Position numbers and translations under genes: made by a program
Shown: piece by piece, positions 1-61,457 of the stretch
Layout: each line of letters begins with the position of its first letter
Numbering within the stretch: position 1 is the first letter of the stretch
Assembly: GCA_022451235.1 (NCBI GenBank)
Contig: JAKUOA010000008.1
Location: 49,584-111,040, forward strand
Direction: 5' to 3'
Length of the DNA: 61,457 nt
Source of the DNA: Candidatus Thalassarchaeum sp.
GTDB taxonomy: Archaea; Thermoplasmatota; Poseidoniia; Poseidoniales; Thalassarchaeaceae
The notes under the pieces: model-generated
Database searches by the model: none
Seen by the model: only the letters and a program-made list of their open reading frames with translations
What the model was told of the DNA's origin: nothing

Positions 1-401
1 ACAACCATGACTTCGAGTTCCAGACCAGTTGGGATTTCTAGTGTATCATCCTCGATATATTTCCAGGATTCTGATAGGGCAACCAAAGCGGATGCTGCTC
101 CACCAAACCCATTGAATAAAGCGACCATTTCAGGCATCCCTGTCATTTCGACGCGGACGGCCATAACCCAACCGATTAAACCGCCTAAGAGTAATCCGCT
201 ACCAATCAAAATCCAGCCTTCAATTCCATCCCCTAGTTCCATTTGTAGTACTGTTGTGAGAACAGCTACAAGCATCCCCATTGCACCTAATTGATTACCA
301 CGAGGAGCAGTTCTAGGGTGGGATAATCTCTTCAGACCTAGAATGAATAGAGTTGCTGAAAGCAGATATCCAAGACCAATCCATTGGTCATCAATCATCA
401 T
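1..401 (-). CDS. pntB: NAD(P) transhydrogenase subunit beta, N-terminal part (open at left window edge)
   Basis: Absent from the ORF track because it runs off the edge. My minus-strand translation from ATG at 401 gives MMIDDQWIGLGYLLSATLFILGLKRLSHPRTAPRGNQLGAMGM..., a PntB-type membrane N-terminus. ATGA start/stop overlap with the upstream alpha-2 gene. Confidence 0.8.
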   Translation of the reverse strand, partial: MMIDDQWIGLGYLLSATLFILGLKRLSHPRTAPRGNQLGAMGMLVAVLTTVLQMELGDGIEGWILIGSGLLLGGLIGWVMAVRVEMTGMPEMVALFNGFGGAASALVALSESWKYIEDDTLEIPTGLELEVMV

Positions 402-709
402 TGACCACCCCTTTTCTTACCTGCTATCATATTCAACATTCGATTAGTTACGGCGAATCCGCCAACTACGTTGATCATCGCCAGTACTAATGCTACGAAA
501 GCAAGGATTCCACTGACTACTGTATCGCCACCTTCGTAGGCGACATTCGCCCCTAACAAAGCGCCAACTATACTGATTCCTGAAATTGCATTGGCCCCAC
601 TCATTAGTGGAGTGTGGAGAGTGGCTGGAACCTTGGTTATAAGTTCGAAACCTAAGAAAATAGACATTACAAAAAGAGTGATTGAACCAATTAATACCGT
701 GGGCTCCAT
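398..709 (-). CDS. pntAB: NAD(P) transhydrogenase subunit alpha part 2 (membrane)
   Basis: 103 aa, three hydrophobic helices. Overlaps start/stop with pntAA upstream and pntB downstream, the classic split-alpha arrangement. Confidence 0.85.
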   Translation of the reverse strand: MEPTVLIGSITLFVMSIFLGFELITKVPATLHTPLMSGANAISGISIVGALLGANVAYEGGDTVVSGILAFVALVLAMINVVGGFAVTNRMLNMIAGKKRGGQ

Positions 710-1869
710 TACAATACACCTCCTAGTTTGCTCTGTTTAGGATGTATTTTTCCATCTGAACATATCAGCACCCCACCCATTCCTGGAACGTAGAAATTAT
801 CCCCTTCAGGGGCGCCTACCAAGACATCGTCTTCATCTGAAATTTCTAATTCGCCATCAATAAAAATGGATGTTATGAAAGTGGTTAGGTTGTTGGAATA
901 CAACATCGATGCTGTGTTTGCCAATGTGCCAGGGAGATTCTTCACTCCAATTATTGTCACACCGTTTTCTGTTACAACTGTTTCACCTGCAACTGTATCT
1001 TCACAGTTCCCTCCGACATCAGCATTCATGTCAACAATAACAGCACCGGACTTGAACGATGAAACGGCACTACTTGGTACTGTGATAGGCGCTGGTCTTC
1101 CAAAAATTCTTGCAGTCGTCACGATGATATCGGCATCGGAAGCGACACCGCAAACCGTGTCATTTACTTTCTGAATGAATTCCGGAGTAAGTGGTTTTGC
1201 ATAACCAGAATCATCTTCGAAATCATCCATACCATCAACTTCAATGAATCTCCCACCAACAGATTCTATCTGTTCTGCAGCTGACTTCCTTACGTCAGAT
1301 GCGTAGACAACTGCGCCCAGTCTCTTTGCGGTTGCAATCGCCTGAAGACCAGCAACGCCACTACCCATAATCACAACTTTCGCTGGTCTAACCGTTCCCG
1401 CAGATGTGGTCATCATGGGGATTCCCTTAGGAACTGAGGCCGCTCCTAAGAGCACAGCTTTGTATCCTGCAAGATTATCTTGACTCGAATTAACATCCAT
1501 TGATTGTGCTCTAGACAGCCTTCGAGGAATCATATCCATTGACAGAAGTGTTACTCCTGCATCTAAGCAAGCTTGTACCTTTTCAGGGTGACGAAAAGGA
1601 TCTGCTACACAAGCGATGACTTGACCAGATTGAAGTTCGGATATATCTGGTAGATGAATGGAAATAATTAGAGGAGATTTTAGCACTTCTAGTCTGTTTG
1701 ATATGGTCGCACCGTTTTTTTCGTATTCAGAATCATAATGGTTTGCAGCAATACCAGCATTAGATTCTACAATTACTTCAAACCCGGACTTGCTTAATTT
1801 ACGGAGTGATTTAGGTACAATTGCAACCCTTGTCTCGCCTTCAGGTTCTTTCAACACACCTAGTCTCAT
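709..1869 (-). CDS. pntAA: NAD(P) transhydrogenase subunit alpha part 1 (alanine dehydrogenase-like dI domain)
   Basis: 386 aa with a Rossmann motif VVIMGSGVAGLQAIATAKRLGA and overall AlaDH/PNT architecture. Confidence 0.9.
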   Translation of the reverse strand: MRLGVLKEPEGETRVAIVPKSLRKLSKSGFEVIVESNAGIAANHYDSEYEKNGATISNRLEVLKSPLIISIHLPDISELQSGQVIACVADPFRHPEKVQACLDAGVTLLSMDMIPRRLSRAQSMDVNSSQDNLAGYKAVLLGAASVPKGIPMMTTSAGTVRPAKVVIMGSGVAGLQAIATAKRLGAVVYASDVRKSAAEQIESVGGRFIEVDGMDDFEDDSGYAKPLTPEFIQKVNDTVCGVASDADIIVTTARIFGRPAPITVPSSAVSSFKSGAVIVDMNADVGGNCEDTVAGETVVTENGVTIIGVKNLPGTLANTASMLYSNNLTTFITSIFIDGELEISDEDDVLVGAPEGDNFYVPGMGGVLICSDGKIHPKQSKLGGVL

Positions 1870-1888
1870 TCAAGTCACACTCGCCCCA

Positions 1889-1905
1889 ATGAGCCATAGG
1901 CTCAT
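1889..1905. promoter_or_regulatory. Perfect 7-3-7 palindrome ATGAGCC-ATA-GGCTCAT, 20-36 nt upstream of the pntAA start
   Basis: Read directly from the sequence. Its position in the 5' region of the pnt operon suggests an operator or leader hairpin. Confidence 0.3.
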
Positions 1906-1983
1906 GTCGGTTGTGCATTGCGACCGGAATTAGATTATTGAACCAAACGGATTAGTTACCTCGTACAAAATATCGCCTTGCAA

Positions 1984-2724
1984 TTAGAAGAGTATCAGAT
2001 AGGCTATTCCAAAGACAGCTAAGTCGGCAATTGCATGAGATAACCAACAAACGAAAAGAGATCGATGACGTAGCCATAATATTGACCATGTCGCACCTGC
2101 AATAAACACACCAAGACTTGCTATTGCATTCTGCCATGGTTCAAAATATAAGCTCAAAAGTACTGTATGGTGACAAGTGAAAATCGCCGCCGATAATAAT
2201 ACAGAAATATATTCTCGGCCGGTTATCTCAAGAAGTCTGTCGCCAATAAATTGTCTAAAAACAAATTCTTCTATCAGACTATTGATGGTTATCCAATAGA
2301 TCATCCCAGTAATAAATAGTGGAAGATTCAATAATCCCGTAGGGCCTATTTCTTTTTTCATTAATTCCACATCAATGGTATCACCAAACATTAGAAAAAT
2401 CACTCCAATAATAACAAAAATAATTATTCCTGAAATTAATGATTCATTCCTCCCATTAGAATTCATTTCGCCTAACATAAGTCTACTTTCTTCAATCCGA
2501 TATATCCAATATACAGGTATGAAAATATACCATAATTTTGAAAAAATAAAGAATATTTGCCCTTGTAATTCAGACTCGCTCCAAGAATATGTGAATATTA
2601 TAGAGATTGTAGGCATTATCGACACGAGTATCAGTGCGATAAATGCCCTCATGGCTTTATCCATACCACTAGCCAATACACTGTGTAAAATTAGTCTTAG
2701 GGCGGCATTGAACGAACCTAACAC
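1984..2724 (-). CDS. CPBP-family intramembrane metalloprotease (CAAX protease/Abi-like)
   Basis: Polytopic membrane protein carrying the three family motifs EEFVFRQF, FTCHH and HAIADL. Confidence 0.7.
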   Translation of the reverse strand: MLGSFNAALRLILHSVLASGMDKAMRAFIALILVSIMPTISIIFTYSWSESELQGQIFFIFSKLWYIFIPVYWIYRIEESRLMLGEMNSNGRNESLISGIIIFVIIGVIFLMFGDTIDVELMKKEIGPTGLLNLPLFITGMIYWITINSLIEEFVFRQFIGDRLLEITGREYISVLLSAAIFTCHHTVLLSLYFEPWQNAIASLGVFIAGATWSILWLRHRSLFVCWLSHAIADLAVFGIAYLILF

Positions 2725-2774
2725 TCACTAAAGGCTAAGGATGTAATTCTCACCCCAACTATTGAGGATAACAA

Positions 2775-3770
2775 ATGCGACCTATGGATAAAGAAACGAA
2801 CGCACCGATAAGAGTCGCCATCACTGGAGCAGCAGGTAACATCGGCTATGCCTTATTGTGGAGAATTGCTAGTGGAGACTGCTTTGGAAAAAATCAACCC
2901 ATAATTTTACAATTACTGGAAATACCTCCGGGAATGCAACGCCTTGATGGAGTGATTATGGAATTAAGAGATTCTGCCTTCCCATTAGTGCACGACATCA
3001 TCGGCACCGATAATCCAGAGGTAGCATTTAACGATGCTAATGCAATTTTCTTAGTCGGATCTCGACCACGAACTAAGGATATGGATCGATCTGATCTTGT
3101 TGCAGCGAATGGACCTATTTTTGTAGGTCAAGGCAAAGCAATAGAAGCGGTAGCATCGTCAAATGTGAAAGTAATTACCGTAGGTAATCCATGTAATACA
3201 AATGCGCTAATAGCCTCCGCTAACGCTCCAAATATTCCTAATAGGCAATTTACTGCTATGACTCGGTTGGACCAAAACCGCGCTGTCGGTCAACTAGCAG
3301 AGCGAGCAGGAGTTCCAGCATCAAAGGTAGAAGACGTATTCATTTGGGGTAACCACTCAAACACAATGTATCCTGACCCCAGATTTGCTAAGGTAGATGG
3401 TGAATCAGTGGTCGAATTATTCGATAATGAATGGCTACAAGGTGCGTTTCTGGATACCGTTGCAACCCGTGGTAAGGAGATTATAGTAGCACGTGGTGCT
3501 TCCTCCGCCGCATCGGCTGCTTCTGCTGCAGTTGACCATATGAGAGACTGGTGGCAAGGTTCTGATGGTCGCATTGTGTCGATGGCATTACCTTCGGAGG
3601 GTTGGTACGGAGTTCCAAAGGGGCTAGTGTTTAGTTTCCCATGCCGATGTGAAAATGGAGAGATGATTGTCGTTGAAGATCTGTCTATAGACGAATTTGC
3701 CCAACAAAAAATAGATGAAAATGTGAATGCATTGCTTGAAGAACGTGATGCAGTTAGTGAATTGTTGTAA
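2775..3770 (+). CDS. mdh: Malate dehydrogenase (type 2, cytosolic/Thermus-like)
   Basis: [23 protein letters not shown]-terminus, GNPCNTNA and GNHS motifs, 331 aa. Confidence 0.9.
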
Positions 3771-3856
3771 TCAGTGTTAGAAAAATTCATTCTAAATCAT
3801 CTGTTAGTAGGAACAATGACCCGGCGGTTTCATTTTCTTGGGCCGGCTCGCAGTGA

Positions 3857-4621
3857 TTGATGAACGAGGCACGTCGTCACATTCATCTCGAGCATGATGG
3901 TAAACTACTGCTGGTTGATTTACAAGGTAAAGGGCCCGCGATTCCTCAAATGGGAAGGAAAGGAGAGGGAGGATTCTCCATTCGTCTTCCGACTCCCGAA
4001 GAAGCAGAAGAAATGGGATTAACATGGAAGGTAAAGAGGACAAATCTATTCAGATTAGGTCAAGAAATGCACGAAGTGATTGTTGCGACCCCTGAAATTT
4101 CTTGGCCCGGTGAGTGGGCTTGGAAAGATGCGGTAATTAGTGATAGTGAAGTTGATCCAGTCGCTCGAGAATCGGTTTATCGAACCCTCCATAGAGTGGT
4201 TAGCAAGGTTGTCATAACAAATCCCTCAAATCAGATATTAATGGCAAAAGTAACTCGAGGATTCTTTACCGGTTGTTGGACATTACCCGGAGGATTCGTC
4301 GACTATGGAGAGCATCCCCGTGTAGGTGCTGAACGCGAAGCACTGGAAGAGCTAGGAATCAATATCCGAATCCCCGACCCAATCGGAGAATCTAGTGAAG
4401 GATATGGAACTAAGTCTGAGTCAATAATAAGACAGGAGATTTTTACCCCCGATGGTATATGTTGGCTTTCATTTACCTACAAATGTGAAGCTGATATTTC
4501 TGCCGAAGAAATTGTCCCAAAAGATGATGAAATAGAGGAAGCAAAATGGTTTGGTAAACAGGAAGCATTGTCGGTAGCAGTTTCGCTGTTTGACATTGAA
4601 GCAATCAAAAAATTCCTTTGA
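3857..4621 (+). CDS. NUDIX hydrolase with an N-terminal accessory domain
   Basis: Nudix box GGFVDYGEHPRVGAEREALEELG in the C-terminal half. Confidence 0.75.
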   Translation: MMNEARRHIHLEHDGKLLLVDLQGKGPAIPQMGRKGEGGFSIRLPTPEEAEEMGLTWKVKRTNLFRLGQEMHEVIVATPEISWPGEWAWKDAVISDSEVDPVARESVYRTLHRVVSKVVITNPSNQILMAKVTRGFFTGCWTLPGGFVDYGEHPRVGAEREALEELGINIRIPDPIGESSEGYGTKSESIIRQEIFTPDGICWLSFTYKCEADISAEEIVPKDDEIEEAKWFGKQEALSVAVSLFDIEAIKKFL

Positions 4622-4654
4622 GATTGCAAAGGCTTTCGCATATTGAAGAAAAGT

Positions 4655-4732
4655 TGGTGGGCCTGCCTGGATTTGAACCAGGGTCAAATGGTCCCAAACC
4701 ATCTAGCATAGGCCAGACTAACCCACAGGCCC
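4655..4732 (-). tRNA. tRNA-Pro (anticodon UGG), genomically encoded CCA
   Basis: Hand-folded. Acceptor GGGCCTG/CAGGCCC. Anticodon stem GATGG/CCATT with loop TTTGGGA. T-arm CCTGG-TTCAAAT-CCAGG, then A-CCA. The D-stem is weak (3 pairs, two of them wobble). Confidence 0.75.
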
Positions 4733-4769
4733 GTGAGTAACTTGGCCACCTGAGTTTACTTTATGGAGT

Positions 4770-5207
4770 TCACGCTAACCATTTCCACTCATCTTGACCA
4801 GCTCTATGGACTACTCCCTGTAGTTCGGCCATTCCAATAATTTGTTCGGCAGATGGTTCAGTAACTCCTTCTATGTCGAGACATTCTCGTACTGATTGCA
4901 AAGTGAATACGCCTCTTTCGTCTGTTGATTGCTTGAGTATTCTTTGAATTGTTCCAGCGTTTGCTGTATCTCTAGTCTTCAATTGTTTACGCTTTTTTTC
5001 ATTCAATTTATTCGCTATTTCTTGGCTTATTTCTGAAGGAATATTTGCATTTGCCACCGCCTCGGTTAGTTGAGTAGAATCAGTAAAAACCGCTGTAGTA
5101 GTAATTTGGCTAGATTCACCACATCTACTGCAGGATGCTTGAGTGCCTTGTCGGGCCCCGAAAGACTGGCCACATTTACACCGAAGCAGTAGCCAATTGC
5201 TCGTCAT
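4770..5207 (-). CDS. Hypothetical protein with an N-terminal CxC...CxxC zinc ribbon
   Basis: CKCGQSFGARQGTQASCSRCG near the N-terminus, then a helical C-terminal domain. Resembles small archaeal zinc-ribbon proteins; function unknown. Confidence 0.5.
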   Translation of the reverse strand: MTSNWLLLRCKCGQSFGARQGTQASCSRCGESSQITTTAVFTDSTQLTEAVANANIPSEISQEIANKLNEKKRKQLKTRDTANAGTIQRILKQSTDERGVFTLQSVRECLDIEGVTEPSAEQIIGMAELQGVVHRAGQDEWKWLA

Positions 5208-5235
5208 ATTTCATCCTGTAAAGTCAGGGTTCAAG

Positions 5236-5604
5236 ATGTTGTCCTATACCTATAAATCGACAATCCGACTTCTATTTGACGAAATTAAGGGCATTCCTAA
5301 TCAAACAGGAACACTAGGGCCTAGTGTGCAAAGCCCTCGAATAGTCATCGGTTGGTTAGCGTTTATGCTTCTAATCGCTTTTTCGATTTACTCATTTATC
5401 GATACTGGTTCGATAACTCTCGAGGTTTGGATTTCCTTACTACTCACTCCAGCAGCCCTCGCTTTGGCACTAAATCGAAACGTATGGTGGAAAAGAGACA
5501 CAAATCATGCAACAACATTAGTCGAGGAAGAAGACGTTGAATTGGATTCAAATAAAGAAGTCCCTAATCCAGAAGAGGATGGGTTCGATATACCCGTATT
5601 GTAA
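5236..5604 (+). CDS. Small membrane protein, acidic C-terminus
   Basis: The track ORF 5143..5604 overlaps the convergent upstream gene, so the internal ATG at 5236 (MLSYTYK...) is the more likely start. Two hydrophobic helices. Confidence 0.4.
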   Translation: MLSYTYKSTIRLLFDEIKGIPNQTGTLGPSVQSPRIVIGWLAFMLLIAFSIYSFIDTGSITLEVWISLLLTPAALALALNRNVWWKRDTNHATTLVEEEDVELDSNKEVPNPEEDGFDIPVL

Positions 5605-5615
5605 ATGCAAATAGG

Positions 5616-6833
5616 TTAACTGCCCCAATATGCTTCCCTCATGGCTTGATTGGCTTCCATACATGCGACTACATCTGCAGGTCGTTGAGGCATGGAATCT
5701 ATGCCCGCTAGATGATCATGAATAGGTTGGATATTGGATAAATTGACGACCCCCCAACCTACCTGAGTACACGGAGCGACCGGCGAAATCGGTAATGTCC
5801 CCGATGTAGGATCCCATGTAGAAGCACTCGGATACCACGCAGACAAATTTAGTGCATCACGAATATCATCATTAGAGATGGAGAGATTTGTACCGTTAAC
5901 AAGTAACCCACCCCTTTCTTCAGAAGCACCAGTGCCGATATCTCCCGAATCTTGTCTAAGCATAGTTAAAATCATGCTTAGGATTCCTGCAGTTCTAGGT
6001 GTAGCAAATGAGGTCCCAGACGTTTGATGGTATCCATCTATATCATCATGGTTGGGTAGCATCTGAGTCCAATCTGCTGCGATGTCTGGATAAGAACCGC
6101 TCATTGTTTCCTTTTGGTCATCATCCTCTTCAGCATATCCAGAAACTCCGATTGACCAGGGTGGACCCGCGGTAGGATCCTGCACGGCAGGTGATGGAGT
6201 GTTGTCTGCTGCTCCTGTGTGAATCTTCTTGTTCTCGACTACTGCTACTCTTGTTGAATCCTCAATTCCAGGTACTGGAATAGAACCAATAGGACCAAAT
6301 GAAGTGGTAATTATGTCCACTAAGGGTTGGTTAGCTGCAGCGAGTACAGCCGCGTCGCTAAATCCTTCGACAAAGAAAATGATTGCGTTTGGATTTGCAT
6401 CCAAAACAGAACCAGTAACTGCAGTACCATGTCCATCGGAGGGGTCATCTAGAATCGGAATATCCGTTGCATCATCTGGTGTTGTACCAATAATTCTGGT
6501 TCCAGAAAAGTATACTATATCAGAAGAAGTTATGATATCCCAGCAGGTCTCTTTGTCTGCTTCGTAGCGTTCTTCCCAAGTACCTTCTTTTGTGATATTA
6601 CACCACATTGTTACGCCGAGACCATTCAGCATCCAATCGGGAAGTGTTTCATTGAGGATAAAATGCTGATGATACACATTAATCCCGGTATCAATTGGCG
6701 CTACTATACTGTATGCCTCTAATCGTTCATCCTCGATAATTTCTACTGTTTTGGTATCATTAGTATGTATACAACCAGCAAGTGTTGAGGATAAAATCAC
6801 CACCGATACTATGGCCCAGGGTACAATCCTCAT
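5616..6833 (-). CDS. Secreted subtilisin-like serine protease (peptidase S8), probable lipoprotein
   Basis: Catalytic triad contexts DTGINVYH, GHGTAVTGS and SGTSFATPRTAG. Signal peptide ends in the lipobox-like LAGC. Confidence 0.75.
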   Translation of the reverse strand: MRIVPWAIVSVVILSSTLAGCIHTNDTKTVEIIEDERLEAYSIVAPIDTGINVYHQHFILNETLPDWMLNGLGVTMWCNITKEGTWEERYEADKETCWDIITSSDIVYFSGTRIIGTTPDDATDIPILDDPSDGHGTAVTGSVLDANPNAIIFFVEGFSDAAVLAAANQPLVDIITTSFGPIGSIPVPGIEDSTRVAVVENKKIHTGAADNTPSPAVQDPTAGPPWSIGVSGYAEEDDDQKETMSGSYPDIAADWTQMLPNHDDIDGYHQTSGTSFATPRTAGILSMILTMLRQDSGDIGTGASEERGGLLVNGTNLSISNDDIRDALNLSAWYPSASTWDPTSGTLPISPVAPCTQVGWGVVNLSNIQPIHDHLAGIDSMPQRPADVVACMEANQAMREAYWGS

Positions 6834-6890
6834 GACCTTTGGCTAAGGCGAATGCGTTTGAGTTTGATGTATCTCTGACAAAATCAATGT

Positions 6891-8807
6891 TCACTTTAGC
6901 CTAAGTGTTTCAAGGTTGTCCGGAGCGTAGGTTTGAACCCTAAACTCATCTCTAAGTCCCTGACGAAATGCATTACATGTTTTTGCGTCTCCATGATGAC
7001 AAATAATCTTCCTAGGGGTTGGATTTAACGCCTTTACGTAGTCCATTAACTGACGTCTATCAGAGTGTCCGCTAAAGCCATCGATTGTTACAACATTGCA
7101 AGCCACTGGGACCATGTGTGTGTGTCCTTTATCCATGAGAGGCACTTCGGCGTGGCCTTGTTGTAGTCTTCTTCCAAGAGTGCCATAGGCTTGATATCCA
7201 ACAAAACAAAGTGTGCTATTGGTTTCAGGAGCCCAATGCTTGAAGTACTCAATTATGGGTCCTCCAGTCATCATTCCAGAAGTTGCCAAAACAATGCAAG
7301 AAGAAGGATCGTAAAGTATGGATTCTCTTTGTTCTCGGCTATCAACTTGCTTGAACCAACTTGAATTGAAAGGATTTTCTTCTCCTCCTTTCAACACCTT
7401 ACTACGCAATTCACGATTAAGGAAATCAGGGTGGCTAGCGTGAATCGCGGTAGCCTCTGAAATCATCCCATCTAGCCAAACAGTTACGGGTTTAACCTCA
7501 CCAGATTTGAATAATTGGTCGATTGCAATCATTACTTCTTGAGAACGTCCCACAGCGAATACTGGGCAGAAAATCTTCCCTCCACGAGAAAGAGCTAATT
7601 TCACCAAATCTTGTAATTCCTGTGTAGCATCGGCCCGATTTGGTTGGAAATCTTGAGCCCCGCCGTAGGTTGATTCAATAACCAAGGTTTCGACCTTTTG
7701 GAACCTAACTGTTGCTGCATCGAATAACCATGATTTTTCGTACTTAATATCGCCAGAGAATAATAATCTATGTTCAGAATTACCTTCACCAATCTGCATG
7801 TAAACACTAGAAGACCCGAGAATATGTCCTGCATTTTCAAGGGTGATTTTAACGTCTGGAGCAATATCAGTCTTAACTCCCCAACGAATATCTACAACGT
7901 GTTTGATACATTCTTGGATATCCGCCTTTGAATAAGGTGCTTCTGAACCTTCTGCTTGTGAGACTTTGATGTAATCCATTTGTAATAATGTCATCAAATC
8001 CCTAGTAGGGGGTGTGCAATATACTGGCCCTCGATATCCGTAACGAAATAGAACCGGAAGCATGGCTATATGGTCAACGTGAGCGTGAGTGAGTACGATT
8101 GCGTCAAGATTATCCAAAGGAAGTAATTCTGGAGCATTAAAGAATGGCTGAACCTCACTACGATTCATGGTTGGCTTGGCTCCACAATCAACTAGGACTC
8201 TTGATTCATTTGTTGTAACCAAATGCATTGCTCTTCCAACTTCTCGATAGGATCCTAAAGCAGTAAGTCTAACCCATGGTTCACCAGCTCTTTTTGGGCG
8301 ATAAATCCGAGTTCCAAATTTCTTCAATAGTGATTTCCTTTCATCGGCTAATTCCTTTCTATATCTACGGATATCATGTTGTGTTCGGCTCTCAAAGGCT
8401 GGAGCGCGTTCGACTGATACTAACCAGCCAATTTCATCTCTGAGATTTTTGATATTGATGCCCTTAGGACCGACTGCAGTAGCGGGATCATCACATTCCA
8501 GAGTAACTTCGGATAATGCAGGATCTAGCCAAACATTTCTCACTTCAGCCTCGGAGGGAATTATCTCGTTGACTTTTTGACGAACAGAAGCCTCATCGGC
8601 AAGAATATCAGGATGGGGTCTTACAATCACCCTTCGCTTGACGTTTTTTGCAATTTTTACGGTTAATGAGTGACCAGCTCCTCCGAAAGCTTCAGGCTGT
8701 TTGGTGATAATTGCAATCGAACCTGCTTCTACTTCGACTTCATAGTCAATGTCTTCAGGTACTAACTTGGATACCCTTTGCTTTACTTCTGTCAACGTTA
8801 ATCTCAT
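6891..8807 (-). CDS. fttA: aCPSF1/FttA: KH-domain beta-CASP metallo-beta-lactamase ribonuclease
   Basis: N-terminal KH domains, HAHVDH motif, beta-CASP C-terminal half. The ATG at 8807 is preceded by GAGGTG; the track start is a GTG inside that SD-like element. Confidence 0.9.
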   Translation of the reverse strand: MRLTLTEVKQRVSKLVPEDIDYEVEVEAGSIAIITKQPEAFGGAGHSLTVKIAKNVKRRVIVRPHPDILADEASVRQKVNEIIPSEAEVRNVWLDPALSEVTLECDDPATAVGPKGINIKNLRDEIGWLVSVERAPAFESRTQHDIRRYRKELADERKSLLKKFGTRIYRPKRAGEPWVRLTALGSYREVGRAMHLVTTNESRVLVDCGAKPTMNRSEVQPFFNAPELLPLDNLDAIVLTHAHVDHIAMLPVLFRYGYRGPVYCTPPTRDLMTLLQMDYIKVSQAEGSEAPYSKADIQECIKHVVDIRWGVKTDIAPDVKITLENAGHILGSSSVYMQIGEGNSEHRLLFSGDIKYEKSWLFDAATVRFQKVETLVIESTYGGAQDFQPNRADATQELQDLVKLALSRGGKIFCPVFAVGRSQEVMIAIDQLFKSGEVKPVTVWLDGMISEATAIHASHPDFLNRELRSKVLKGGEENPFNSSWFKQVDSREQRESILYDPSSCIVLATSGMMTGGPIIEYFKHWAPETNSTLCFVGYQAYGTLGRRLQQGHAEVPLMDKGHTHMVPVACNVVTIDGFSGHSDRRQLMDYVKALNPTPRKIICHHGDAKTCNAFRQGLRDEFRVQTYAPDNLETLRLK

Positions 8808-8887
8808 TATACACACCTCATTAGGCGAACTCCACCCTCTACCAAAACCTCGAAATGAGGTATATGGCTAAATGCCGTGGAGATTAA

Positions 8888-9514
8888 TCACAATTTTGAA
8901 AGTAGGTCTGAGACCTCTTTTTCAGTTAGTTGTTGGTAGCCCTCGTCTTTTGTAATTACCGCTAGGTCCATTCCATTTCCGCTTGCAGCATCCCTTTGTG
9001 CAGAAGCTAAGAGTGCCTTTGCAGCGACCTTTAGGGCTTGATTCTTATTCATTCCATCCTTGTATTGATCTTCTAGGACACCATACATGAATGGGCTTCC
9101 TGAACCAGTAGCGCAATAAACGTCGGGTATAGAACCACCAGCAGAGTCGATTGAATATACACTCGGTCCATCTTCATCAGTTCCAACAATCAATAGTTGA
9201 ACATAGTGAGGTCGGCCGACTAAGATGTTAGCAGTCAATGTGGCGGCACCACGAACAGTCATTGGAGTATTCCTCTTTAGTTCGTATAGCCTCAATTCTG
9301 CTGCAAGGGTTCGGGATAGAGATTGTGCATGTCCAACAAGACCTGCAGTAGTTAAGGCGACGTTGTTTGAAATCTTGAATAACTTCTTTACACTCTTGTT
9401 TGCGATAAAGTGTCCCATTGTTGCCCTGTGGTCTGCACCTACGACTACACCGCCGTCGAATGTAATGCCAACTGTGCTGGTTCCGGTCTTGACGACGTCT
9501 GCTTCTGCGTTCAT
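8888..9514 (-). CDS. psmB: Proteasome subunit beta
   Basis: Short propeptide, then TGTSTVGITFDGGVVVGADHR (catalytic Thr context). Confidence 0.9.
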   Translation of the reverse strand: MNAEADVVKTGTSTVGITFDGGVVVGADHRATMGHFIANKSVKKLFKISNNVALTTAGLVGHAQSLSRTLAAELRLYELKRNTPMTVRGAATLTANILVGRPHYVQLLIVGTDEDGPSVYSIDSAGGSIPDVYCATGSGSPFMYGVLEDQYKDGMNKNQALKVAAKALLASAQRDAASGNGMDLAVITKDEGYQQLTEKEVSDLLSKL

Positions 9515-9695
9515 CTGAAATCACCGCACGGAGAGTTCCCTGCGGAATGCACTCAAATCCGGCCCCTTATCAATCCGACGGGAGGGTATTGAGCGAAAGT
9601 CCTGAATCTTGTGAATTTGAGTAGGGGGGCGAATTGTTTATTTTTTACCAAAACTAACCGTATTCCTCAAAGAGCGAATTACACCGGATGGGATT

Positions 9696-10103
9696 ATGGC
9701 GAAGCCTACTAGGTCCGAACCTAAGTGGATTGAGATGCCTAGTTTACCATCTCAATCTAGAAATTCTTCCATGGATCCAGGTCAGGATTACCATGATTTG
9801 GGTGAGCTTTACGCAGATGCGCCAGTAGCGAGAGGAATGGGGGACGTTATCGTTCACAGAGCGATTTTAGACGATATAACTGGAATCTCTAAATTACTGA
9901 ATTGGGTATCTGACGGCGATATTGTAATTTTAGAAATGTCACGTTTGATAACTGTGGAAACCGAATTAAGGATAGCGGTAGATAGAATTCAATCTTTTGT
10001 TGAATCCGACTTATCTGGAGAAGTCATTAGATTAGGCACCTCAAGATTACTACTCTTGCCATCAACATTTGCTATATCCGAGATACAAAATACTGCTTAT
10101 TGA
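9696..10103 (+). CDS. sepF: Cell division protein SepF
   Basis: The C-terminal 80 aa (VIVHRAILDDITGISKLLNWVSDGDIVILEMSRL...GEVIRLGTSRLLLLP) follows the archaeal SepF core pattern as I recall it from haloarchaeal SepF. Confidence 0.7.
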   Translation: MAKPTRSEPKWIEMPSLPSQSRNSSMDPGQDYHDLGELYADAPVARGMGDVIVHRAILDDITGISKLLNWVSDGDIVILEMSRLITVETELRIAVDRIQSFVESDLSGEVIRLGTSRLLLLPSTFAISEIQNTAY

Positions 10104-10112
10104 GGTGGAGAT

Positions 10113-10718
10113 TTGGAAAGTACTCTTGAATATCCTTGTCCAATTTGTAATTCGGAGGAAGGGCTAACTCTGTCTGTTCACACCTCAGAAATAGCATACT
10201 TTGGCGAACATACTGAAATGACAATAATATGCAACCAATGTGGATGGAGAAATACTGATTTCATTCCATCGGAGGGAAAGAAACCCAGTGTTTGGTCACT
10301 CATTATCGATAAATCTGAGTTAATGACAACACGTGTGGTTAGGTCTTCATCTTGCACTGTAAGAATTGTTGAACTGGGATTAGAAGTAGAACCTGGTGAC
10401 AATGCGACAGGATATATTTCCAATGTAGAAGGAGTGCTCAACCGTTTTTCTGATGCTATTGCAATGATTCAGCGTAGTGCAATGCGAGATGGAAATGAAG
10501 GATTGGAAAAAGTTGAATCTTGTCAAGAGTTAATTGATAGTATTGCAAGAATTAAGGAAGGGGAAGAGTCTGTAGAACTATTGTTACTTGACCCAAATGG
10601 ACATTCTCAAATCCTAAACGAATCGGCCACGTCAACAGAGTTATCCGAAGAAGAAATTGAAACCTTAGCAATAGGGCCTCAAATACCAATTTTTGATTCA
10701 GAGGATCTTGCTACTTGA
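10113..10718 (+). CDS. ZPR1-type zinc finger protein
   Basis: CPICNS...CNQCGW four-Cys finger followed by a ZPR1-like beta domain. TTG start preceded by GAGGTGGAG. Confidence 0.7.
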   Translation: MESTLEYPCPICNSEEGLTLSVHTSEIAYFGEHTEMTIICNQCGWRNTDFIPSEGKKPSVWSLIIDKSELMTTRVVRSSSCTVRIVELGLEVEPGDNATGYISNVEGVLNRFSDAIAMIQRSAMRDGNEGLEKVESCQELIDSIARIKEGEESVELLLLDPNGHSQILNESATSTELSEEEIETLAIGPQIPIFDSEDLAT

Positions 10719-10721
10719 ACC

Positions 10722-12122
10722 TCACAAGGCATCTGAGGCAAGGAATTCATCAAGGCGATCTTCCCACATATCTCTCTTATCGGCTAATTCAGAAAGCCAT
10801 GCGCTTGCTCTATCGATACAAATTTGTTTCATTTCTCCAGCCAATAGTTTGCCGGATTCGTAATCTCTGGCAATTCTTGTTAATTCAGAGTCGTCCTCTT
10901 CAAAGAAGAATTGTAAATATTGGAATGCAACATCCTTAGAACAATCACCACCGAGCCTTCGATGTTCCTCAACTGTTGGTTGACCACCACTAAATGCCCG
11001 CTTTACCTTCTTGCTCATTTCTTCATGAGTGTCGTCCATGAAAATTGTAGTTTGAGGTTTCGAGGATGACATCTTGTCTCCAGTCAGCCCTATTGCAAAC
11101 CTGTGGTAGGTAGAACTTGGAGGCATAAGACCCATTCCACCCATTTCACGTTCTAGGCGAAGTAAACACATTCGGACTTGAGCAACATCTGATGTATTTG
11201 CGCCGGGAATGTCTAAGGTTCCATGTTTTGGATTTGATATTAAATCGGAGTAACCCATTGGAGCTAATGATGCCTTGAGTCTTTCAAAAATCGATTCCCT
11301 GACTTGGCGATCGACTTTACCATTTGCAGACACTCCAAATACTTCTGAGTTACTATTCTGCACGGATAGAGAAACTGTCAAACCCCCTGCTTTTCTTGCT
11401 TTTACGTTAAACCAATGAGTTTTGCCTGCAATACCTCTAGTAAGTCGCAAATGAGGGTCTTGGTCCACGCCAACAGGAACGACAATCGGGCGCAGGCCTC
11501 CGAATTCTTCCAGTTGTGGGTGAATTATATCACCTGCCTGAACCAAGGGTGCTTGGACATGTGCTAAATTCGTATCACCTTTGAATCCGTAAATCGCTTC
11601 AAATTCTGAAAGGTTTGTTCTACGTCCCAAGGTAAATGCAAGCCTCTGAACTTCGGGGCGGCCACTTTGAAAATATACATTGGTAGTTTTTGGATTAAGG
11701 CCGAGTGCAGCGTAGTTGTGAACATATTCCTTCAGTGCGGTTTGCCTACCTTCTTCTAGGCTAGTTCCTCTAGTTGCTAAGGCTTCAAGGTCGGCTACTG
11801 TTACAGTGATGTCTGCACCTTGTTCCTGAAACCACCTTACTTGCTCGATAACCATGGAATGGCCGAGATGCATCCTGCCGCTAGGCATTAGGCCAGTCAA
11901 TACACCAAATGGATCAGAACGCTCCATACATCCGGTAACTACGTCGAGGTCCCTGTGTGCAAAGATAATTCCTCTACGATGCAACATACTTGGATTCGGA
12001 ATTCGCGAAATATCGATGCTTTCTAGGCCGAATTGGTCCCGTATTCGAGCATAATCTGTAGATTGCTCTGAAGACCAAGGATCGATGCGAGCGGTGTCTT
12101 CCACGACCTCACGTGAATGCAC
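10722..12122 (-). CDS. trpS: Tryptophan--tRNA ligase (archaeal/eukaryotic type)
   Basis: Class I motifs HLGH (SGRMHLGHS) and KMSSSKP. At 466 aa it is too long for archaeal TyrRS. Confidence 0.7.
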   Translation of the reverse strand: MHSREVVEDTARIDPWSSEQSTDYARIRDQFGLESIDISRIPNPSMLHRRGIIFAHRDLDVVTGCMERSDPFGVLTGLMPSGRMHLGHSMVIEQVRWFQEQGADITVTVADLEALATRGTSLEEGRQTALKEYVHNYAALGLNPKTTNVYFQSGRPEVQRLAFTLGRRTNLSEFEAIYGFKGDTNLAHVQAPLVQAGDIIHPQLEEFGGLRPIVVPVGVDQDPHLRLTRGIAGKTHWFNVKARKAGGLTVSLSVQNSNSEVFGVSANGKVDRQVRESIFERLKASLAPMGYSDLISNPKHGTLDIPGANTSDVAQVRMCLLRLEREMGGMGLMPPSSTYHRFAIGLTGDKMSSSKPQTTIFMDDTHEEMSKKVKRAFSGGQPTVEEHRRLGGDCSKDVAFQYLQFFFEEDDSELTRIARDYESGKLLAGEMKQICIDRASAWLSELADKRDMWEDRLDEFLASDAL

Positions 12123-12203
12123 TCCTCAATCAACTAATCGCCCATATAATGCGACAAATGCTCGACTGCAACTAATCAAGAACTAAACCGGCTTGGGGTA
12201 ATT

Positions 12204-13265
12204 ATGGCGGTTGTGCATTGTCTAGGAACTGGATTGGTCGGTGCATGGGTTGCAAAGCGTCTAGCAACACTTGGACACGAAGTTCACGCCTATGACCTTG
12301 AACCGCATCGAGTCATGGGGATTGATGGAATTACGGTGCATCCAGGAGATGTATTGGATAATTTAATGTCAATCAGCAATAATGCTCATGTTGACATGGT
12401 TGTGAATATGTTACCGGGCGATATTGGGCATATGGCAACGACAGATCTCGCTGAAAGTAGGTATCGCGTGGTGGATTTAAGTTTCAGTGAACATACACCC
12501 GATAGAGATAATCAAAAGGCTCAGGATTACGGAGCCAGAATCCTTTGGGATGTTGGTATAGCACCGGGTTTATCGAATATGTTGCTAGCCTTCGCGGATA
12601 GGAAAATTGGACCTTTGGAAAAAGCTGAAGTTTGGGTAGGTGGAAACCCAACCGGGCCCTATGGTGAATGGAAGTATATGGCACCATTTTCCCCTGTAGA
12701 TGTAATTGCAGAATATACTAGACCGGCAAGGGTGATTAGAGAAGGAGAAGAGGTGATTCTTCCTGCGTTAACCCAACGTCATATGATAGATACCGGAGAA
12801 CATGGCGAAATGGAGGCATTTCTTACAGATGGTTTACGTTCCGTGCTGAAATCTATTCCTGCATTTGAAATGTCTGAATTCACCGTACGATGGCCGGGTC
12901 ATATTCAGAAATTTATAGACGAAAGGGAAACTGGAGAATTGAATGAAGAGGAATTAATTTGGGAGTGGAATTATGATCATAAAATTCCTGAATTTACTTG
13001 GATGAAGGTTAGAACTCAGTCAAGAACCGGTGAAGTCATGGAATGGGAAGTTGAGGATCATGGAGGCGATGATGGTCATTCTATGGCCCGAGCAACCGGA
13101 ATGGTGACTGCATGTTGTGTAGAAGCATGGTTGAAAAATCCAGATATGTTACCTGTAGGTGTCCACGCACCAGAAGCATTGGGTAACCATACAATTTCCC
13201 AAATAATACGCGCTATGAAACTCAATAACGTACGAATAGATGGCCCCGAAATATCGTTTGACTAG
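12204..13265 (+). CDS. Saccharopine dehydrogenase-family NAD(P)-binding oxidoreductase
   Basis: N-terminal Rossmann VHCLGTGLVGAWVAKRL. Size and C-terminal domain are consistent with the family; substrate unknown. Confidence 0.55.
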   Translation: MAVVHCLGTGLVGAWVAKRLATLGHEVHAYDLEPHRVMGIDGITVHPGDVLDNLMSISNNAHVDMVVNMLPGDIGHMATTDLAESRYRVVDLSFSEHTPDRDNQKAQDYGARILWDVGIAPGLSNMLLAFADRKIGPLEKAEVWVGGNPTGPYGEWKYMAPFSPVDVIAEYTRPARVIREGEEVILPALTQRHMIDTGEHGEMEAFLTDGLRSVLKSIPAFEMSEFTVRWPGHIQKFIDERETGELNEEELIWEWNYDHKIPEFTWMKVRTQSRTGEVMEWEVEDHGGDDGHSMARATGMVTACCVEAWLKNPDMLPVGVHAPEALGNHTISQIIRAMKLNNVRIDGPEISFD

Positions 13266-13297
13266 TTGGAATGTTTTGTTTTGAGTAATGGTTGATT

Positions 13298-14410
13298 TCA
13301 CCATTGTTCGTTGTCTTCTTGATCGCGAGCTACCACCCATTTGATAGCAATTGGAGTCGCGATTAATACGGCTACAGCAAAAATAGGTAATCTCCAATCC
13401 ACCTCGAGCGACGCAGGACGTTCAATTAACCAAGTAAATCTAAGTGGAGAATTATGAAAATCTGAAGTCCAATCATGCAAGTTTGTGACGTGGTGGCCAA
13501 CCACACTAACAGAATGATGTAATCCATTGAAAGTTGACTGTGGAGTATGAGTTACAGAAACATTTTCTGATTCGAAAATGAAATCCACGGAAACACCAGG
13601 AGCAACAGTAACAAACGCGCCTCCTTCAACGGGACGAACTCCTGTCAACAAGTGTTTTTGATCACTAGCAATAATCGGAGCATCCTGCCCATCGAATTGG
13701 ATATTAAGAGGTGCTTCTGACCATTCAAAGAATGCAGTTCCTGGAACCTCCCATGAAGTTTGTTCGGATGTAGAAATACGGTATGTTTTCATGTTTGAAT
13801 CATTGATTAATATGTGTTCAAAAAACTCTCCAGATTCTTTGTGACCGTGCCACTCCCCCCAAGTGGTGAACCATACATCCTGAGATTTCAGTAAAGAAAT
13901 AGCACCTTTATCCTCTCTGATATTGACATCATACCACCTTGCAATCCAGTAAATACTGACTAGACTGTCTTGCTCAGCATCTTCCAAGGCTGATATATTG
14001 GCTTGGCCTTTTTCTAGGCTGGTTATACGCTGTACCGCGTGTAAACCATAGGTATCACCTTCAATTCTATCTCCAATAATTGAAAATCCCGCTTCGGATA
14101 TCGTATTAGCAACATTTTCTGTCACCGGACCATTGGGGTGACCGAATGAAATGGGCTGAGAGCCCCAACGTGAAGCATCAGTAAATCGGTTAAGGTAATC
14201 TCGACATTCCTCGACCACCCAGAGTTCTTCCCTAACATCTACTCCTTCAAAACCATGACAGCCAAATTCATCTCCAAGTTCTAACCTTTCTGGCCCTATT
14301 ATATTACGAAGCCAATTATCATCATCCCATTCTGCAACAACTGTAGGGGCTGTTATTGGTAGCAAAATTATGCTACATATAAGCAAGCCGAGTACTCTAC
14401 GTGTGTGCAC
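13298..14410 (-). CDS. Exported protein with a C-terminal membrane anchor, function unknown
   Basis: N-terminal signal-like helix, C-terminal TM helix LPIFAVAVLIATPIAIKWVV followed by an acidic tail. Confidence 0.5.
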   Translation of the reverse strand: MHTRRVLGLLICSIILLPITAPTVVAEWDDDNWLRNIIGPERLELGDEFGCHGFEGVDVREELWVVEECRDYLNRFTDASRWGSQPISFGHPNGPVTENVANTISEAGFSIIGDRIEGDTYGLHAVQRITSLEKGQANISALEDAEQDSLVSIYWIARWYDVNIREDKGAISLLKSQDVWFTTWGEWHGHKESGEFFEHILINDSNMKTYRISTSEQTSWEVPGTAFFEWSEAPLNIQFDGQDAPIIASDQKHLLTGVRPVEGGAFVTVAPGVSVDFIFESENVSVTHTPQSTFNGLHHSVSVVGHHVTNLHDWTSDFHNSPLRFTWLIERPASLEVDWRLPIFAVAVLIATPIAIKWVVARDQEDNEQW

Positions 14411-14469
14411 AACATTGGGGCGTGGTATGTATCAGAAGAAGGCATCGTAGTAACGCAAAGCAATAATGT

Positions 14470-15267
14470 ATGGCAGTAGTCGCAGGAGCGATGGCCGGAC
14501 TATCATCGGATTCTTTGGAAACGGTTGCCAATTTGACCGGATTACAGGGTACTGGCGATTCCCATGAAACTCCAATGTTTTACAAAGGCTTGATGCAATT
14601 AACACCTGCATTGGTTAGGACCATTACCAATGTTAGTTATTGCGGGGTCGAAAGAATCCCCAAACACGGGCCAACAATCTTAGTTGGTAATCACACATCC
14701 CACATTGATCCTATTATCAAAATAATGGGAGCGAAGAGGCCTGTCCATTATCTTGCAAAAGCAGAGCATTTCGAAGACAAAAAATTTCAGAAATTAATGA
14801 CGTCGACGGGGCAGATAGAAACTTTTCGAGAATCGGGAGGAGTTGAGGCATTAGCAAGTGCAGTTGACGTACTATTGAGTGGAAATGTTATGGGCATTTT
14901 TCCTGAAGGAACCCGATCTAGATCTGATAAACCACCTTACCTTTCTAGAGGTAAGACTGGTGTGGCTCGATTAGCTGCTAGATTTCCTGAAGTTCCTGTT
15001 GTACCAATGGCAATTATTGGTGCACGAAAGTTCATGGCACCTGGCTCCGCAATCGTCAACCCATTGGCAAAAGTGCAAGTCAATATCGATAACCCCATCA
15101 CCTTCGGTAATTGGTTAGCAGATGAAGATGGAGGGAATATGTCTGATGAAGACATTTCGAATATAGCTAAATTAGACGAAGATGGTCAAAGATCAGTGAT
15201 GAAATCACACTACAGGAGATTCACCGACCAATTAATTGAGAATCTCAGGATTTTAGGTGCACCCTGA
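14470..15267 (+). CDS. PlsC-family acyltransferase (1-acyl-sn-glycerol-3-phosphate acyltransferase-like)
   Basis: HX4D motif NHTSHIDP and FPEGTRS motif. Confidence 0.8.
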   Translation: MAVVAGAMAGLSSDSLETVANLTGLQGTGDSHETPMFYKGLMQLTPALVRTITNVSYCGVERIPKHGPTILVGNHTSHIDPIIKIMGAKRPVHYLAKAEHFEDKKFQKLMTSTGQIETFRESGGVEALASAVDVLLSGNVMGIFPEGTRSRSDKPPYLSRGKTGVARLAARFPEVPVVPMAIIGARKFMAPGSAIVNPLAKVQVNIDNPITFGNWLADEDGGNMSDEDISNIAKLDEDGQRSVMKSHYRRFTDQLIENLRILGAP

Positions 15268-15348
15268 CTCCCATCCAGTGAATCAAAGATTTGAGTTAAC
15301 ACATCCGCATCCTTCATGGACTTCGGCGGTTCTGTCCATTTAGTCGAC

Positions 15349-16143
15349 ATGGAGCAATACCTAGCATTCCTCGAACGAATCCTCGAAGAAGGAGTAGAGA
15401 AATCAGACCGTACAGGTACAGGAACAATATCTCTTTTCGGTCATCAAATGCGATTCGATCTTTCCGAATCCTTTCCGGCAGTCACAACAAAAAAACTCCA
15501 TTGGCCTAGCATTATACATGAACTGTTGTGGTTTTTATCAGGCGAAACGAATGTGGCTTATCTGCAGGAAAATAATGTTCGCATATGGAATGAATGGGCC
15601 AATGAGGATGGAGATCTTGGGCCCGTTTATGGAAAACAATGGAGAAAATGGGAAGCAAATGATGGTAGGGTCGTAGACCAAATAAAAAACGCTATTGAGA
15701 TGATAAAAGAAAATCCAAATTCTCGTAGAATTATTGTTTCCGCTTGGAATGTCGGGGAATTAGAAGATATGGCTTTGATGCCTTGCCATGCATTTTTCCA
15801 ATTCTATGTTAATGAAGGGAAATTATCTTGTCAATTATACCAAAGAAGTGCTGATGCATTCCTTGGTGTTCCATTCAATATTTCCTCATACAGTCTTCTA
15901 ACTTGTATGATGGCCCAAGTATGTAATTTGCAACCCGGCGAATTTGTGTGGACTGGCGGAGATTGCCACTTGTATCTTAACCACTTGGAGCAAGCCAAGG
16001 AACAAATTTCTAGGGAACCACTTCCTATGCCTCAACTCAAGTTAGATGAGACTATTTTCGACATTGATGGTTTTACTGCTGAGAGTATTGAAATTCTCAA
16101 TTATGAACATCACCCTCATATTTCGGCACCAATATCTGTTTGA
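15349..16143 (+). CDS. thyA: Thymidylate synthase (ThyA type)
   Basis: DRTGTGT, LPPCH-like [11 protein letters not shown] and [12 protein letters not shown] motifs. The ATG at 15349 (MEQYLAFL) fits canonical length better than the track start. Confidence 0.9.
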
Positions 16144-16152
16144 GGTAATAGT

Positions 16153-16662
16153 ATGCGAATGGCGATGATTGTAGCGATGGATGAAGATGGCTGTATAGGA
16201 AGAGGTGAAGGCCTTCCATGGCGTTTGGCCTCTGATATGACTCGATTCAAACAATTGACTGAAGGAGATGGGTTTAATGCTGTAATAATGGGAAGAAAAA
16301 CGTGGGATTCACTTCCCGAGCAATATCGACCATTACCTGAACGATTGAACATCGTCATGTCAAGAGATACCGGATGGGAAGAAGATGGGGCAGAGACCGC
16401 TCTATACATCGGTCGGGCCATAGAAATCGCCTATGCGGATGGTTGCGAAGAATGCTGGATTATTGGCGGTGCCCAGATTTACCAGATGTTTCTTGATCGT
16501 GTAAATGAAATTCATGTTACAACGGTTCAAACCACAAAGAGTGGCGAAGTAAAATTTCCAGAATGGAATCGTGCTGAATGGTCTGAGGAGATATTAGAAA
16601 AATTGCAATCGGACTCTAATAATGAATACGACACTACATATTCAATCTGGACTAGGCGATGA
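16153..16662 (+). CDS. folA: Dihydrofolate reductase
   Basis: MIVAMDEDGCIGRGEGLPWRLASDMTRFKQLT and IIGGAQIY motifs, immediately downstream of thyA. Confidence 0.9.
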   Translation: MRMAMIVAMDEDGCIGRGEGLPWRLASDMTRFKQLTEGDGFNAVIMGRKTWDSLPEQYRPLPERLNIVMSRDTGWEEDGAETALYIGRAIEIAYADGCEECWIIGGAQIYQMFLDRVNEIHVTTVQTTKSGEVKFPEWNRAEWSEEILEKLQSDSNNEYDTTYSIWTRR

Positions 16663-16663
16663 T

Positions 16664-17065
16664 ATGAATTTTCGCGGCTTATTCGCAATCTTAGGCGGTT
16701 CCTTTTTCGTTTATGTGGGAGTATTACATTTCACAGATACTGAATGGTTCGAGCCAATTGTACCACCATTCCTTGGTTCTGCTGAATTTTGGGTAATCGC
16801 AAGTGGCGTGGTTGAAATTCTAGTAGGCGTTATGCTGATTATTCCCTCCATAAGATGGATGGGGGGATTTGCCAGCGCTACTTTGTTGATTGGCCTATAT
16901 CCTGCCAATCTATACATGTGGGTTAATTCTGTTGAATTGGGAGATGGGGCGTCGTTATCTCAGACCGGGAATCTAGTAAGGCTTGTATTGCAATTAGGTG
17001 GAATTTGGATTAGCCTGTGGATAGCAGAATATGAAATTGAAAAGGCACTAGAAAACTCGCATTAA
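16664..17065 (+). CDS. Small four-helix membrane protein (DoxX-like)
   Basis: The ATG at 16664 directly follows the folA stop. Four hydrophobic helices; family call is tentative. Confidence 0.45.
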   Translation: MNFRGLFAILGGSFFVYVGVLHFTDTEWFEPIVPPFLGSAEFWVIASGVVEILVGVMLIIPSIRWMGGFASATLLIGLYPANLYMWVNSVELGDGASLSQTGNLVRLVLQLGGIWISLWIAEYEIEKALENSH

Positions 17066-17108
17066 TCATATTTTCAGAAATGCTGGGTTAAACTTAATCT
17101 CCTTCACA

Positions 17109-18554
17109 ATGTATCGATTACCAATGGTTAGTAGCCCCGAGGTCCAATTCGGTGAGGGAGGTGGTTTTGATTTCACTACACCAAGTGGATTTGTGATTAT
17201 TCCTTGGGTTTTTTCCTTGCTTTTGATAGTCTTTGGGCTAAGTGGCACCGTAGAAGGTCTAGTCACTAACGAGTGGGGGGTTGTAGGGTTAAGTGGGTGT
17301 TTTGTCATTCCAGGTTGCTTACTAGGGATGTGGCTAACTCCTACAAAATTACAAAAGGAATTTGAAAAAATCAGGATAGAGGAGAAACCCAGGGATTTTG
17401 TCCACCGTTCTGAAACTGGAGGATCCACAGGAAGTTTCTGGACCGGACAAAATTCTCATAGCCCAAAAAAAGACGATAGAGGGTGGGTTTTCCAAGCCCC
17501 TGGTCCGGAGTACTGGGACAAAGTAGACCCATATGGGCCAGACGATAGTGGAATTATTCCTGAACATCCTACCGTTGTAGGCACTCCAAAGCCTGCAAGT
17601 TTTTCCTTTGATGGTGTATTAATGTGTATTATCGCTCTATTCTCAATCCCGGCTACAATGGCCTCAGTAATGGCGGGATTAGCAATGATCGAGACGGGTG
17701 TGGATGAGGAGTTCGGTGCTTTCGCCTGTGCATTGATTGTGGGGCCAGCCATTGGGTCCGTGCTATTTGCAATTACTAGTTGGTCCATGGGAACTAAAAT
17801 GCAGCTGACGATTGATGTTCCAACTTCAAAAATTAGGTCCATGGCTGCTGGTGAATTAGAGCTTGTAGGCCAAGTTCGAAGGTGGACTTCTCCCGCGCCG
17901 CCTGTTCTGGTTGGAGATGATCCTGCACGTACTTACAATGACCTACATTCATGGAGATGGAAGTACGAAATATATCTCAGAAGAACGAGGGTGGTGATGA
18001 CCGATGATGGCCCTCGTACCAAAACCGAATACAGATGGGAGACAATTAAAGAGAAAAAAGGCGGTCATAATTTCATACTTCATGATGGAACTGGAGGAGT
18101 ACTTGTAAAACCTAAAAAGTTCGAAAATCAAGAACTTGGCACCTATATTCGTAAGTGGGAAGTAGATCATAATCGTAACTTAGGAGAAATTTTTGGTTCA
18201 CTAATAACTACTACTTTTGGTGGATGGACGATACTTGAGCATAAATGGACATTATGGGGGTTGGCTTTAGGGGACCCTTGTTACATCTTAGGAAAGGCCG
18301 AAAATCGGTCTAAGGATATGAAGAAAGAAGAATGGTTTGCTGAAGATGGTATTACACCTATACGAAGAAATGATCAACAGCTCTTGATGCAAGTTGTAGG
18401 TGAAAGTGGAGTAGGGTTCGCTGCAAGATTGGAAAGAGGAAGTGAACTGGGAGTACTTGGAAAGGTAAAGTCTCAGTTTGAATACAAGATAATCCCTGGA
18501 GTAATAGCCGCAGGTTGTTTGATGGGAACCTATCTTGCATATGCAAATTATTGA
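17109..18554 (+). CDS. Membrane protein with a GIDE-like (MUL1-type) domain
   Basis: N-terminal and central TM helices, then a beta-rich region (AAGELELVGQV...FILHDGTGGVLVKP) resembling prokaryotic GIDE domains. C-terminal TM. Next to lemA. Confidence 0.45.
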   Translation: MYRLPMVSSPEVQFGEGGGFDFTTPSGFVIIPWVFSLLLIVFGLSGTVEGLVTNEWGVVGLSGCFVIPGCLLGMWLTPTKLQKEFEKIRIEEKPRDFVHRSETGGSTGSFWTGQNSHSPKKDDRGWVFQAPGPEYWDKVDPYGPDDSGIIPEHPTVVGTPKPASFSFDGVLMCIIALFSIPATMASVMAGLAMIETGVDEEFGAFACALIVGPAIGSVLFAITSWSMGTKMQLTIDVPTSKIRSMAAGELELVGQVRRWTSPAPPVLVGDDPARTYNDLHSWRWKYEIYLRRTRVVMTDDGPRTKTEYRWETIKEKKGGHNFILHDGTGGVLVKPKKFENQELGTYIRKWEVDHNRNLGEIFGSLITTTFGGWTILEHKWTLWGLALGDPCYILGKAENRSKDMKKEEWFAEDGITPIRRNDQQLLMQVVGESGVGFAARLERGSELGVLGKVKSQFEYKIIPGVIAAGCLMGTYLAYANY

Positions 18555-18640
18555 TTTGTATCTGATAAATATTGAATGATAAGGGAGAAAAAAGCAAATT
18601 CCGGGTCAAAATTGATTACTAAAGGAGGTTTAGGATTACC

Positions 18641-19216
18641 ATGGAAGGCACTACCATTGCAATATATCTTGGTCTGGCAATTTTTGCACTAATTCTTGTA
18701 GGATGGTTCTTTAGCACCTGGAATAGATTAGTACGACTTGAGAAAGATGTTGACAGGGCTTGGGCAAATATCGATACACTGCTTCAACAAAGATATGACA
18801 TGATTCCAAACATGGTAAACATAGTAAAAGAATATGCAGACCATGAGAAGGAAATTTTTGGTGAATTGACAGAAGCAAGGAAAACCTTTGCAGCAGCATC
18901 TAGTTCAGGTGACGTCAGTGGCGTTATGGCTGCTGAATCTATGCTTTCCCAAGCCATGCCAAAATTATTGGCTCTATCAGAAGCATATCCTGATTTGAAA
19001 GCTAATACAAACTTCCTATCACTACAAGATGACTACAAAGAAATCGAAGATTCAGTGACTGATCAACGCCAATTATACAATAGTTCGGCAACTAATTTCA
19101 ACACTGCAATTGAGATTATACCAGACAGTATTGTTGCATCTTTCAAGGGCTGTAAAGAAAGAGTTCTCTACGAAGCGGATCAGGCTGCTCGAGGTTCTGT
19201 GAGCATAGAGTTCTGA
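18641..19216 (+). CDS. lemA: LemA family protein
   Basis: N-terminal TM, then WNRLVRLEKDVDRAWANIDTLLQQRYDMIPNMV, the characteristic LemA core. Confidence 0.85.
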   Translation: MEGTTIAIYLGLAIFALILVGWFFSTWNRLVRLEKDVDRAWANIDTLLQQRYDMIPNMVNIVKEYADHEKEIFGELTEARKTFAAASSSGDVSGVMAAESMLSQAMPKLLALSEAYPDLKANTNFLSLQDDYKEIEDSVTDQRQLYNSSATNFNTAIEIIPDSIVASFKGCKERVLYEADQAARGSVSIEF

Positions 19217-19228
19217 ATGATTTGCAAC

Positions 19229-19471
19229 TTATTTTATTGCTAAGATTGTCGATAGGTTTGACACCATCCAAAAAGAAGCAGCACCCAATTGTAACCAATC
19301 ACCAGGGCCCTCAATTCCGTATACAAATACACTGATAATCCAGCATAGACTTGCAAGTGTTTGTCCAAGCCATTGGATACTCAGGATTTTGCCTATTCGA
19401 GTCTCATTTTCCTTCAACAAGTCAAACACTCCTGTCCGCAACAGGATAAATCGTCTAAGTACATCCCCCAA
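19229..19471 (-). CDS. Possible small two-helix membrane protein
   Basis: 80-aa ORF whose first 58 nt overlap the 3' end of the upstream oxidoreductase gene. Hydrophobic, but support is weak. Confidence 0.3.
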   Translation of the reverse strand: MGDVLRRFILLRTGVFDLLKENETRIGKILSIQWLGQTLASLCWIISVFVYGIEGPGDWLQLGAASFWMVSNLSTILAIK

Positions 19472-20586
19472 CCCCTGTAAACCTCTACGAATTCATCAGT
19501 AGGGATATCTAGTGAAGAGGCGATTGCTTGGGCGACGATAGCAAACCTTTGTCTATATTTGAAAATGAAGCAAAAAATGTGACCATCATGTCTGACTGAT
19601 GGGCCACAAAGGAACATACCAGGCACTAAAGTTGATTCATCACTCTCATTCAATAGGGGGAATCCATCTTCTCTTTCATCGAATAAATCTGACACGAATT
19701 TATGACTTCCATCGAATCCGCCTGCGAATAGGGGCTTAGAATCAGAATTGAAGACTTGACCATCTTGAGTTCTGACTTCGTATGTTCCATTTACTAGATT
19801 GACTGATTTTACTGGAGTCTGGGGGTTTAATCGGACATTATTTTCAAAATTTGCATTCCTCATTCGTTCAAATGAAAAAGTAGACAAAGTAATACTTGGA
19901 TCTGAACTTTCTTCGTCCCATGGGCTGTTAATATCGAATAATACCACCTTTTTACCATTGTTCGCAAGATGATATGCAGCATCTATTCCACTTTCATATC
20001 CGCCGATAATTAGAAAATTATCCCCTTCTAAATCTGCATATCTCGAAACTGTTGCCGTGTGCCTACATAGTTCAACACCTTCGAATCCATCTAATAGTGG
20101 ATATTGATATTCGCCAGCAGCCCAAATGACATTCTTCGCCAGCAAGTTACTGTCACCAATATTTAGATGAAAGAAGCCGTCAATTTTCTCTATAGAATCT
20201 ACATTTGTATTTTCTAGAATTGGGAGTTCAAAATATTCAGCTATATCTTGTAAGTGTTCGGCGTATTCCTTACCAGTAGGGTGCTCAACCTTCATGCTAA
20301 ATGCTGGAGATATTCCGATAGCTATCGAATTTAGATCAAGCATTCCGATGGAATTACTGGGAAATGAAGGCGTAATGAACCGAGTCTCTTCTGGCCAAGA
20401 AGAAAATGAGGCCCCTACTGTATCTCTGTCCACAATCAGGAAGTTCTCAATTCCTGCATGAGCAATAGCAATTCCGACGCCGATTCCCGCAGCTCCAGCT
20501 CCGACTATTACGACATCTTGAGCTTCTGAGTCAACTCTTGGAGTCGTTTCTTCATCTACCAAAGCGGTCTGCTGGTCCGACGACAT
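19414..20586 (-). CDS. FAD/NAD(P)-binding oxidoreductase (flavin monooxygenase/disulfide-reductase-like)
   Basis: VVIVGAGAAGIGVGIAIA dinucleotide motif plus a second Rossmann FLIIGGYESGIDAA. Cys-rich C-terminus CCGQECLTC. Confidence 0.7.
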   Translation of the reverse strand: MSSDQQTALVDEETTPRVDSEAQDVVIVGAGAAGIGVGIAIAHAGIENFLIVDRDTVGASFSSWPEETRFITPSFPSNSIGMLDLNSIAIGISPAFSMKVEHPTGKEYAEHLQDIAEYFELPILENTNVDSIEKIDGFFHLNIGDSNLLAKNVIWAAGEYQYPLLDGFEGVELCRHTATVSRYADLEGDNFLIIGGYESGIDAAYHLANNGKKVVLFDINSPWDEESSDPSITLSTFSFERMRNANFENNVRLNPQTPVKSVNLVNGTYEVRTQDGQVFNSDSKPLFAGGFDGSHKFVSDLFDEREDGFPLLNESDESTLVPGMFLCGPSVRHDGHIFCFIFKYRQRFAIVAQAIASSLDIPTDEFVEVYRGWGMYLDDLSCCGQECLTC

Positions 20587-20694
20587 AATCGGCCCGACAT
20601 TATTAACATTTTAAAAAAAACTAATAAATTATAAGGTGGAATTTATTATTTTTAAAGAAAAATATTATTCTTTAGCTGAAAATCGTGGAGTAAT

Positions 20695-21084
20695 TCATTC
20701 CCCTTCATATTCGGTAACCCTAATTCCTAGATTACCTCGTCTGGCTTTTCTTTCCATAATTTTGTCCATTTTTGAATGGAATTCGGATTCTAAATCGACA
20801 TGCATTGCAAGAGAGTGACCAAGTATTAAAATCAATAAATCTGCTAATTCTTCTGACGCTTCTTCTTTCGGCTTCCCTTTGGTAATCGCTGCAGCAAATT
20901 CTCCCAATTCCTCTACAGTTAGCGCCACACGGTACCCCATGTCGTGACCATTATTCTTTGGATTAGCAAAATCATGCTTACTATGGAATGCTGCAACTCT
21001 AGCCATCATGGTTGTCCAAGAGCCATCAGGCTTAGAATTCCAATCAACTTCTTTCCAATCATCTACACTCACCATTCTGGTCAT
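20695..21084 (-). CDS. MazG-like nucleoside triphosphate pyrophosphohydrolase
   Basis: EELGEFAAAI...EELADLLILILG, the EExxE...ExxD four-helix MazG signature. Confidence 0.7.
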   Translation of the reverse strand: MTRMVSVDDWKEVDWNSKPDGSWTTMMARVAAFHSKHDFANPKNNGHDMGYRVALTVEELGEFAAAITKGKPKEEASEELADLLILILGHSLAMHVDLESEFHSKMDKIMERKARRGNLGIRVTEYEGE

Positions 21085-21126
21085 ACATGGGCCAACAATT
21101 GGAGAGCCATCAAACTGTCTAATGTT

Positions 21127-21438
21127 CTAGAATCTACCACCAGGTGGTTGCCTGGGGTAATCAGAACCTGCAGGAAGGAGGTAGGATAGACCAACAAGAG
21201 ATAGAACAATTGATGCAAATAATACAACAGAAAAAAACCTCATTCTGTAATTTGCTTCATTTTGTAGTTCGGTACACAACTTTGGATCTGGTTGGGGGTT
21301 GTTATTCGGTAAACATTCTCGCTCGAACTCTTTGTCTGCTTGATCCCACCAATCCATTCTATCCATCGCTTCGATGAAGAGAAGAATTGAAACTACCAAA
21401 AGAACGAATCCCACACGCTGTCCTTGCAATATAATCAC
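21127..21438 (-). CDS. Small membrane protein
   Basis: 103 aa with two hydrophobic helices. Directly abuts the upstream MTAP-like gene. Confidence 0.4.
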   Translation of the reverse strand: MIILQGQRVGFVLLVVSILLFIEAMDRMDWWDQADKEFERECLPNNNPQPDPKLCTELQNEANYRMRFFSVVLFASIVLSLVGLSYLLPAGSDYPRQPPGGRF

Positions 21439-22194
21439 TCAAAAATTATCTTGTAAGGCCTCTATACAATTCCTTACCTGGGCACGCAGTTTCGCTGCCA
21501 TAGCGTCAACAGCATGATGATCTATTTCCGCGGATGGATCGCCTGGAGTTCTTCCCGCGGCCCAATTGGAAGAGCAAGATATAGCCACATGAGGAATTCC
21601 TGTCTCTGCAATCAATCGAGACTCGGGGCCTAAAGTCATACCAACCACATCAGCACCCAGACGAACTAGTGCATCGATTTCAGAAGGCGATTCAAATTGA
21701 GGGCCGACACATTGTGCCACTACCAGCCTGCTTGGAGTGTTCTCTTGAGTTTTAGATAGGGCTAATGAACAAATTTTACTTGCCTTTTTGTCAAAAATTG
21801 AGGTTCTATCCGCATGAATTGCATCCTCGTCATGAAAAGTCCATGGACGGGTTGCAAGATCTAATACATCACTTGCTACACCAATCATTCCTGGTGGTAA
21901 ATTTTCAATCATAGTTCCAACTGAATTTACGCTGAGAATTAAATCGGGAGAGAAGGACTTGGCAGCATGAATATTTGCTCTATGTTCAATTTGATGAGGA
22001 GGAGTTCTTGCTTCCCCTTCTCGATGATGTCTGTCAATTAGGAGTACTTTTCCTAAACTAGTTTCAACTAATATTGTTGGAACCTGCCCCCATTGTGAAT
22101 CTACTCTGATTTCGCTATTTCTTGAAGAACTATTCGACATCTCAAGAGCTAGGTCTGACATCCCGGTTCCACTAAGAACGGCTATTCTCACCAA
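21439..22194 (-). CDS. Purine nucleoside/5'-methylthioadenosine phosphorylase family protein
   Basis: LLIDRHH...PPHQIEHRANIHAAK...SVNSVG pattern typical of MTAP-type PNP enzymes. Confidence 0.7.
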   Translation of the reverse strand: MVRIAVLSGTGMSDLALEMSNSSSRNSEIRVDSQWGQVPTILVETSLGKVLLIDRHHREGEARTPPHQIEHRANIHAAKSFSPDLILSVNSVGTMIENLPPGMIGVASDVLDLATRPWTFHDEDAIHADRTSIFDKKASKICSLALSKTQENTPSRLVVAQCVGPQFESPSEIDALVRLGADVVGMTLGPESRLIAETGIPHVAISCSSNWAAGRTPGDPSAEIDHHAVDAMAAKLRAQVRNCIEALQDNF

Positions 22195-22212
22195 ATGCTC
22201 ACCTCAGGTTTG

Positions 22213-22236
22213 AAAATGGGCTTTCTCGCCCATTTT
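22213..22236 (-). terminator. Hairpin with 9-bp stem (AAAATGGGC / GCCCATTTT), 6-nt loop and T-run, just downstream of the eS1 gene
   Basis: Read directly. Lies between the eS1 stop (22241) and the next gene's start (22194). Confidence 0.45.
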
Positions 22237-22240
22237 AACC

Positions 22241-23179
22241 TCACTCTTGCAGACGAGAAATCAAATCTGCTTTCTTACCAGAGACTGGTTTTCCTGCTTC
22301 CTTTAGAAGTTCTTTCAGTTCGGCAACAGTCATTGATTCAAAATCGATATCTGAGTCATCGGAGGATTCACTGACCTCGATATCCGGAACATCCTCATCT
22401 TCTTGCTCAGACGCTTCTTCTTCCTGCTCTTCATCTAAGTCATCCTTTCCTACCTCTGAAAGGTCTGCAGATGCCTCTGCTGCTGCGAGAACGTCAATGT
22501 CCTCAACTTCTGCTGCTGCGGCAGCAGCTTTCTCTTCTGCGTGAATATCATCCAAGGTCGGTCCGTCTTCTACAACTACCCCACTCTGGAGCAATTGGCT
22601 ACGGCGAATCATCACGGTTCTGACAGGGCTAACTTTAGAAACAGATTCTTTGATTGCTGCTTCCATGGTACCGTCTAGTACGGATTTTTGTAGTTGAATC
22701 CACGTAGAACTAGCGCCCATAGTTAGGATTTTTTCCTTTGCACTTGCTCTCATAGCAGATTTCTGGCTGGATTTTACCCGTGACCTAGAAATTAGTAATG
22801 GCTTGAATCTTACGTAATATCCATCCTCGGTAACAACATCGACAGTGTCGTCAACCTTTCCTCGATCACGACGAATCTGGCGGCGAATGTGATCTTTCTG
22901 GACATTGTGCCCAATGAATTCAGTAAGTGCATCTCCGCCAACAGCTTCTGTTATACGGAAGACTGCCTGCACATGCATCTTGGAAAAGTCACCATCAAGT
23001 TCATTTTGCATGATGTCGTATGTTCGCCCGATTAATTGTTCAGGCTCTTCTGCAAGGGTTTCTCCAATGATTTTGAACGACCATGGATTACGAGGTGCTC
23101 GGATTGTGTACCAGCGCTTTGCCTTCCACTTGTCTCTCCGGTTGCGTGCCGCTGCCCTTGCTTTTGCGCCCTTTGCCAT
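22241..23179 (-). CDS. rps3ae: Ribosomal protein eS1 (S3Ae) with a C-terminal acidic linker and SAP motif
   Basis: MAKGAKARAAARNRRDKWKAKRWYTIRAP... is a canonical eS1 N-terminus, with its ATG at 23179 preceded by GAGGTG. The C-terminus ends in MTVAELKELLKEAGKPVSGKKADLISRLQE. Confidence 0.85.
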   Translation of the reverse strand: MAKGAKARAAARNRRDKWKAKRWYTIRAPRNPWSFKIIGETLAEEPEQLIGRTYDIMQNELDGDFSKMHVQAVFRITEAVGGDALTEFIGHNVQKDHIRRQIRRDRGKVDDTVDVVTEDGYYVRFKPLLISRSRVKSSQKSAMRASAKEKILTMGASSTWIQLQKSVLDGTMEAAIKESVSKVSPVRTVMIRRSQLLQSGVVVEDGPTLDDIHAEEKAAAAAAEVEDIDVLAAAEASADLSEVGKDDLDEEQEEEASEQEDEDVPDIEVSESSDDSDIDFESMTVAELKELLKEAGKPVSGKKADLISRLQE

Positions 23180-23319
23180 GAGAAACACCTCGTATCGGGG
23201 GCTACCCCGTGTGCGAGCCGTCCGACCTGCCTCCAGTATTTGAATGAAAGCCCTCAAGTCCCATCCATAGACAAGGGCGCAGCGTGGTCTTCAAGGGCTG
23301 GTTGCTCTTGCCATAATCA

Positions 23320-23751
23320 ATGAGTCTGCACAGCGTATCTTGGAGAATACACTGCAGCGCTATGGATGACCTAGAAATAATCCAATCTGCAATGAAACAA
23401 CTATCTGCAGTAAATTCAGAAGTAACTAGGGAGAAATCCAAATCCTATCATGGCTCTCCCCAAACAATTCTCGAAATGAGAATAAATAACAAAAAAAATG
23501 CAAAACAAAGCCTAGAATTATTGGGTAAGTCAGTATTGGATCAATTAGTCGAAAATGGCATAGAGTCTCAAATTGATGATGATAAAAATTTTCATATCCG
23601 GCTCTCATTATCATCCTTAGTCGCTGGAAAATTAAGGTTGGCCGAGGGTTCTGAATGGACCTCTGCAGTGAAGGGTAAATACAAGATTGAGTCTTATCCA
23701 GGTCAAGAGCCTAGTGAAGTATTACTTGAATTAATATCCAAAATTGATTGA
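23320..23751 (+). CDS. Possible UPF0201/COG1931-type RNA-binding protein (predicted exosome-associated)
   Basis: Size and N-terminal pattern (VSWRIHCSAMDDLEIIQSAMKQL) resemble the family. Tentative. Confidence 0.35.
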   Translation: MSLHSVSWRIHCSAMDDLEIIQSAMKQLSAVNSEVTREKSKSYHGSPQTILEMRINNKKNAKQSLELLGKSVLDQLVENGIESQIDDDKNFHIRLSLSSLVAGKLRLAEGSEWTSAVKGKYKIESYPGQEPSEVLLELISKID

Positions 23752-23840
23752 TTCCAAAACCGGATTATTTTCGTTCGCCAAACTGATAATCATAACAAGG
23801 ATTCTTATGGAACTTATACTACGGAAGTCTGAGTGATAGC

Positions 23841-24116
23841 ATGACCCATGTAGTTACGAGTGCCTGTGTTGGACACAAATACCAAGATTGTGTAGCAGTT
23901 TGCCCGGTTGAAGCCTTCAAAGAAGCTGATACCTACTTAGTAATCGACCCAGATGAATGTATTGATTGCGCTGCTTGCGTTGCTGAATGTCCTGTCGAAG
24001 CTATTTTCGCAGACACTGATGTTCCGGACGAAGAAATGGAGTGGATAGATCGTAACGAGACTGAGAGTCTAGACCTAGAAATAGCAACTGGAGATTCACC
24101 AGTACTCGCAGACTGA
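23841..24116 (+). CDS. Ferredoxin, 7Fe ([3Fe-4S][4Fe-4S]) FdxA-like
   Basis: [15 protein letters not shown] and [12 protein letters not shown] motifs in the Azotobacter-type arrangement. Confidence 0.85.
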
Positions 24117-24177
24117 AGTTTCAACCTTCTAATGAACTTAAACATAGATTGATGAATGGAAGCCGAGAGGCTGGCAT

Positions 24178-25167
24178 ATGACTCAACGAGTTAAACTAGA
24201 GAACATGCGGCATGGCACAGAGTTGCTGAAGCGAGGCTTCGCCAAGATGCAGGAAGGCGGAGTCATCATGGACGTTGTTAACGCAGAAGAAGCACAGATA
24301 GCAGAAGATGCTGGTGCCGTTTCAGTCATGGCCTTAGAGAGAGTCCCTGCAGATATCAGATCCAGTGGAGGAGTTGCTCGAATGAGCCACCCTGATATGA
24401 TTAAGGAAATTATAGAGACGACTTCGATACCCGTAATGGCCAAGGCAAGAATTGGGCATGATGAAGAAGCGAGAGTGCTAGAAGAACTGGGTGCTGATAT
24501 GATTGATGAATCAGAAGTATTGACTCCGGCAGACCCTTTCTTCCACATAGCGAAAAATAACTTCACTGTACCATTCGTATGTGGATGTACTAATCTGGGC
24601 GAGGCTGTAAGAAGGGTGGCCGAAGGCGCAGCGATGATGCGAACCAAAGGCGAAGCAGGCACTGGAAATGTAGTAAGTGCTGTTCAACACGCTAGATTGG
24701 TAGCCAACGAAATCGAACTTGCTCAATCAAGTGGAGAAGAGGGAAGAAGAGAAATGGTTGACGTGATTATGCAAGGTTTTCAGAGAGTAAATAGGGCATC
24801 TTCGTTTAATTTAGACCCAAATACCACTCCCTTCGGCACCATGGAAGAAGTTCGGGAAGAAGTTACCTCAGTACTAGAGGACGTTGCTAAACTGGGTAGA
24901 ATACCCGTTGTGACTTTCTCGGCTGGAGGGATATCCACTCCTGCTGATGCGGCCCTTATGATGAAGCACGGAATGGATGGAATATTCGTTGGATCTGGAA
25001 TTTTCAAGAGTTCTGACCCGGTTCAGACCGCCGAAGCTATAGTCTTAGCAACCCATCACTTCGAAGACGCATCAGTAGTTGCCGAGGCAAGTGCAATGAT
25101 TGGTGAACCGATGCCCGGATTGGAAATAGAGACACTAGATGTTCGCCTTGAAGAGAGGGGTTGGTGA
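24178..25167 (+). CDS. pdxS: Pyridoxal 5'-phosphate synthase subunit PdxS
   Basis: [35 protein letters not shown] and downstream PdxS motifs. No pdxT adjacent. Confidence 0.9.
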
Positions 25168-25169
25168 AC

Positions 25170-26159
25170 TCAAACTTTCCCTCGTGTGGTGCCTAATTTT
25201 CTCTTCTTTGATTTTCTTGGCTTGGGTGTAGAAGGCTCATCCGTTTCTTCTTCAATTCCAGTGCCACCAAGAGTTAAACTGCCACTTTCGAGGAACATTG
25301 CTTCTAATGAGCCAGCCAACTCTTCGCTTTCGGAAGGAGATCTTATCGCATCTCTAACTGATTGGTTATGATCCTTGATAGTCTTCTCACGTTCTTCCCG
25401 TGCGGCTTTGATAGAATCTCGAATTTCATTTACTTGGTCGAGTAGAACTTTCATTTCAGAATGTACTTCGTCTGCTGCTTTTCTTGCTTCAATAAATGCG
25501 TTGTGAAGTCTATCCCCCTCAGCCCGTAGGAAATCTCTTTCTTCAAAGAGGGGTTTAATCTCCTCCCATATTTCATCGGCCTGTTTATGACAATCAATCA
25601 TAGCTTGATGTTCTGAATCCGCCTCGGCTTTTAGCCTATTTATCGATTCATCCATGTCGCCTAGATCAATTGTTATAGCCTCGTGTTCCTTAATCGCTGG
25701 AAGTAACTCGTTTCTTTTTCCAATGAGTTTTTTGAGTTCCTTTAGAAGCTTGTTTTCATCTTCCAACTTTAGTCTGCCATCAGTTTCTAATCGCCTCTCT
25801 ATCTTTTCAATTTGCCCTTCGGTTTCAGACAATTCAATAACTACCGACTTAGAGCCTCTTTCCTCATCCCAGCGCCCACGTTTCTTGGAAATTATCTCTC
25901 TAATGTGGCCTTGAATTTCGTCTCTCCTAGCCTTGTGAATTCTGGCTTCGTCTCTGATTTCTTTTTGTTTAGCCTTCAACTCGTCGATAGTTTCGCGTAA
26001 ACCTTTGGCCTGTTCCTGTACGGCATTTCGTGAATCTGCGGCTCTACGTGCGTTTTCGTTGTGACCATTACGATTATCTCGCATACGCCTAATCTTAGTC
26101 TCCATGGCGTGTAGACGACTCCGGAGGTCATCGTCTGGGTTGGTAGACTCATCAGACAC
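25170..26159 (-). CDS. Coiled-coil protein, paralogue 1 (archaeal COG1340-like), basic C-terminal tail
   Basis: K/E/R/D-rich with heptad-like periodicity throughout and no TM helix. Ends in PKPRKSKKRKLGTTRGKV. Confidence 0.6.
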   Translation of the reverse strand: MSDESTNPDDDLRSRLHAMETKIRRMRDNRNGHNENARRAADSRNAVQEQAKGLRETIDELKAKQKEIRDEARIHKARRDEIQGHIREIISKKRGRWDEERGSKSVVIELSETEGQIEKIERRLETDGRLKLEDENKLLKELKKLIGKRNELLPAIKEHEAITIDLGDMDESINRLKAEADSEHQAMIDCHKQADEIWEEIKPLFEERDFLRAEGDRLHNAFIEARKAADEVHSEMKVLLDQVNEIRDSIKAAREEREKTIKDHNQSVRDAIRSPSESEELAGSLEAMFLESGSLTLGGTGIEEETDEPSTPKPRKSKKRKLGTTRGKV

Positions 26160-26204
26160 AGCCGCCCCACGGCCGTTCGCTTCTTGAATGAACCTAATGT
26201 ATGG

Positions 26205-27794
26205 TTAGAGCCCAAGGACTGAGGCAATGAATGGTAGAATGGGGGAGAGAATTGCTATAATTGCACCAAGGATGAACAAAGCACCTGTTGTCATTCTAAG
26301 TCGAGTAAACAAGTCATTGCGAATCTGAACGGTTAGTACACGGCCAGAGATCAAGTTACCTTCCAAATCTTCTAGACGGATTGTAACTGTAGACTCTCCA
26401 GTACTAGAGGGTAACAAACTCTGCCAAATTATTCTGGTAGAATTCAGGATATTAGGAAGTGTATCAGTGATTTTGGGGGAAATTATCCCATCAAATGAAA
26501 TCGATTCATGTGGTTCCACCTTGAGGCGATACTCACAATCATTCGGTCTGAAATCAGGGGTTTGGACTCTCAAAATTAAATCTTTTACTTCATCTGTTTG
26601 ATTGAGAATAAATGCAAAAAGATTTGCCGGGCCAACAACTAAATTTTCCATATCTACGTCAAACCATACCTCACCAGATTTACCCGCTTGTTGCCTCATA
26701 TTTAATCGGTCATGAAGACGAAAAAACGGAGCGCAGTCAAGCATTGCTCTGGACAATAATCTATCCCAGGTTTCTTGACCTAATTCAGGGTGATCAAAGA
26801 GTTTATCGATTGAATTAGAATCTATCATAGATGCTAGAGCTGATCTGAATTGATTCTCATCAATCAAGGACATCCTTCTAAGATGTAATAGATGAAGTAG
26901 GGTCTCTTGTAATTCCGTCATAGATTGACCGGGTTTCATTTCCGATTCTACCGTCCGTAAATATTCAGATATTCTAACTGCCAGTAATGGGTCTATATGT
27001 GCCTTAATTACATCAGAAAACGGTCGACGCAGTAAAGCAGGATGAATAGGTGGAGAGAATGCACTCAACATCCCCCAAGGCTCATTCGCATTGAAGCGTG
27101 ATTTGTTTGAAACCAAGAAGGACCCATGGCCCGCTAACAAAGTACCAGTTGAAAACGCAACCAATCTAGGCGAAAGATCTCCATCGGGAGCCAGCCAAAG
27201 AGCTATGCCGAGAAATAAGATAGCTAGGAATAGGAAGCTTATCGTAGCGCCTAACTGTCTTCTAGAGCCATTAATCGTTGCACGCATTTCTGCATATCCG
27301 TGTGAGCTTTTGAAGGTTAAACCAGCAGTTGTAAGGGATTCTGCCTCGTGATGGAAAATCTTCCTAGTTATTGTCAATAATCTGAATAATAGTAGTAAGA
27401 GGGCTATATTTGCAACTAAGATGAATAATGAAAGAAAATGTATTCCAAGGTGCATTTCAACCGGAGCAACTTCTTGCATATGATCCAACCACCACTGTGG
27501 GGTTGTATTTCTGTAAGAATGGGCAAGACCAAAGTTAACAACGACAATCAATGGTAAAAATAGTACAAATCGAATTCCTCCGCTAATCAGAAGTCTGTCT
27601 ATTCGAAGGAGCGTTCGTTCTTGGCTCCTCAAACTATCTACTTCCGGAGTATGTATTTTTACAGAACTACCCACCCCCTGGTTCTGTCGGTTATCCTGAA
27701 TATTATCTTGAGAAGGATTTGATTGTCCCTCTAGAACTTCTGTTGCCAATGAACTAAGTGCATCCTCTAGGTTTGGAAATTCTTCATCCTGCAA
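26205..27794 (-). CDS. Polytopic membrane protein with a cytoplasmic helical domain and a beta-sandwich-like domain, function unknown
   Basis: 529 aa with several TM helices in the N-terminal half and one at the extreme C-terminus. 3-nt gap to the upstream DtxR gene. Confidence 0.55.
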   Translation of the reverse strand: MQDEEFPNLEDALSSLATEVLEGQSNPSQDNIQDNRQNQGVGSSVKIHTPEVDSLRSQERTLLRIDRLLISGGIRFVLFLPLIVVVNFGLAHSYRNTTPQWWLDHMQEVAPVEMHLGIHFLSLFILVANIALLLLLFRLLTITRKIFHHEAESLTTAGLTFKSSHGYAEMRATINGSRRQLGATISFLFLAILFLGIALWLAPDGDLSPRLVAFSTGTLLAGHGSFLVSNKSRFNANEPWGMLSAFSPPIHPALLRRPFSDVIKAHIDPLLAVRISEYLRTVESEMKPGQSMTELQETLLHLLHLRRMSLIDENQFRSALASMIDSNSIDKLFDHPELGQETWDRLLSRAMLDCAPFFRLHDRLNMRQQAGKSGEVWFDVDMENLVVGPANLFAFILNQTDEVKDLILRVQTPDFRPNDCEYRLKVEPHESISFDGIISPKITDTLPNILNSTRIIWQSLLPSSTGESTVTIRLEDLEGNLISGRVLTVQIRNDLFTRLRMTTGALFILGAIIAILSPILPFIASVLGL

Positions 27795-27797
27795 GTT

Positions 27798-28460
27798 CTA
27801 TGCCTCCAACCTAACTAAAATTCGCTTTGCTAATGATTCAGATAACAAAACAGGAGTGCCGCTTACATTGACTGAATTTTTGTCCTTTGATATATTGGCG
27901 CCAATAGAAATTTGTTGATTATCAAGGGTTTTGATATCTTGACCGGGGAGTGCGATGAATTCTACTATGCCACTACTACCCTCTGGCATATTAGAAATTG
28001 GTAACAATGGTGATTTGACATCAGGGTTAAATTGTCGTGAAATCTGAGGGACTCTTTCGCCCAAATGAGAGTGCTCAGGATAACCCAATAGTCGGTCTAT
28101 TGACGCCTCTAAATCATCATTGACTGCATGTTCCATTTCGCACGCTACCGAGCTCACATCCCCATCAAAACCAATTATATCAGTTAGTAGTAATTCAATA
28201 AGTAATTGTCGCCGCTTAATCTTCCCGGCAATAGCAAATCCTTCAGAAGTTAATCTCGATCCTTTGTAAGGGATATAAGTCACCAAATCGCGCCCTGAAA
28301 GTCTCTGGATCATTTCAGTTGTAGAAGCGGCACTAACACCCATCGATTCGGCTAACATCGAGGTTTTGACTATCGCGGCCGGATTTTCCGAATGTATCTC
28401 AAACATTGTTTTGAGGTACATTTCCTCAAAATCACTCAGATCTATCAACGATTTCACCAT
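27798..28460 (-). CDS. DtxR/MntR-family metal-dependent transcriptional regulator with a FeoA/SH3-like C-terminal domain
   Basis: wHTH N-terminus, dimerisation helix, ancillary-site-like CEMEH motif, and a C-terminal SSGIVEFI...LAKRILV FeoA-like domain. Confidence 0.85.
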   Translation of the reverse strand: MVKSLIDLSDFEEMYLKTMFEIHSENPAAIVKTSMLAESMGVSAASTTEMIQRLSGRDLVTYIPYKGSRLTSEGFAIAGKIKRRQLLIELLLTDIIGFDGDVSSVACEMEHAVNDDLEASIDRLLGYPEHSHLGERVPQISRQFNPDVKSPLLPISNMPEGSSGIVEFIALPGQDIKTLDNQQISIGANISKDKNSVNVSGTPVLLSESLAKRILVRLEA

Positions 28461-28462
28461 AA

Positions 28463-30355
28463 TTATGACTCTCCTACCTCTGCTAAGAACTCAGAGCGGC
28501 AGGCCGGACATCTAGCCTTCACTGGGCGTCTTTCAATTGGAACTTTTAGCGGCTGATCGCAACTTGGACAGGATAACAAATCAATCATTGAACGGGCAAC
28601 AATCTCCTGTGAAGTTTTAGGTTGTGGTGAATCTGTTTTTGGCTGATTAATATCCTCTTCTATAATTGAACCATCATCTTCAGAGTCTATCGCTTCCACC
28701 ATAAATCTGGCTGTACAAGCTGGACATTTTACCGCACCAGAGTGGGATTTTGGGATATTCAAACGTTGGTCACATTCCGGACAAGGTATCTCACGTTTTT
28801 CAACAGCAGCTGCCTTTTTCTTCTCTCCTCTAGCTTTTCTTAATCGATTAAACCTCGATTTTCCCGTGTCCTCTACGCTTTCTGAGACGGTTCGGTATAA
28901 GACTAAAATGAACATTACAAGGACTAATCCCGTTACGGTTCCATAAATTGCAGCGAGTAAATCGAATGGTAATTCTGCCTCCGTATCGGTGTCTGTATAA
29001 GTTTCTATTTCTAGGAGAATGCTTTCTGTAAGTCCACTAGTTAGCCAAATGATCTCAACATCGACCACCTTTGAATTGGGCCACTGTTCAATAGTAAATT
29101 CACCACTAAATGTATTTTCAGGCTCAACTGAATTTGTTGATATTGTGTCAAGTATCATCCGATCTGAGTTTCGTACTATCCTTACCTCTCCTGGTAATGT
29201 AGGGGTGTTTCCATTATTGATTAGAGAAAAGGGTATTTTGACAGATTCACCTACCTGTGGAGCAGTACTAACACCTTCGGAAGAAACCTCGAGATCTAGC
29301 ACTGGAGGAATTAAGTTAGTTTGAATTTCTATTTCTTCTGCTGCAGTCCAAGTAACTGAATTAACCCGGATTATTAGTGAGTCTGCGGAGGGATTACCGA
29401 GAGCCAGATTTAGTTCCCTTCTACCTGGATCCATGGTGAATTCGAAATTTTGCAAATTAGTTTCAATGGTTTGATAGATTATTGCAACTTCAATTTCCAC
29501 CTCTCTAGAACGACCATCACTAAGGTAAATGGAAATTCCTGAATTAAGGCCATCGACGAGATTCCATTCCAAAGAATCAACCACTATTTGGGTTGATTGT
29601 GGCTCTAAAACTTCAATTATAGTGCTTCCATTAAGTTCTCTTGCAACCCCTCCATTACTTGAGTGAACCTTCCAATCTAGATTTATCGAACCAGATGATG
29701 AAGGCGTAAACGAGGCGGAAACCTCTCTACTAGAACCTGGATAAATCAATATGGGTTGACCTTGAATAGTGTCTAAGTCATTTGGCATTAATTCCAAACT
29801 TACGTATTCAGGGTTTTGGCCCTGATTGTGGACTAAAATAGAGGCGGACAGTGAATCTCCCACATGGGCTGGTTCGCCAATTAGTGCTATTTCGGAAGAA
29901 CCTGCGGCTGTAAGATTCAATGGATTTGGCTCTACTAGTAACGTTAGCCTTTCACTCTGACCTGTAGAATCAATTCCAAAAATCAGATCAATTACCCCTT
30001 CCGACAGTGGACCGAATGAGATATTTACGATTACTGTCAGCTCGGAACCCTCAAGGAATCCGGTTAGTTCGGGGGTAGTTTGCCCGTCTAATTCCATCAC
30101 AAACCACCACTCATCGTGACCTGCAGTAGTGTCACTATTCGAGACCTCGATGGATAATTGGATTTGATCGCCTGCAAAAGCTGATGAATTATCCGAGGGT
30201 TGGGAGTTTGAACCATCGATTATTCTGGTTTCCCAATCGGCGGAATTTTCTATGGTGAATCTGTCCTGAGCGCTCGCATTTATCGAAATCAGGGTCACAA
30301 ATACCATGGCGGCTGTTATCGCTAGCAGGTTGCGACGACGAACCCCAGTCATCAT
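28463..30355 (-). CDS. Surface protein: signal peptide, repeated CARDB/Ig-like domains, one TM helix, cytoplasmic tail with two CxxC...CxxC zinc ribbons
   Basis: MMTGVRRRNLLAITAAMVFVTLISINASA signal. Repeated beta-rich segments. TM GTVTGLVLVMFILVLY. Tail motifs CPECDQRLNIP...CPACTARF and CPSCDQPLKVP...CPACRSEF (MJ0042-type). Confidence 0.6.
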   Translation of the reverse strand: MMTGVRRRNLLAITAAMVFVTLISINASAQDRFTIENSADWETRIIDGSNSQPSDNSSAFAGDQIQLSIEVSNSDTTAGHDEWWFVMELDGQTTPELTGFLEGSELTVIVNISFGPLSEGVIDLIFGIDSTGQSERLTLLVEPNPLNLTAAGSSEIALIGEPAHVGDSLSASILVHNQGQNPEYVSLELMPNDLDTIQGQPILIYPGSSREVSASFTPSSSGSINLDWKVHSSNGGVARELNGSTIIEVLEPQSTQIVVDSLEWNLVDGLNSGISIYLSDGRSREVEIEVAIIYQTIETNLQNFEFTMDPGRRELNLALGNPSADSLIIRVNSVTWTAAEEIEIQTNLIPPVLDLEVSSEGVSTAPQVGESVKIPFSLINNGNTPTLPGEVRIVRNSDRMILDTISTNSVEPENTFSGEFTIEQWPNSKVVDVEIIWLTSGLTESILLEIETYTDTDTEAELPFDLLAAIYGTVTGLVLVMFILVLYRTVSESVEDTGKSRFNRLRKARGEKKKAAAVEKREIPCPECDQRLNIPKSHSGAVKCPACTARFMVEAIDSEDDGSIIEEDINQPKTDSPQPKTSQEIVARSMIDLLSCPSCDQPLKVPIERRPVKARCPACRSEFLAEVGES

Positions 30356-30403
30356 TGGCTAATCGTCGGAGCAAGTCAGCGTATCAAGGGAACCCCAATC
30401 CAA

Positions 30404-30427
30404 GGTCACGTAGTGACCTTTATGATA
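30404..30427 (+). promoter_or_regulatory. Perfect palindrome GGTCAC-GTA-GTGACC abutting a TATA-like TTTATGATA, 25-33 nt upstream of ATG 30452
   Basis: Read directly. Lies in the 96-nt divergent spacer between the surface-protein/DtxR operon and the three tandem coiled-coil genes. Confidence 0.4.
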
Positions 30428-30451
30428 GGCTCTAATTTCGGCCGTTTGCAT

Positions 30452-31318
30452 ATGGAGTCTGATGCTCTGCTAGCAGTCACGCCGAATCAAATGGCGCAGG
30501 CTTTATTGGATCGCAGGATTCTTTTGAAGGAACAGTTACCTACTGTAATTCGAACACTTGAGGCCGAAGAACAGAATCTTTCACCCAAAGTTGCTCGTAT
30601 TGTAGATAATCACAAACAAGCCAATGAGGTAGTGGCGAAGTTGAAAGAAGAACGTGACCACGCTCAAATCGAAGCAAGAAATCTAATTCCGAAGGTTAAG
30701 CAGCATCGAAATGTCTTGGTAGATTCTGGCGGTATGGTCAATTTAGACCCCGATTGGAAAAAAGAAAAATTATTAGAAGAATTGTATGAAATTGAAGAAA
30801 ATATCCAAACTTCTGCATTAGACCATAAAGCCGAAAAAAAGATGATTGAACGCAGAAAGAAGTTAATTGAGCAAAACGAAAAATGGCTTAAAGAAAGAAG
30901 GGATTCAAATCCAGAAATGGCTGAATATATCGATTCACGAAGAGAGATGTCTCACCAATTCATGGTTGCTAACAAGGCTCATAGAACTATGATGAAAGCT
31001 GTCGAAAAGGCACAGCCACTGCATGATAAGAAAGTAGCAATACAGGCGGAAATTCGAGAAGTTAGGAGACAATTGGATAGAGCAAAGGAATTACTTTCTC
31101 AGTCAGATCATGCAATAGAACATTGGCAACGCCGATTAAATGACGGATATAGTGAGTTAGGAGTTGGTTTTCCTGACCTACTCAGTGACATGAATCAAGT
31201 TCAAAATGGAGGCGATTCCAGTTTTGCTAGAAAAAACAAGAAAAACAAACATACTCCTTCAAACAATAAACAAGACCGACGTGTCAAAACCTCCGATTCC
31301 AGAGGTGAAGAAGAATGA
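30452..31318 (+). CDS. Coiled-coil protein, paralogue 2 (COG1340-like)
   Basis: The track ORF starts at a GTG at 30413; the ATG at 30452 (MESDALL) is more likely. Contains LLEELYEIEENIQTSALDHKAEKKMIERRKKL, a family-like central motif. Basic tail. Confidence 0.6.
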   Translation: MESDALLAVTPNQMAQALLDRRILLKEQLPTVIRTLEAEEQNLSPKVARIVDNHKQANEVVAKLKEERDHAQIEARNLIPKVKQHRNVLVDSGGMVNLDPDWKKEKLLEELYEIEENIQTSALDHKAEKKMIERRKKLIEQNEKWLKERRDSNPEMAEYIDSRREMSHQFMVANKAHRTMMKAVEKAQPLHDKKVAIQAEIREVRRQLDRAKELLSQSDHAIEHWQRRLNDGYSELGVGFPDLLSDMNQVQNGGDSSFARKNKKNKHTPSNNKQDRRVKTSDSRGEEE

Positions 31319-32280
31319 GCGATGGGCTATTCGATGACCTTGAGGAACTTCCTCATGAAGAAATCGAGGATAAGGCCAAACAGTTAGATCGCGATTTACG
31401 CTCATTAGATGATGAATTTCATTCCCTGCGCCAAGATCGACGATCTCAGGTAGATATTGTAAAATCACTGAGGGGGGCTGTCGGCGGAATTGAAGAGGCG
31501 AATAGTGAGAGGCGAAGTCTGTTGCGTGAATTTCATGAAATAAAGAAAAAGGCTGACAAGGAAAGAAAATTACGAGACAGAGTCAACCTATCAATCCCAC
31601 CTCCTGCTTCAGTCTTAGAAGAATGGATGACCGACACACACTCTAGATTAACCACCATAGACAACGACCTCACTGCAGTTCCTACTCTAAATAGGGAATT
31701 GGACTCATTTAGAAGATTCTTCGAATTACAAGCCGCGGTAGTTCGGAAGCGAGAAGCTGAAGACGCACATTCTAGATACGTAGGTCAAATTGAGGAGTTA
31801 AGAAAAGTAACCTCTAAATTAGACGCGACGAAAAAGGTCAGCAAGGAAGTCGCAGATTCTGCCACTTCAGTTATTGATGTAGATTCAGATAAAATAACAC
31901 GTAGTGAAATCAGGAAAATGAGCAAGAGAATTAGCGGCATAGATAAGCGATTAGATGAGATTAAATCACAACGAAAGAAATTGCGAAGAGAAGCAGGAAG
32001 AGTCAGGTCATATCTGAAGATCACCTCAGCAAGAGGAAAGAAAATTAGACTAATTGATGTAAAACAGAGAGCCAGTACAGGAGGCTCACTAAATGCCAAT
32101 GAATTATCTGCATTACTAGATTCTGGCAGTTTAACAGGTATCTCCGGTGAAGTACCCAAATCAGAGGCTGCGAAATCTCAAGCCCCAAGACGCGATAAAT
32201 CAGGGAAGAAGGGGAGGCGTAGACTAGGAGTAACTAGAGGCGGGCCGAGGAAGGGTAATTCCGCAACCCGCCGAGAATGA
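31315..32280 (+). CDS. Coiled-coil protein, paralogue 3 (COG1340-like), basic C-terminal tail
   Basis: ATGA overlap with paralogue 2. Ends in GKKGRRRLGVTRGGPRKGNSATRRE. Confidence 0.6.
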   Translation: MSDGLFDDLEELPHEEIEDKAKQLDRDLRSLDDEFHSLRQDRRSQVDIVKSLRGAVGGIEEANSERRSLLREFHEIKKKADKERKLRDRVNLSIPPPASVLEEWMTDTHSRLTTIDNDLTAVPTLNRELDSFRRFFELQAAVVRKREAEDAHSRYVGQIEELRKVTSKLDATKKVSKEVADSATSVIDVDSDKITRSEIRKMSKRISGIDKRLDEIKSQRKKLRREAGRVRSYLKITSARGKKIRLIDVKQRASTGGSLNANELSALLDSGSLTGISGEVPKSEAAKSQAPRRDKSGKKGRRRLGVTRGGPRKGNSATRRE

Positions 32281-32286
32281 GAAAAA

Positions 32287-33228
32287 TTGACTTCAAATGA
32301 CCTTATATGGAAAACTAAGGACGTTGTTTCGCAGGGGCACGATTATATGAGGATGGAAAGCGAGGAAATTCGCGATATTCTTCAACCACTCTGTGAAGAT
32401 ATTCAGGAGCAGATTTCCTATAATCGTGAAGAACGCGACCAATGGAATTCGAAAGTTCGTAAATTACTCGACCAACGTAATGAATTAAATCGCCAAGTAA
32501 AGGAATTAATTTCTGAGGTACAGGGTCAAAAAGCTCTACGAGATGATGCAAATAAAACCGTCAGAGAATTAAAAGAAATCAGGGCTGACAAGACCGAGAC
32601 ACTGAGAGAAATTAGGACTAATTTTAGGGAGAAAATTGCCGAAAATAGTTCTCGAGATGAAGAGAAAGATACACGTGATAGGACTCGCTCCCCTGGTAGG
32701 ATTAGAGCAGAAATTGATCTTTTGGAAAAACAGTACAATGAAGGGCGGTTCCTTGGTAAGAAGGAACGTGATTTTGTGGCTAAAATGAAAAAGTTACATC
32801 AAGAACTAAGAGATGCTAAGGAAAAGAAATCCGATGGCGGAGTTAGGGAATTAAAGATTCAACTTAGGGATGCTGAAAGGAAACAAGAAGACGCTCACAA
32901 GAAGGTCAAGCGTGCGGTTATAGGTGCTCAAGAAGCACATGACTTGATGGCCGAATTATCTGAAGAAGTTGACAGATTAAGAGAGAAAGCTAATTCTGCT
33001 CAATCAGGGGTAACTCGAGCAAAAAGGGAAGCCGACTCACTTCATGGAAGATACATTGTATCATTGAGATGTATACATTCCATGCAAGATTTGCTAAAGT
33101 CATTGAACTCTAGAGAGGGAGATACTACAGATGATGATGAGCAAGTAGAAGTCGCTGACCTGATGACAAGGCTGATGTCTGGTGACACATTATCTACTGA
33201 CGAAATCATGGCACTCCAGAGGAATTGA
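32287..33228 (+). CDS. Coiled-coil protein, paralogue 4 (COG1340-like)
   Basis: TTG start in the track, with an alternative ATG at 32347. Charged heptad-like sequence throughout. The 3' end overlaps the convergent gene by 23 nt. Confidence 0.55.
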   Translation: MTSNDLIWKTKDVVSQGHDYMRMESEEIRDILQPLCEDIQEQISYNREERDQWNSKVRKLLDQRNELNRQVKELISEVQGQKALRDDANKTVRELKEIRADKTETLREIRTNFREKIAENSSRDEEKDTRDRTRSPGRIRAEIDLLEKQYNEGRFLGKKERDFVAKMKKLHQELRDAKEKKSDGGVRELKIQLRDAERKQEDAHKKVKRAVIGAQEAHDLMAELSEEVDRLREKANSAQSGVTRAKREADSLHGRYIVSLRCIHSMQDLLKSLNSREGDTTDDDEQVEVADLMTRLMSGDTLSTDEIMALQRN

Positions 33229-34213
33229 GTTCGTAAGTTCTTCCATTTCTAGAATGAAGTAACTCAATCCCGCCTTCATGGTCGATTAGCCAGCCGGGAA
33301 TGGCGGATGGGATTTCTTCCAGTATAGCCCCCTCTGAATCAAATGTCCATCTTTCTAGCATAGTGCTTCTAACCGAACTTCCTTCTACGGAATCTCCTTG
33401 TTTTTGCCTTCTAGTCTCCAAAACCCCTACCAACATGACTCTCAAATCACCATCGCTCAACCATTTATTTTCTGCGGCATTTATTATCCGAAGACTTGGA
33501 GGGTTGTGGAGAATTTGTTCTGAATCGTAGGGCTGTAAACGATCGGCCCAAGGATCTTCCAATACGCTCCAATTACCTTCTTCCCTATCTCCTTCCGGAC
33601 TGACTAAGGCACCAGTGATGTTCCAAATACGAGCTTGGAGTAGAATTGGCTTAGCATCGACATATTCTATACCTCTCTGTATACACCATTCATCTAAGTC
33701 AACTATAGCGGGTAAAATAACTAATTTGTTCGGTTTTGGAATGGATGAATTTTCCTCGATTGAGGGTTTATCGACTTCTATTTGTGGAATTTTTGCGACT
33801 ATATCTCCACGTAAAATCGCTTCTCCAATCCAACGACTTAAGACATCTGGGCTCCAAAATTCAATTTTCAAATTTGAAGATAATAACTCTCTAGCCTGTT
33901 CCTCAAATTCTCTCTCACTCAATATCCAATGTGCACCATTAGGAGCATCTACAATCCATCTTTCAGCCTCTGCAACACTTACTGGAAGAATTGCTCTAGG
34001 CACATGCCAAACGTGCACAAAAGACCCAGTATTATCTTCTAATTCAGGGATTTTTTCCGCCACACCCAGACATCGAAAACCCACTATTTCTACTACGTTA
34101 ACAGCCTGTGTCAACCTAACACCACGAAGATAGAGTAAATCCCCGACAGTATCATCCATGACTCCTGGTAGTTGTATATACCTTGAAGGGAATCCCTTCA
34201 ATGTATGAATCAA
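33206..34213 (-). CDS. Hypothetical protein (335 aa), last gene of the RNAP-L30e transcription unit
   Basis: Long ORF 31 nt downstream of rpl30e on the same strand. I recognise no motif. Confidence 0.5.
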   Translation of the reverse strand: MIHTLKGFPSRYIQLPGVMDDTVGDLLYLRGVRLTQAVNVVEIVGFRCLGVAEKIPELEDNTGSFVHVWHVPRAILPVSVAEAERWIVDAPNGAHWILSEREFEEQARELLSSNLKIEFWSPDVLSRWIGEAILRGDIVAKIPQIEVDKPSIEENSSIPKPNKLVILPAIVDLDEWCIQRGIEYVDAKPILLQARIWNITGALVSPEGDREEGNWSVLEDPWADRLQPYDSEQILHNPPSLRIINAAENKWLSDGDLRVMLVGVLETRRQKQGDSVEGSSVRSTMLERWTFDSEGAILEEIPSAIPGWLIDHEGGIELLHSRNGRTYELNSSGVP

Positions 34214-34244
34214 TAGCCAAATTGATGGTTATTTTCAATCGCCA

Positions 34245-34541
34245 TCATAGATTTGTACTGAGTGTTAGAAGTTCTGATTGACCAGGATCTATGACACATA
34301 ATGCACTGACAGGGAAGGGTTTGGCGCAAGCAGCACCTAACTGTCTGTTAACCAACATAACTTGATGAATCGGAATATCGGGATGGCTTGTTGTCAAACT
34401 GGAAATGTAATCCTCTGGGCAGTTTGCGGCTACCAATACCAATCTAGCGTCCCCTTTATTGCAGGCACTTATTGTTTGGCGCTGACCGAATAGTACATTT
34501 CCTGTGCTAATTCCTTGTTTCAATTGTCTTGCTAGATCCAT
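34245..34541 (-). CDS. rpl30e: Ribosomal protein eL30 (L30e)
   Basis: 98 aa. The ARLVLVAANCPEDY core and the position directly after rpoA2 are both typical. Confidence 0.85.
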   Translation of the reverse strand: MDLARQLKQGISTGNVLFGQRQTISACNKGDARLVLVAANCPEDYISSLTTSHPDIPIHQVMLVNRQLGAACAKPFPVSALCVIDPGQSELLTLSTNL

Positions 34542-34554
34542 TAAAATTCCTCCA

Positions 34555-36135
34555 TCAAGCTTCTACCTCTTCTGGTATGTAGTACAATTCAACACTACCT
34601 GTACCCAAGGCCACTGGTTGACCAACAATGATATTCTCTGTAACACCACGAAGATGGTCTCTTTCCCCAATAATACCCGCTCGTAACAGGTGGTTTACGG
34701 ATACCTCGAAGGCGGACCTCGCTAGGATGCTATGCTTGGTTCCACTAACACCATGACGTCCGATTGCTCTAACTGCTCCTTCACTTGTCATTACATCGGC
34801 CACAGTGATTAAGTGTCTAGTGTCGACATCCAGACCTGCTCCCTCAAGAGTATCTTTCATCTCATTAACGATAGCTTGTCTTGCAGCTTCTACTCCCAGA
34901 TATCCATATATTTCATTGATATTATTTGTGTAGGTTCGGCCTCGGTCTACACCATCAAACAAACTGACCTTGGCTAAGTTTGAACCAATAGTAGCGATGT
35001 AATACTCACCAGTATCCTTGTTTGGACCTTGAACATTTGCTCTGACAATATCAGGCAGACCCTTTAGCCTGAGTTTCTTGACCTTGTCTTCTAATTGTAA
35101 TAGAGCGGTGTAGGTTGGTGGATCATTGGCTAATGTGGCTAAATCATCTTCTTTTGTCACACCAGGGATTACTTTCAGAACCTTAGGCTTGTCTTCATTA
35201 TCTGCCTGAATGTAAAGTCGAAGTGCTTTCTGTAACTTATCTCTGACCTCTGCACCAGACATTTTCTTCAAGCGTAGGTTAGAGGTATTCAGCTCAAGAT
35301 TAAGATGCCTTTGGGCAACATCGACATCGATAGAAGCAATATCGCGAGTCGTTGTTGTTTCTATTGCGGCGGCAATCGCCTGAACTTTCTTCTCATTGGT
35401 ACGAAGTGGTTTCTTTTTCGAGTCATTCTCATTTAGGTAAACTAGCATTGTAGGGGTTTTAGGCACCTTTCTTGCATCTACTATCTCTATAACACGAGGA
35501 AGACCTTGTGTGACGTTTACCGTAGCGACACCAGCATAGTGGAAGGTACGCATAGTCATTTGAGTACCTGGTTCACCGATCGATTGAGCGGTGGTAATTC
35601 CAACTGCCTCGTGTGGGTCAACACGTGACATTTTCATTTCCGAAGAGGCACTAGTTACTACCTTACGAGCCTCGGATGCGGTCAGTTTCTTCTTACCCCT
35701 AGAGAGTAAGCCGTTGACAAGATCGTTGATTGTTTTAGGTGTAATTCGGATGTTTTCCTTTTCCGCTGCATCTGAAAGGCTAGAGAACATCGGATTCTCA
35801 ATATCCAAATCACGATGAATTTGACGCATCTTGTCTTCCGAGTCGTATTCTTGCAATGGAAGAACACTCTTCTTTCTGCGTCGCGTAGCAACACGACGTC
35901 GGATCAATGTCTTCTCCGTCGCTTGCACCTTCTGAGCGGCCTTTGTAGAGCCTTGAATTACCTCAGAAATTTTCTGTGCCATACCAGAATCGGTAGCACA
36001 AATTTGTGCAATCTCTCCAGCCGCCAATACCTTAACATCGTCCCATTTGCGATCATCGGCAAGACGGTGCGCATATTCCTCGGCGATTCCGAGATCCATG
36101 AGTTTCTTCTTGGTCGCACTCTTGACTACCATCAC
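34555..36135 (-). CDS. rpoA2: DNA-directed RNA polymerase subunit A'' with an N-terminal extension of about 120 aa
   Basis: [21 protein letters not shown] and downstream A'' motifs. That motif begins near residue 183, so the N-terminal extension is long. Confidence 0.9.
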
Positions 36136-39100
36136 TCATCACCTCCGAGAGCATCATCTAGAACCTTAGTGATATCAAATGGAAGTCCCTTTCGACTTCT
36201 TGCTGGGTCAATTCCATCTTCACCATATTCGAATTGGATGATTCTGTCAGCAGTATTTCTTACTGAACCATTTTCGTCTTCAGACACCTTAAGATCGTCC
36301 ATAGCATTGATTAGACGTCGCTGCATATATCCTGACTTAGATGTACGAACCGCAGTATCAACCAAAGATTCTCGGCCAGATACTGATAGCATGAAGAATT
36401 CTGTTGGTTGAAGGCCTTGCTTGAATGAAGAAGAAACGAACCCCTTTTCTTCGGCTCCTTTTACGCCACGAGGGAAGTGCGATAGTACTCTGTCTTGGTA
36501 TCCTCGTTCTAGTCTCTTTCCACGAACCTTTGGTTGACCAATGGAACCAGCCATCATTGCTAAGTTGTCCATGGAACCACGAGCACCAGAAGTTGCCATA
36601 ATTACCGCAGAGTTATCCTCACCGAGGTAGGACTTTGCTACATTACCAGATTCTGCCTTAGCAGAGTCTAGAATCTGTAGGATGTTCTCTTCAAGTGTCT
36701 CAATTGGAGTTCTTCCTGGTCGTGTCTCATATCCACGTCCACTTTTACCAAACTTTGCTAATTCAGCGTCTACTTCGTCGCTAGCTCGGACATTGATATC
36801 GGAGATTTCTTTAATTGCCGCGAGGGGTAAGTCTTCGTCATCAATTCCAGTGGTGAATCCAAGGGATGTACAAATTGCGATTGTCATCTTTGTCATTCGG
36901 TTTAGGAATTCGGCCCCTTTGTCAGTGCCATGAGTTTGAACTACCGCGTCCAGTAACCTACCGTCTTCAGCTCCAATACCCCGCTTGTCAATCGTACCAC
37001 TTACAAGACCCTTTGAAGTGACATTGACTTCGTCTCCACTTCTGCTGGTGTAGTTTAGTTTGAACCCAGCAGGAACAATTAGACTGAGGAGATCGGCACC
37101 CCTGTACCCAACAATGCCATCCTTGCTAGTAACTTCTTCAGGCATATCGCCATCCCAGCCAACGGAACCCAATACTTCCATGGCCAATTCCTTAGGTATT
37201 ACTCTCTCACCATGAGTTAGTAGATAAGCGCCCGAAATATGGTCATGAATTCCTCCAATTACAGCACCTCCATATCTTGGTGTAATGATATGCTCCTGAA
37301 CTCGCATCAGAATCTTTGCTTCGGCTCTTGCCTCTTCAGATTGAATTACGTGGAGGTTCATTTCGTCTCCATCGAAATCAGCATTGTAAGGTGTACAATC
37401 TGCTAGATTGAAGCGGAAAGTCTTTCCGGGCATGACACGAACTTCGTGAACTAACATAGACATCCTGTGAAGAGAGGGCTGTCGGTTGAAGATTGCAACA
37501 TCACCGTCGATGAGGTGCCTTTCGACTACAACACCCGGGCGAGGGTTTCCATCCCTGTCGTAATTTGACAGGCGGTCTTCCACTTCAGTTCGGTATACAT
37601 TACCGTGCTCGTCTTCCACCGCAGGACTGCCACAATGAGGGCAGTACACTTCAAGGTGCTCTGGGAAAAATTCGTCTGGGTTGTTCTTTTCCCATACCCA
37701 ACGGTTGTGAATGATAGCTCGAGGGTCTTCTTCTTCGAGTGGTCGACCGTTTTCGTCCTCACCACGAAGGTTGCAAATTGTAGTATCAAGATCTACTGAC
37801 CAAACATCCTCAAGATCTCCAAATTCGTTCCTTCGCATTTGCTTCATTAGTTCAAGACCTGGAAGGAAGTTAGGTGCAGGAAGTACTGTGTTGAGGTCCG
37901 GTCGATATCCATCATACGGCTCTTCGTCGCTTCCACCGTGACAATCTGGATTTAAACAGCGGAATCCGGCCCAAATGTACTTCGTTCTATCAGTAATTCT
38001 GACTCGGAAAGTGTCTCCACGAATAATATAGTTAACACCAGGGTGAACATCTGGCCCACGTAGAATCATTCTTCGTAATTGTTCTCGGTTCCTGCTTGTT
38101 GCTCGGATTGGAACAGTCAATTCTTTAGCAGTTCGAACTGGGACACCTACCTCGTTGATTCCAAGATTTGGATCTGGGCTGATTACTGTTCGGGCACAGA
38201 AGTTAACTCGCTTTCCTGAAAGGTTGCTCCGGAATCTTCCTTCCTTCCCCTTCAGACGTTGTGAAAGAGTCTTCAGAGGCCTTCCTGATCGGTGTCTTGC
38301 TGGTGGAATGCCACTTGTCTGATTATCGAAATATGTCGTGACGTGATATTGCAACAACTCCCAAAGATCTTCCACAATCAATTGTGGAGCTCCTGCGTCA
38401 CGGTTTTCACGGAGACGTTGGTTGATTCTGAGAACGTCGACCATTTTGTGAGTAAGATCGTCTTCAGAGCGATCGCCACTATCTAATGTGATTGATGGAC
38501 GAACTGTAATCGGAGGTACTGGAAGAACCTTCATTATCGACCACTCAGGTCTACTGGAATTACTATCCATTCCAAGGAAAATTAGGTGTTCGTCTGGAAT
38601 CTTTTCTAGCCATTCACGGATATCTCTTGCATTGAGCTTGTGTTCTCCCTTGTCGGCTTTCTTCTCCTTGAAAGTAGAAGGCTTGTCAAGGAGGATTTTA
38701 CCTTGCTCTGCCCCACAGTGCATGCAGATTGCACGCTTGGCACTGGAACATTCCTTCTCAATTTCCTTGATGATTTTCTTGAATTCAGTCGAACCAACGC
38801 CATGTTTTTGCATTACGTCGTGAACACGGTCGCGGTAGTAATCTTGTTCCGACTTTTCTGGATCTAGAGGGTGAGTATCTGTTGCACTGTGCAATAGAAT
38901 TTGGCTACATTCGTTGCAAGTGCACTTCAGAGCCGTCTTGATAAGAGGGGTGAATCCAATGTGAATTACTGGTAGTTCAAGAGCAATGTGACCAAAGTGA
39001 CTAGGGCACTCGTCATGCTTGTTTCCACATGTCTCACAGCGAATACCTGGGTCAATAACTCCCATTTTAGGATCCATGAGACCCTGCTTGAATGCGTGTC

Positions 39101-39230
39101 CATCATCCTTGTATGTATCAGCCGTCTTGACTTCCACAGCAGACATTTTCCGGATCTCGTTTGGATCCATTAGGCTGAACTTAATCGAATCTATCCTCTT
39201 TGGGATTTTTGCTACTCCACGGGCACTCAT
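36132..39230 (-). CDS. rpoA1: DNA-directed RNA polymerase subunit A'
   Basis: Zinc motifs CETCGN...[23 protein letters not shown] catalytic loop. 1032 aa, with an internal insertion. Confidence 0.95.
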
Positions 39231-42200
39231 CTTCGGTCCTCCAATTCAAGGCGCATAGCCACTCCAAGACTCTTCATTTCGTCCAGAAGTAACTTGAAAG
39301 CATAGGAAGTTTGGACAGAATGAACGTCTGCTCGATCTCCACAGACCGGGCAGACGGGTGTCCTCCTCTTCCAATCATAATATGCAATATGTCCACAGCC
39401 GCTATTATTACAAACCATAAGTGGCCAACCATCTGATTCATCGAGTAACCTGTCCTTGATTACCATCGATGCACCGTGTGCAATCAAACAGTCTCTTTCC
39501 ATTTCTCCAAACCTCAGACCACCTTGTCGAGCACGGCCTTCCGTTGGTTGGCGAGTTAGAATTTGTACACGACCACGACTGCGAGCATGTAACTTACTAC
39601 TAACTAGGTGGTGTAGCCTCTGATAGAAAATCACTCCAGTGAATATCTCGGCTTCAAATGCTTCTCCTGTTTCCCCATTCATCATAGGCTCACGGCCTGT
39701 ATGGGCAAATCCATTTCGAAGTAGTCCTGCGCGAAGAGAATCTTCCTTCTCGCCACCAAATGCAGTACCGTCGATTTGACGACCCTCCATCGAACCAACC
39801 TTTCCTCCGATCATTTCCAGAACGTGGGCTACGGTCATTCGAGATGGGATAGCGTGCGGATTGATAATCAAGTCAGGCACGATTCCATCAACGGTGAAAG
39901 GCATGTCCTTTTCATCTACAAGTCGACCGATTATACCCTTCTGACCGTGTCGACTTGCAAACTTATCACCAAGTTCAGGTATCTTTTCGGTTCTAAGTGA
40001 AATTCGACAGAGTAAACCGGAATCTAGAGACTCGGTCACGTACACGTTGTCTACCCATCCTGATTCGCCATTACGAACCATCATTGATGACTCTCGACGC
40101 TCCTGAGCTTGCAAGAAATGTCCGTGAGATTCTTCGAGGAATCTTGGAGGACTTGTCTTTCCTACTAATACTCCGGTCTCGGCTCCAATACTTGACAAGT
40201 GAGTTTCTGGTGTGGGTAGCCCATCTCTCTCGAGATGGACATAACTCTCCCATGATTTCAGACCTTTGACTTCATCAAGGCCCGTTCCTGGAATCTCAAT
40301 TTGTTCTTTCTGACCACCAGGGAACTGTTTGTTCTCAGCATTATATGTGCGTATGAAAGATGAACGGCCAAGTGAACGCTCGACTGCGGCTCTATTCATT
40401 ACAACAGCGTCTTGCATATTGTATCCGTGATGACTCAATATAGCCACTACGAAATTCTGCCCGCCTGGCCTCTGTGCGAAATTGGTGGTCTTCATTGAAC
40501 GAGTACCGACAATTGATTGTTGAGGATAATGCATTACGTGCATACGAGTGTCTGGCCTTAATCTGTAGTTCGCACTTGGAAGACCGAGACTTTGCTTGAC
40601 CATTGCAGTACCGCCAGTAACTCTCGGTGTGGAATTATGCTCTGGGTAAGGTACGAGTGATGCACACACCCCTAGAATTAGTTGTGGGTCTATCTCAACA
40701 TGAGTGTATGCGAGAACAGTATTCTGCCTCTTTTGTTTTCTTAGAATAGCCTCAAGATCCTCTTGATAGTAGTTGAGAGGTACACTGAAATTTTCTATCT
40801 CTGAATCGCCATTGGGCATCTTGACTTCTACTCGCAACTTTGCTTTCTTTATCTGGGATTTACCTAGGTTTACCCATTCTACAGAAGCCGGATTTATTGG
40901 GCGGCCATGCTTGGGAGAAATAGATGGTAAATCAAATGGACGAGGGGCGATAAGTAGGTCTTCCTCTTCTTCTGCGTCAACCCATTCAACAACACCATTT
41001 GACACTAAATCGGAAAAAGTCCATTCTCCGGATTTAATTAAGTCGATGTGATCTTTTGATAGTGCTAAATCTCCATCTTGAATAACCAACAATGGCCTTA
41101 GTATTCGACCTCTATCGGTATTGATGAAAATATCCCTATTGGCACCATCATAGCGAATGCTTACCTCGGGGCGGATTCGCCCTTGGCGCCTTCGAGCCTT
41201 GAATTGATTGACTAATCTTGTTGCATTTTTATGCAATCCAAAAATATCCCCATTGACGTGGACACGGAATCCTTCTGCCCATCCTGATGGAGAAGAATCC
41301 ACGCCTGCTTCACTCAGAAGTTGCTTTACTTCATTTTCATGAACCTCTTCAGAGACGTCTATCATTTGAGAAGCGTTCTTTACTAAGCCGCAGTTTTGGC
41401 CTTCGGGAGTTTCGTTAGGACAAAGTCTACCCCACTGAGTGGGGTGTAGGTCTCGAGCTTCGAAGTGTGGTTGACTGCGAACTAAAGGACTTGTGACCCT
41501 GCGCATGTGAGACAAAGCGGCAAGATAGGTTGTTCTGTCTAGAAGTTGGCTGACACCGCTGCGTCCACCAACCCAATTTCCAGTCGCCAAAGCGTGCATG
41601 ATTTTCTGAGTTAGAACGTCTGGTCGCAAACAGGCATTAATTCTTAGCTCGCGCTTTCTGTTGTGGTGACGCTCTAGTTGGTACTTTAGGTCACGTGCAA
41701 GTTGTTGCATACTTACTCGGAATAAATCCTCAACTAAGTCGCCAGCCAGTCTAACTCTCTTGTTAGCATAGTGGTCCTTGTCGTTAGGGTCTTGGTCTGT
41801 AATCGCCATCTCAAGTACTTGGCGAACGATTCGACCGAGAAATATGGCTTTCTTTTCTCGATGTTCAGGGGCAGAACCAAGGTGCGGCAGGAGTTCCTTG
41901 TCTAATAAATTCTGAATCCTGGCCTCTCTGTATTCCTTTTGTTGACCTGCGGCGAATTTCTTCTCTAGCCACTGTAGTGCTTCTTCCGTGTTCTCGACAT
42001 TGTACTCCTCGTTGTCTTTGGTCTCGTTTAGATTGGCAACAGTATATTTCATTGCTTCAGCAGGACCTGCAATTGCAGTAAAAATCTCCTTATCATTTTC
42101 CATACCCAGTGAGCGCATTAGCAATACAACAGGGATTGGAGTTGTTCCAGCACTTGGGATCTTGACCATCAGCATCCCGTCGCGGCGCTTTTCGATATTC

Positions 42201-42913
42201 AACGGCTTTCTAACTCCGTCTTTTTGAGAGAAAATCTTGGCAACCTCAGTCTCGTGAGCATATTTCTTGTTCTTTTCCACAGTCACGCGGTTTGGTGCTA
42301 AGTCTTCCATTGAGATTAACACTCGCTCTGTTCCGTTAATGATGAAATATCCACCTGGATCTAGAGGATCCTCTCCTGCTCGGCGAAGTAACTCGGTTAG
42401 TCTGTCAGCATCTTCTGTCGAAGTATGAGGAGATAATTTCCTATCATCATCGGCACACAGGTGAGATATGTGATTAGCGTGTACATTACATTGAGCCGAA
42501 CGAACCATGATTGGAAGATTTCCTATGTGGACCCTTTCTTCCACATCAGGTGTTGGTTTATCGTCATGGATAATCTGGAAGTCTAAGTGTACTGGTGAGA
42601 AATATGTTAGTTTTCGAAGCCTGCACTCTAATGGAGTTGCTGGGTGCTCTGCTCCATTTGCCTCCTTAATTGTGGGGCGACCGAGATGAATATTCTTCAA
42701 GCGGATAACTATCTCCTTGTCTAGAACGTCGAGTTTGATTATTCCACCATCATCGTCTTCAATTACCTCATCTGTTCCAATTCTAATATTACGAACGATT
42801 TTTTCCATTCGACTTACTTTACCATCAGTGGATGGGATGCAATCATTGTAAGACGCTAATTGATGATTAACCAGGCTTCTTTGTTGAAAATAACTCTCTA
42901 CGATTTCCTTCAT
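39227..42913 (-). CDS. rpoB: DNA-directed RNA polymerase subunit B (unsplit)
   Basis: GYFIINGTERV, GDKFASRHGQKG, FGEMERD and a C-terminal zinc ribbon CNNSGCGH...CPVCG. Single 1228-aa ORF. Confidence 0.95.
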   Translation of the reverse strand: MKEIVESYFQQRSLVNHQLASYNDCIPSTDGKVSRMEKIVRNIRIGTDEVIEDDDGGIIKLDVLDKEIVIRLKNIHLGRPTIKEANGAEHPATPLECRLRKLTYFSPVHLDFQIIHDDKPTPDVEERVHIGNLPIMVRSAQCNVHANHISHLCADDDRKLSPHTSTEDADRLTELLRRAGEDPLDPGGYFIINGTERVLISMEDLAPNRVTVEKNKKYAHETEVAKIFSQKDGVRKPLNIEKRRDGMLMVKIPSAGTTPIPVVLLMRSLGMENDKEIFTAIAGPAEAMKYTVANLNETKDNEEYNVENTEEALQWLEKKFAAGQQKEYREARIQNLLDKELLPHLGSAPEHREKKAIFLGRIVRQVLEMAITDQDPNDKDHYANKRVRLAGDLVEDLFRVSMQQLARDLKYQLERHHNRKRELRINACLRPDVLTQKIMHALATGNWVGGRSGVSQLLDRTTYLAALSHMRRVTSPLVRSQPHFEARDLHPTQWGRLCPNETPEGQNCGLVKNASQMIDVSEEVHENEVKQLLSEAGVDSSPSGWAEGFRVHVNGDIFGLHKNATRLVNQFKARRRQGRIRPEVSIRYDGANRDIFINTDRGRILRPLLVIQDGDLALSKDHIDLIKSGEWTFSDLVSNGVVEWVDAEEEEDLLIAPRPFDLPSISPKHGRPINPASVEWVNLGKSQIKKAKLRVEVKMPNGDSEIENFSVPLNYYQEDLEAILRKQKRQNTVLAYTHVEIDPQLILGVCASLVPYPEHNSTPRVTGGTAMVKQSLGLPSANYRLRPDTRMHVMHYPQQSIVGTRSMKTTNFAQRPGGQNFVVAILSHHGYNMQDAVVMNRAAVERSLGRSSFIRTYNAENKQFPGGQKEQIEIPGTGLDEVKGLKSWESYVHLERDGLPTPETHLSSIGAETGVLVGKTSPPRFLEESHGHFLQAQERRESSMMVRNGESGWVDNVYVTESLDSGLLCRISLRTEKIPELGDKFASRHGQKGIIGRLVDEKDMPFTVDGIVPDLIINPHAIPSRMTVAHVLEMIGGKVGSMEGRQIDGTAFGGEKEDSLRAGLLRNGFAHTGREPMMNGETGEAFEAEIFTGVIFYQRLHHLVSSKLHARSRGRVQILTRQPTEGRARQGGLRFGEMERDCLIAHGASMVIKDRLLDESDGWPLMVCNNSGCGHIAYYDWKRRTPVCPVCGDRADVHSVQTSYAFKLLLDEMKSLGVAMRLELEDRR

Positions 42914-42925
42914 ACTATCAACTCC

Positions 42926-43513
42926 TCAAGCACTCTCCACAATTAGTCTGAACGCTGTACTTGAACCAGCAACTCGACTATATCGAATTACTCGGACTAC
43001 TCTGTTTGCAAGCCATCCTGCTGGTAAGTCCTCATTCTCAGACTCTACCTTTTCTTTGATGGCTTGAACTGCAGGATCGGTGATCAGAATCTTAGGCAAT
43101 AGCTCCTTTGCGAGTCTAACCCCTCCTGAATTGTCGGGGACCTCTAGACCCCAATGAGACAAAACAGCTGATTCGTCTTCTTCGGAGACCAACTCATGGT
43201 GCGGCACTAAGATGTGATTTAGTACATTAAAGCGATCATCACCTTGTGGTATGTCCATCATTTCCAGAGCTTTTCTTGAAATTGTTATTCTACCGGAGCG
43301 ACTGCGTCGACGAGAGGTGTTGTGCTCTCTGATAATGGTCATGATATTCTCTAGGGTAGCATCACTCATCGCGACTCCAGTCTTTTCAGACACTTCCTCA
43401 ACCGTCATTCTCTTGATTGCATCCATGTTTGCGTCGTCAGCGAGTTTGTGAGCATGTTCTGCATCGATGCCCAACTCGATTAGACGCTTTTTTGTCGAAC
43501 TCTTTACTGCCAT
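42926..43513 (-). CDS. rpoH: DNA-directed RNA polymerase subunit H (Rpb5-like) with an N-terminal extension of about 95 aa
   Basis: C-terminal HILVPHHELVSEEDE...ITDPAVQAIK...VVRVIRYSRVAG is the RpoH core. First gene of the rpoH-B-A'-A'' operon. Confidence 0.85.
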   Translation of the reverse strand: MAVKSSTKKRLIELGIDAEHAHKLADDANMDAIKRMTVEEVSEKTGVAMSDATLENIMTIIREHNTSRRRSRSGRITISRKALEMMDIPQGDDRFNVLNHILVPHHELVSEEDESAVLSHWGLEVPDNSGGVRLAKELLPKILITDPAVQAIKEKVESENEDLPAGWLANRVVRVIRYSRVAGSSTAFRLIVESA

Positions 43514-43562
43514 TTGCGCCGCCCCGATGCCCAGAAAACCGTGGGCCTGAGGCTTGGTCAGG

Positions 43563-43636
43563 CGGGCCTGGAGGGATTTGAACCCCCGGCCACCGGGTTA
43601 AAAGCCCGGCGCTCTACCTGACTAAGCTACAGGCCC
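43563..43636 (-). tRNA. tRNA-Lys (anticodon UUU), no encoded CCA
   Basis: Hand-folded. Acceptor GGGCCTG/CAGGCCC. D-arm GCTT/GAGC. Anticodon stem CCGGG/CCCGG with loop CTTTTAA. T-arm GGGGG-TTCAAAT-CCCTC. Discriminator G. Confidence 0.85.
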
Positions 43637-43765
43637 ATGGCTAGTGCTGGGCTACCGGGCGACCGAAGGGGTGTTTAAGAAAGTGACGGTCTATGCGTAG
43701 CATAGGCGAGGCTGGGTCGTTTGCCCTCTGGGGGCCCGAGAGAGCGAAGTTAAGTATGGACTCCC

Positions 43766-45169
43766 ATGAATAAAGGTTTTCGAAATTTAGGTGAAATAAT
43801 GGGTTCTGATGAAATATTGAGAGAGGTAGATTATTCCTCTTCGGCAAAATCTAGAGTCTGTAATTTTAAGATTAAAGGGGGTGACTCAATCAAGTTGATG
43901 GTCCCACCCACTGTTTACCCACCTAGAAGTGATACTGATCTCTTACTCCGGGGTCTGAATAGCGTAAAGATGCAAACTGGAAACCTGGTGGAGATAGGAT
44001 GTGGCTCTGGAGCCATTTCAATTGCAATGGCCCTAGGTGGCTGGAATGTAACAGCCTTTGATGTAAATCCTCTAGCGGTTGTGGCAACAATAGGAAATTC
44101 TGAAGTTGCGGGTGTGGGTGATAATGTTACTGTAGAAGAGGGAGGCGTAGGCGGGGAAAATTGGACGTTACCTAAAGATGCAGATATGGTAGTATGGAAC
44201 CTTCCATACTTAGCTCCAGATTTAGAAAACATGCTTGGCCCAATGGAAGAGGCCGCTATGACTGATGATCCGAATTTAGGTTGGTCAGAAAAATTACTCA
44301 GTATTGTAAATGATGAGAGTAAAAAAGATACTATATTTATACTACTAATGAGTTCAGATTCAAACCCCAAAAATTCCCCATTGGCTTGGACAAAGAAAGG
44401 TTGGTCGCGACGGACTCTGGCGGCTGAAAGAGTAGGTGATGACACCCTAGAAGTCGTAGCTTTCTGGCGACCAGGATTTGGTTCCAAATCAGAGTATATA
44501 GAGGTGACAAACTCCACCATGGATGAGGCAAGAAAATTACCGAAAGTCGGCTGGCAAAGAATCCGCTCTGGAGAACAGATCAATGGAAGAGGAAGAAGGG
44601 GCGCAAATTGGTATTCAAAAAAAGGTGATTTGATCGCCTCTTGGAGTGTTGGACTAGATGAAATTAATCGATGGGCTCCCGGACTACTACAAGTCTCGAT
44701 TGGAGCTTCAATTAGCGAAGCATTAGGCATACAATTGAAATGGCCAAATGATTTGATTTTCCAACAAAAAAAATGCGGTGGAATTCTTCTTGAATCTAGC
44801 ACCTCGGAAGGAAGGGTTAGAATTGGTGTCGGATTGAACAAGGATGCTCGAGAGATAGACGGGGTTTCTTACGCCGGTTGGGAAGATTATTTGGGTGACA
44901 TAGACGCCGAACATATGTTCCAAATTATCGATGCTTCAATAGCATCAATATTGGATTCTTCGCCGCCAATAGAAAGTGCTGTGGATACACTATGGCAACA
45001 AAAATCTTGGATTAAATTGAGCGAAATCCTATCAAGAGGGGTGATTACCCAATACGATGAAAAAACAGTAAATGTTGTTGGCCTTTCAAACACAGGCGCA
45101 TTAAAGGCCCGTTCTGCAAATTCAAAACATGACATTCAAGATGTGGGTGAATTTTTCATTACTTTCTAA
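43766..45169 (+). CDS. Fusion protein: HemK/Mtq2-like class I methyltransferase plus biotin--protein ligase (BirA catalytic domain)
   Basis: N-terminal half has VEIGCGSGAISIAMA (SAM motif I) and VVWNLPYL (NPPY-like). C-terminal half has GRGRRGANWYS and LKWPNDL...KKCGGILLE (BPL motifs). Start codon uncertain (43766 or the ATG of MGSDEIL). Confidence 0.75.
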   Translation: MNKGFRNLGEIMGSDEILREVDYSSSAKSRVCNFKIKGGDSIKLMVPPTVYPPRSDTDLLLRGLNSVKMQTGNLVEIGCGSGAISIAMALGGWNVTAFDVNPLAVVATIGNSEVAGVGDNVTVEEGGVGGENWTLPKDADMVVWNLPYLAPDLENMLGPMEEAAMTDDPNLGWSEKLLSIVNDESKKDTIFILLMSSDSNPKNSPLAWTKKGWSRRTLAAERVGDDTLEVVAFWRPGFGSKSEYIEVTNSTMDEARKLPKVGWQRIRSGEQINGRGRRGANWYSKKGDLIASWSVGLDEINRWAPGLLQVSIGASISEALGIQLKWPNDLIFQQKKCGGILLESSTSEGRVRIGVGLNKDAREIDGVSYAGWEDYLGDIDAEHMFQIIDASIASILDSSPPIESAVDTLWQQKSWIKLSEILSRGVITQYDEKTVNVVGLSNTGALKARSANSKHDIQDVGEFFITF

Positions 45170-45467
45170 CTGATCTTGAAAGACCCATTCTATCTCTAAC
45201 CAACCTGATTTTTCCAGAGGTGGTCAGACTTTCAATTTCAGTGTGTGATCCGAATTTTTCCTTGGCCAACTGTATATCTTTTAGATTCACCCTAATGATA
45301 ACTAATGTATGCGAATCTATACCTAAGCAATCAAACATTGTAAAATTTATGTCGGCCAATATTTGCTGGATTATTGCTGTTGCAGAATTGCGAGATAATT
45401 GACTCTCTTCTATGCGCAAACCCAACCAACGAAATTTGCCGCGAGAGGCTTTGCTCTGCCGAGTCAT
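45159..45467 (-). CDS. Possible RNase P protein component Pop5 (Rnp2)
   Basis: About 100 aa. The FRWLGLRIE...LVIIRVNLKD...TSGKIRLVR pattern resembles Pop5. Tentative. Confidence 0.45.
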   Translation of the reverse strand: MTRQSKASRGKFRWLGLRIEESQLSRNSATAIIQQILADINFTMFDCLGIDSHTLVIIRVNLKDIQLAKEKFGSHTEIESLTTSGKIRLVRDRMGLSRSVRK

Positions 45468-45539
45468 GTAACTGTGACTAGGTAGCGATGCTTAACGAGT
45501 TCGCGTATGAATATACTTCGAAAAATTCATTGAATGACA

Positions 45540-46448
45540 TTAAGAAAGACCACTGACCACAGCAACTAATCGCAACCTACCCACCATTTCATCACTTGCG
45601 CGTGCACCCAAAATTACCTGACAATCGGGGTGTAAAGAACTGACTAATGATTCACTCAATTGGTTTAGGTGAGACAACGTCATATCCGGGCCTCCTTCAA
45701 CTTGTATCAAACAGCCCTTTGCGCCTGAAACATCTACTTCGGTTAACGGAGAACGTTTAGCCAACTCTACAATCTGTAAGGGGTCTACTACACTTCCCGT
45801 TCCGACAATTAGAGTGGCACCGCCTTGATGTTCCACAACTGTACGAAGATCCATTAAGTCGAGATTGAGTTTCCCTACCTTAGCCAAAGTAGTAACTAGG
45901 CCTTCGACCAAATCTTGAATCCAACCAGAACCTGATTGCCAATCCTCATCCCTAGATCTAGCATACCAAGCAAGTCTCTCCATACTGACGCGAATACAGA
46001 CATGTGATTGTTCTTCCAAAGCTGGTAATGTGGCATTAGCTATTGCGCTTCTAAGCGGTTGCTCGGCGAATGGTAGACCCGCGACCGACATCACAATACA
46101 ATTCCTAGTCCGGGCAATTCGTGCTAGTTCATTTGCCGCTCCTGAACCTGTGCCTCCACCTAACCCCGTCATTATGAACACTAATTCTGCTGTTTCCAAT
46201 AAAGGCTCGATTGCTCCAAGACCCTCGCTTAATCGATGCGCTGCAAGATTCGGGAGAGCAGCAGCACCACTTCCGTCTCCAACTGCATCTAGGTGCAGAC
46301 AATGTGCTTGACCAGAACCCCTGAACGAGGTTTCGTCAGCATCTATCAACAGAAGATCGGAGAGGTCTACGCACTTTTGGTGCGCTGCAACAGCCCATGC
46401 ACAACCAAGGCCGCCCACTCCGGCGATGAGTATCGCACCCTCGTGCAT
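45540..46448 (-). CDS. Divergent short FtsZ/tubulin-superfamily GTPase
   Basis: T1-like AGVGGLG, tubulin signature GLGGGTGSG, T7-like NLDLMDLRTV, FtsZ-like C-terminal domain (GAKGCLIQVEGGPDMTL). Only 302 aa, with no C-terminal linker or peptide. Confidence 0.7.
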   Translation of the reverse strand: MHEGAILIAGVGGLGCAWAVAAHQKCVDLSDLLLIDADETSFRGSGQAHCLHLDAVGDGSGAAALPNLAAHRLSEGLGAIEPLLETAELVFIMTGLGGGTGSGAANELARIARTRNCIVMSVAGLPFAEQPLRSAIANATLPALEEQSHVCIRVSMERLAWYARSRDEDWQSGSGWIQDLVEGLVTTLAKVGKLNLDLMDLRTVVEHQGGATLIVGTGSVVDPLQIVELAKRSPLTEVDVSGAKGCLIQVEGGPDMTLSHLNQLSESLVSSLHPDCQVILGARASDEMVGRLRLVAVVSGLS

Positions 46449-46487
46449 ATCTACTATTGGATAACTGACGTGCCTTCAAACTGCGGG

Positions 46488-46793
46488 TCAATCGTAGGTA
46501 AGATAACGACGATATCGTCTTCTTTCGTCTCTTGCCCAAGCATTGTCTGGTTCTATCTCAAGAACCATATCATAGTATTCAACAGCCTTCTCAAACTCTG
46601 ATAGATACCTCCCACTCATATGTCCTAAATTATTCAGAACTGGTACGCAATTTGGATGTTCTTTCAACATCCGTAAAAGTATCTCCTCCGCTCCGGAAAT
46701 ATCCAACACCTCCATCCTTTCCTCGGCCTCATCTAAAGAAGCGATTTGCTCGTCGCTCAGACGGTAGATATTCTTCCAAACAGGCCCTGCCAT
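46488..46793 (-). CDS. Small TPR-like repeat protein
   Basis: Helical repeat sequence (LNNLGHMSGRYLSEFEKAVEYYDMVLEIEPDNAWA). The internal ATG at 46793 is preferred over the track start at 46886. Confidence 0.5.
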   Translation of the reverse strand: MAGPVWKNIYRLSDEQIASLDEAEERMEVLDISGAEEILLRMLKEHPNCVPVLNNLGHMSGRYLSEFEKAVEYYDMVLEIEPDNAWARDERRRYRRYLTYD

Positions 46794-46869
46794 AAATCGG
46801 ACGAGGTAGTGATTTGGTTTGAGTTTTCTCTGCCAGAGATTGCTGCGAAATATTGTCCAAAAAATAAGC

Positions 46870-46884
46870 GACCCCGAAGGGGTC
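46870..46884. promoter_or_regulatory. Perfect 6-3-6 palindrome GACCCC-GAA-GGGGTC upstream of the Rieske/cyt b operon
   Basis: Read directly. Lies 57-71 nt upstream of ATG 46941, preceded by an A-run, in the divergent spacer. Confidence 0.3.
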
Positions 46885-46940
46885 AAACTGAAACCTTGAT
46901 AGCCCTCAAACGGCTGGAATGGAATACGGGCAGAGGTCTA

Positions 46941-47759
46941 ATGATGAGAGCGCATCTACCGACCTTTCATCGGCTTGTAGTTCTGGGCTGTTTTGCCATA
47001 TTATTGGCCGGTTCAACACAGGGATATTCGAACGGAATTGGTGGTGATGAAAATGGCGACGGGGATGTGGCTCTTGCAGGTTGTACCTGCCACAATGAAT
47101 TACCCGATAACTCAGTGACTGTGATATTGGATGGACTACCATACCATTATTCTGCAGATACAACTTACCAACTTACCATTCAATTAATTGGAGGCCCCGA
47201 TATCGATTCATCTTCGAACACCGGTGGTTTCGCCATGAGGGTGACCTCAGGCTCGCTAGCAGGTGCAGACGGGTTCGAGACCCTGGTACAGAATTGGGAG
47301 GATGATGTGACTAGCTTAACTCATTCAGGTGCCGGTGCTGAAATTCCAGACAGGACTTGGATGATTACTTGGACAGCACCTGAAAACGGAACAGGGGCTG
47401 TAACCATTTGGTTAGCAGGAAACTCCGTTAATGGAGACGGTATTCCAAGTGAACTCGATCGATGGAATCGTCTTTCAATATCGTTGGAGGAAGGGGAAGA
47501 CTCAGGAGATACAAGAACCGTTTTCAGCGGAAATGGTGAGATTGAACCTCCTGCCCCGGTAGAATCTCATGTAGATCTTCACCACATGGGTGCTAAGCTT
47601 AGAGCTCATTGGTTAGGGTTACTTGGATTTGCTGCAGTTATCTTGGTTATTGTGTTCTGTGGATTTTTCTTAAGGTATGGGTTCTCTAGACATTACGTCG
47701 GAAGAAGCAATTTGCTAAAATTACGAATCAAGCACCTACGCCGAGGTGATCAACTATGA
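46941..47759 (+). CDS. Exported beta-rich protein with a C-terminal TM anchor (reeler/DOMON-like?), first gene of the Rieske/cyt b cluster
   Basis: The ATG at 46941 (MMRAHLPTF...) gives a signal peptide. GCTCHN motif near the mature N-terminus. C-terminal TM LGLLGFAAVILVIVFCGFFL. Confidence 0.55.
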   Translation: MMRAHLPTFHRLVVLGCFAILLAGSTQGYSNGIGGDENGDGDVALAGCTCHNELPDNSVTVILDGLPYHYSADTTYQLTIQLIGGPDIDSSSNTGGFAMRVTSGSLAGADGFETLVQNWEDDVTSLTHSGAGAEIPDRTWMITWTAPENGTGAVTIWLAGNSVNGDGIPSELDRWNRLSISLEEGEDSGDTRTVFSGNGEIEPPAPVESHVDLHHMGAKLRAHWLGLLGFAAVILVIVFCGFFLRYGFSRHYVGRSNLLKLRIKHLRRGDQL

Positions 47760-48205
47760 GAGACGATGTTGTGATGAAACTTCTGCGTGAAGTCAAGGCA
47801 GGCAAAGTCAGTGTAGAGGACGCCCGCGATGCGCTGTCTGAAGTTGAGTTAAGTGAGGATGCTTACCAGAACGCTGTAGACCATGGAGTATTCAATGACC
47901 CAGAACCAGGGACGATTATTCGTGCCAGTATTTCACCATCTAGTGATTCTTGGCTTGTCATCATGTTTGCTATGTGGGGCATTCTATGGACTCTATATTG
48001 GGCTGGTACGCTTTCTTATGGATTGTACAACCATTGGGATCAGCAGCGATTATCCTTCCATCTTGCGATGACTCTACTCACAGTAATTTTGATGGGAATA
48101 GTTTACCTGAGATTTGTAATGCCTGATGTAATTATTGTCAAGCATAGAAGAAACAAATACATTACTTCAAACGACCCGGATGGGTGGAAGCAGTACGAGG
48201 TGTGA
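47756..48205 (+). CDS. Two-helix membrane protein with a soluble helical N-terminus
   Basis: 4-nt start/stop overlap with the upstream gene; its stop directly abuts the Rieske start. Confidence 0.5.
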   Translation: MRDDVVMKLLREVKAGKVSVEDARDALSEVELSEDAYQNAVDHGVFNDPEPGTIIRASISPSSDSWLVIMFAMWGILWTLYWAGTLSYGLYNHWDQQRLSFHLAMTLLTVILMGIVYLRFVMPDVIIVKHRRNKYITSNDPDGWKQYEV

Positions 48206-49066
48206 ATGATGGCGCGAAGATTTCGACTAAGGCCCCTTCCCAGTGACGATGAAAACTGGTGGGAAGAGTCGAATCCTGCTATTGACCGAAGGGAATTTAT
48301 GCGCCACTCATTCAATACTGCAGCCGGGGTTATTACTATGGCTAGCCTTGGTAGTATCGGGTTTGCTTCACTGCTAATGGGTACTGCCGAGTCTTCCGGA
48401 GGAGATTCTGCTGTTAGATTCTGGGTGCCTACCGGTGCGGAAGATTCCGCTTGGTATGGTGACCGTCATCTCGAACCAATGAATTACTCTGCTTTTGTTG
48501 AAGCTGCTGCAAACAGTGGAACCGGTATGTCTGGAGCACAAGGAGTATGGTCTGGTATGCCAGTTAACGTGGTTTATGTCCCACACGAAGAAAACGTCTC
48601 AAAGGCATCGACTACAAATGTACCAAGGTTCCAATTTATGGACGGATACAATGAGAGTGGAAAATATATTGGAAGTGGTTACGAACTGGAAGAGAATCCA
48701 GATTATGCCTCATTGTCAATTCATGATAATCTGATTTTGATTTTCTCCCGTTGCACTCACCTTTGTTGTATCCCAGGCTGGCAACTTGTGAAAAATGATT
48801 TCACAAATGACCAATGGACTCCAAACGCTGTTGACGCGGGTGGAAACAAATTATTCTGTATCTGTCACTCTAGTAGATTTGACCCTACGGCTATAGAGAA
48901 AAACCGTAGTAGAAATAGATCATCTGGTGCGGAATTTGACTTCGTTGGAATTCGTAGAACGGGAGGCCCCGCACCCTATGGTTTGCCATTAATTCCTTGG
49001 GTAAAGTCCGGAGATATTATCGAAGCTCTGCCAGACTTTATCGATTGGTACACATATTGCGATTGA
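48206..49066 (+). CDS. Rieske [2Fe-2S] protein, Tat-type signal anchor
   Basis: DRREFMRHS twin-arginine-like motif plus hydrophobic helix. Cluster boxes CTHLCC and CICHSS. Confidence 0.85.
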   Translation: MMARRFRLRPLPSDDENWWEESNPAIDRREFMRHSFNTAAGVITMASLGSIGFASLLMGTAESSGGDSAVRFWVPTGAEDSAWYGDRHLEPMNYSAFVEAAANSGTGMSGAQGVWSGMPVNVVYVPHEENVSKASTTNVPRFQFMDGYNESGKYIGSGYELEENPDYASLSIHDNLILIFSRCTHLCCIPGWQLVKNDFTNDQWTPNAVDAGGNKLFCICHSSRFDPTAIEKNRSRNRSSGAEFDFVGIRRTGGPAPYGLPLIPWVKSGDIIEALPDFIDWYTYCD

Positions 49067-49076
49067 AGGTGAGAAA

Positions 49077-49943
49077 ATGTTACAATTCTGGTTTTTGTGG
49101 ATATTCATCGCACTTATTGTTGTGATAGTTGCATTCACTCTCCGCAAGGAGCGAGAGGATATGCCTCGAAAGGAGATCTTGCGGGCTGTGGAAACAAGTG
49201 CTGGAAGTATGGGGCTAGCTGAGAAATCATTCCTCTGGGCTTTCTCGTGGTTAGACACTCGATTTAGAATTCAAGATTATTGGGGCATGAGCAGAGACGC
49301 CTACTACAGTGTTCATCGCCAAATGCCACTTACTCATGCTGAAAAATACAAACTTCGGATTATTTGGTATTGGTATCCATTATATTGCCTAGGTGGAATA
49401 TCCTTCCTAGCCTTCGTTATTCTAGTAATCACAGGAGCAATTCTAGGGCTCTATTACGTCCCAGGAGGTGAGGGCGACCCCACTCCTGCCTATTCCTCTA
49501 TGGAATTCATCATGACTCAATTGCCATTTGGTTATATCATTCGATCTATTCACCATTGGACTACGCACTTCATGGTAGCCGCCGTATTCCTGCATATGTG
49601 CAGAGTTTACTTCACTGGAGCATACAGAAACCCTCGTGAGTTGAACTGGCTAATCGGAGTCGCTCTGATGTTCTTCACCATATTTTTTGGATATTCAGGA
49701 TATCTCCTCCCTTGGGATAGTCTAGCATTCGGAGCAGCAACAATTGGAATCAACATGGCAAACTCTACTCCATTGATTGGTGGATGGATTGCGACTGCTA
49801 TGTTTGCAGGAACATCACTCTCTGGTCAAACTGTTACCCGAATGTACTTCCTGCACGTATTCATCTTACCAGTTGTGGTAACAACACTGATTCTAGCCCA
49901 TTTATTCATCGTATGGGTACAAGGAATTGCGGAGCCACATTGA
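49077..49943 (+). CDS. Cytochrome b6-type (N-terminal four-helix cytochrome b)
   Basis: Helix B pair IHHWTTHFMVAAVFLH has 13 residues between the histidines. Helix D pair FLHVFILPVVVTTLILAH has 14. GYLLPWD motif. YCLGG motif near the N-terminus. Confidence 0.9.
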   Translation: MLQFWFLWIFIALIVVIVAFTLRKEREDMPRKEILRAVETSAGSMGLAEKSFLWAFSWLDTRFRIQDYWGMSRDAYYSVHRQMPLTHAEKYKLRIIWYWYPLYCLGGISFLAFVILVITGAILGLYYVPGGEGDPTPAYSSMEFIMTQLPFGYIIRSIHHWTTHFMVAAVFLHMCRVYFTGAYRNPRELNWLIGVALMFFTIFFGYSGYLLPWDSLAFGAATIGINMANSTPLIGGWIATAMFAGTSLSGQTVTRMYFLHVFILPVVVTTLILAHLFIVWVQGIAEPH

Positions 49944-49958
49944 TTGGAGGATGATTAC

Positions 49959-52730
49959 ATGGGAATGATCGATAGATTTGGCCGAATCGCAGACACCTAT
50001 GTCCGCGAAAAAAGTAGCCTTTTGGAATCTGAAAAAGAACGTAGGCGTGTCCATATGGGCCACGCATTTTGGCCAACAGAGGTTCTCCGTGATACAATCA
50101 TCTTTGCATCTATGTTGATGGTCCTATGTTTCTATTGTTGGTTAATCCCCCCGCCGCTGCACAGTGCTGCCGATCCATTTGCACAAGCTGGGTTTGTTTT
50201 CCCAGATTGGTATGTTTTATTCTCTTACGGATATTTGCGATGGGGAGAATATCTACCACAATTCGTCATTCCTGCTGGCCCAATTGGAGAATTCCTGGGC
50301 TCACCTGTAATCTCATGGAATGCGGCTTGGTGGGGAGCAGCCCTTACTGGAATTCCAGTCGGTATCCTAGCACTTCCACCTTTCTTACCTGGACGCGAAA
50401 AGAGAGGTGTCGAGGACCCATGGTTTGCAACTGCTGGAGCAGTGTATCTTGCCCACGTCTGGTTTATCTCTGTTTATTCCATCAACATCTTCCTAGAATT
50501 ATACGCCAAAGATAGGACGGATTATTGTTGGGCTAATTCAAAACATATTTTTGACTGTGGAAGACAGGCACCATGGACAGCAGAAGTATTCAATGCGGTA
50601 CCTTGGATTCTTACTGGAATTTTCATCTTTGCTGTGTTATTTTTCAGTATAAGATGGTTCCTTGTCAATTCCATCGGTGCTAGATTGACGCCTTCTATGG
50701 GTAAGCAAGTTGCGGTTGGCTCACTAATCATCGCTGTATTAATTTCAGCAGTAACTTGGCCGATTTACGAAGGTGGTTTCTGGGATTACGGAGGCCTTGG
50801 TGCAATGGATGATATCGAGGAATTAGAAACCATGCGGGGCCAACCATCTGATACTCTAGTATACTACGAAAAAGGTGACGATTGGGAAGATTGGGAAGAT
50901 GAATGTCTAACTTTCTCCGAATCAGCAGACCTAGGTGTTTGGCAGACTTTGGATGAAGATTATGATCCCGAAAAATGGTGTGTTATACCAGCTGTACACT
51001 GGTCAAATTGGGGTGTCTACCAACCAACACAATCTCTGATTATCGACTTTGAAGGATTCAACGACCATTCATTCGAAGGGAAAAACTCAGCAGGTGAAGC
51101 CGCTGAATATATCGGAACAAACGAGGGTACTAGTATTAGCTATTCATGGAGTGACATAATAGAAATCGAAGACTTGGGGGTTTCTTCCATCTTCGTTGAT
51201 GTAGGGTGTAATTTCCGAACCACGGAAAGAAATGCAGGAACTCACACTCAGGACTTGACGCTTTCAAACGATGCAGGTGAAATTCTCTGGTCAGCAGAGG
51301 ATTCTTGCGATAGTACAACACTAAAATTGACTCCAGGAACTTATCTCCTAGATTTCCAAGTCAGTTCGAGTGGAGTGAATGAATCTGTCACAATGATTAC
51401 CGATTATTCAGCTGTAGCTTTCCAACCCCTTCTACTAGATGAAAATGGAGCCGCAGCAAATCGTGCCGCCCTCCCCGTTGGTAGCGACTTATCGACTATG
51501 ACTTTGGAAAATCCAACTTTCGAAAAGAATCCAAAAAGTCTGGATGCAAAGTTAACCTATTCGATATTCGTTCCTTGTTTAGGTGTTGGTGCAATGGTCT
51601 TTATGCTTATGAGAAGCATGGCAAGAGGTTACGAATGGGAAATGAACAAGTGTTATGGTTGTGATTTGTGTGATGATGCATGTCCTGTGAGATTGTTCAA
51701 TGCAGGTGATAAGTTGAATATTATTTACAATACTTGGAACAATGAAGATGATGGAGTTCCGCTGTATTCTTGCCTGACCTGTACTGCTTGCACGAACGCT
51801 TGTCCTCAATTGGTAGATTATGACTCATACATAGATATTCGACGTAACCTAATCGTAGGTGGCCCGCCAGCTGCTGAAATACCTCACAGTATTCTTCAAG
51901 CAGTATTGGCGGCGGAAGCGGAAGAGGATGCAGATGTAGAGTTCATTCCAGTTGAAGAATATCCTATCGACTCAAGCGTTGGATATTACCCTGGTTGTGT
52001 AGATTACATCGATCAAGAAATGATATTTAGTCACGTGAATGAAGGTGAGATGAATCTAGGTGAGACAACATCCGCTGCGTTCACTATCTTTGATGAAATG
52101 GGTAAGGATGTAACCTACCTTGGTAGAGATTTCCTAAAGTGCTGCGGTCACGACCAAAAGTGGCAGGGTATGACAGAGGTATTTGAGAAACTCAAGGCGT
52201 ACAACCAGAAGAAACTTGGAGAGAGCGGAATAGACACACTGGTTACATCTTGTGCAGAGTGTTTCCGTACCTTTGCTATGGATTACGAACTTGAAGAAAT
52301 GAAGGTTATGCATACAACTGAGTATCTAATTGAAAATGGATTCGAAATGGATCTGGCTGTCTCCGAAGATGTAACTGTCACATACCACGACCCATGTCGT
52401 CTAGGTCGCCAAATGAACATCTATGATGAACCTAGAGACCTAGTTAAGGCGGTAGATGGAGTTGACCTAGTGGAGATGGAACACACCGGAGAAGATGCCC
52501 TATGCTGTGGAGTCTCTAGCATGATGTCGTGTAACGAGAATAGCCGTGCTTTGCGTCTAGAACGATTTGATGAAGTAAAAGCCACTGGAGCTGAAATCAT
52601 GCTAACAAGTTGTCCGAAATGTGTCAGCCACTTTGAGTGTCTGAAGTTTGAAGGCGACCCTAGACACGACTTCGAAATTCTCGATGTAGTATCTTTCCTT
52701 GCCAGACAGATTGAGACAAAACGGCAATAA
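49959..52730 (+). CDS. Fusion: cytochrome b C-terminal/subunit IV-like membrane domain + extracytoplasmic domain of about 270 aa + TM + 2x[4Fe-4S] ferredoxin domain + two CCG cysteine-rich domains (HdrD/GlpC-like)
   Basis: PDWYVLFSYGYLRW (PEWY-type). Six predicted TM helices. CYGCDLCDDACP and CLTCTACTNACP. PGC...KCCGHD...SCAECF and DPCRLGR...LCCGVS...SCPKCV. The ATG at 49959 is preceded by GGAGGATGA. Confidence 0.85.
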   Translation: MGMIDRFGRIADTYVREKSSLLESEKERRRVHMGHAFWPTEVLRDTIIFASMLMVLCFYCWLIPPPLHSAADPFAQAGFVFPDWYVLFSYGYLRWGEYLPQFVIPAGPIGEFLGSPVISWNAAWWGAALTGIPVGILALPPFLPGREKRGVEDPWFATAGAVYLAHVWFISVYSINIFLELYAKDRTDYCWANSKHIFDCGRQAPWTAEVFNAVPWILTGIFIFAVLFFSIRWFLVNSIGARLTPSMGKQVAVGSLIIAVLISAVTWPIYEGGFWDYGGLGAMDDIEELETMRGQPSDTLVYYEKGDDWEDWEDECLTFSESADLGVWQTLDEDYDPEKWCVIPAVHWSNWGVYQPTQSLIIDFEGFNDHSFEGKNSAGEAAEYIGTNEGTSISYSWSDIIEIEDLGVSSIFVDVGCNFRTTERNAGTHTQDLTLSNDAGEILWSAEDSCDSTTLKLTPGTYLLDFQVSSSGVNESVTMITDYSAVAFQPLLLDENGAAANRAALPVGSDLSTMTLENPTFEKNPKSLDAKLTYSIFVPCLGVGAMVFMLMRSMARGYEWEMNKCYGCDLCDDACPVRLFNAGDKLNIIYNTWNNEDDGVPLYSCLTCTACTNACPQLVDYDSYIDIRRNLIVGGPPAAEIPHSILQAVLAAEAEEDADVEFIPVEEYPIDSSVGYYPGCVDYIDQEMIFSHVNEGEMNLGETTSAAFTIFDEMGKDVTYLGRDFLKCCGHDQKWQGMTEVFEKLKAYNQKKLGESGIDTLVTSCAECFRTFAMDYELEEMKVMHTTEYLIENGFEMDLAVSEDVTVTYHDPCRLGRQMNIYDEPRDLVKAVDGVDLVEMEHTGEDALCCGVSSMMSCNENSRALRLERFDEVKATGAEIMLTSCPKCVSHFECLKFEGDPRHDFEILDVVSFLARQIETKRQ

Positions 52731-52798
52731 TTGCTTTCAGCGAAATCTGATATTCTAACCGTAGCCTTGAGAAGTCATGGCCGATAGCATCGATTAGA

Positions 52799-53131
52799 AT
52801 GACCGGAATACCCGACCTTGCAGCCCGTAGGTCTCGTGAGCAAAAACGGATTCGTATAATGATGAATGCTATGCGGGCAGAGGAACGTGCTAAACTAAAG
52901 GGAGGGGATGACGCTGTTGCTTGGGTTAAGGAGGAATTGTGTATAGGATGTGACCAATGCACAATTGTATGTGACGATGATGCCATCGAACTATATGACA
53001 CTCCATTAGCAAGCCCGATAATGGATGTTGATGTCAACCGTAAGGCAAGAGTCCTAAGAGATCCATGTACAGGTTGCAAATTGTGTGTTCTTGCTTGCCC
53101 CACGGATGCAATAATTATGATTGATAGGTGA
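52799..53131 (+). CDS. 2x[4Fe-4S] ferredoxin-type protein with a basic N-terminal extension
   Basis: CIGCDQCTIVCD and CTGCKLCVLACP motifs. Confidence 0.75.
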   Translation: MTGIPDLAARRSREQKRIRIMMNAMRAEERAKLKGGDDAVAWVKEELCIGCDQCTIVCDDDAIELYDTPLASPIMDVDVNRKARVLRDPCTGCKLCVLACPTDAIIMIDR

Positions 53132-53462
53132 TTTAATGACCGAGGAAGACCCTGTGAGATTTGGTGCGGAATTCGGACCGAAGAGAACTGAGAACTCTAC
53201 TGGAGTTTCTCTTTCAACCTTCAAAAATCTAGTTTGGATCTCCAATTTAGGTGGCTTAATTCTCTGCGCAATAGCACTAGAAATGATCATTACAGGTCAA
53301 TTTCAGTTAGGTCTAGTATGTATGGTCGCAGGTGTAATAGTGGCTCTATTTCCATCAAATTATGAGATAGTTGGCATGGAAACTATCCAAGGAGGAGATA
53401 TGGATGAAGAGGCGTCTGTGTCCGAAGGCCAACTCGGTCAGAAAGATGATGAAAATTGGTGA
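53121..53462 (+). CDS. Small two-helix membrane protein, acidic C-terminus
   Basis: Overlaps the ferredoxin gene by 11 nt. Two hydrophobic helices. Confidence 0.45.
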   Translation: MIGDLMTEEDPVRFGAEFGPKRTENSTGVSLSTFKNLVWISNLGGLILCAIALEMIITGQFQLGLVCMVAGVIVALFPSNYEIVGMETIQGGDMDEEASVSEGQLGQKDDENW

Positions 53463-53517
53463 ACCGCCGACGATTAGGTTGCGCCGAATATCGATGCATG
53501 AAGTAATCAATTTACAA
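53461..53517 (-). pseudogene. Relic fragment homologous to codons of the ferredoxin domain in 49959..52730 (IDIRRNLIVGG core), inverted orientation
   Basis: The reverse complement of 53463..53495 matches 51831..51863 at 27 of 33 nt. All six mismatches fall on third codon positions and are synonymous. Weaker similarity extends about 25 nt further. Confidence 0.5.
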
Positions 53518-53532
53518 TAAAGGAAGGTTCGC

Positions 53533-55335
53533 TTACTGAGGCCAAGGTCCGACGTCATCGAGGATATCTAACAAATCTCCAGTTCTAGGCTTTGGACCTG
53601 ATTCAGTAAGGTGCATAGCATGAAATATTCTCATGCCAATTGCCATGTCGGGTTGATCTAACAATTGTTTAGACAAGATTCCATATTGTTTGGCCCAATC
53701 TTCTGCTCTATCTGATAGTGAATTGATTATTTCGGAAACTAAGGTTGGACTTGTAGCGGTTCCAGCGGGTAGTTTTGGCCGTCGGACGATTTCTTTCGGT
53801 AAACTCGTCAAATCAGCAGCAGCCCTCAGTGCCATCTTTTCATCATTATTAGATAATCGCCAAGACAACGGCAATTGATTTGCAAGATTTGCATGACTCA
53901 TACCGAGAAATGGGACTCGGGCTTCTAGGCCTTGAGCCATTGAATGTCTGTCACCAAGTCTCAGTTGAAAATTTGACATTTGGCCCCTACTTTGTTCAAA
54001 TTCCAATGTACCACTAAGGTTAGCGAAATTATCTTCTGGCATGATACTGTCTGATGACCAAGGCTTTCCAAGGCCTCTATCATTTTCTGAAATAGAAATT
54101 TGTCCAGCCAAACTCAATCTAGATTTGACAACATTTGAGTGCTCTGTTAAGGCTCGATATCTGGAATAACCTGCATGCAATTCATCTGCGCCTTGTCCGC
54201 AAAGTGCGACAGTTACATTACCTTTCATTTGTTCAAAAACAGATTGCCAAAACATCACGGTGATATCTAGGTCTTCTCCATTCCAAACAAATTCTGGTAA
54301 TTTCTTCCACATTGTATTTTCATCCATAATATGGACGTGATGACCTAAGTCGTGATTTTTTGTTACCGTAATTGATGCCTGTAAATCGACATTTTCCTCA
54401 CTATCTGCAACCGTCCAACATTCAGGTGTGGGTTTGCCGGCTGAATCTGCTGTATCATGTGCCAACGCAGCCATCAAACTGGAATCCAATCCACCTGAAA
54501 GGACAATTCCAACTGGGACATCTGCCATTAAACGGTCTTGGATTGAATCTCTTAGGCTGTTTAGCAATTGAGAGGCGTTGGTCGAAGGACTCCAATTTTC
54601 GCTTGGAATTAAACGGGGTTTCCAATACTTAGCGACACCAGTCAAGGTCGCTTTTCCTTCTGCCAATGACCAAGTTTCGATTGTTCCGATTCCAACCGAC
54701 GTGACTCCTTGGAACAAAGTCGTTTGGTCCAAAGGATATTCGTAAGCTAATCTTACCGAAAGTGCGGAAATATCTGGTTTGGCAGTAAAATCGGGGTGAC
54801 CCCTGAAGGTCTTGACTTCCGAGCCAAAAAGCAAGGTTCCATCTGATAATTGAGTTCTCACTAGAGGCTTAATACCGAAAGGGTCACGGCAAAGAATCAA
54901 TTCCTTAGCCTTGGGATCCCAAAGAGAAAAACCCCACATCCCGTCCAATTTTGAGACCCATTCAATGTGTCTCTCAGCAGGGTTATTTCCAACAGGTTGG
55001 TTCCAAGAATATTTTCTGTGTAAAGCCATTATGACCTCAGAATCACCGGCTGTCCGAAATGGATAATCTCGCAATGTAGATTTGATTTTCTGATGATTGT
55101 AAATTTCTCCGTTAACCATCAATACACAACCATGATCGCTGTGTATTGGTTGATGAGAGCCATCTAAGTCAATTATCGATAGTCTGGCGTGTGAAAAAGC
55201 AACTGAACCATTAGCCTGCTCTACATCTGCCAGGAAATCACCTGAGCCGTCTGGACCCCGGTGACCAATTGCGTTGGCCATTGAAATAGCGTCTTCAAGA
55301 CTGCCATTCCCGAGTAAGCCAGCGATGCCGCACAT
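53533..55335 (-). CDS. asnB: Asparagine synthase (glutamine-hydrolysing)
   Basis: MCGIAG N-terminal nucleophile and SGGLDSS PP-loop motif. 600 aa. Confidence 0.9.
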   Translation of the reverse strand: MCGIAGLLGNGSLEDAISMANAIGHRGPDGSGDFLADVEQANGSVAFSHARLSIIDLDGSHQPIHSDHGCVLMVNGEIYNHQKIKSTLRDYPFRTAGDSEVIMALHRKYSWNQPVGNNPAERHIEWVSKLDGMWGFSLWDPKAKELILCRDPFGIKPLVRTQLSDGTLLFGSEVKTFRGHPDFTAKPDISALSVRLAYEYPLDQTTLFQGVTSVGIGTIETWSLAEGKATLTGVAKYWKPRLIPSENWSPSTNASQLLNSLRDSIQDRLMADVPVGIVLSGGLDSSLMAALAHDTADSAGKPTPECWTVADSEENVDLQASITVTKNHDLGHHVHIMDENTMWKKLPEFVWNGEDLDITVMFWQSVFEQMKGNVTVALCGQGADELHAGYSRYRALTEHSNVVKSRLSLAGQISISENDRGLGKPWSSDSIMPEDNFANLSGTLEFEQSRGQMSNFQLRLGDRHSMAQGLEARVPFLGMSHANLANQLPLSWRLSNNDEKMALRAAADLTSLPKEIVRRPKLPAGTATSPTLVSEIINSLSDRAEDWAKQYGILSKQLLDQPDMAIGMRIFHAMHLTESGPKPRTGDLLDILDDVGPWPQ

Positions 55336-55610
55336 ATTGAGACCACGGGGGCGATTACATCATCAAAGTGATGTGAGGAATTTCAAACAAAAATTGAATT
55401 CAAACGTCAGACTGGGAAGACTATGAATATCGCAAATGATGCTACGGAGGCCAATGCCCAAACAAATAGGTAGAAATTTTGTGAAAGAGGGGACTCTACA
55501 ATCCCTTCTGACTTCTCTGACTCGGCCATCTCTATCATCCCCTCGCACCGTAAATCGGGTTGTAAATGTGACTCCCAAAAAAACACTTAGGAGAGATTCA
55601 GTATTGTGTA

Positions 55611-56156
55611 TCAGAATATCCAATGAGTGAATAACAATGGAACGAGAGGGAACAATATCATAGTAGCATTATCATCAATCCAAGTAACTCTTGGAACTTC
55701 ACCCGCGACAGTTAGAGGGGCGAGAAACAAAGCTGCAAGGAAGGGAGTTGAAAATAGAGTGACCGATATCATCCAAACTGAGTATGAGACTACAAGCCCG
55801 ACAATAATAGCGGCCTTCATTCCCTTCTTTGCTCTCTTCACCTCACCCATAATTGGATCAACAAAAGTCAATCCGCAAATTAAGGGGATTGTGTATTTTC
55901 CAGCCTCTAATCCTTCTCCCTCTTGAGGTGCTAAAATTAGGGCTAAGCAGACTGCAAAAGCACCCCATCCTAACGCGCTAATTTGGTTTGCTTCGTATTC
56001 TCTTTGACCGATGATTACGATTTTCATATTCACACGAATTGCTTCAATTAGAATAAACGACCCCAATACTGCCATGACAAATTCACGGGGTTTCAGATTT
56101 ACAAATCCTGCAATTTCATCTCCCCATAGATAGTATGCGAAGGGAATAATACACAT
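55611..56156 (-). CDS. Polytopic membrane protein (possibly polyprenol kinase/CTP-transferase-like)
   Basis: 181 aa, about 6 hydrophobic helices. VDPIMGEVKR is loosely reminiscent of cytidylyltransferase-family loops. Family call is weak. Confidence 0.4.
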   Translation of the reverse strand: MCIIPFAYYLWGDEIAGFVNLKPREFVMAVLGSFILIEAIRVNMKIVIIGQREYEANQISALGWGAFAVCLALILAPQEGEGLEAGKYTIPLICGLTFVDPIMGEVKRAKKGMKAAIIVGLVVSYSVWMISVTLFSTPFLAALFLAPLTVAGEVPRVTWIDDNATMILFPLVPLLFTHWIF

Positions 56157-56249
56157 TGCAAGATGAGTCCCTCGACGAAACCAATGCCCCCCAGCACCAC
56201 CTACAGAGTGTTTGGCGTGGTCAATATCTACTGGTATTTCGCTAATTAG

Positions 56250-57128
56250 TCATCCCTCCTCGCGAATCTTATCCACTGCTTCTTGCAAAGTGATGCTTCC
56301 TTTTTCAAGGGCTTGCAATGTGGTATCTAATTTCGTAGAATTAAGTAGGGTTGAATCCCATGCGGAAATCAAACGTTCACGTACTCTGAGACGTTCTCGA
56401 TCTGTAGATGTAATCACAGTTTCAAGTTGATTGACCAAGTCTTCTACACCCTGTCCTGAGTGAGCGGAAACCATTAGGACATCTGGAGTCGTATCGCCTT
56501 CCCCAACAGATAAGGCTGATTTTACTGCCTTTGCTGCTCTTTCCGCTTCAGGCAAATCTGACTTGTTGATTACAATCAAGTCTGCAAGTTCCATAATACC
56601 GGCCTTCTCTGCTTGGATTATATCCCCTCTATCCGGTCCATCGACCAGAAGAATTCTATCAGCAAATGCTACCACTCTAATCTCAGATTGACCTGCACCT
56701 ACAGTCTCGATTATGATATTCTTCCAACCACATTCAGATAGAATATCAACCATAGGCGTCAAACAATCCATCAATCCGCCAGGATGGTTTCTAGTCGCAA
56801 GGGAGCGGATGAAAACTAAATCCGAGGAATCTGCATTTACCATCCTCATTCTATCCCCAAGAAGAGCCCCCCCGCTTCTCGGTGATGATGGATCAACCGC
56901 TAAGACCGCTACCGACTCCCCACGCTCGACCCATACGTCGATCATCTTTCCAATTAGAGAGGATTTTCCTACTCCAGGAGGCCCTGTTATCCCTAAAGAT
57001 GAGCCGCTCCCATGTTGAACTGGAGAATTGTGGCCTTCCTCAACAAGAGTTAGTAGCTTGGAAAGAGAACGTCGATTACCAGTACGGGCATTTTCTAGTA
57101 GGTCCTCTGATTTATTCACCAGTGCCAC
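56250..57128 (-). CDS. meaB: Methylmalonyl-CoA mutase-associated G-protein chaperone (MeaB/ArgK)
   Basis: P-loop GPPGVGKSS and the NKSD specificity motif (INKSDL). Confidence 0.85.
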   Translation of the reverse strand: MALVNKSEDLLENARTGNRRSLSKLLTLVEEGHNSPVQHGSGSSLGITGPPGVGKSSLIGKMIDVWVERGESVAVLAVDPSSPRSGGALLGDRMRMVNADSSDLVFIRSLATRNHPGGLMDCLTPMVDILSECGWKNIIIETVGAGQSEIRVVAFADRILLVDGPDRGDIIQAEKAGIMELADLIVINKSDLPEAERAAKAVKSALSVGEGDTTPDVLMVSAHSGQGVEDLVNQLETVITSTDRERLRVRERLISAWDSTLLNSTKLDTTLQALEKGSITLQEAVDKIREEG

Positions 57129-57550
57129 CCAGCCTCTTCACCAACTCCAACAGGTTCTTCTGATTCTGAGCGTTTTTCAATAGTTGTAAGGAATTCTAGA
57201 ATTTCTGTTGATGTCGTACCAGGACCAAAGATAGCTCTAACTCCTACATCATACAGACTTTGTCGATCATGCTCAGGAATAATCCCCCCTGCAAAAACGA
57301 TTACATTATTCATTTCTGATTCACGTAACCCTTCACAAACCCTTGGGATTAGAACGGAGTGAGCTCCAGATAGCGACGAAAGCCCAAGCGCACCTGCATC
57401 CTCGTCAATTACAATGCGTACTATCTCATCTGGAGTTCGACGAAGGCCTGTATAAATCACCTCATGACCTCCGTCACGTAGGGCTCTTGCAATTACCTTG
57501 GCACCCCTATCGTGTCCATCAAGGCCGGGTTTGGCAACTACTATCCGCAT
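57116..57550 (-). CDS. Methylmalonyl-CoA mutase small subunit (B12-binding domain)
   Basis: VVAKPGLDGHDRGAKVIARALRDGGHEVIYTG (DxHxxG B12 motif). The ATG at 57550 is preferred over the track start. Confidence 0.85.
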   Translation of the reverse strand: MRIVVAKPGLDGHDRGAKVIARALRDGGHEVIYTGLRRTPDEIVRIVIDEDAGALGLSSLSGAHSVLIPRVCEGLRESEMNNVIVFAGGIIPEHDRQSLYDVGVRAIFGPGTTSTEILEFLTTIEKRSESEEPVGVGEEAGWHW

Positions 57551-57656
57551 GGTTAAGTCGTACTTGGGACATCTGTAATAGCCTTCAAGGAACCGATTGG
57601 GGCATTTTGCTCTGTATGCTCTCATTAGGAATGCTCATGGACGGCTTTGACTCGTT

Positions 57657-59222
57657 GTGGATTCATCCATGTCAGGGGTGAAGGAACGTATCGATGACTT
57701 GCGCCGTCGCAAGGCACAGGCGGAAGCCGGTGGTGGACAGAAGCGAATCGCCGCACAGCATGCTCGTGGCAAGATGACTGCTCGTGAAAGAATAGAACAA
57801 TTATTAGATCAAGATTCATTTGTAGAAGTCGATGGATTAGTTGAACATAGATGTCGAGATTTTGACATGGATAGAAATGTCATTCCCGGCGACGGAGTAG
57901 TTTGTGGACACGGTACAATTGAGGGTAAAACGGTGTATTGTTTTGCTCAAGATTTCACAGTATATGGTGGCTCATTAGGGGAGATGCATGGGCTAAAAAT
58001 CTGTAAAATACTAGATATGGCCCTAAAAACCGGCTCCCCAGTAATTGGACTAAATGACAGCGGTGGAGCACGAATTCAAGAAGGGGTTGCTAGCCTAGGT
58101 TCGTACGCTGAGATCTTTTTCCGAAATGTAAGAGCAAGCGGAGTTATCCCTCAAATTTCAGTAATCATGGGTCCCTGTGCTGGCGGGGCTGTGTACTCTC
58201 CTGCGATTACTGATTTCGTGGTAATGGTCGACCAGACCGCTCACATGTTCATCACTGGTCCAGAAGTAATCAAGACCGTGACAAATGAAGAAGTTAGTTT
58301 CGAAGACTTAGGTGGTGCATCAACCCATGCAACTAGATCTGGTGTGACTCATTTTACTGCAGATAACGATGATGATGCGCTAGAACTGGTAAGAGACCTC
58401 GTTGCAATGTTACCTCAAAATAACTTAGAAAAACCACCAATAAAATCAACATCTGACCCCCTTGATAGGGATTGTGAAACTCTCGATGAGTTGATTCCAA
58501 GTGACCCAACAACCCCCTATGATATATTAGATGCAATCGAGGCAACCCTAGACGATGGGGCATTCTTAGAGGTACAGGCTGACTTTGCTGGAAACATCGT
58601 GGTAGGATTCGGGAGACTTGGGGGGCATACCATTGGAGTTGTTGCCAATCAACCAAAAGTTTTGGCAGGTTGCTTAGACATCGATGCCTCAGTAAAAGCA
58701 GCTAGATTCGTAAGGTTTTGTGATGCTTTCAATGTACCGCTACTAACTTTTGTTGATGTCCCAGGTTTCCTTCCAGGAGCAAGTCAGGAGTGGGGTGGGA
58801 TTATTCGCCATGGAGCAAAGTTACTCTATGCTTACGCCGAAGCAACAGTTCCAAAATTAACCGTAATCACACGGAAGGCATACGGTGGCGCTTACGATGT
58901 TATGAGCAGTAAACACATTAGAGGCGATTACAACATTGCATGGCCGTCAGCCCAACTTGCAGTTATGGGAGCTGAAGGTGCTGTGCAAATTATTCACCGA
59001 CGCAGAATAGGTTCTGCTGGCGACCAAGAAGGTGAGAGGAAGCGGTTAATCGATGATTATGAAGATACATTTGCCAATCCATATCGTGCCGCTTCCTTAG
59101 GATATCTAGATGATGTTATTCAGCCGAGGGAGACTAGGGCTAAATTGACTAAAGCATTAGGCGCCCTGCTAGAAAAAGAAGAAATTAGACCCGCTCGTAA
59201 ACACGGAAACATCCCCTTGTGA
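57657..59222 (+). CDS. pccB: Acyl-CoA carboxyltransferase (propionyl-CoA carboxylase beta / methylmalonyl-CoA carboxyltransferase 12S type)
   Basis: 521 aa with a duplicated crotonase-like CT domain. Sequence typical of the family throughout ([27 protein letters not shown]). Confidence 0.9.
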
Positions 59223-59422
59223 GGTATACTATGGCTCGAAAAAAAGATCGTTTACGGGCTGCTGCTATACTGGCTGTGTTGCTAGAAGAAGCAGAAGGGC
59301 AGGCACTGCAATCCTCCGAAAGCAGAGATGGAGGGGCGGCTTGGTCTCGAGATCATAGACGGTCTCTAATCGGAAGGAGAAATTTGTTTCGAGCTCGTAC
59401 ACGTAGAAGTACCACTAGGTGA
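59219..59422 (+). CDS. Small acyl-CoA carboxylase epsilon/PccX-like subunit
   Basis: 67 aa with a 4-nt overlap with pcc[15 protein letters not shown]...AWSRDHRR resembles actinobacterial AccE/PccE-type small subunits. Tentative. Confidence 0.4.
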
Positions 59423-59426
59423 TAAT

Positions 59427-59834
59427 ATGAAAAAACGCAAAGTCAAAGTCGACGATGAGGAATATGAAGTCGAACTTGAAAAGAAGGATGGTGTATGGAA
59501 TGTCACCATTGAAGGAAAGAGTTTCAACATAGAAATAGAAGGCAATTCTGTCGGGGACACCTCCGGTAGTAAACGGAAAAAATCATCTAGAGGGAAAAAG
59601 TCCGGAACTATTTCCTCAACAATACCGGGTAAGATAGTCTCCATATCGGTTAAAGAAGGACAAATGGTATTAGAGGGAGATGTGGTAATGATTCTAGAAG
59701 CGATGAAAATGCAAAATGAGATTCAAGCCCCCTTGTCGGGTACGGTGACTGCAATTAATGGCAAACCGGGAGATAGCGTTGAGGCAAATTCTCCATTAAT
59801 TATCATTCAACCCGAAGAAAACAAAACTGAGTAG
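59427..59834 (+). CDS. Biotin carboxyl carrier protein (biotinyl domain)
   Basis: C-terminal biotinyl domain with the EAMKMQNEI attachment motif. Confidence 0.85.
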   Translation: MKKRKVKVDDEEYEVELEKKDGVWNVTIEGKSFNIEIEGNSVGDTSGSKRKKSSRGKKSGTISSTIPGKIVSISVKEGQMVLEGDVVMILEAMKMQNEIQAPLSGTVTAINGKPGDSVEANSPLIIIQPEENKTE

Positions 59835-59850
59835 CACCTGAGGGATAACC

Positions 59851-60081
59851 ATGCCGACCTGCGATTACCCAGAATGTAAAGCGAAGGGAGAAAAAATTAG
59901 TCGGCTTTCTCCTGAAGGTTTCCTAGTTGCTACCGGCAAAAAGGCCTATTCGTTCCGAGAAGCTTATCGTCGCTTTCATTATTGTAAAGAATGTCATGAT
60001 GAATTGATGACTAATGTCTGGAATAGAGTCCGCACTAAAGATGATAAAGAGGACGGCCATGTTGCTCCTACAGCAATTTAG
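59851..60081 (+). CDS. Small zinc-finger protein
   Basis: CDYPEC...CKECH four-ligand pattern. 76 aa. Confidence 0.4.
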   Translation: MPTCDYPECKAKGEKISRLSPEGFLVATGKKAYSFREAYRRFHYCKECHDELMTNVWNRVRTKDDKEDGHVAPTAI

Positions 60082-60117
60082 GCTCAAAAAAGATAGATTG
60101 AACTGATGTAAATCGCT

Positions 60118-60780
60118 TCAAATGAGTCCTAAAGCGTCCTCAATCCTGTTTAGTTCTGGTCCAGTAGAACCCGACCCGACTAGTGCATCTAAATTGCTTG
60201 CTACACATCCAGCGCCGACGTAGGGTGAACCAAAGCAAACCGTTCCAACCATCACAGGAACTTGCATTAGTTCGGCTATTTTTTCCGCTTCTTCTGCAGA
60301 GATATCAGGATGAGCGAGAATTCCTTTGTTATTTGCAACGGTCATCGAACCAACGGTTTCCTGACCAGCGACTTTGGTTCGAAGTGTATTGACCTTAAGC
60401 ACCTCGCCAATCATATCTGCACCAGGCCCAGGAATAACTGGACTAACAATAGCACCTTGATCATTACAAGTGACAAGGTTTCCGGCGGCATTTACACCGC
60501 TCTCTAGAACAACAATATCTCCGAAGCTGGTTAATTCGTCAAGATCCGCTTCGGTAGCGATATCGGCTACCGCTAAACCGTTCTTGTTTCCGCGAATTAG
60601 AGAACCAAGTAAGGCTGAACCACCAATTAGGCATGGATGCATCTCCAAATCAAAAGCAGATTGCAATTCCTCAACAGCTGGTTTATCCAAAGATGTAGGG
60701 TGGAACAATACGTCACCTATTACGCTCAGATAAACTCCAACTTGAGCATGCCCAAGTATGTCGCCTGTTGATATTCCCAT
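60118..60780 (-). CDS. eif6: Translation initiation factor 6 (aIF6)
   Basis: 220 aa with pentein-repeat sequence and repeated G(N/S).(A/G) motifs typical of eIF6. Confidence 0.85.
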   Translation of the reverse strand: MGISTGDILGHAQVGVYLSVIGDVLFHPTSLDKPAVEELQSAFDLEMHPCLIGGSALLGSLIRGNKNGLAVADIATEADLDELTSFGDIVVLESGVNAAGNLVTCNDQGAIVSPVIPGPGADMIGEVLKVNTLRTKVAGQETVGSMTVANNKGILAHPDISAEEAEKIAELMQVPVMVGTVCFGSPYVGAGCVASNLDALVGSGSTGPELNRIEDALGLI

Positions 60781-60856
60781 GGGCTCACCTATGCTGTTCT
60801 GTATGTATGGCTACGCCCATAGTGAATGAATGTTGATGCGGGGAGGTGAAAGAGAG

Positions 60857-60976
60857 TGGCACAGCGACGCAAGTTCCCGTGGGCTCTCGCACCACAGTAC
60901 AGTAAACGACGCATGAGGACTTGACTTCCGGGTTCGATATGGGACCGGGTATTACCCCTCCGCTTTGGCCGTGCAC
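60857..60976 (-). rRNA. rrf: 5S rRNA
   Basis: The minus strand reads GCACGGCCAAAGCGGAGGGGTAATACCCGGTCCCATATCGAACCCGGAAGTCAAGTCC...GCTGTGC. Helix I pairs GCACGGC with GCTGTGC. Ends are approximate, within a few nt. Confidence 0.85.
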
Positions 60977-61044
60977 AACTCTCCTTCGAATTTGATTGGT
61001 GATAGAATCGAATATGCCTATTGGACAGAGGCCCACAAAAAGTG

Positions 61045-61457
<413 letters not shown>

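Follow-up and report, generated by a model that had tools for sequence, protein, structure and literature searches.

The 61,457 nt window (the whole stretch of DNA that was analysed, from Candidatus Thalassarchaeum sp.) contains a locus in which four coiled-coil proteins of one family, DUF7121/COG1340, are encoded together with a zinc-ribbon surface protein (IgZn), a second membrane protein (TM529) and a DtxR-type regulator. The core of this locus, CC1–IgZn<>CC2–CC3, stays together in 80 species of MGIIb and likewise in the deeper lineages L092, L093 and L094, three lineages that span 34, 47 and 68 % GC. We tentatively read it as a co-regulated locus, found in Poseidoniales (Marine Group II) only and arranged around a local DUF7121 expansion, whose products may act as a membrane-proximal scaffold or tether. 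The features of the locus are listed below.

25170..26159, minus strand: CC1, diverged DUF7121/COG1340 coiled-coil paralogue, 329 aa
26205..27794, minus strand: TM529, membrane protein, 529 aa, seen in Poseidoniales only
27798..28460, minus strand: DtxR/MntR-family metal-dependent repressor, 220 aa
28463..30355, minus strand: IgZn, type-I membrane protein with a CARDB/Ig ectodomain and two zinc ribbons, 630 aa
30381..30396, minus strand: conserved promoter-like element, GTAT(C/G)AAxGAAACCC (read on the plus strand)
30403..30419, no strand assigned: 17-bp perfect palindrome AGGTCAC-GTA-GTGACCT, candidate operator
30452..31318, plus strand: CC2, diverged DUF7121 paralogue; the ORF is open from 30413
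31315..32280, plus strand: CC3, most diverged DUF7121 paralogue, 321 aa
32347..33228, plus strand: CC4, canonical DUF7121/COG1340 orthologue; ORF from 32287, likely start at 32347 (293 aa)
33206..34213, minus strand: U335, conserved Trp-rich protein; likely 33206–34159, 317 aa

All nine of the predicted ORFs were recovered with their coordinates and strands. Likely start codons are at 30452 for CC2 (the ATG is conserved, and conservation runs from residue 14 onward), at 32347 for CC4 (homologues are 291–293 aa long) and at 34159 for U335. Two units lie back to back with their starts ~95 bp apart, IgZn–DtxR–TM529(–CC1) and CC2–CC3. Their tight packing is as first described, with spacers of 2 nt (IgZn–DtxR) and 3 nt (DtxR–TM529) and an ATGA overlap of 4 nt between CC2 and CC3 (31315–31318); elsewhere in the window such spacing occurs only inside recognised operons, e.g. 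rpo. The spacer between TM529 and CC1 is 45 nt, and no TATA element is evident upstream of CC1.

The ninth gene, U335, had been counted as part of the cluster and described as having no recognisable motif. The description stands, as U335 was unmatched in Pfam, NCBIfam and PDB, also when searched as a profile. The assignment to the cluster does not: in MGIIb, L093 and L094 the gene follows L30e in the rpo operon, as the last gene after the rpoH-B-A1-A2-L30e array, and the L092 locus, whose rpo flank lies elsewhere, lacks it. U335 probably belongs with the rpo operon, outside the module.

The coiled-coil proteins and their family

That the four coiled-coil proteins form one family had been proposed from a shared central motif, and profile comparisons bear this out. 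Pairwise BLAST similarities among CC1–CC4 are weak. With the Pfam model of DUF7121 (PF23435, gathering cut-off 29 bits), CC4 scores 41.7 bits, above the cut-off, and CC1 28.4 bits, just under it; the window copies of CC2 and CC3 gave no match to PF23435, CC3 matching nothing in Pfam, and a precomputed PF23435 mark is carried by orthologues of CC1, CC2 and CC4. Profiles of 72–79 orthologues were compared by hhalign with an alignment (A3) of distant members, among them sequences of Thermoplasmata and Asgard archaea. Probabilities were 100 % for CC4 (283 columns), 99.4 % for CC1 (262 columns), 97.8 % for CC2 (167 columns) and 92.1 % for CC3 (237 columns, collinear), against reversed or column-shuffled controls with scores of at most 20.2 (at most 18.1 for CC3) and probabilities of at most 0.9 %. 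The central motif is real; it corresponds to the family signature LEFxQQTxxLxxxKExxLIxxIxxL, located at the tip of a helical hairpin and recognisable in all four proteins.

The family was correctly taken to be COG1340-like and uncharacterised (Pfam DUF7121/COG1340). It is found in Thermoplasmatota, Asgard archaea and methanogens, and a 2005 survey described it as ‘highly conserved ... of unknown function’ (PMC1322226). COG1340 proteins frequently bear the misnomer ‘phosphoserine phosphatase’.

CC4 is the canonical DUF7121 orthologue, of the single-copy type of archaea. Like DUF7121/COG1340 proteins elsewhere it has the full length (~290 aa) and the C-terminal GxxLST(D/E)(D/E)hhxLQ motif. The acidic GxxLST(D/E) part lies within DLMxRLMSGDTLSTDE(I/L)MALQRN, present in 63 of 72 CC4 orthologues. 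The AF2 model of CC4 (pLDDT 81) is an antiparallel hairpin of two helices of ~95–105 residues, with long helices at 25–130 and 186–278 and tip helices at 136–181. CC4 also seems to have its own promoter, with a TATA-like CTTATATGG ahead of the gene at ~32302–32310, and in the sister lineages L092, L093 and L094 it is separated from CC3 by 2–4 unrelated genes.

CC1–CC3 are homologous to DUF7121/COG1340 over 167–262 columns and have the hairpin-tip signature in common with it. However, the canonical motif G(E/D)(K/T)LST(E/D)(E/D)hhxLQ occurs in none of the orthologues of CC1 (0/79), CC2 (0/76) or CC3 (0/76), which are therefore diverged paralogues and not canonical members. CC1 combines a degenerate SGxLTLGG motif with a basic tail that ends R(K/R)LGTTRG(K/R), a tail motif of 73/79 orthologues; in CC3 the motif is SGSLT and the tail, RRLGV(T/S)RGGxR(R/K)G, is strongly basic. 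Both tails share the form RLG[TV]xRG, and the last 35 residues have a median net charge of +7 in CC1 and +11 in CC3. CC2 has gained a tail, GGxSSFA(R/K)...EEE, in which a basic stretch ends in EEE. These comparisons show CC1–CC3, which were seen in Poseidoniales only, to be diverged duplicates in which the canonical motif has been lost and, in CC1 and CC3, basic tails have been gained. Paralogues may be adjacent simply through tandem duplication, a point against a module.

Membrane proteins, regulator and control region

IgZn was predicted to be a CARDB-like surface protein, and PF07705 matches it at 32.9 bits (cut-off 22.7). On inspection the sequence begins with a signal peptide, MMTGVRRRNLLAITAAMVFVTLISINASA, and has a single TM helix at ~466–487 followed by a K/R-rich stretch. 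The cytoplasmic tail contains the two expected CPxC...CPxC ribbons, at ~523–550 and 594–622, but these are of a generic CPxC-x15-CPxC form and the ‘MJ0042-type’ label given to them is below threshold, with TIGR02098 at 13.3 bits against a cut-off of 20.9; Zn_ribbon_4 (PF13717) is also below its cut-off (21.2 against 30.3 bits). Residues C596, C599, C616 and C619 are 100 % conserved and ribbon 1 is conserved at 95 % or more. Mean identity to the window IgZn is 0.45 for the ectodomain and 0.68 and 0.72 for the ribbons, making the double zinc ribbon the best-conserved part of the protein. Across lineages the length of IgZn ranges from 487 to 817 aa, and L092, L093 and L094 all retain the ribbons.

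TM529 is likewise the polytopic protein with a beta-sandwich that had been described. Its AF2 model (pLDDT 66.5) has four TM helices at the N terminus, then a helical domain, an Ig-like sandwich at 376–491 and one TM helix at the C terminus. The large domain is probably cytoplasmic by the positive-inside rule. No match to TM529 was found in Pfam, NCBIfam or PDB, and Foldseek returned generic Ig-like domains only. The homologues (n=328) are all apparently from MGII, 129 species carry TM529, and orthologues are 49–96 % identical to the window copy.

The regulator matches both domains of the DtxR family, PF01325 at 53.2 bits (cut-off 26) and PF02742 at 54.4 bits (cut-off 27), in agreement with its original assignment. 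It has the residues of the primary metal site, Met14, Cys106, Glu109 and His110, which we take to be equivalent to Met10, Cys102, Glu105 and His106 of classical DtxR. The corresponding motifs, EEMYLK (EEM14YLK) and CxxEH (AC106-E-M-E109-H110), are conserved across 81 orthologues. The His residues of the ancillary site are apparently replaced, a C-terminal FeoA/SH3-like match is weak, and no specific equivalog in NCBIfam was reached (MntR(Therm) 84.9 against 350, DtxR-Actino 53.4 against 290).

Between the two units, the palindrome at 30403–30419 lies between TATA-like elements of both divergent promoters and abuts that of CC2, CTTTATGATA (30418–30427). Within the 61-kb window the exact palindrome occurs once; 50 of 76 MGIIb loci retain it, also at IgZn identities as low as 36–40 %. 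Among 120 exact occurrences sampled from a metagenome collection, 88 are at the IgZn/CC2 boundary and the others are unrelated; none of the 120 was found at another MGII locus. It is missing from L093, L094 and 26 of the 76 MGIIb loci, all 26 of which retain DtxR, and is absent from L092, which is also without DtxR. The palindrome is a candidate operator, possibly for the operon-encoded DtxR. The element GTAT(C/G)AAxGAAACCC, ~25 nt ahead of the start codon of IgZn, is (near-)invariant in 50 distinct intergenic sequences and is also present in MGIIb clades without the exact palindrome; its position makes it a candidate TATA/BRE of a leaderless IgZn transcript. The conserved cytoplasmic zinc ribbons and the inter-promoter palindrome are together consistent with a unit under common regulation that makes its important contacts in the cytoplasm.

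The regulator and the palindrome also bear on a different reading, a metal-homeostasis or metal-sensing operon in which IgZn and TM529, controlled by DtxR, would as a pair bind, take up or sense metal at the surface, with the coiled-coil genes as bystanders or simply co-repressed. The DtxR gene, with its intact primary metal site, is placed between both membrane-protein genes with spacers of 2–3 nt, the candidate operator lies in the promoter region, and metal-transport operons are the classical targets of DtxR regulators. However, IgZn and TM529 resemble no transporter or metal-binding family, TM529 has only five TM helices, and L092 retains the operon without DtxR. Among the sampled occurrences of the exact palindrome no further MGII locus appeared, which leaves no sign of a wider metal regulon. 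A metal operon is considered improbable.

Conservation of the locus and its gene order

A check for co-occurrence of these genes across archaea had been proposed. Co-occurrence is seen in MGIIb and the three deeper Poseidoniales-like lineages but not outside them, where DUF7121 stands alone: each of the seven unrelated archaea sampled has one DUF7121 copy in a variable housekeeping context that offers no clue to function, and no Ig/zinc-ribbon, TM529 or DtxR partner of DUF7121 was found in them. The association is therefore lineage-specific, not archaea-wide. Conservation of the neighbourhood does extend beyond this genome, and the outcomes that had been named as counting against the original prediction (a neighbourhood confined to one genome, membrane proteins confidently homologous to an unrelated system, coiled-coil genes scattered and independently regulated in relatives) were not what was found.

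The core is intact despite a changed left flank in L093, a changed right flank in L092 and inserts between CC3 and CC4. CC1 and CC3 were found in every lineage examined, and the CC2 copy of L092 is shortened to 141 aa. DtxR and TM529 are not core, because each is missing from one sister lineage (DtxR from the L092 locus, TM529 from the L093 locus).

In MGIIb synteny is just as strong for the housekeeping flanks, MTAP, S3Ae, ferredoxin and PdxS on one side and L30e and rpo on the other, so that gene order by itself argues only weakly for a functional link and much of the conservation could be frozen gene order. There may then be no module, only unrelated neighbours held between the PdxS block and the rpo operon; CC1–CC3 would be beside CC4 through tandem duplication only, and IgZn–DtxR–TM529 would be an unrelated envelope/metal operon. 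Consistent with this, a 15-gene block that takes in both housekeeping flanks runs collinear in essentially all 80 MGIIb loci, L092 and L094 also retain the left flank, CC4 seemingly has its own promoter, and DUF7121 occurs in other archaea without such partners. Yet at least five local rearrangements, in four lineages, never split CC1 from the IgZn unit or IgZn from CC2–CC3. Additionally, both units share 95 bp of control region, in which the palindrome is conserved and specific to this site, and CC1 follows TM529 by 45 nt with no evident TATA. Overall, the absence of any module appears rather unlikely.

The neighbours of DUF7121 in the seven unrelated archaea are ribosomal-protein, SRP54, aIF5B, MCM, AspRS, RpoE/RpoF and tRNA-processing genes. 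Such surroundings of the canonical gene, together with the position of the present cluster between S3Ae and the rpo operon, suit a role in membrane-tethered information processing. The targets of DUF7121 would then be ribosomes, RNA polymerase or the chromosome, with the basic RGR-like tails of CC1 and CC3 as nucleic-acid binders and the membrane proteins as anchors for translation, transcription or the nucleoid. The positive tail charges of CC1 and CC3 agree with this, as does a weak Seryl_tRNA_N-like match of one CC3 orthologue (23.6 bits, below the cut-off of 28.2), which may reflect the hairpin fold only. However, housekeeping neighbourhoods are typical of universal archaeal genes, no single partner recurs, and no domain for nucleic-acid binding was detected. 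Information processing at the membrane is, in our judgement, a doubtful explanation of the locus.

Two further neighbours were observed. In sister Poseidoniales lineages a Roadblock/LC7-like gene lies inside the cluster (15.7–17.9 bits, below the cut-off of 23), and in one Thermoplasmatota genome an Arf/Ras-type GTPase is encoded directly upstream of DUF7121.

The proposed scaffold and known systems

The locus was first interpreted as an envelope-spanning structural or scaffolding module. Of that interpretation the anatomy holds (Ig domains on the outside, an anchor in the membrane, zinc ribbons in the cytoplasm, paralogous coiled-coil proteins and a regulator of DtxR type), and the neighbourhood is conserved beyond this genome. 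The association is lineage-specific, and the ninth gene is probably not part of the module. That it represents no known pathway also holds, since none was matched, nor any defence system, in Pfam, NCBIfam or PADLOC. PADLOC gave coiled-coil noise only (JetC, LmuB and MkoC, 11.7–21.8 bits, E 1e-5 to 1e-2) and no matches for TM529, DtxR or U335.

A scaffold is our best guess, plausible on the sequence features described. The zinc-ribbon tail and the large TM529 domain would dock the CC1–CC3 hairpins at the inner membrane face, and the docked hairpins would constitute the membrane-proximal scaffold or tether. The basic CC1 and CC3 tails might bind nucleic acid or acidic lipid as their anionic partner, and the fast-evolving Ig ectodomain of IgZn could couple this assembly to the cell surface. 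Metal-bound (Fe2+ or Mn2+) DtxR on the palindrome would block TBP/TFB at both promoters, so that the module is proposed to be expressed by metal status. DtxR and TM529 would be accessory parts.

The regulator resembles the DtxR/IdeR/MntR repressors in its two Pfam domains, its metal-site residues and a palindromic candidate operator that overlaps a promoter. Classical DtxR operons are autoregulated and have an operator palindrome overlapping the promoter. In contrast to those repressors, the palindrome here has a 7-3-7 layout, different from the 19 bp classical DtxR/IdeR box, and is found at one locus rather than regulon-wide; the genes under its candidate control are non-transporters.

The AF2 model of CC4, a long antiparallel two-helix hairpin, resembles the arms of SMC, Rad50 and chemoreceptors. 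The best Foldseek matches of CC4 were SMC arm fragments (TM up to 0.57/0.76), with E-values all at or above 0.01. Unlike those proteins, CC4 has no ATPase heads, hinge or signalling domains, and SMC/JetC matches in NCBIfam and PADLOC are far below cut-offs; the likeness is one of fold and composition only.

The Agl-Glt focal adhesion of Myxococcus comprises GltJ (a membrane protein with a cytosolic zinc finger), the coiled-coil AglZ and MglA/MglB (PMC11135422). A membrane protein with a cytosolic zinc ribbon or finger and coiled-coil partners is common to both systems, as a functional analogy only. Likewise, the Roadblock/LC7-like gene of the sister lineages, absent from the window, is of the MglB fold class. 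The window differs in having no GYF domain, MglA-type GTPase or motor genes, and the archaeal envelope is different. The locus might encode a previously unrecognised archaeal membrane skeleton or focal-adhesion-like device, running from an Ig adhesin or receptor through the zinc ribbons and TM529 to a CC1–CC3 lattice, with a metal-repressor switch. Such a device is a long shot; if real, it would give the first functional handle on COG1340, which is among the last widely conserved archaeal proteins without a known role. In the other archaea sampled DUF7121/COG1340 is a single gene, whereas in the present locus four copies lie within 8 kb, three of them linked to membrane-protein genes.

Gene content of the locus and its flanks

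The source is a Marine Group II archaeon (Poseidoniales, family Thalassarchaeaceae, subgroup MGIIb), and the closest public genomes, e.g. 'Euryarchaeota archaeon UBA126' and 'MED-G37', carry a TM529 that is 94–96 % identical. All nine predicted ORFs (9/9) are found as described. The original observation is confirmed and sharpened: the locus is built on a known, uncharacterised family, DUF7121/COG1340. The genes discussed below are:

25170..26159, − strand: CC1, coiled-coil gene
26205..27794, − strand: TM529, 529-aa membrane protein
27798..28460, − strand: DtxR, metal-dependent repressor
28463..30355, − strand: IgZn, CARDB/Ig surface protein with two cytoplasmic zinc ribbons
30452..31318, + strand: CC2, coiled-coil gene
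31315..32280, + strand: CC3, coiled-coil gene
32347..33228, + strand: CC4, coiled-coil gene
33206-34159, − strand: U335, the ninth gene

The divergent operon is nearly gap-free as claimed, with spacers of 2 nt (IgZn/DtxR) and 3 nt (DtxR/TM529), and the ATGA overlap of CC2 and CC3 is present. Same-strand gaps this tight occur elsewhere in the window only inside clear operons such as rpo; other same-strand gaps are mostly 40–110 nt. The starts of CC2 (30452), CC4 (32347; 293 aa, in line with its homologues) and U335 (34159) were placed by conservation.

Housekeeping blocks lie on both sides, with MTAP, S3Ae-SAP, an RNA_binding protein, ferredoxin and PdxS on the left and rpoH-rpoB-rpoA1-rpoA2-L30e on the right. 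In the left block, S3Ae (22241-23257, − strand) continues through a long acidic linker into a C-terminal DNA-binding SAP domain (S3Ae 167 bits, SAP 48.8 bits), a fusion also found in other Poseidoniales loci (L001, L003, L092). In the right block, RpoH (42926-43513, − strand) is 195 aa long, the usual length of archaeal RpoH being ~80 aa. Rpb5_C spans residues 95–191 only, and the N-terminal extension of ~94 aa has no Pfam match; orthologues are 195–209 aa.

U335 comes after L30e and closes the rpo operon in every locus where that flank was seen. It is conserved and Trp-rich, with motifs GFRCLG, HVWH, ERWxVDAPxGxHWILSER, EDPW and LHGRNGR; no family was detected for it, even with a profile of 19 orthologues. 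NusA normally follows L30e in archaea, and a diverged NusA was considered from this position; no KH or other domain was found, leaving that identification unsupported. Sequence and profile searches of the PDB with U335, CC4 and TM529 returned nothing below E=0.07.

Canonical and derived coiled-coil copies and the linked membrane proteins

Pairwise BLAST matches among CC1–CC4 are barely significant, and in Pfam only CC4 exceeds the DUF7121 (PF23435) threshold (41.7 bits), CC1 scoring 28.4 against a cut-off of 29. Orthologue alignments (72–79 sequences each, drawn from 80 related genomes) were compared with one built from 36 distant members of the family, giving probabilities of 100 % for CC4 (283 columns), 99.4 % for CC1 (262), 97.8 % for CC2 (167) and 92.1 % for CC3 (237 collinear columns). 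Null controls with the target reversed or column-shuffled scored at most 20.2, with probability at most 0.9 %. The paralogy is therefore real, as the original prediction held, and CC3 is the most diverged of the four. The 'central motif' noticed earlier is the DUF7121 signature LEFxQQTxxL...KExxLIxxIxxL, located at the tip of the hairpin that two long antiparallel helices (25–130 and 186–278) make in the CC4 model from AF2 (pLDDT 81). By Foldseek, this model matches only generic antiparallel coiled coils in the PDB. A defence-system reading was rejected because PADLOC gave coiled-coil noise only.

An exhaustive profile search yielded 814 cluster representatives of DUF7121 (249 with E < 1e-10), mostly ~290 aa long and matching end to end. 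Named members, frequently mis-named 'phosphoserine phosphatase', come from Thermoplasmata, Methanomethylophilaceae, Heimdall-, Hod- and Odinarchaeia and Methanimicrococcus. The family occurs across Euryarchaeota and Asgard archaea with no assigned function; consistent with its having been called uncharacterised, the literature on DUF7121/COG1340 and Poseidoniales coiled-coil proteins yielded one sentence, in a 2005 survey.

CC4 orthologues retain an acidic C-terminal motif, DLMxRLMSGDTLST(D/E)ELMALQRN, corresponding to the family-wide FKxGEKLSTEDLMxLQKxG. This motif is absent in every CC1, CC2 and CC3 orthologue, with a degenerate SGxLT stretch kept in CC1 and CC3. CC1 and CC3 instead have C-terminal tails that are strongly basic and conserved, R(K/R)LGTTRG(K/R) and RRLGV(T/S)RGGxR(R/K)G respectively, and CC2 ends in GGxSSFA(R/K)...EEE. 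By these sequences, CC4 is the canonical copy and CC1–CC3 are three derived copies.

IgZn carries a signal peptide and a single TM helix; its ectodomain is CARDB-positive (32.9 bits) and its tail cytoplasmic. The two predicted zinc ribbons are present in the tail as CPxC-x15-CPxC, although the 'MJ0042-type' label falls below threshold. The 77 orthologues are 487–817 aa long. Their ectodomains vary (mean identity 0.45), and just 41 % of the sequences have an additional N-terminal Ig domain; the ribbons have mean identities of 0.68 and 0.72, and their cysteines are invariant. An older DUF7121/zinc-ribbon partnership was considered, as DZR proteins adjoin DUF7121 in two Thermoplasmatota genomes, and rejected because these are soluble, multi-ribbon proteins unlike IgZn.

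TM529 has no match in Pfam, NCBIfam or the PDB. Its AF2 model (pLDDT 66.5) contains four TM helices, a helical domain, a seven-strand sandwich (376–491), which bears out the predicted beta-sandwich-like domain, and a C-terminal TM helix. Foldseek against the PDB returned only generic Ig-like domains, e.g. transglutaminase, complement MG and GH2. The Lys/Arg distribution would place the large domain in the cytoplasm.

Divergent promoter region and candidate operator

The IgZn–CC2 spacer is 96 bp long. A TATA-like CTTTA(T/A)(G/T) lies ~29 nt from the CC2 ATG, and a promoter-like block is conserved ~25 nt from the IgZn ATG; these distances suggest two leaderless divergent transcripts. CC4 is preceded by its own TATA-like element, and none was seen in the 45 nt upstream of CC1. 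The elements in the spacer with fixed coordinates are:

30381-30396: promoter-like GTAT(C/G)AAxGAAACCC
30403-30419: perfect palindrome AGGTCAC-RTA-GTGACCT, between the two promoter-like elements

The palindrome occurs once in the window; 50 of 76 MGIIb loci preserve it, including ones whose IgZn is just 36–40 % identical. MGIIb clades lacking the exact palindrome keep the promoter-like block at the equivalent position (L046-L084) and have different sequence at the palindrome site, some of it palindromic (ATAGCCC-N5-GGGCTAT in L081; AACCATTTTAATGGTT in L049). Across the whole metagenome collection, 88 of 120 sampled exact occurrences lie at the IgZn–CC2 boundary. Of the remaining 32, some are singletons with unrelated GC, some fall in bacterial contexts (RecA, an OmpR-type regulator) and the rest belong to one eukaryote-like repeated locus; this exact-match scan found no second MGII site among them that would point to a wider regulon. 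The 17-mer recurs at L102 8700-8870 (also L098, L111, L128, L175 and L199) in coding-poor, eukaryote-like sequence from unrelated metagenomes, a match judged coincidental and unconnected to MGII.

The predicted DtxR-family assignment holds, as both family domains are matched and the residues of the primary metal site (Met, Cys, Glu, His) are present; no equivalog cut-off was reached in NCBIfam. We infer that the palindrome is a candidate operator for both units, most simply that of the operon's own DtxR. A deeper sister lineage without DtxR (L092) has no such element, and two others (L093, L094) keep DtxR and lack the palindrome sequence. Covariation of recognition helix and operator was dropped as a line of evidence because the clades differ by just two conservative substitutions (T to V, I to V), too weak a signal to use. 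These features could also be read as a DtxR-controlled metal operon, which is improbable and has no transporter-like feature in its favour.

Conservation across lineages and interpretation

Essentially all of the 80 MGIIb species loci share one 15-gene block, flanks included, in collinear order. Since the housekeeping flanks are equally collinear, MGIIb synteny cannot tell a functional module from frozen gene order, and frozen synteny of functionally unrelated genes is the main rival explanation, though somewhat unlikely. More informative are the three deeper lineages. L094 (47 % GC) has PdxS|CC1-TM529-DtxR-IgZn<>CC2-CC3, followed by GNAT, a Roadblock-like gene, a KaiC-type ATPase and then CC4-PurP-U335-L30e-rpo. 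L092 (34 % GC) lacks DtxR, has a CC2 of 141 aa, and on its right side lacks U335 and rpo. In L093 (68 % GC, 3-Mb contig) TM529 is missing and the left flank is a different one (Nre). Through these rearrangements CC1 remains with the IgZn unit and IgZn remains divergent to CC2-CC3, while CC4 is separated by variable insertions.

The CC3–CC4 interval of these lineages (L092 8826-9850; L094 8336-9854; L093 7636-9395) holds a GNAT acetyltransferase, a Roadblock/LC7-like protein of 113–114 aa (match below threshold) and a KaiC-type ATPase, with an additional membrane protein in L093. MGIIb has lost the inserted genes from that position.

Outside MGII, DUF7121 neighbourhoods rest on only seven loci (two Thermoplasmatota, one further genome, a Heimdallarchaeon, Methanimicrococcus and two more lineages). 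There DUF7121 is a single gene with variable housekeeping neighbours (SRP54; S15/GAN/S3Ae; MCM; Lon and tRNA endonuclease; AspRS; Arf-like GTPase), and none of the seven has IgZn, TM529 or DtxR. The proposed co-occurrence thus holds in MGIIb and L092–L094, with DtxR and TM529 each lost once, but not in these other archaea. Non-MGII Thermoplasmatota (L088 5389-6758; L089 6406-6951; L085 and L088 8180-9523) show three kinds of neighbour. At one locus a KaiC-type ATPase gene is paired divergently with one for a degenerate KaiC-like protein, another locus has an Arf/Ras-type small GTPase immediately upstream, and in two related genomes SRP54 lies immediately downstream. Within the seven-locus sample, no such neighbour is widely repeated. 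The company kept by DUF7121 and the basic tails of CC1 and CC3 hint at a membrane-tethered information-processing role, which we nevertheless hold to be quite unlikely.

The predicted scaffold module is partly supported: the CC1-IgZn<>CC2-CC3 linkage persists through rearrangement, but DtxR, TM529 and U335 fall outside the core. On the best-supported reading, held tentatively, the locus may be a Poseidoniales-specific co-regulated unit. The three derived hairpins (CC1–CC3) would work on the inner side of the membrane together with the IgZn zinc-ribbon tail, and with TM529 where present, all under a local metal-responsive repressor.

Marine Group II (Poseidoniales) is among the most abundant planktonic archaea. 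To our knowledge no member has been cultured, so conserved order-specific loci are one of few routes into its cell biology. A lineage in which the family has quadrupled, and is linked to particular membrane-protein genes and a single cis-element, makes concrete experiments possible. If real, the module would represent a novel type of membrane-associated coiled-coil system in archaea; if not, the canonical/derived sorting stands and DtxR, TM529 and U335 are still removed from the supposed core.

A likeness that is suggestive only is offered by Myxococcus GltJ, a membrane protein whose cytosolic zinc finger both recruits a Roadblock protein and binds to a coiled-coil partner (PMC11135422). Shared with the present locus would be the cytosolic zinc-binding region of a membrane protein and the coiled-coil partners; the Roadblock-like gene, in contrast, is absent from the window and present in the sister lineages, where its match is below threshold.

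Follow-up and report, generated by a model that had tools for sequence, protein, structure and literature searches.

Two polymerase subunits open with the same module

Why should two different subunits of one archaeal RNA polymerase begin with the same small domain? The question is raised by a 61,457-nucleotide stretch of DNA (the window) from Candidatus Thalassarchaeum sp., a member of the order Poseidoniales. Marine Group II archaea, in which this arrangement occurs, are abundant in the ocean, and the Poseidoniales organisms are uncultured. The minus-strand gene order in the window is tRNA-Lys, rpoH, rpoB, rpoA', rpoA'', and rpl30e, the latter being the last recognisable gene in the conserved cluster (Table 1). 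The first-pass annotation had read the N-termini of RpoH and RpoA'' as paralogous, helix-hairpin-helix (HhH)-like segments. A single BLASTP comparison bore out their homology, with 21/43 identities and 32/43 positives without gaps (E 4e-11), and a homologous module of ~63 aa opens both proteins (example peptide, LIELGIDAEHAHK). In RpoH, the module carries an N-terminal basic tail, MAVKSSTKKR. As set out below, we are highly confident of what the modules are, of their fold class, and of how they evolved.

A basic or low-complexity linker had been noted after each module, and charge analysis agreed that it is basic: 19 aa of RpoH (residues 64-82) carry a net charge of +7 and 30 aa of RpoA'' (residues 63-92) one of +10, and only 0.1% of 19-aa segments reach +7 in this acidic proteome. 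The tethers, of ~30 (RpoH) and ~60 (RpoA'') residues, are predicted to be unstructured, and the Arg/Lys-rich stretch between module and core is probably flexible. The core boundaries also matched the first-pass annotation. PF01191 and NF007129 start at residues 94-95 of RpoH, placed near 95 before; the RpoA'' core motif starts at residue 183 when counted from the GTG and at 182 when counted from the ATG, and the TIGR02389 model starts at residue 135. The RpoH core, which corresponds to the Rpb5 C-terminal assembly domain, exceeds the family model by ~24 residues.

Table 1. Positions of the rpo operon features in the window.
Feature	Coordinates	Strand	Basis or remark
tRNA-Lys(TTT)	43561..43636	-	ARAGORN; 47 nt upstream of rpoH ATG
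rpoH, whole gene	42926..43513	-	Product RpoH, 195 aa
RpoH residues 1-63, divergent (HhH)2 module, five predicted helices	43325..43513	-	BLASTP, AF2, Foldseek, hhalign, selection
RpoH residues 64-92, Arg-rich tether (NTSRRRSRSGRITISRKAL...)	43238..43324	-	Net charge
RpoH canonical core and stop codon	42926..43237	-	PF01191 95-191; NF007129 94-193
rpoB (fused B'/B'', 1228 aa)	39227..42913	-	Pfam Rpb2 domains 1-7
rpoA' (1032 aa)	36132..39230	-	Pfam Rpb1 domains 1-5
rpoA'', whole gene	34555..36135	-	Start in first-pass GTG numbering; RpoA'' 525 aa from ATG
RpoA'' residues 1-63, divergent (HhH)2 module	35944..36132	-	BLASTP, TGATG context, profiles A1/A2, tree
RpoA'' residues ~64-120, basic tether then acidic spacer	35773..35943	-	Net charge
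RpoA'' canonical core, trigger-loop motif, stop codon	34555..35772	-	TIGR02389 135-517, E 1e-123; PF04998
rpl30e (putative)	34245..34541	-	ORF list; assigned by sequence reading

The modules are part of the translated proteins

The 5' regions might have been mis-called, with the true starts lying downstream and the likeness stemming from recent recombination or from an untranslated leader common to both genes. Downstream in-frame Met residues in RpoH (e.g., M30 and M36) would allow this very improbable reading. However, the amino-acid sequence is conserved from residue 1, where the module stands in both RpoH and RpoA'' in 149/151 Poseidoniales genomes. The pN/pS of the RpoH module was 0.07-0.5, far below 1, and pS was near saturation. 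Many synonymous differences separate the RpoH and RpoA'' copies in this genome, which excludes recent gene conversion. The RpoA'' ATG at 36132 overlaps the rpoA' stop codon (TGATG), a classic coupling arrangement; read from this ATG, the protein begins MVVKSATKK, an N-terminus found in all relatives and parallel to the MAVKSSTKK of RpoH. The true RpoA'' start is almost certainly this ATG rather than the previously assigned GTG at 36135, a small correction. Metatranscriptome contigs cover the stretch of rpoH that encodes the module and run on as far as the tRNA, reaching ~43637 with none past 43643. With the confident fold prediction described below, conservation, selection, start context, and RNA coverage effectively refute a start downstream of the module, and the sequence comparisons confirmed the module as translated and under purifying selection. 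The tRNA-Lys is kept beside rpoH in 8/9 Poseidoniales loci and is probably co-transcribed with the rpoH operon.

The module is a divergent (HhH)2 domain

The AF2 model of the RpoH module (pLDDT 80) showed five helices (residues 6-14, 18-26, 30-34, 38-45, and 52-65). The best Foldseek matches were the (HhH)2 domains of FANCM/FAAP24, the RadA/RAD51 N-terminus, ERCC1/XPF, UvrC, and NusA (TMq 0.62-0.72), together with SAM folds (SARM1), every E-value being weak (0.17 or higher) owing to the small size of the domain. Comparison of profile A2 with Pfam-positive HHH_5 domains by hhalign gave a probability of 95.4% (E 1.7e-8), and the two hairpins were aligned in register. The HhH-like fold proposed from sequence thus held up under both structure prediction and profile comparison.

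The module resembles the N-terminal (HhH)2 domain of RAD51/RadA and Pfam HHH_5 (PF14520) in its five helices, two HhH units, and connector helix. The hairpins of human RAD51 read G-I-N and G-I-S, keeping only the first glycine, as in the module. In contrast to these families, the window's own modules have diverged so far that they fall below every HhH threshold in a Pfam search; they lie at the extreme N-terminus, carry a conserved basic tail, and sit on RNA polymerase subunits rather than on recombinases or repair enzymes.

The RpoA'' module is older than the RpoH copy

Poseidoniales genomes almost always contain exactly one copy on RpoH and one on RpoA''. Outside this order, the sister order included, the stop-to-stop frames of RpoH span only 80-138 aa, which agrees with the earlier view that canonical RpoH lacks the extension and supports its restriction to Poseidoniales. 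The same view of RpoA'' proved wrong, as a homologous N-terminal module was found in 85/159 sampled Thermoplasmatota genera; carriers include Methanomassiliicoccaceae, Methanomethylophilaceae, Saliniplasma, and Natronoplasma, with Methanomassiliicoccales among them. These direct homologues likewise stand at the N-terminus of RpoA'' and share invariant M1, T7, L11, and G15 and a near-invariant A21. Unlike the Poseidoniales copies, they are of an older, MAKKDT type, with one copy per genome in most Thermoplasmatota and none on RpoH. The elaboration of the polymerase, taken at first to be lineage-specific throughout, is therefore so only for the RpoH copy: because the RpoA'' module is widespread, what is new in Poseidoniales is that copy and the derived sequence type common to both subunits.

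In some lineages, two or three canonical Pfam HHH_5 domains with GIGPSKA hairpins (E 3e-22, 2e-30) are also present in the same RpoA'' extension, and in some a further domain of ~200 aa is added. The canonical HHH_5 domains mark the RpoA'' N-terminus as a site of repeated addition of DNA-binding HhH units.

A tree separated Poseidoniales RpoH and RpoA'' from a group of other RpoA'' and a third paralogue with support of 100/100. The Poseidoniales copies are thus mutually closest, pointing to duplication within the lineage. The comparison across Thermoplasmatota showed a history in which the N-terminal (HhH)2 module on RpoA'' is old; on the Poseidoniales stem, the sequence type switched from MAKKDT..ALxRRG to MxVKSxTKKxLxxLG, after which module and basic linker were duplicated onto RpoH. 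The acquisition is dated to Poseidoniales for RpoH, and the RpoA'' module is older. No published description of the N-terminal add-on was found in the literature.

Possible roles of the heads at the DNA-entry side

RpoH and RpoA'' adjoin in the lower jaw/shelf of the polymerase, where downstream DNA enters, the RpoA'' N-terminus being placed from the literature and general knowledge. As the two subunits are neighbours there, we propose that the heads on their basic tethers would work as two flexible arms. The arms would add sequence-independent contacts to the duplex DNA ahead of the polymerase and may aid open-complex formation or keep the enzyme on its template, a role that the eukaryotic Rpb5 jaw domain and Rpo13 of Sulfolobales would fill elsewhere. 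We put the probability that DNA or nucleic-acid contact is the primary role of the heads at roughly 0.5.

The bacterial alpha-CTD, which contacts DNA and factors, likewise belongs to the (HhH)2 class, is small and flexibly tethered, and is present in two copies per enzyme. It differs in that the window's modules have no PF03118 match, are N-terminal, lie on the jaw side rather than the upstream promoter side, and are carried by two different subunits on a highly basic tether. The alpha-CTD-like, non-specific DNA-binding role suggested by the first-pass annotation is plausible by this analogy.

Rpo5 has numerous contacts to the C-terminal portion of the largest subunit (PMC13257274). Two sources describe archaeal RpoH/Rpb5 as normally lacking an N-terminal jaw domain (PMC2675907; PMC3906176); the missing ~130-aa Rpb5 jaw is a downstream DNA binder, and in Sulfolobales its locus is occupied by Rpo13, proposed to touch downstream DNA (PMC2675907). 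Like the RpoH module, the eukaryotic jaw is an extra N-terminal domain on RpoH/Rpb5 at downstream DNA entry. However, the module has no Rpb5_N match, measures ~63 aa against ~130 aa, and belongs to a different fold class; its acquisition is independent and convergent. Rpo13 of Sulfolobales/Desulfurococcales is likewise a lineage-specific small helical element beside RpoH, but is a separate helix-turn-helix subunit, whereas the modules are fused (HhH)2 domains in two copies.

The heads could instead be permanently docked on the enzyme surface, shaping or stabilising the DNA-entry channel while binding neither DNA nor an outside partner themselves. One candidate for the docking site is a groove with positive charge, left open by the missing Rpb5 jaw (Korkhin et al., PMC2675907); it lies between the RpoH assembly domain and the clamp head and holds Rpo13 or the Rpb5 jaw elsewhere. 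The net acidic charge of the heads and the location of RpoH and RpoA'' in one structural module of the polymerase would suit such a fit. Nevertheless, we consider it unlikely: a rigidly docked domain needs no long, highly basic, predicted unstructured tether, the same head occurs on unrelated proteins without an RNAP core, and the groove is only presumed in the Poseidoniales enzyme.

Direct DNA contact by the heads also meets objections from their own features. The hairpins read GIDAEH, GIAEEY, and GVSEEH, and both lack two elements of the canonical G-h-G-x-K motif, its second glycine and its basic residue, which would argue against DNA contact. The closest predicted folds include protein-binding or heterodimerising (HhH)2 and SAM domains (NusA AR, ERCC1/XPF, FANCM/FAAP24, SARM1), which may point the same way. 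The net charge of the helical body, -5 to -7, speaks only weakly against DNA contact, since the whole proteome is acidic (mean -3.2 per 53 aa, with 35% of segments at or below -5). The first ~30 residues are almost invariant in both subunits and in the mobile-element copies described below, more than non-specific DNA binding usually needs, and this fits a specific protein partner.

These features bring in the main rival to DNA contact, namely that the heads are protein-protein interaction modules serving to dock partners. They might join each other, as in ERCC1-XPF and FANCM-FAAP24, or join the head of the third paralogue, bringing this factor to the lower jaw. The third carrier is a Poseidoniales-only protein of 363 aa that combines a coiled coil with a zinc ribbon and whose gene adjoins rpoF and ksgA; all three chromosomal carriers are present in every Poseidoniales genome. 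Neither this paralogue nor the copies on mobile-element-like contigs described below figured in the first-pass annotation. The head of the third paralogue, modelled independently, matched the RAD51 N-terminal domain and E. coli NusA AR (28-30% identity; rmsd 2.6-3.1 A for NusA AR). NusA AR1/AR2 are likewise acidic (HhH)2 domains on the transcription machinery, but they are C-terminal, tandem, and protein-binding, and their likeness to the module is structural rather than at sequence-family level.

A module search returned 56 matches among 1.84 billion representatives. Further carriers among these include P0172 (1292 aa), P0128, P0132, P0164, P0175, and the tandem-module P0131, on contigs that are ORFan-rich or have two flanking tyrosine-recombinase genes (integrase-associated). 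The module always stands at residue 1, heading otherwise unrelated proteins, and its first 30 residues are nearly invariant in every carrier. Mobile elements or viruses of Poseidoniales might use copies of the head to direct proteins of their own to the polymerase. However, a DNA-binding head would be equally portable, several of these carriers are singletons, and no copies were present in the IMG/VR viral contigs and GenBank phage records searched. The acidity of the helical body is no argument for docking, given how acidic the whole proteome is, and the ancestral RpoA'' module is single-copy in most Thermoplasmatota, so that head-to-head pairing was not the original role. We regard docking as possible but less likely, and retain DNA contact as the preferred role.

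A separate observation concerns rpoA', in which the Pfam matches are interrupted at ~340-560, with weak zinc-ribbon matches at 524-546. The interruption separates the match to Rpb1 domain 1 from that to domain 2 and corresponds to an inserted, zinc-ribbon-like segment.

RpoH and RpoA'' of Poseidoniales share a homologous N-terminal module

The first-pass annotation had recognized by eye a homologous segment at the N-termini of RpoH and RpoA''. BLASTP confirmed the relationship, aligning the two N-termini without gaps at 21 identities over 43 positions (E 4e-11). A profile of the Poseidoniales copies (A1) found this ~63-residue module, or head, in 149 of 151 genomes of the order, covering all 22 genera and all three families sampled, and nearly always once in a frame of ~200–250 aa (RpoH) and once in a frame of ~520–530 aa (RpoA'') per genome. 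Pairwise comparisons of rpoH genes gave a pN/pS of 0.07–0.5 for the module, with synonymous sites near saturation. The RpoH and RpoA'' copies in the genome of the window (G000) also differ at many synonymous positions, which led us to reject recent gene conversion between them. Taken together, the conservation, the low pN/pS and the synonymous differences show that the similarity of the modules is maintained by selection at the protein level, and not by recent recombination.

Translation starting downstream of the module, named at the outset as an objection, was rejected on the basis of the conservation in 149/151 genomes and the pN/pS values. The RpoA'' ORF is listed from a GTG at 36135; an ATG at 36132 shares bases with the rpoA' stop codon (TGATG) and yields the N-terminus MVVKSATKK, common to all relatives. 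The module-coding part of rpoH is covered by metatranscriptome contigs, which reach the tRNA-Lys gene but do not extend past it. An annotation artefact is effectively excluded. Tryptic digestion of the RpoH module would be predicted to release the peptide LIELGIDAEHAHK.

RpoH is a protein of 195 aa whose close relatives are labelled Thalassarchaeaceae or Poseidoniales (Marine Group II), and its Rpb5-type core starts at residue 94–95. PF01191 matched residues 95–191 (E 3.7e-13), so the Rpb5 C-terminal assembly domain is present. NF007129 matched residues 94–193 (E 7.6e-14) with 51 bits against an equivalog cut-off of 83, because the core is ~24 residues longer than the model; reading of the sequence placed the surplus segment at about EEDESAVLSHWGLEVPDNSGGVRLAKE. 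With its N-terminal extension of 92 aa, RpoH is not the assembly-domain-only form (~75–90 aa) of archaeal RpoH/Rpo5. For RpoA'', TIGR02389 matched residues 135–517 over model positions 6–365, including the trigger loop (E 1.3e-123; 412.7 bits, slightly below the equivalog cut-off of 420.65), and the trigger-loop motif begins at residue 182, numbered from the ATG.

Coordinates of the RNA polymerase cluster, its modules and the third module-bearing gene
Feature	Coordinates	Strand	Remark
Conserved cluster	34245-43636	minus	tRNA-Lys(TTT), rpoH, rpoB, rpoA', rpoA'', rpl30e
tRNA-Lys(TTT)	43561-43636	minus	
RpoH module	43325-43513	minus	
RpoH core	42926-43237	minus	~100 residues vs 76 NF007129 model positions
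RpoA'	36132-39230	minus	1032 aa
RpoA'' module	35944-36132	minus	
ORF of 335 aa	33206-34213	minus	after rpl30e; no recognized family
Third paralogue, 363 aa	G000 contig C26:33348-34439 (locus L086:2849-3937)	plus	outside the window

The module is a divergent (HhH)2 domain

The structure of the RpoH module was predicted with AlphaFold2 from a 31-sequence alignment, which gave five helices (residues 6–14, 18–26, 30–34, 38–45, and 52–65) at a pLDDT of 80. The model is a five-helix bundle of two helix-hairpin-helix (HhH) units and a connector helix. In a Foldseek search against the PDB, it matched the (HhH)2 domains of FANCM/FAAP24, RadA/RAD51, ERCC1/XPF, UvrC, and NusA with a TMq of 0.62–0.72 and weak E-values, the latter because the domain has only ~65 residues. 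SAM domains (SARM1, Scm, and Ph) were also among the matches, with a TMq of 0.62–0.69 and no sequence signal; at this size, SAM and (HhH)2 folds are hardly separable.

At the sequence level, a broader profile built jointly with the RpoA'' modules of other Thermoplasmatota (A2) was compared by hhalign with eight (HhH)2 segments of Pfam HHH_5-positive proteins, the targets being HHH_5 domains (PF14520) from other RpoA'' extensions. The comparison gave a probability of 95.4% (E 1.7e-8), with both hairpins in register. Weak matches of the A1 and A2 profiles were found to a canonical HhH protein (L026) and to the HhH region of LigA. L11, G15, A21, and L24 of the module occupy canonical HhH positions. 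Compared with the consensus h-x-x-h-x-G-h-G-x-x-x-A-x-x-h, the module has D, S, A or E in place of the second hairpin glycine, without a basic residue after it. Standard models did not recognize the domain. Pfam, searched at E up to 1, showed no HhH family on RpoH or RpoA'' of the window, the module was not reached by any sequence model of Pfam, NCBIfam or the PDB, and its profile gave nothing meaningful when searched against PDB chains (best E 0.63). From the predicted fold, the Foldseek neighbors, the hhalign result and the HhH positions, we assign the module to the (HhH)2 superfamily as a divergent member that forms a new subfamily of these domains. The HhH-type fold proposed from the sequence was thus borne out, though it lies below the Pfam HhH thresholds.

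Evolutionary history of the RpoH and RpoA'' modules

Both extensions had been taken for a lineage-specific elaboration, which holds for RpoH only. In 25 Thermoplasmatota genomes outside Poseidoniales, including eight from the sister order, the stop-to-stop frames of RpoH are only 80–138 aa long; the RpoH extension is therefore a clean synapomorphy of Poseidoniales. The RpoA'' module is far more widespread, as A2 matches were found in 254 of 401 Thermoplasmatota genomes and in 85 of 159 genera, usually one per genome outside Poseidoniales. Canonical RpoA'' forms have 53–72 residues between the start and the trigger loop (L057, L059, and L060), versus 146–175, 284 or 391–443 residues in many other Thermoplasmatota, and most long forms start with a clearly homologous module, whose pattern is MAKKDTxxALxRRGI..A.KLA. 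Across the joint alignment, four positions (M1, T7, L11, and G15) do not vary. When the RpoA'' N-terminus of a non-Poseidoniales genome served as the query of a word-indexed homologue search, only near relatives were retrieved.

A scan of species-representative genomes yielded 64 loci, labelled Methanomassiliicoccaceae, Methanomethylophilaceae, Methanomethylophilus, Methanarcanum, Saliniplasma, Natronoplasma, and Thermoplasmatales or Thermoplasmata MAGs. The trigger-loop motif was present in 43 of the 64 frames; 21 loci lacked the standard motif, and the four complete ones that were read (L116, L130, L138, and L171) proved to be RpoA'' carrying a variant of the motif. In one locus, L173, masked sequence breaks the frame.

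Canonical HhH repeats occur at the same N-terminus in other lineages. Two HHH_5 domains follow the module in the RpoA'' of one lineage (E 3e-22), and three are found without a MAKKDT module in that of another (E 2e-30). RpoA'' proteins with two or three HHH_5 domains before the core are those of L055 (genome G156) and L061/L075 (G286/G320; DSCA01000044.1, Thermoplasmatales archaeon SpSt-1185); in L055, the domains stand behind an acidic, proline-rich leader and there is no MAKKDT head. In these proteins, HhH repeats are naturally fused to RNA polymerase. N-terminal RpoA'' extensions of ~390–440 aa were observed in the sister order (L062, L066, L071–L073, L076, and L077) and in two other lineages (L056 and L069). 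They include the head, followed by a conserved domain of ~200 aa and a second HhH-like stretch; the ~200-aa domain carries the motifs GVIWSLPEGYTI...FPINxKQFRYPFxGYVYLK...VKSARNYTQ and has no Pfam match.

In a maximum-likelihood tree, the RpoH and RpoA'' modules of Poseidoniales were split from a group of all other RpoA'' modules and a third paralogue; this split has 100/100 support, and its stem is long. The simplest history is that the old RpoA'' module changed its sequence type in the stem of Poseidoniales and was then duplicated, with a basic linker, onto RpoH.

A third chromosomal paralogue carries an ancestral-type head

A2 found three copies of the module per Poseidoniales genome. The third lies in a 363-aa protein that is single-copy, 61–90% identical across Poseidoniales, and was not detected outside the order. 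In G000, its gene is preceded by rpoF, a 200-aa ORF and, directly upstream, ksgA; KsgA is encoded upstream in 11 of 12 loci. Its head is of the ancestral type, MAKKDTYLALLRRGID, which is invariant in 20 orthologues; behind it come a long coiled coil, a zinc ribbon of the Cys4 type and a C-terminus that resembles a winged helix and contains the invariant block TGAGATKFNKWMKKAGL. HHH_5 matched this protein at E 0.034 with 15 bits, below the cut-off of 27. Its predicted structure shows the five-helix topology of the RpoH module, and Foldseek matched the model to the RAD51 N-terminal domain, NusA AR (28–30% identity), and SAM domains; the matches span ~55–75 aligned columns on small (HhH)2/SAM domains, consistent with the head. 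The 363-aa protein belongs to the same module family as the heads of RpoH and RpoA'', and may act as a factor of transcription or chromatin that is peculiar to this lineage.

Charge pattern and a proposed role at the incoming DNA

The usual role of the HhH family is sequence-independent DNA binding. Residues 1–10 of the module are basic (+4), its helical body is acidic (RpoH, -7; RpoA'', -5), and the linker, or tether, is strongly basic (+7 over RpoH 64–82 and +10 over RpoA'' 63–92). Charge arguments in this organism need caution because the proteome of G000 is markedly acidic, with a mean net charge of -3.2 per 53 aa over 745 long ORFs. As 35% of its 53-aa windows have a net charge of -5 or lower, the acidic body does not stand out, and we no longer regarded the acidity of the head as a decisive argument against DNA binding. 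In the same proteome, only 0.1% of 19-aa windows reach +7, making the linker extreme.

In the largest subunit, the C-terminal part is in contact with RpoH (PMC13257274). Archaeal Rpo5 lacks the ~130-aa jaw domain by which eukaryotic Rpb5 binds downstream DNA, and in Sulfolobales the locus of this jaw is filled by a separate subunit, Rpo13 (PMC2675907). Given this contact, the missing jaw and the Rpo13 precedent, the heads appear well placed to touch incoming duplex: anchored at RpoH and RpoA'' on their basic tethers, they would contact the DNA as it enters the polymerase. We favor tethered DNA-contacting arms, at a probability of roughly 0.5, on account of the usual role of HhH domains, the canonical HhH repeats at the same N-terminus elsewhere and the extreme charge of the tether. 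A permanently docked structural jaw, which would suit the same locus, seems improbable. The model of the eukaryotic Rpb5 jaw, RNA_pol_Rpb5_N, had no Pfam match on RpoH residues 1–93 at E up to 1.

Heads on mobile-element-like contigs and the docking alternative

An exhaustive phmmer search of the RpoH head against 1.84 billion representatives returned only 56 proteins; in all of them the match begins no later than residue 40, and in most at the very first residue. Besides fragments of RpoH and RpoA'', the carriers include unrelated proteins of 156–1292 aa, among them P0172 (1292 aa), the Cys-rich P0128, P0132, P0164, P0175 with a coiled coil, and P0131 with two tandem heads (loci L028, L029, and L080–L085). 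Headed by modules of the RpoH or the RpoA'' type, they lie on metagenome contigs that are ORFan-rich or have two tyrosine-recombinase genes alongside; P0128 is flanked by two such genes and occurs on seven contigs. Pfam and PHROGs were uninformative on these carriers and their neighbors, save for a thymidylate-synthase-like PHROG and two Phage_integrase genes. Neither P0172 nor the module profile matched IMG/VR viral contigs, and P0172 matched no GenBank phage record; we therefore term the carriers mobile-element-like and not viral.

A tRNA gene is a typical kind of integration target. The tRNA-Lys(TTT) gene lies ~47–50 nt upstream of rpoH in eight of nine Poseidoniales loci (the window, L002, L004, L007, L011–L014, and L018), and RNA contigs join the two genes. 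It might serve as an integration site, which might explain the capture of RpoH-type heads by integrase-bearing elements; no tRNA or att remnants were found in the carrier contigs checked.

The main rival to DNA-contacting arms holds that the heads are a protein-docking handle. In its favor, the N-terminal 30 residues are near-invariant, the hairpins lack basic residues, some fold neighbors bind proteins or heterodimerise, each genome has three chromosomal carriers, and copies of the head occur on mobile-element-like contigs. We regard it as possible but less probable than DNA-contacting arms. A fuller version is more tentative still: the heads would serve the Poseidoniales transcription machine as a dedicated docking handle, those of RpoH and RpoA'' pairing with each other or with the ancestral-type head of the 363-aa protein; the latter would be a lineage-specific factor recruited by the polymerase, and integrating elements and viruses would have copied heads to reach or subvert the host polymerase, where the tRNA-Lys gene ~50 nt from rpoH may have helped the capture of the RpoH type. 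If docking were true, the heads would represent a new host–virus interface in uncultured marine archaea.

Comparison with known polymerase decorations

Archaeal RNA polymerase serves as a simplified model for eukaryotic Pol II, and descriptions of RpoH give it the assembly domain only. A full-text literature search found no description of N-terminal HhH extensions of RpoH or RpoA'', and a 2026 review of small-subunit evolution covers only Rpo6 and Rpo8. The module is thus a strongly conserved, undescribed decoration of a core transcription enzyme. The Rpb5 jaw, Rpo13 and the bacterial alpha-CTD are functionally closest to it, but by sequence it belongs to none of them. The likeness to the alpha-CTD is functional and by analogy only: RNA_pol_A_CTD (PF03118) had no match on RpoH or RpoA'' of the window, and its one match (E 1e-5) fell on a canonical HhH repeat of the L055 RpoA''.

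As tethered DNA-contacting arms, the heads would join the Rpb5 jaw and Rpo13 in marking the DNA-entry side as a place of repeated innovation. An abundant, uncultured ocean lineage independently placed an N-terminal domain on RpoH where eukaryotes carry the Rpb5 jaw, and the neighboring A'' subunit is decorated with HhH units across a whole phylum. Head and tether offer concrete constructs for the effect of extra downstream contacts on initiation or processivity.

Two further observations concern the cluster itself. The Pfam Rpb1 domain 2 match of RpoA' is interrupted at residues ~340–560 by an insertion of ~150–200 aa, which accounts for the length of this subunit and has weak zinc-ribbon matches at residues 524–546. 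The 335-aa ORF that follows rpl30e occupies the usual place of nusA.

Follow-up and report, generated by a model that had tools for sequence, protein, structure and literature searches.

Cytochrome b6f and the b6c complexes of Firmicutes share a split cytochrome b (separate b6 and subunit IV), a CxGG cysteine, a PEWY-type motif and a Rieske protein with a disulfide cysteine pair, and ferredoxin electrons have been proposed to enter b6f through haem ci. The CxGG cysteine is the haem ci motif of b6-type cytochromes (PMC5600118). Archaeal Rieske/cytochrome b complexes without a c-type cytochrome are exemplified by SoxLN-CbsAB of Sulfolobus (cbsAB-soxLN-odsN). There the Rieske and cytochrome b genes come after two others, one for a protein that is exported and anchored and one for a small hydrophobic protein. 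CbsA belongs to the b-type cytochromes and SoxN is a long cytochrome b of the bc1 type; neither an HdrD-like fusion nor a ferredoxin-like subunit is known from this cluster. The Rieske/cytochrome b complexes of anammox bacteria carry cytoplasmic redox modules that are proposed to take a low-potential electron; these modules, combined with multihaem c and HAO-like subunits, are of the flavoprotein/NAD(P)-binding kind and not HdrD-like fusions. HdrD-type subunits sit on b-haem membrane proteins that exchange electrons with quinone or phenazine in HdrDE, DsrMK, TmcBC and QmoC-type modules. In mycobacterial EtfD (Rv0338c; PDB 9ojn), a chain of four clusters lies on the cytoplasmic side of a membrane domain that holds haem b, and wires a cytoplasmic carrier to the quinone site.

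In the Thermoplasmatota order Angelarchaeales, hdrD-like and rnfB-like genes adjoin complex III (Rieske, cytochrome b), the hdrD-like gene being described as proximal, not as a subunit IV fusion, and without further analysis (PMC9038741). Few heterotrophs of the surface ocean are as abundant as the uncultured archaea of Marine Group II (MGII). Tully 2019 described an "MGII specific complex III" in them, along with an orphan RnfB, and genome surveys have left their complex III "non-canonical" and their "RnfB" an orphan. An HdrD-fused complex III is mentioned in the literature in passing only and is little described.

The window analysed here, a stretch of 61,457 nucleotides, comes from a Thalassarchaeaceae genome (MGIIb, Poseidoniales). 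Seven plus-strand ORFs (g1-g7) lie between positions 46941 and 53462 (Table 1), with junctions of -4, 0, 10, 0, 68 and -11 bp in order. The flanking genes are on the minus strand and unrelated to the cluster; upstream they encode a TPR and an FtsZ-like protein, and downstream an asparagine synthase. ORFs and profile matches agree with the gene content listed in an earlier note on this DNA. The cluster encodes the respiratory complex III of this MGII archaeon, a b6-type quinol oxidoreductase with an Fe-S module fused to subunit IV.

Table 1 Features of the complex III cluster in the window.
Feature	Coordinates	Strand	Description
g1	46941..47759	+	Exported, C-terminal TM anchor; choice-of-anchor V / Reeler-like beta-sandwich head
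g2	47756..48205	+	Small 2-TM subunit, DUF7318 family
g3	48206..49066	+	Tat-exported, TM-anchored Rieske [2Fe-2S] protein
g4	49077..49943	+	Cytochrome b6-type subunit, extra N-terminal TM
g5 N-terminal part	49944..50513	+	Subunit IV homologue, PDWY Qo-site motif
g5 insert	50781..51563	+	MGII-specific, extracytoplasmic, after two extra TM helices
g5 C-terminal part	51603..52730	+	Cytoplasmic HdrD/EtfD-like: 2x[4Fe-4S] + two complete CCG domains
g6	52799..53131	+	110-aa 2x[4Fe-4S] ferredoxin-like protein; "RnfB" of MGII annotations
g7	53121..53462	+	Small 2-TM protein; 11-bp overlap with g6

The membrane core is of the b6 type. g4 matches the Cytochrome_B family (PF00033, E=1.4e-41), and its haem-ligand histidines (H159/H173 and H260/H275, one pair each on helices B and D) and CxGG motif (YCLGG, C104) are invariant in 75 sequences. 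It is thus a cytochrome b of four helices that carries the ligands of haems bL and bH and a cysteine for haem ci. It is of the short b6 type, and a match to the SoxC model fell far below the cut-off. g5 probably starts at ATG 49959, judging from homologue lengths. Its N-terminal profile matches both the C-terminal half of cytochrome b (residues ~230-380, E=3e-15) and b6f subunit IV (E=7e-10), its PDWY motif is invariant, and PF00032 is recorded on short-form relatives. As expected of b6-type complexes, g4 and g5 are separate genes (split b6 and subunit IV) and the CxGG cysteine is present. Among the hallmarks of the Rieske/cytochrome b superfamily, the Rieske boxes, the two histidine pairs and the PEWY-type motif were found, and a c-type cytochrome subunit was not. 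Unlike b6f and b6c, the MGII complex has no cytochrome f, mono- or dihaem c or PetG/L/M/N; its subunit IV carries extra TM helices and the HdrD-like fusion, and DUF7318 (g2), g7, g6 and g1 are additional subunits. The earlier note had set the locus apart from the Sulfolobus arrangement as well; the gene layout instead parallels cbsAB-soxLN, although g1 has no similarity to haem proteins.

The C-terminal part of g5 matches PF02754 (E=3e-23) and Fer4 families. It has the composition of HdrD, with two CxxCxxCxxxC motifs (Cys 570-580 and 610-620) and two CCG domains of the form Cx(n)CCx(~35)CxxC (Cys 685/733/734/770/773 and 818/854/855/890/893). Nine of these ten CCG cysteines are invariant family-wide, and the tenth, C734, is conserved within MGII. 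Some short-form relatives have C-V or C-T in a CCG motif. g5 is not HdrDE proper, its membrane part being subunit IV and its neighbour cytochrome b6 rather than an HdrE/NarI-like partner. Likewise, the complex differs from the HdrDE/DsrMK group in that the membrane partner is a Rieske/cytochrome b Q-cycle core, not a NarI/HdrE-type dihaem protein, and in that CoM/CoB or DsrC context is absent. The closest solved structure to the module is M. smegmatis EtfD (PDB 9ojn, E=7e-21). EtfD proper was also rejected: g5 reads KCCGHD and SCAEC, with CC and a Glu, where EtfD has TCTGDS and TCPHC, with C-T in its first CCG motif (a linear [3Fe-4S] cluster) and a capping His, and g5 lacks the 5-TM HdrE-like monohaem domain that forms the membrane part of EtfD. 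The number of TM segments and the positive-inside residues put the Fe-S module on the cytoplasmic side. By way of an extra TM helix, a four-cluster HdrD/EtfD-like chain lies there, covalently joined to subunit IV.

Two further Fe-S or membrane components follow, and one precedes the Rieske gene. g2 is matched by PF24002 (DUF7318) weakly (E=4.7e-5), and the MGII g2 profile matches the DUF7318 genes at the loci of relatives (L081-L089, E=1e-7 to 7e-17); a g2/DUF7318 gene lies directly upstream of the Rieske gene in every lineage examined. g6 matches Fer4_21 (E=1.3e-12) and residues ~910-998 of HdrA-like proteins, their C-terminal ferredoxin domain (E=2e-8). Its identity as RnfB was rejected, the TIGR01944 match (E=5e-12) scoring 45.8 bits against a cut-off of 68.7 and being limited to the 2x[4Fe-4S] part. 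MGII genomes are without RnfACDEG (PMC6336850). At the g6 position, relatives have HdrA-like proteins. The MGII g7 profile matches the small ORF after the Fe-S/FlpD gene at six of these loci (L089, L084, L085, L087, L088 and L081; E=6.5e-7 to 4e-3). Profile and position indicate that g7 is a conserved partner of the Fe-S protein, and that g2/DUF7318 and g7 are conserved accessory membrane proteins of the complex. The orphan RnfB-like g6, the HdrD-like module and a pair of small, unnamed membrane proteins are parts of one conserved Rieske/cytochrome b machine.

On the outer side of the membrane, g3 carries RREFM as its Tat motif. Its cluster boxes, CTHLCC and CICHSS, contain the disulfide cysteine pair and are invariant in 70 sequences; the protein matches TIGR01416 (E=1.1e-10) and the Rieske protein of PDB 7yr9 (E=0.003). 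g1, which probably starts at the second ATG (46944) given homologue lengths, consists of a signal peptide, a beta-rich domain, a C-terminal TM and a strongly conserved cytoplasmic tail. It matches NCBIfam choice_anch_V (NF041895) at E=6.6e-26 and 91.2 bits (cut-off 42) over model positions 2-147 of 150, with no match in Pfam or, by sequence, in the PDB. The best Foldseek match of its AF2 model (pLDDT 78) is the F-spondin reeler domain (E=2.5e-6, TM 0.6). Residues C48-x-C50-H51, H128, H214, M216 and H223 are invariant, as judged on 35-66 sequences at 45-97% identity. In agreement with the earlier note, which saw no CxxCH in the exported products and no obvious type-1 copper site, a motif scan of g1-g7 detected neither CxxCH nor the copper motif C-x(2-4)-H-x(2-5)-M, and no credible CxxCH was seen elsewhere within the window. 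A cupredoxin identity was rejected for both the g1 head and the g5 insert, there being no cupredoxin among the best 50 Foldseek matches of each and no type-1 copper motif. Nor was a c-type cytochrome (c1-like or other) or cupredoxin gene inserted in any of 65 Poseidoniales loci spanning the whole cluster. Thalassarchaeaceae encode halocyanin and plastocyanin elsewhere, in highly transcribed genes (PMC9723583). The Rieske-centre acceptor that is absent from the cluster is probably a halocyanin or plastocyanin from another locus. The gap is less puzzling because of these blue copper genes and because cupredoxin or pentahaem cytochrome c is encoded in the operons of distant relatives.

Gene order was compared across 80 Poseidoniales species loci, with g1-g5 scored where the locus reaches far enough (n = 65). 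Order and strand of g1-g5 are identical in 65/65. g6 adjoins the cluster in 72 of the 80 loci and is inverted in 31 of those. The g6-g7 pair is convergent in these 31 MGIIa loci and so transcribed apart from g1-g5, an opposite-strand gene separates g6 from g7 in 8 MGIIb loci, and g6-g7 are absent within 8 kb in a few. Co-transcription of all seven genes is therefore not general. The seven-gene operon proposed in the earlier note describes the packed genes of this window, and its conserved order extends across Poseidoniales for g1-g5 only; the invariant co-oriented operon has five genes, not seven.

The complex also reaches beyond Poseidoniales. The subunit IV-HdrD fusion is found in >460 protein clusters and at 80 species loci, and PDWY, 2x4Fe4S and CCG occur together in at least 8 separate 50%-identity clusters. 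Shorter fusions, carrying PF00032 and CCG, are present in other Thermoplasmata and in Geothermarchaeales, where the gene order is always DUF7318(g2)-Rieske-cytochrome b-fusion-FeS protein-small TM protein(g7). These relatives join HdrA-like flavoproteins, MvhD/FlpD and FrhB-like subunits to the HdrD-like wire. Their periplasmic module differs from one to another, being a pentahaem cytochrome c, which takes the g1 position in L082/L083, a cupredoxin fused to cytochrome b (L089, motif CDAHAPLM) or Big_5 domains; in MGII it is g1. In 23/30 Angelarchaeales loci, the Rieske gene is preceded by a plastocyanin-like gene, where MGII has g1. The composition recurs across Poseidoniales and other archaeal loci and defines a conserved family of its own, made up of Rieske/cytochrome b complexes that bear Fe-S modules in the cytoplasm; the earlier note had suggested that this might be a distinct family. 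The cluster is the MGII version of this archaeal family of b6-type quinol oxidoreductases.

By analogy with known systems, g6 (anchored by g7) and the HdrD-like clusters would carry cytoplasmic electrons on the n side to haem bH/ci and the Qi quinone; we favour this direction and give the scheme an even chance. On the p side, quinol would be oxidised at Qo, one electron passing to the Rieske centre and on through halocyanin or plastocyanin to a haem-copper oxidase, and g1 would stand, as a TM-anchored head peculiar to the lineage, in the place of cytochrome c1/f. Candidate donors to the n-side wire would be ferredoxin reduced by 2-oxoacid oxidoreductases or the ETF of beta-oxidation, and the complex would serve as both an entry to and an exit from the quinone pool. 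Such a role would resemble that of EtfD, which wires ETF to menaquinone, and the feeding of haem ci by ferredoxin proposed for b6f. EtfD has been demonstrated to wire a cytoplasmic carrier to menaquinone by way of four Fe-S clusters and a haem b (PMC13083937), MGII degrade peptides and fatty acids and have acyl-CoA dehydrogenases and an "RnfB" without other Rnf subunits (PMC6336850), and ferredoxin entry has already been suggested for Angelarchaeales (Diamond 2022, PMC9038741). The cytoplasmic modules added in relatives also favour electron entry, forming a layout in which quinone is the high-potential acceptor of a cytoplasmic donor. Against the scheme, no halocyanin gene is linked to the cluster, g6-g7 are separately transcribed in MGIIa and missing within 8 kb at a few loci, and g5 has full Hdr-type ligands, with CC in both CCG motifs and Glu at the EtfD capping-His site. 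This ligand pattern is that of catalytic disulfide-reducing clusters rather than of the shielded clusters of EtfD.

The same complete motifs and missing capping His speak for electrons flowing outwards in a quinol-based bifurcation, with one electron going from Qo to the high-potential acceptor and the low-potential electron passing from haem bL to bH/ci and the HdrD-like clusters and then to a disulfide (at the noncubane CCG clusters) or, via g6, to ferredoxin, instead of or besides the Qi quinone. HdrDE works in this direction, from haem b through Fe-S clusters to a disulfide; anammox Rieske/cytochrome b complexes with NAD(P)-reductase subunits have reportedly been proposed to work as output wires, and HdrA/MvhD bifurcation modules sit with the HdrD-like wire in relatives. 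We consider this unlikely: MGII are aerobic heterotrophs with no evident need for low-potential reductant made from quinol and with no known CoM/CoB-type substrate, export of electrons to the n side opposes the membrane potential, and complete CCG motifs are also found in plain electron conduits of aerobes such as GlpC, GlcF, LutA and Sulfolobus SdhE. An HdrD-like module that, with g6 and g7, has no electronic link to the core, being a separate dehydrogenase-type conduit anchored on subunit IV or a decaying relic of an anaerobic ancestor, is very improbable. In MGII the partner has indeed shrunk to a ferredoxin of 110 aa, where relatives have a Fer4-FlpD or an HdrA-like protein, and g6-g7 lie on the other strand in MGIIa; yet the HdrD-like part is among the most conserved regions of g5 in Poseidoniales, all cluster-ligand cysteines are kept and the fusion persists across orders. 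Moreover, the module lacks a membrane domain that could bind haem, which leaves cytochrome b as its only nearby redox partner.

With either direction of the n-side wire, g1 may itself be the high-potential acceptor in the c1/f role, given its invariant CxCH and conserved His and Met, binding copper or haem through C48-x-C50-H51 and H128, H214, M216 or H223. We hold this only tentatively. Position and topology (signal peptide, head, C-terminal TM) match those of the pentahaem cytochrome c of L082/L083, whose anchor the g1 anchor profile matches weakly (E=0.018), while the N-terminal TM of the L086 DUF7318 protein is matched at E=2e-5. The g1 gene is present and co-oriented with the Rieske gene in 65/65 Poseidoniales loci, and the CxC Cu(I) site in the Ig-like fold of Cox11 is a precedent. 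However, no cofactor is assignable in a protein whose best structural match is a non-redox domain, choice-of-anchor V is by family description otherwise found on bacterial surface proteins, and blue copper proteins are encoded elsewhere in the genome. It is improbable that the complex is a two-way redox hub, a kind not known to have been described, in which g1, Reeler-like in fold, is a new class of anchored Cys-x-Cys-His metal or haem protein replacing c1/f, the noncubane clusters on subunit IV let the low-potential branch of the Q-cycle trade electrons directly with cytoplasmic thiol/disulfide or ferredoxin pools, and an HdrA flavin-bifurcation module is joined in anaerobic relatives; if true, a single machine would couple electron bifurcation at quinol with that at flavin.

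If electrons enter or leave the b-haem chain through the Fe-S wire, MGII respiration has to be modelled differently, with effects on the reoxidation of ferredoxin or ETF from peptide and lipid catabolism and on the H+/e- yields. Nature here provides a b6-type complex with a redox module hard-wired on its n side, which therefore bears on ferredoxin-electron entry into b6f at haem ci. The exchange of periplasmic heads within the family (cupredoxin, pentahaem c, Reeler-like) is an example of how bc complexes evolve by modules.

The g5 insert is poorly conserved and absent from the short forms, H375, C422 and C455 being its only conserved possible ligands. Its AF2 model (pLDDT 88) matches GOLD, jelly-roll and CBM-like folds in Foldseek; the insert is a beta-sandwich and not a redox domain. 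It is longer by ~400 aa in P0451 and P0499.

The seven plus-strand ORFs that the earlier note had described as a tightly packed Rieske/cytochrome b6-type operon (g1 to g7, in order) were recovered, with junctions of -4, 0, 10, 0, 68 and -11 bp. They are bracketed by unrelated minus-strand genes, TPR and FtsZ-like genes upstream and an asparagine synthase gene downstream, in an archaeal window with 23S and 5S rRNA genes at its 3' end. A promoter and terminator scan gave only background-level signal, its models being bacterial and not applicable to archaea. The g3 product, a Rieske protein, carries a twin-arginine signal, and its boxes CTHLCC and CICHSS are invariant across 70 homologues. The g4 product belongs to the four-helix b6-type cytochromes b (PF00033, E=1.4e-41) and has an additional N-terminal TM helix. 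Its haem-ligand His pairs are invariant, as is a YCLGG corresponding to the CxGG motif that marks covalent haem ci/cn in b6-type complexes (PMC5600118). Of the features that define b6-type Rieske/cytochrome b complexes, the core shows all those tested apart from the c-type cytochrome subunit.

At its N-terminus the g5 product is a subunit IV homologue. In a profile of g5 and its relatives, the first 190 residues match cytochrome b helices E-G (E=3e-15) and b6f subunit IV (E=7e-10), and the Qo-site motif PDWY is invariant. Beyond subunit IV follow two extra TM helices, an extracytoplasmic insert of ~250 aa, one TM helix and a cytoplasmic HdrD-type module with two CxxCxxCxxxC motifs and two complete CCG domains. 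An assembly or frameshift artefact was rejected as the origin of this fusion, since hundreds of contigs, independent of one another, and the genomes of 80 species share the architecture. The insert was also considered as a hidden cupredoxin or other redox domain and rejected: it is poorly conserved and carries no conserved ligand set, its AF2 model (pLDDT 88) matches GOLD, jelly-roll and CBM-like folds, and lineages differ in its length by ~400 aa. The insert is hypervariable, and some Poseidoniales proteins (P0451, P0499) reach 1334-1344 aa, repeated beta-sandwich sequence adding ~400 residues. It may be a surface decoration under viral or grazer selection rather than part of the enzyme chemistry.

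Conservation was assessed with one genome per GTDB species, which yielded upwards of 535 g5 relatives. The top 80 of these were examined; all are from Poseidoniales, with 58-95% identity, the closest among them being a Thalassarchaeaceae/MGIIb MAG (95% over g5). The seven-gene order proposed earlier held for g1-g5, which are co-oriented and contiguous in all 65 loci reaching far enough, while the placement of g6-g7 proved variable. This pair follows g5 on the same strand in 41 of the 80 loci (with an opposite-strand glycosyltransferase gene between g6 and g7 in eight of the 41), is inverted and convergent with g5 in 31 MGIIa loci, and was not found in eight of the 80, where the contig ends or the pair would lie beyond the 8-kb flank. 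The inversion, set against the constancy of g1-g5, indicates that the invariant operon consists of five genes. Since the upstream FtsZ-like and TPR genes are syntenic too, gene-order conservation inside Poseidoniales is weak evidence on its own. In the 31 MGIIa (Poseidoniaceae) loci, an extra gene for a ~215-aa polytopic membrane protein, missing from the window, stands directly upstream of the inverted g6-g7 and forms with them a separate three-gene unit; its product may be another partner of the Fe-S protein, specific to this lineage. Two loci with the full MGII-type cluster and a 74% identical g5 (L026, PAQG01000017.1; L046, NZNH01000104.1) are filed as 'Acidimicrobiaceae bacterium' MAGs and are probably mis-binned archaeal contigs.

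Breadth outside Poseidoniales was drawn from contigs encoding short-form proteins, that is, fusions without the MGII insert. An exhaustive search of 50%-identity representatives returned at least eight further sequence clusters combining PDWY, 2x[4Fe-4S] and CCG, most of them 540-700 aa long and without the insert, with precomputed PF00032 and CCG hits; where named, their sources are Thermoplasmata and Candidatus Geothermarchaeales. The shared gene context comprises a DUF7318 protein, Rieske protein, cytochrome b, fusion, Fe-S protein and small TM protein, and profiles of MGII g2 (a DUF7318 member) and g7 (a small 2-TM protein) retrieve the corresponding genes in the relatives' loci. Two modules vary. 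The cytoplasmic partner is a Fer4-FlpD(MvhD) protein in L081, L084, L085, L087, L088 and L090; an HdrC/HdrB-like protein, a 1010-aa HdrA-like flavoprotein and MvhD in L083; and a flavoprotein, Fer4 and FlpD in L089. In the Geothermarchaeales locus L086, the Rieske/cytochrome b-HdrD fusion genes are followed by FrhB-like, HdrA-like, MvhD, second HdrD, GcvH-like and FAD-oxidase genes, and by its predicted products this locus joins a cluster of the Hdr/lipoate-carrier type to a Q-cycle core. The periplasmic module is g1 in MGII and a pentahaem cytochrome c anchored by a C-terminal TM helix in L082 and L083. In L089 cytochrome b bears it as an N-terminal fusion, a genuine cupredoxin domain (CDAHAPLM), and in the L081 group as fused Big_5 domains; Angelarchaeales are reported to have a plastocyanin-like gene at this position (Diamond et al., PMC9038741). 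The L081 group comprises the six loci with a Fer4-FlpD(MvhD) protein, all from one Thermoplasmata group. Their cytochrome b is ~875 aa long, ~600 aa of it N-terminal exported Big_5 (Ig-like) domains; it has only four Cys and lacks copper and haem c motifs, and upstream there is in every case a divergent CARDB protein gene.

On the n side, the evidence consists of topology and cofactor motifs. The sole solved structure matched by the HdrD-type module in sequence searches is M. smegmatis EtfD (9ojn, E=7e-21), a four-cluster wire that leads electrons from ETF in the cytoplasm via haem b to menaquinone (PMC13083937). The g5 C-terminus agrees with the HdrD cofactor definition, but g5 differs from HdrDE in having no HdrE partnership and lacks the ligand changes specific to EtfD. 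The 110-aa 2x[4Fe-4S] protein g6 scores under the RnfB cut-off and, judged by sequence, is not RnfB; it is evidently the "orphan RnfB" of MGII (PMC6336850). Its resemblance to the C-terminal ferredoxin domain of HdrA-like proteins in relatives makes the MGII system look like a trimmed version of theirs. We infer an electron input, a reading given about an even chance, in which electrons from reduced ferredoxin or ETF would pass through g6/g7 and the HdrD-like clusters to reach haem bH/ci and Qi. Four points favour this direction: EtfD sets a precedent, g6 resembles RnfB, the relatives carry attached donor-type modules (HdrA, FrhB, MvhD), and MGII catabolise peptides and fatty acids. The main rival, in which the low-potential Qo electron would be exported to a disulfide or ferredoxin, is rather unlikely; it draws on the cluster ligands of MGII g5, which are of Hdr type throughout, with CC and Glu at the sites of C-T and His in EtfD. 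The short forms P0129 and P0134 carry C-V or C-T instead of the CC retained by MGII in the first CCG motif (alignment A1; window g5 residue 734), so that the family spans both cluster types. A change of this type is the source of the linear [3Fe-4S] cluster in mycobacterial EtfD (PMC13083937).

On the p side, a motif scan of all seven products bore out the reported lack of CxxCH and type-1 copper loop motifs, and the rest of the 61-kb window yielded no credible cupredoxin or CxxCH ORF. Archaea usually rely on blue copper carriers as p-side acceptors. Halocyanin and plastocyanin genes are among the most highly transcribed in Thalassarchaeaceae (PMC9723583), so the acceptor need not be operon-encoded, and one of these proteins is most likely to serve. 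A serious if rather improbable alternative is that g1 itself acts as acceptor or intermediary. The g1 protein scores above the NCBIfam choice-of-anchor V cut-off, and its AF2 model (pLDDT 78 overall, >90 in the sandwich) is a beta-sandwich closest to the F-spondin reeler domain (Foldseek E=2.5e-6, TM 0.6). C48-x-C50-H51, H128, H214, M216 and H223 are invariant; the homologue lists are filled by MGII sequences, and the CxCH conservation is one seen within MGII. The cytoplasmic tail is strikingly conserved, and the anchor profile weakly matches the pentahaem cytochrome anchor (E=0.018) and the N-terminal helix of the L086 DUF7318 protein (E=2e-5). Homology of g1, which is without CxxCH, to cytochrome f, c1 or cupredoxins is not supported: the cytochrome f match is weak (Foldseek TM 0.32-0.34, rmsd 18 A) and ranked under reeler domains, and no PDB sequence matched even by profile search. 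The g1 protein thus occupies the position of c1/f-like subunits and has a plausible metal site, to which no cofactor can be assigned.

The complex is not categorically new. Tully 2019 mentions an MGII-specific complex III and orphan RnfB, and Diamond 2022 (PMC9038741) mentions hdrD-like and rnfB-like genes near complex III. In the searchable literature, which leaves most subscription journals outside, the subunit IV-HdrD fusion appears in passing remarks only, and none of the MGII papers listed there mentions heterodisulfide reductase. The interest of the complex lies in its abundance in the ocean and its hard-wired n-side module.

Positions of the cluster, its parts and other features in the window and in homologous loci
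Feature	Sequence	Position	Strand
Seven-gene cluster g1-g7	window	46941-53462	+
g5 insert (residues ~280-540)	window	50781-51563	
Methyltransferase-ligase ORF	window	43766-45169	+
MeaB to biotinyl carrier gene set	window	56250-59834	
DUF7121 paralogue	window	25170-26159	-
DUF7121 paralogue	window	32287-33228	+
Polytopic membrane protein gene (also in 30 other MGIIa loci)	L044	12289-12936	-
Fusion with Hdr/GcvH-type genes	L086	3707-10710	

Elsewhere in the window, one ORF encodes a fusion of two domains, a PrmA-like methyltransferase and a biotin/lipoate ligase. Near it lies a gene set that looks like a methylmalonyl/propionyl-CoA pathway, encoding MeaB, a protein with a B12-binding domain, a carboxyltransferase and a biotinyl carrier. 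The two DUF7121 paralogues lie near genes for a CARDB-domain protein and an iron-dependent repressor.

Follow-up and report, generated by a model that had tools for sequence, protein, structure and literature searches.

A subunit IV-like protein carrying an HdrD/EtfD-type iron-sulfur module in the Rieske/cytochrome b6-type complex of Marine Group II archaea, and its probable exchange of electrons with cytoplasmic carriers

Why would a Rieske/cytochrome b complex carry an Fe-S module of the Hdr type, and where would the electrons of that module come from or go? The question arises in Marine Group II (MGII), which are among the commonest archaea of the surface ocean and are aerobic heterotrophs on proteins and fatty acids. 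In the 61,457-nucleotide stretch of Candidatus Thalassarchaeum DNA analyzed here (the window), a first-pass annotation described one open reading frame that joins a subunit IV-like membrane domain to an HdrD-like module. The frame is the fifth gene of a seven-gene cluster, syntenic in 72 to 79 of 80 MGIIb species:

46746–47759, + strand: 'choice-of-anchor V' membrane-anchored extracellular protein, the first gene of the cluster (NCBIfam NF041895, E = 1e-25)
47756–48205, + strand: DUF7318 small membrane protein, two TM helices (Pfam PF24002, E = 5e-5, below cut-off)
48206–49066, + strand: Rieske [2Fe-2S] protein (TIGR01416, E = 1e-10, below cut-off)
49077–49943, + strand: b6-type cytochrome b, helices A–D plus one extra N-terminal TM helix (PF00033, E = 1e-41)
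49959–52730, + strand: fusion protein, 923 aa, with a subunit IV-like domain, extra helices and an insert, and HdrC-like and HdrB-like modules
52799–53131, + strand: 110-aa 2x[4Fe-4S] ferredoxin-type subunit (Fer4_21, E = 1e-12; rnfB TIGR01944, E = 5e-12, below cut-off)
53121–53462, + strand: small membrane protein, two predicted TM helices, the last gene of the cluster

In the ORF listing the frame of the fusion runs on the + strand from a TTG at 49944 or an ATG at 49959 to 52730. The ATG at 49959, which has GGAGG 8 nt to its 5' side, is the likely start codon, and homologues of the protein are 922–924 aa long with the N terminus MG(M/L)I. More than 100 near-identical full-length copies were found in independent ENA, JGI, Tara and NCBI assemblies, and all 80 MGIIb species representatives carry the fusion as one uninterrupted ORF (924–1045 codons stop to stop), in agreement with the single frame first described and with no sign of the chimera or frame error for which a check had been advised. 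Within the protein the parts are arranged as follows:

50046–50498, + strand: subunit IV/cytochrome b C-terminal domain (residues about 30–180), helices E, F and G
50595–50765, + strand: two additional TM helices (residues 213–231 and 251–269), from hydropathy
50766–51551, + strand: acidic, predicted extracellular insert (residues 270–531, 262 aa), MGII-specific
51552–51608, + strand: sixth TM helix (residues 532–550), from hydropathy, predicted to bring the chain back into the cytoplasm
51639–51809, + strand: HdrC-like 2x[4Fe-4S] domain (C565, C568, C571, C575; C605, C608, C611, C615)
51984–52268, + strand: CCG domain 1 (C680-X47-C728 C729 G-X35-C765xxC768), Pfam CCG
52377–52634, + strand: CCG domain 2 (C813-X35-C849 C850 G-X34-C885xxC888), Pfam CCG with its best stretch at 807–892

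Pfam detected no cytochrome b/subunit IV homology on the single fusion sequence; a 10-sequence profile of the N-terminal region matched the C-terminal half of bc1 cytochrome b in the PDB (residues 231–380, E = 5e-15), actinobacterial QcrB (residues 245–426, E = 1e-10) and b6f subunit IV (E = 2e-8), and PF00032 is on record, precomputed, for the shorter relatives. The domain is 88% identical over 80 species. Its Qo motif, PDWY at residues 82–85 (nt 50202–50213), is invariant among all aligned family members and corresponds to the quinol-site motif annotated as PEWY-type. Hydropathy places six helices at residues 46–64, 122–143, 161–179, 213–231, 251–269 and 532–550, which together with the profile matches accords with the proposed subunit IV-like bundle of about six. 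The two additional helices occur in their present form only in the long MGII version and are missing in relatives of 543–626 aa; the sixth aligns with the last helix of 4-TM relatives. The insert between helices 5 and 6, estimated at first at about 270 residues, is indeed acidic (51 D/E versus 11 K/R) and predicted to face outward. It is 55% identical across 80 species and nearly gapless, with all four cysteines of the pairs Cys316/Cys341 and Cys417/Cys450 100% conserved. Its second half is predicted to form a beta-sandwich (AlphaFold pLDDT 76–90 at residues 360–490), and the Foldseek matches were generic GOLD/PPC/CBM-like beta-sandwiches (TM 0.5–0.63), with no redox fold among them. The membrane part is poorly modeled (pLDDT <50). 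Six helices and an N terminus inside, as in subunit IV, would put the C-terminal Fe-S module inside as well, and three Cys pairs in predicted outside loops, 100% conserved, fit disulfides on the outside. A cytoplasmic Fe-S part thus fits all of the sequence evidence.

Two CxxCxxCxxxCP motifs (C565–P576 and C605–P616) and two complete CCG domains follow the last helix, as the first-pass annotation had stated; the first cluster cysteine lies 14 residues beyond that helix. Pfam assigns the first region to Fer4_8/9/10 (Fer4 dicluster, E about 5e-7) and the second to CCG (E = 3e-23). With 98% identity over 80 species, against 55% in the insert, the Fer4 domain is more conserved than any other part of the protein; its cysteines are all at 100%, and all ten CCG cysteines are kept in 80/80 MGIIb species, making all 18 cluster cysteines invariant in MGIIb. 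In the wider family of 25 members, CCG2 and the eight cubane cysteines are likewise invariant (25/25), but CCG1 has lost a cysteine in 11, all of them outside MGIIb. Profile matches of the Fe-S part to HdrC (5odc_C, E = 2e-19), HdrB (E = 3e-13) and EtfD (E = 6e-51), and top Foldseek matches to EtfD, LutA and HdrB, identify the module by homology as HdrC plus HdrB, of the HdrD/EtfD type.

The neighboring cytochrome b has cytochrome b6 (1q90_B, E = 8e-42) as its best PDB match. All four His ligands are present, and Cys104 falls on b6 Cys35, which ligates haem ci/cn. Across 86 sequences the surrounding WYPLYCLGG is conserved to at least 97%, and the haem ci cysteine noticed in the first reading is kept together with all His ligands. 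A twin-arginine signal, DRREFMR, is present in the Rieske protein, whose two cluster boxes, CTHLCC and CICHSS, are conserved in 81 sequences. No other cytochrome b or Rieske gene was found in the window or in the flanks read. The fusion is the obligatory subunit IV of the MGIIb Rieske/cytochrome b6-type quinol oxidase (complex III), to which it contributes the PDWY half of Qo.

The anchor V protein, which probably starts at the ATG at 46941 (MMRAHL...), is syntenic in 72/80 MGIIb species, and its GCTCH, H-x-MGA and C-terminal anchor (AHWLGLLGF) are at least 97% conserved. No PDB homologue of it was found. Its position in Thermoplasmata operons is taken by a type-1 copper protein whose C-terminal anchor (LRAYWIGVLGM) is similar. 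The anchor V protein is a candidate for the p-side electron acceptor, an analogue of cytochrome c1/f. The DUF7318 protein, syntenic in 72/80 species, is a conserved accessory subunit; PF24002 proteins occupy the same position in the related loci L001, L002, L083, L084, L086 and L087. The ferredoxin subunit is extended at its N terminus by a basic stretch, its cluster motifs are set far apart by a long spacer, and its gene lies directly downstream of the fusion in 78/80 species. It is homologous to the ferredoxin of Thermoplasmata operons (E = 4e-15) and to the C-terminal ferredoxin domain of an HdrA-N-like protein of other operons, here called type-B (E = 1e-8), where this domain makes the link to HdrA-like flavoproteins. 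MGII have been reported to hold a cytochrome b and a Rieske protein but 'no canonical bc1', plus an orphan RnfB (Tully 2019, PMC6336850), and the ferredoxin subunit is probably that RnfB. The last protein of the cluster, with a probable start at the ATG at 53136, is syntenic in 76/80 species and has conserved RFGAEFGP and FPSNYEI motifs. Operons L001 and L002 and the Thermoplasmata operons L083 and L086 also close with small membrane proteins, of 82–107 aa and with two TM helices as judged from sequence reading; in L083 and L086 the protein has a CxxC...CxxC zinc ribbon as well.

Both the same fusion and a split version, for which a search had been proposed, were found in other probable Thermoplasmatota. 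In the split relatives, subunit IV is fused to HdrC alone and a separate gene encodes the HdrB-like part, and Thermoplasmata operons of this kind carry the homologous ferredoxin gene. In the type-B relatives, the fusion is followed by HdrA-like and MvhD-like genes, as seen in 10/10 newly scanned loci with downstream sequence and in L002. The fusion is therefore not singular but the hallmark of a family of Rieske/b6 complexes, archaeal and probably of Thermoplasmatota, that bear an Hdr-like module on their cytoplasmic side. No paper was found that describes a Rieske/b6 complex with a CCG fusion. Kao and Hunte (2014) mention cytochrome b fused to Fe-S/MvhD domains for a few bacteria (PMC4122944), so that Fe-S modules on a bc-type cytochrome b, a pairing judged unusual at first, are not wholly unprecedented. 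Their 'PDWF-FeS clade' (Magnetospirillum magneticum AMB-1, Turneriella parva, Alicycliphilus denitrificans), with a 4Fe-4S domain plus MvhD domain or a ferredoxin plus flavin oxidoreductase as fusion partners, occupies one paragraph without analysis of context or function (PMC4122944), and no other published mention of such fusions was found. That clade differs from the MGII form in being bacterial, in its PDWF motif and in that CCG domains are not reported for it.

Comparison with better-known systems places each half of the protein. The membrane half resembles b6f subunit IV (PetD), with a split cytochrome b, helices E–G, a P(E/D)WY motif and a b6 partner with the haem ci cysteine. Subunit IV can bear a fused redox domain, as in Bacillus QcrC, where it is fused to cytochrome c. 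In QcrC, however, the c-type cytochrome takes Rieske electrons on the p side, whereas the Fe-S clusters of the MGII fusion are on the n side, and the fusion has three more helices and the outward insert compared with PetD and QcrC. The soluble half recalls HdrDE of Methanosarcina, whose HdrD-type module lies against the cytoplasmic face of a haem b membrane subunit, with the cubane domain proximal to the membrane. There, however, the membrane partner HdrE is a dihaem cytochrome b of the NarI type and a ferredoxin subunit is missing; here the membrane partner is a Rieske/b6 subunit IV with Qo and the host an aerobic heterotroph. Among solved structures the Fe-S part is most closely related to mycobacterial EtfD (PDB 9ojn), which is also its top Foldseek match. 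EtfD and EMO of Syntrophus are ETF:(methyl)menaquinone oxidoreductases that likewise run from a membrane haem domain into an HdrD-like module in one polypeptide; their clusters serve as a relay that takes electrons from a protein donor to quinone, and one CCG cluster is variable, as in the wider fusion family. They differ in that their membrane domain, of five TM helices, has one to three b haems but neither a Qo site nor a Rieske partner, and EtfD has CTG and His583 where the fusion has CCG and Glu767.

An Fe-S wire on the n side of the complex is well supported. With an Hdr-type module fused on its cytoplasmic side, the complex probably has cytoplasmic carriers, besides quinone, as partners in electron exchange. 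The first-pass idea of n-side wiring is strengthened by the downstream ferredoxin gene, the split version and the HdrA/MvhD-linked relatives, although its disulfide substrate fared less well. Of the possible directions we tentatively favor entry, which we consider nearly an even chance: the wire would chiefly bring electrons from cytoplasmic protein carriers into haem ci/bH and from there into the reduction of quinone at Qi, so that complex III would contain a donor:quinone oxidoreductase. After six membrane passes the chain would be back in the cytoplasm, and the Fe-S module and the co-transcribed ferredoxin subunit would form a wire on the n-side face, adjoining haem bH, a putative haem ci and the Qi pocket. 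Cofactor occupancy, that of haem ci included, and contact between proximal cluster and haem are presumed; the corresponding EtfD cluster lies about 7 Å from haem b (PMC13083937). Such a carrier may be an ETF-type flavoprotein, as it is for EtfD/EMO, or ferredoxin that has received its electrons from 2-oxoacid oxidoreductases. Quinol made at Qi would be re-oxidized at Qo, with electrons passing through the Rieske center and the surface-anchored acceptor to an oxidase. In b6f, haem cn at the n-side surface is the proposed entry point for ferredoxin electrons. The PDWY motif points to a menaquinol-type, low-potential system (PMC4122944), which suits the mid-potential range of the HdrDE and EtfD wires. 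The CCG clusters would, in the favored reading, relay rather than catalyze, as those of EtfD do (PMC13083937); degeneracy of CCG1 in 11/25 relatives, invariance of CCG2 and the cubane cysteines, and the EtfD/EMO pattern point this way. Against entry, MGIIb keeps all ten CCG cysteines, as do catalytic HdrB and HdrD, the HdrA/MvhD partners of type-B relatives fit exit or bifurcation equally well, and no ETF, 2-oxoacid oxidoreductase or other donor gene occurs within the window. Moreover, were the HdrC-like domain the docking site of the ferredoxin subunit, in the manner of the ferredoxin domain of HdrA in HdrABC, the CCG clusters would lie at a dead end and hence probably be catalytic.

Flow in the opposite direction has perhaps one chance in four. 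Here Qo would bifurcate and the low-potential electron, passing from bL to bH/ci, would leave by the wire instead of reducing quinone at Qi. In MGII its acceptor would be the ferredoxin subunit together with soluble ferredoxin; in type-B relatives it would be NAD(P)+ or ferredoxin, reached by way of HdrA-like flavoproteins. The high-potential branch would provide the driving force, as has been proposed for extended anammox Rieske/b complexes and QmoABC. In QmoABC of sulfate reducers, membrane b-type cytochromes are joined to HdrC-like, HdrA-like and MvhD-like parts, and anammox Rieske/b complexes have added cytoplasmic NAD(P)-linked Fe-S flavoproteins; both are proposed links of the quinone pool to cytoplasmic redox carriers, and Qmo is thought to move electrons from menaquinol to a cytoplasmic acceptor. 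Type-B operons unite the same parts. Exit is also favored by the module's nearest relatives outside the fusions, the MvhD::HdrD and GltD-like::HdrD proteins typical of soluble Hdr-type complexes, by full conservation of Qo, the Rieske protein and both b haems, and by the fusions listed by Kao and Hunte (PMC4122944). QmoC, however, is an HdrE-type cytochrome b that works without a Rieske protein or Qo site; the anammox complexes are not known to have CCG domains; and the MGII form, unlike Qmo, has no HdrA or MvhD gene within ±8 kb at 80 MGIIb loci. Ferredoxin reduction by a menaquinol-type donor against the membrane potential would be energetically marginal, judging from standard potentials, and MGII, as aerobic heterotrophs with ample NADH, have no evident need of reverse electron flow (PMC6336850).

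We regard as unlikely a thiol/disulfide enzyme, in which, as in HdrDE, the two non-cubane CCG clusters would reduce a cytoplasmic disulfide, drawing on quinol through the b haems, or oxidize thiols to feed quinone. A disulfide was the substrate that the first-pass annotation had suggested. The complete CCG motifs of MGIIb and the HdrDE-like order of haem, 2x[4Fe-4S] and CCG speak for it, as does the best NCBIfam match, thiol:fumarate reductase TfrB (E = 3e-31), an enzyme with a catalytic CCG domain. Yet loss of a CCG1 cysteine in 11/25 orthologous complexes, as in noncatalytic EtfD, makes disulfide chemistry less likely, though it does not exclude it; the equivalog models (Hdr, Tfr, Dsr) score far below their cut-offs (TfrB 109 versus 385 bits, DsrK 31 versus 400); CoM/CoB, DsrC-like and lipoate-carrier genes are absent from the window; no candidate low-molecular-weight disulfide is known for MGII; and the dedicated ferredoxin subunit has no counterpart in HdrDE.

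Somewhat more improbable still is an ordinary Q-cycle complex III in which the Fe-S module carries no through-current and serves for redox sensing, for assembly or for stability, or is left over from an ancestral Hdr-linked complex. MGII do lack the HdrA/MvhD partners of their relatives, and this subunit has gathered accessory parts, as its extra helices and outward insert demonstrate; the constraint on the Fer4 domain relative to the insert, on the 18 cluster cysteines and on the ferredoxin gene (78/80) is not what is expected of a relic. Finally, an origin of the fusion in chimeric assembly or a frame-restoring error that joined a subunit IV gene to an HdrD gene is rejected, so far as assemblies can show, and has a negligible chance of being true: nothing was found in its support, over 100 independent assemblies agree on the 923-aa protein, the frame is open in 80/80 species, split versions in other lineages break between the Fer4 and CCG parts and not at the membrane/soluble boundary, and unrelated metagenomes hold shorter fused relatives.

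Read from sequence, the complex encoded around the fusion is a Rieske/b6 complex with an Hdr-type module predicted to lie on its n (cytoplasmic) side, and it is kept throughout the 80 Marine Group IIb (MGIIb) species examined. These species come from a scan of one genome per species, which yielded 512 relatives of the fusion; the best 80 of the 512 are all MGIIb (Candidatus Thalassarchaeaceae, Poseidoniales) and share 68–98% identity with it at full coverage, which places the window in an MGIIb archaeon. Counts over 80 species refer to MGIIb only, and taxonomic breadth was taken from a representative search, a metagenome scan, and contig look-ups. Two further homologue searches returned few distant matches in one case and mostly near-identical MGII proteins in the other. 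The fusion is encoded by the fifth of seven plus-strand genes, which have gaps of −11 to +68 nt and are syntenic in 72–79 of the 80 MGIIb species.

Genes of the seven-gene operon in the window, in order
46746-47759 (probable start 46941), plus strand: gene 1, surface protein with a 'choice-of-anchor V' domain and a C-terminal anchor
Plus strand: gene 2, DUF7318 protein, 2 TM
48206-49066, plus strand: gene 3, Rieske protein with a Tat signal and both cluster boxes
49077-49943, plus strand: gene 4, cytochrome b6-type protein
49959-52730, plus strand: gene 5, the fusion (923 residues)
52799-53131, plus strand: gene 6, 110-residue 2x[4Fe-4S] protein (ferredoxin subunit)
53121-53462, plus strand: gene 7, small 2-TM protein

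The fusion ORF, on the plus strand, could begin at 49944 (TTG) or 49959 (ATG) and ends at 52730. The ATG is the likely translation start, as a GGAGG lies upstream at the right distance and homologues begin there. A chimeric assembly or frame error had been a concern at first pass, and none was found: all 80 MGIIb species carry one unbroken frame, and more than 100 clusters of full-length proteins, 95–97% identical, come from independent ENA, JGI, Tara, Logan, and NCBI assemblies; that the fusion is not real is a reading we regard as negligible. The architecture described in the first-pass annotation was also recovered. Its PEWY-type quinol-site motif is PDWY at residues 82–85, its roughly six hydrophobic helices are six by hydropathy (four in short relatives, where hydropathy counts proved unstable and carry no weight for helix parity), and its acidic insert of about 270 residues between helices 5 and 6 spans 262 residues with 51 D/E versus 11 K/R. 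The ferredoxin motifs and CCG domains that it named are likewise present (Pfam CCG, E = 3e-23; Fer4 dicluster, ~5e-7), in the arrangement of HdrD-type proteins: two CxxCxxCxxxCP motifs (the 2x[4Fe-4S] or cubane part), then two five-cysteine CCG domains (CCG1 and CCG2). Across the 80 MGIIb species, identity to the window fusion is 98% in the HdrC-like domain, 88% in the subunit IV core, 85–89% in the CCG domains, 69% in the extra helices, and 55% in the insert, the last almost without gaps.

The kinship of the membrane half to subunit IV, also proposed at first pass, emerges only with a family profile and not from the single sequence. Pfam and NCBIfam searches with the single fusion sequence gave no match over residues 1–560, and phmmer against subunit IV in the PDB gave a weak one (E = 0.12). 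In contrast, a profile of ten family members matched the C-terminal half of bc1 cytochrome b (231–380, E = 5e-15), actinobacterial QcrB (245–426, helices E–H, E = 1e-10), and b6f subunit IV (E = 2e-8). By this profile the fusion is homologous to cytochrome b helices E–G(H), as are PF00032 proteins, and PF00032 is recorded for its short relatives. The PDWY motif, of the P-(E/D)-W-Y type and placed in the loop that follows helix E, is invariant in every aligned family member, and no conserved His pair for heme was found in the subunit IV-like N-terminal domain of the aligned family. The expected partners, the Rieske gene and the b6-type cytochrome b gene, lie directly upstream, and their synteny with the fusion holds in 77–79 of the 80 MGIIb species. 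In databases the fusion goes under 'heterodisulfide reductase subunit D' or 'Fe-S oxidoreductase', names that overlook its subunit IV half, and complex III is consequently scored incomplete in metabolic reconstructions.

Subunit IV has its N terminus on the n side. Judged by this homology, by conserved cysteine pairs in segments predicted to be outside, and by the requirement that the Fe-S module be inside, both the N terminus and the Fe-S part of the fusion probably face the cytoplasm. The three cysteine pairs, C190/C200, C316/C341, and C417/C450, are invariant in the 80 MGIIb species and fit disulfides on the predicted outer face. AlphaFold2 modeling of the full fusion with a 30-row alignment gave a mean pLDDT of 62, with the membrane part below 50 and thus unreliable. 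The second half of the insert was predicted by AlphaFold with good confidence as a beta-sandwich, and Foldseek matched the insert to generic GOLD, PPC, or carbohydrate-binding-type sandwiches only. Given this generic likeness we see no redox role for the insert, and its identification as a redox domain (a cupredoxin or cytochrome f analogue) was rejected, there being no metal-site motif either.

The neighboring 288-residue protein is closest to cytochrome b6 (E = 8e-42), and its four His ligands are all present. Cys104, put forward earlier as the heme-ci cysteine, aligns with b6 Cys35 (1q90_B), and the Cys and His are at least 97% conserved in 86 sequences. Cys104 lies at the position that binds heme ci/cn in b6, and heme ci is putative here. 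This cytochrome b contains helices A–D only, so that the fusion is the sole source of the PDWY half of the Qo (p-side quinol) site and, by the gene set, the Fe-S module would have to be a stoichiometric part of the complex. The Qo-side set is complete, with the Rieske protein, PDWY, two b hemes as judged by their ligands, and a surface-anchored candidate acceptor. The latter, the anchor-V protein, contains GCTCH and H-x-MGA (two Cys, two His, one Met), which are kept in 72 species; the membrane anchor at its C terminus is common to it and the type-1 copper proteins at the head of Thermoplasmata operons, and no homologue of it was found in the PDB. It may be a metal-binding replacement for a cupredoxin, that is, a cytochrome c1/f analogue. 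The cytochrome b and fusion genes also lie in one frame, with one TGA and 15 nt between them (window 49941-49958), and read-through of this TGA would restore a long cytochrome b of the bc1 type. Loci L064, L068, and L080 do not keep the two genes in one frame; read-through was therefore dropped, and the shared frame is probably a coincidence.

All 18 cluster cysteines of the Fe-S module (8 cubane and 10 CCG) are 100% conserved in the 80 MGIIb species, as are C858 and C894; the first spacer of CCG1 is X47 in the window fusion versus the canonical X31-39. By profile, the module matches HdrC (2e-19) and HdrB (3e-13). Mycobacterial EtfD (9ojn, residues 407–747) is matched at E = 9e-21 with the single sequence, 6e-51 with the profile, and E = 1e-16 with Foldseek, whose top matches were EtfD, LutA, and HdrB. 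Outside membrane proteins, the closest relatives of the module are HdrD-like proteins that stand alone and fusions of the MvhD::HdrD or GltD-like::HdrD kind. None of the curated NCBIfam equivalog scores (TfrB, DsrK, GlpC, GlcF, LdhH, and TmcB) was reached by the fusion, which scored 109 bits against a cut-off of 385 for TfrB, the best, 45 against 278 for GlpC, and 31 against 400 for DsrK.

HdrD-type modules are known on NarI-type or EtfD-type heme domains. The partner of HdrD is HdrE, a NarI-type dihaem cytochrome b, whereas the fusion combines its module with a subunit IV-like part and a cytochrome b6-type neighbor. EtfD and EMO have a homologous HdrD-like soluble module in common with the fusion, but theirs follows an N-terminal five-TM heme b domain with its own quinone site, in place of which the fusion has a cytochrome b C-terminal/subunit IV-like domain. 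Their distal CCG cluster is modified (CTG, His ligand), in contrast to CCG and CAEC (Glu767) in the window fusion; relatives of the fusion with CVG, CTG, or CSG exist. EtfD and EMO also have an ETF partner, whereas etfAB was not found within the MGIIb window. The subunit IV fusions known so far all lie on the p side (QcrC). The parts are familiar but their combination is not: a complex with a Qo site that would terminate, on its n side, in an Fe-S wire of the Hdr type.

The exhaustive representative search, contig look-ups, and metagenome scan revealed two operon types within the family. Type A has the order [type-1 copper or anchor-V protein]–DUF7318–Rieske–cytochrome b–SUIV::HdrC-like (SUIV, subunit IV)–(poly)ferredoxin–small 2-TM protein; its CCG part is fused in some members and has a gene of its own (324–330 residues) in others. 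The split form occurs in L083/L084 (contigs from two large assemblies), in L086/L087, and in marine contigs L161-L166. The SUIV::Fer4 protein of L086/L087 is 'Thermoplasmata archaeon' in NCBI, and both adjoin an A-type ATP synthase operon. L083 opens with a gene whose product matches blue copper proteins (6kol, E = 5e-5; auracyanin, rusticyanin) and has a C-terminal anchor resembling that of the MGII anchor-V protein. Type B contigs (L002 and L088-L100), whose neighboring genes are archaeal (A-type ATPase), have the order DUF7318–Rieske–cytochrome b (with an outward cupredoxin/Ig-like extension)–fused SUIV::HdrC::HdrB–HdrA-like–MvhD/FlpD-like–small 2-TM protein. Here the fused protein has 543–626 residues and four helices, and the HdrA-like flavoprotein is encoded by one or two genes. 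HdrA-like genes are present in L002 and in 10 of 10 newly scanned type-B loci holding downstream sequence; within 8 kb of the fusion, neither HdrA nor MvhD was found in the 80 MGIIb loci. The complexes in other lineages that carry the split or HdrA-linked form are probably those of Thermoplasmatota.

Homologues of the ferredoxin subunit of MGII are the Thermoplasmata ferredoxin (E = 4e-15) and the ferredoxin domain at the C terminus of the type-B HdrA-N-like protein (E = 1e-8), with which it has an unusually long spacer between the two cluster motifs in common; the subunit thus probably sits at the same place in the complex as these homologues. The closing 2-TM protein bears a C-terminal CxxC...CxxC zinc ribbon in Thermoplasmata (L083 10773-11096; L086 10546-10869), which in MGII is replaced by an acidic tail. 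Large outward N-terminal extensions of cytochrome b comprise a cupredoxin in L002 (6406-7968) and, in L001 (898-3174) and L094 (3706-6909), between one and four Big_5 Ig-like domains, so that in some members a p-side acceptor would be fused to cytochrome b. One contig labelled 'Acidimicrobiaceae bacterium' (L078, PAQG01000017.1) holds the whole MGII operon at 61–89% protein identity (74% for the fusion) and is most likely a mis-binned archaeal contig. In L083, two divergent FAD_binding_4 (GlcD/GlcE-like) genes (11104-14035, minus strand) adjoin the split operon; the usual partner of such proteins, GlcF, is a Fer4+CCG protein. Such neighbors were not seen beside the other operons examined, L086 having a faint FAD_binding_4 match ~6 kb downstream. 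Being on the other strand or separated, and not conserved, they were dropped as a functional clue.

The first cluster of the Fe-S chain begins 14 residues after the last membrane helix, and the chain is conserved. The heme cn of b6f is placed in the Qi (n-side quinone) pocket, at the surface of the n side, and is a suspected entry point for ferredoxin electrons. The equivalent cluster of EtfD is ~7 Å from heme (PMC13083937). In the MGIIb complex, the Fe-S wire would join heme bH/ci to the cytoplasm. The direction we favor, with confidence a little short of even, is entry, in which electrons from cytoplasmic carriers would pass through the wire to heme bH/ci. In a motif table of 25 family members, the CCG2 and cubane ligands are invariant and CCG1 lacks one cysteine in 11 (C729 replaced by V, T, or S in nine, C768 by G in two). 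This variation matches relay enzymes and so argues for entry: in EtfD and EMO the same module, with one CCG cluster modified, relays ETF electrons to heme b/menaquinone (PMC13083937; bioRxiv 10.64898/2026.08.18.745454). PDWY in turn indicates a low-potential menaquinol system (PMC4122944), where HdrD-type wires operate. In addition, MGII are aerobic heterotrophs on proteins and fatty acids (PMC6336850) and must therefore dispose of electrons from ferredoxin- and ETF-linked dehydrogenases.

Exit of electrons, driven by bifurcation at the Qo site, is unlikely; what speaks for it is mainly that HdrA/MvhD partners occur in type B. Catalysis on thiols or disulfides appears quite improbable. Heterodisulfide cleavage in HdrB uses both full clusters (as summarised in PMC13083937), which, with the loss of a CCG1 cysteine in 11 of the 25 members, makes a family-wide disulfide reductase function unlikely; all ten CCG cysteines are kept in MGIIb, however, which leaves room for such chemistry in that branch. 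That the Fe-S module serves a role other than electron transfer is highly improbable.

It may be, though this is less likely than not, that Thermoplasmatota including MGII use an unrecognized class of complex III, 'Rieske/b6-Hdr', in which HdrC/HdrB clusters would hard-wire heme bH/ci either to a ferredoxin subunit or, in what may be sediment and soil lineages, to HdrA/MvhD flavoproteins. In that case the Q cycle would be linked directly to redox chemistry based on ferredoxin or flavin. The complex would also be the long-sought route of ferredoxin reoxidation in aerobic archaea, and a natural, fixed version of the path from ferredoxin to heme cn whose part in the cyclic electron flow of b6f is debated. 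A search of open-access papers and preprints found none describing the fusion or the operon. Kao & Hunte (2014; PMC4122944) mention, without further study, bacterial cytochromes b that carry 4Fe-4S/MvhD or ferredoxin/flavin domains and form a 'PDWF-FeS clade', and a 2026 survey of CCG-domain enzymes contains no Rieske/bc partner. MGII papers report only 'cytochrome b and Rieske, no canonical bc1' and an unexplained, orphan RnfB, and published reconstructions state that MGII 'lack canonical complex III' (PMC6336850). The ferredoxin-type gene at 52799-53131, which matches rnfB TIGR01944 below the cut-off, is probably this RnfB, linked in those papers to sodium energetics; its operon position suggests a different role. 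One conserved seven-gene complex would account for the missing canonical complex III and the orphan RnfB alike. MGII are uncultured and among the most abundant surface-ocean heterotrophs, and the locus makes two open questions experimental, namely the use of heme ci and n-side electron entry or exit in a bc-type complex. The split, fused, and HdrA/MvhD-linked versions form a natural series for the reuse of an Hdr module.

The rest of the window is ordinary chromosome, with genes for RNA polymerase, proteasome, a class I (Trp/Tyr-type) tRNA synthetase, thymidylate synthase, and the methylmalonyl-CoA pathway. A PrmA-like methyltransferase domain and a biotin/lipoate protein ligase domain share one ORF (43766-45169). 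Lipoate/biotin-ligase-like genes, in the window and near L001, were dropped as a functional clue, because they lie on the opposite strand or have unrelated genes in between, and are not conserved. The cluster at 56250-59222 comprises MeaB, a carboxyltransferase of the propionyl-CoA carboxylase type, and a probable methylmalonyl-CoA mutase subunit that would bind B12, an assignment based on inspection of the sequence only; the cluster points to catabolism of propionate or of odd-chain or branched-chain compounds, a source of ETF-linked electrons.
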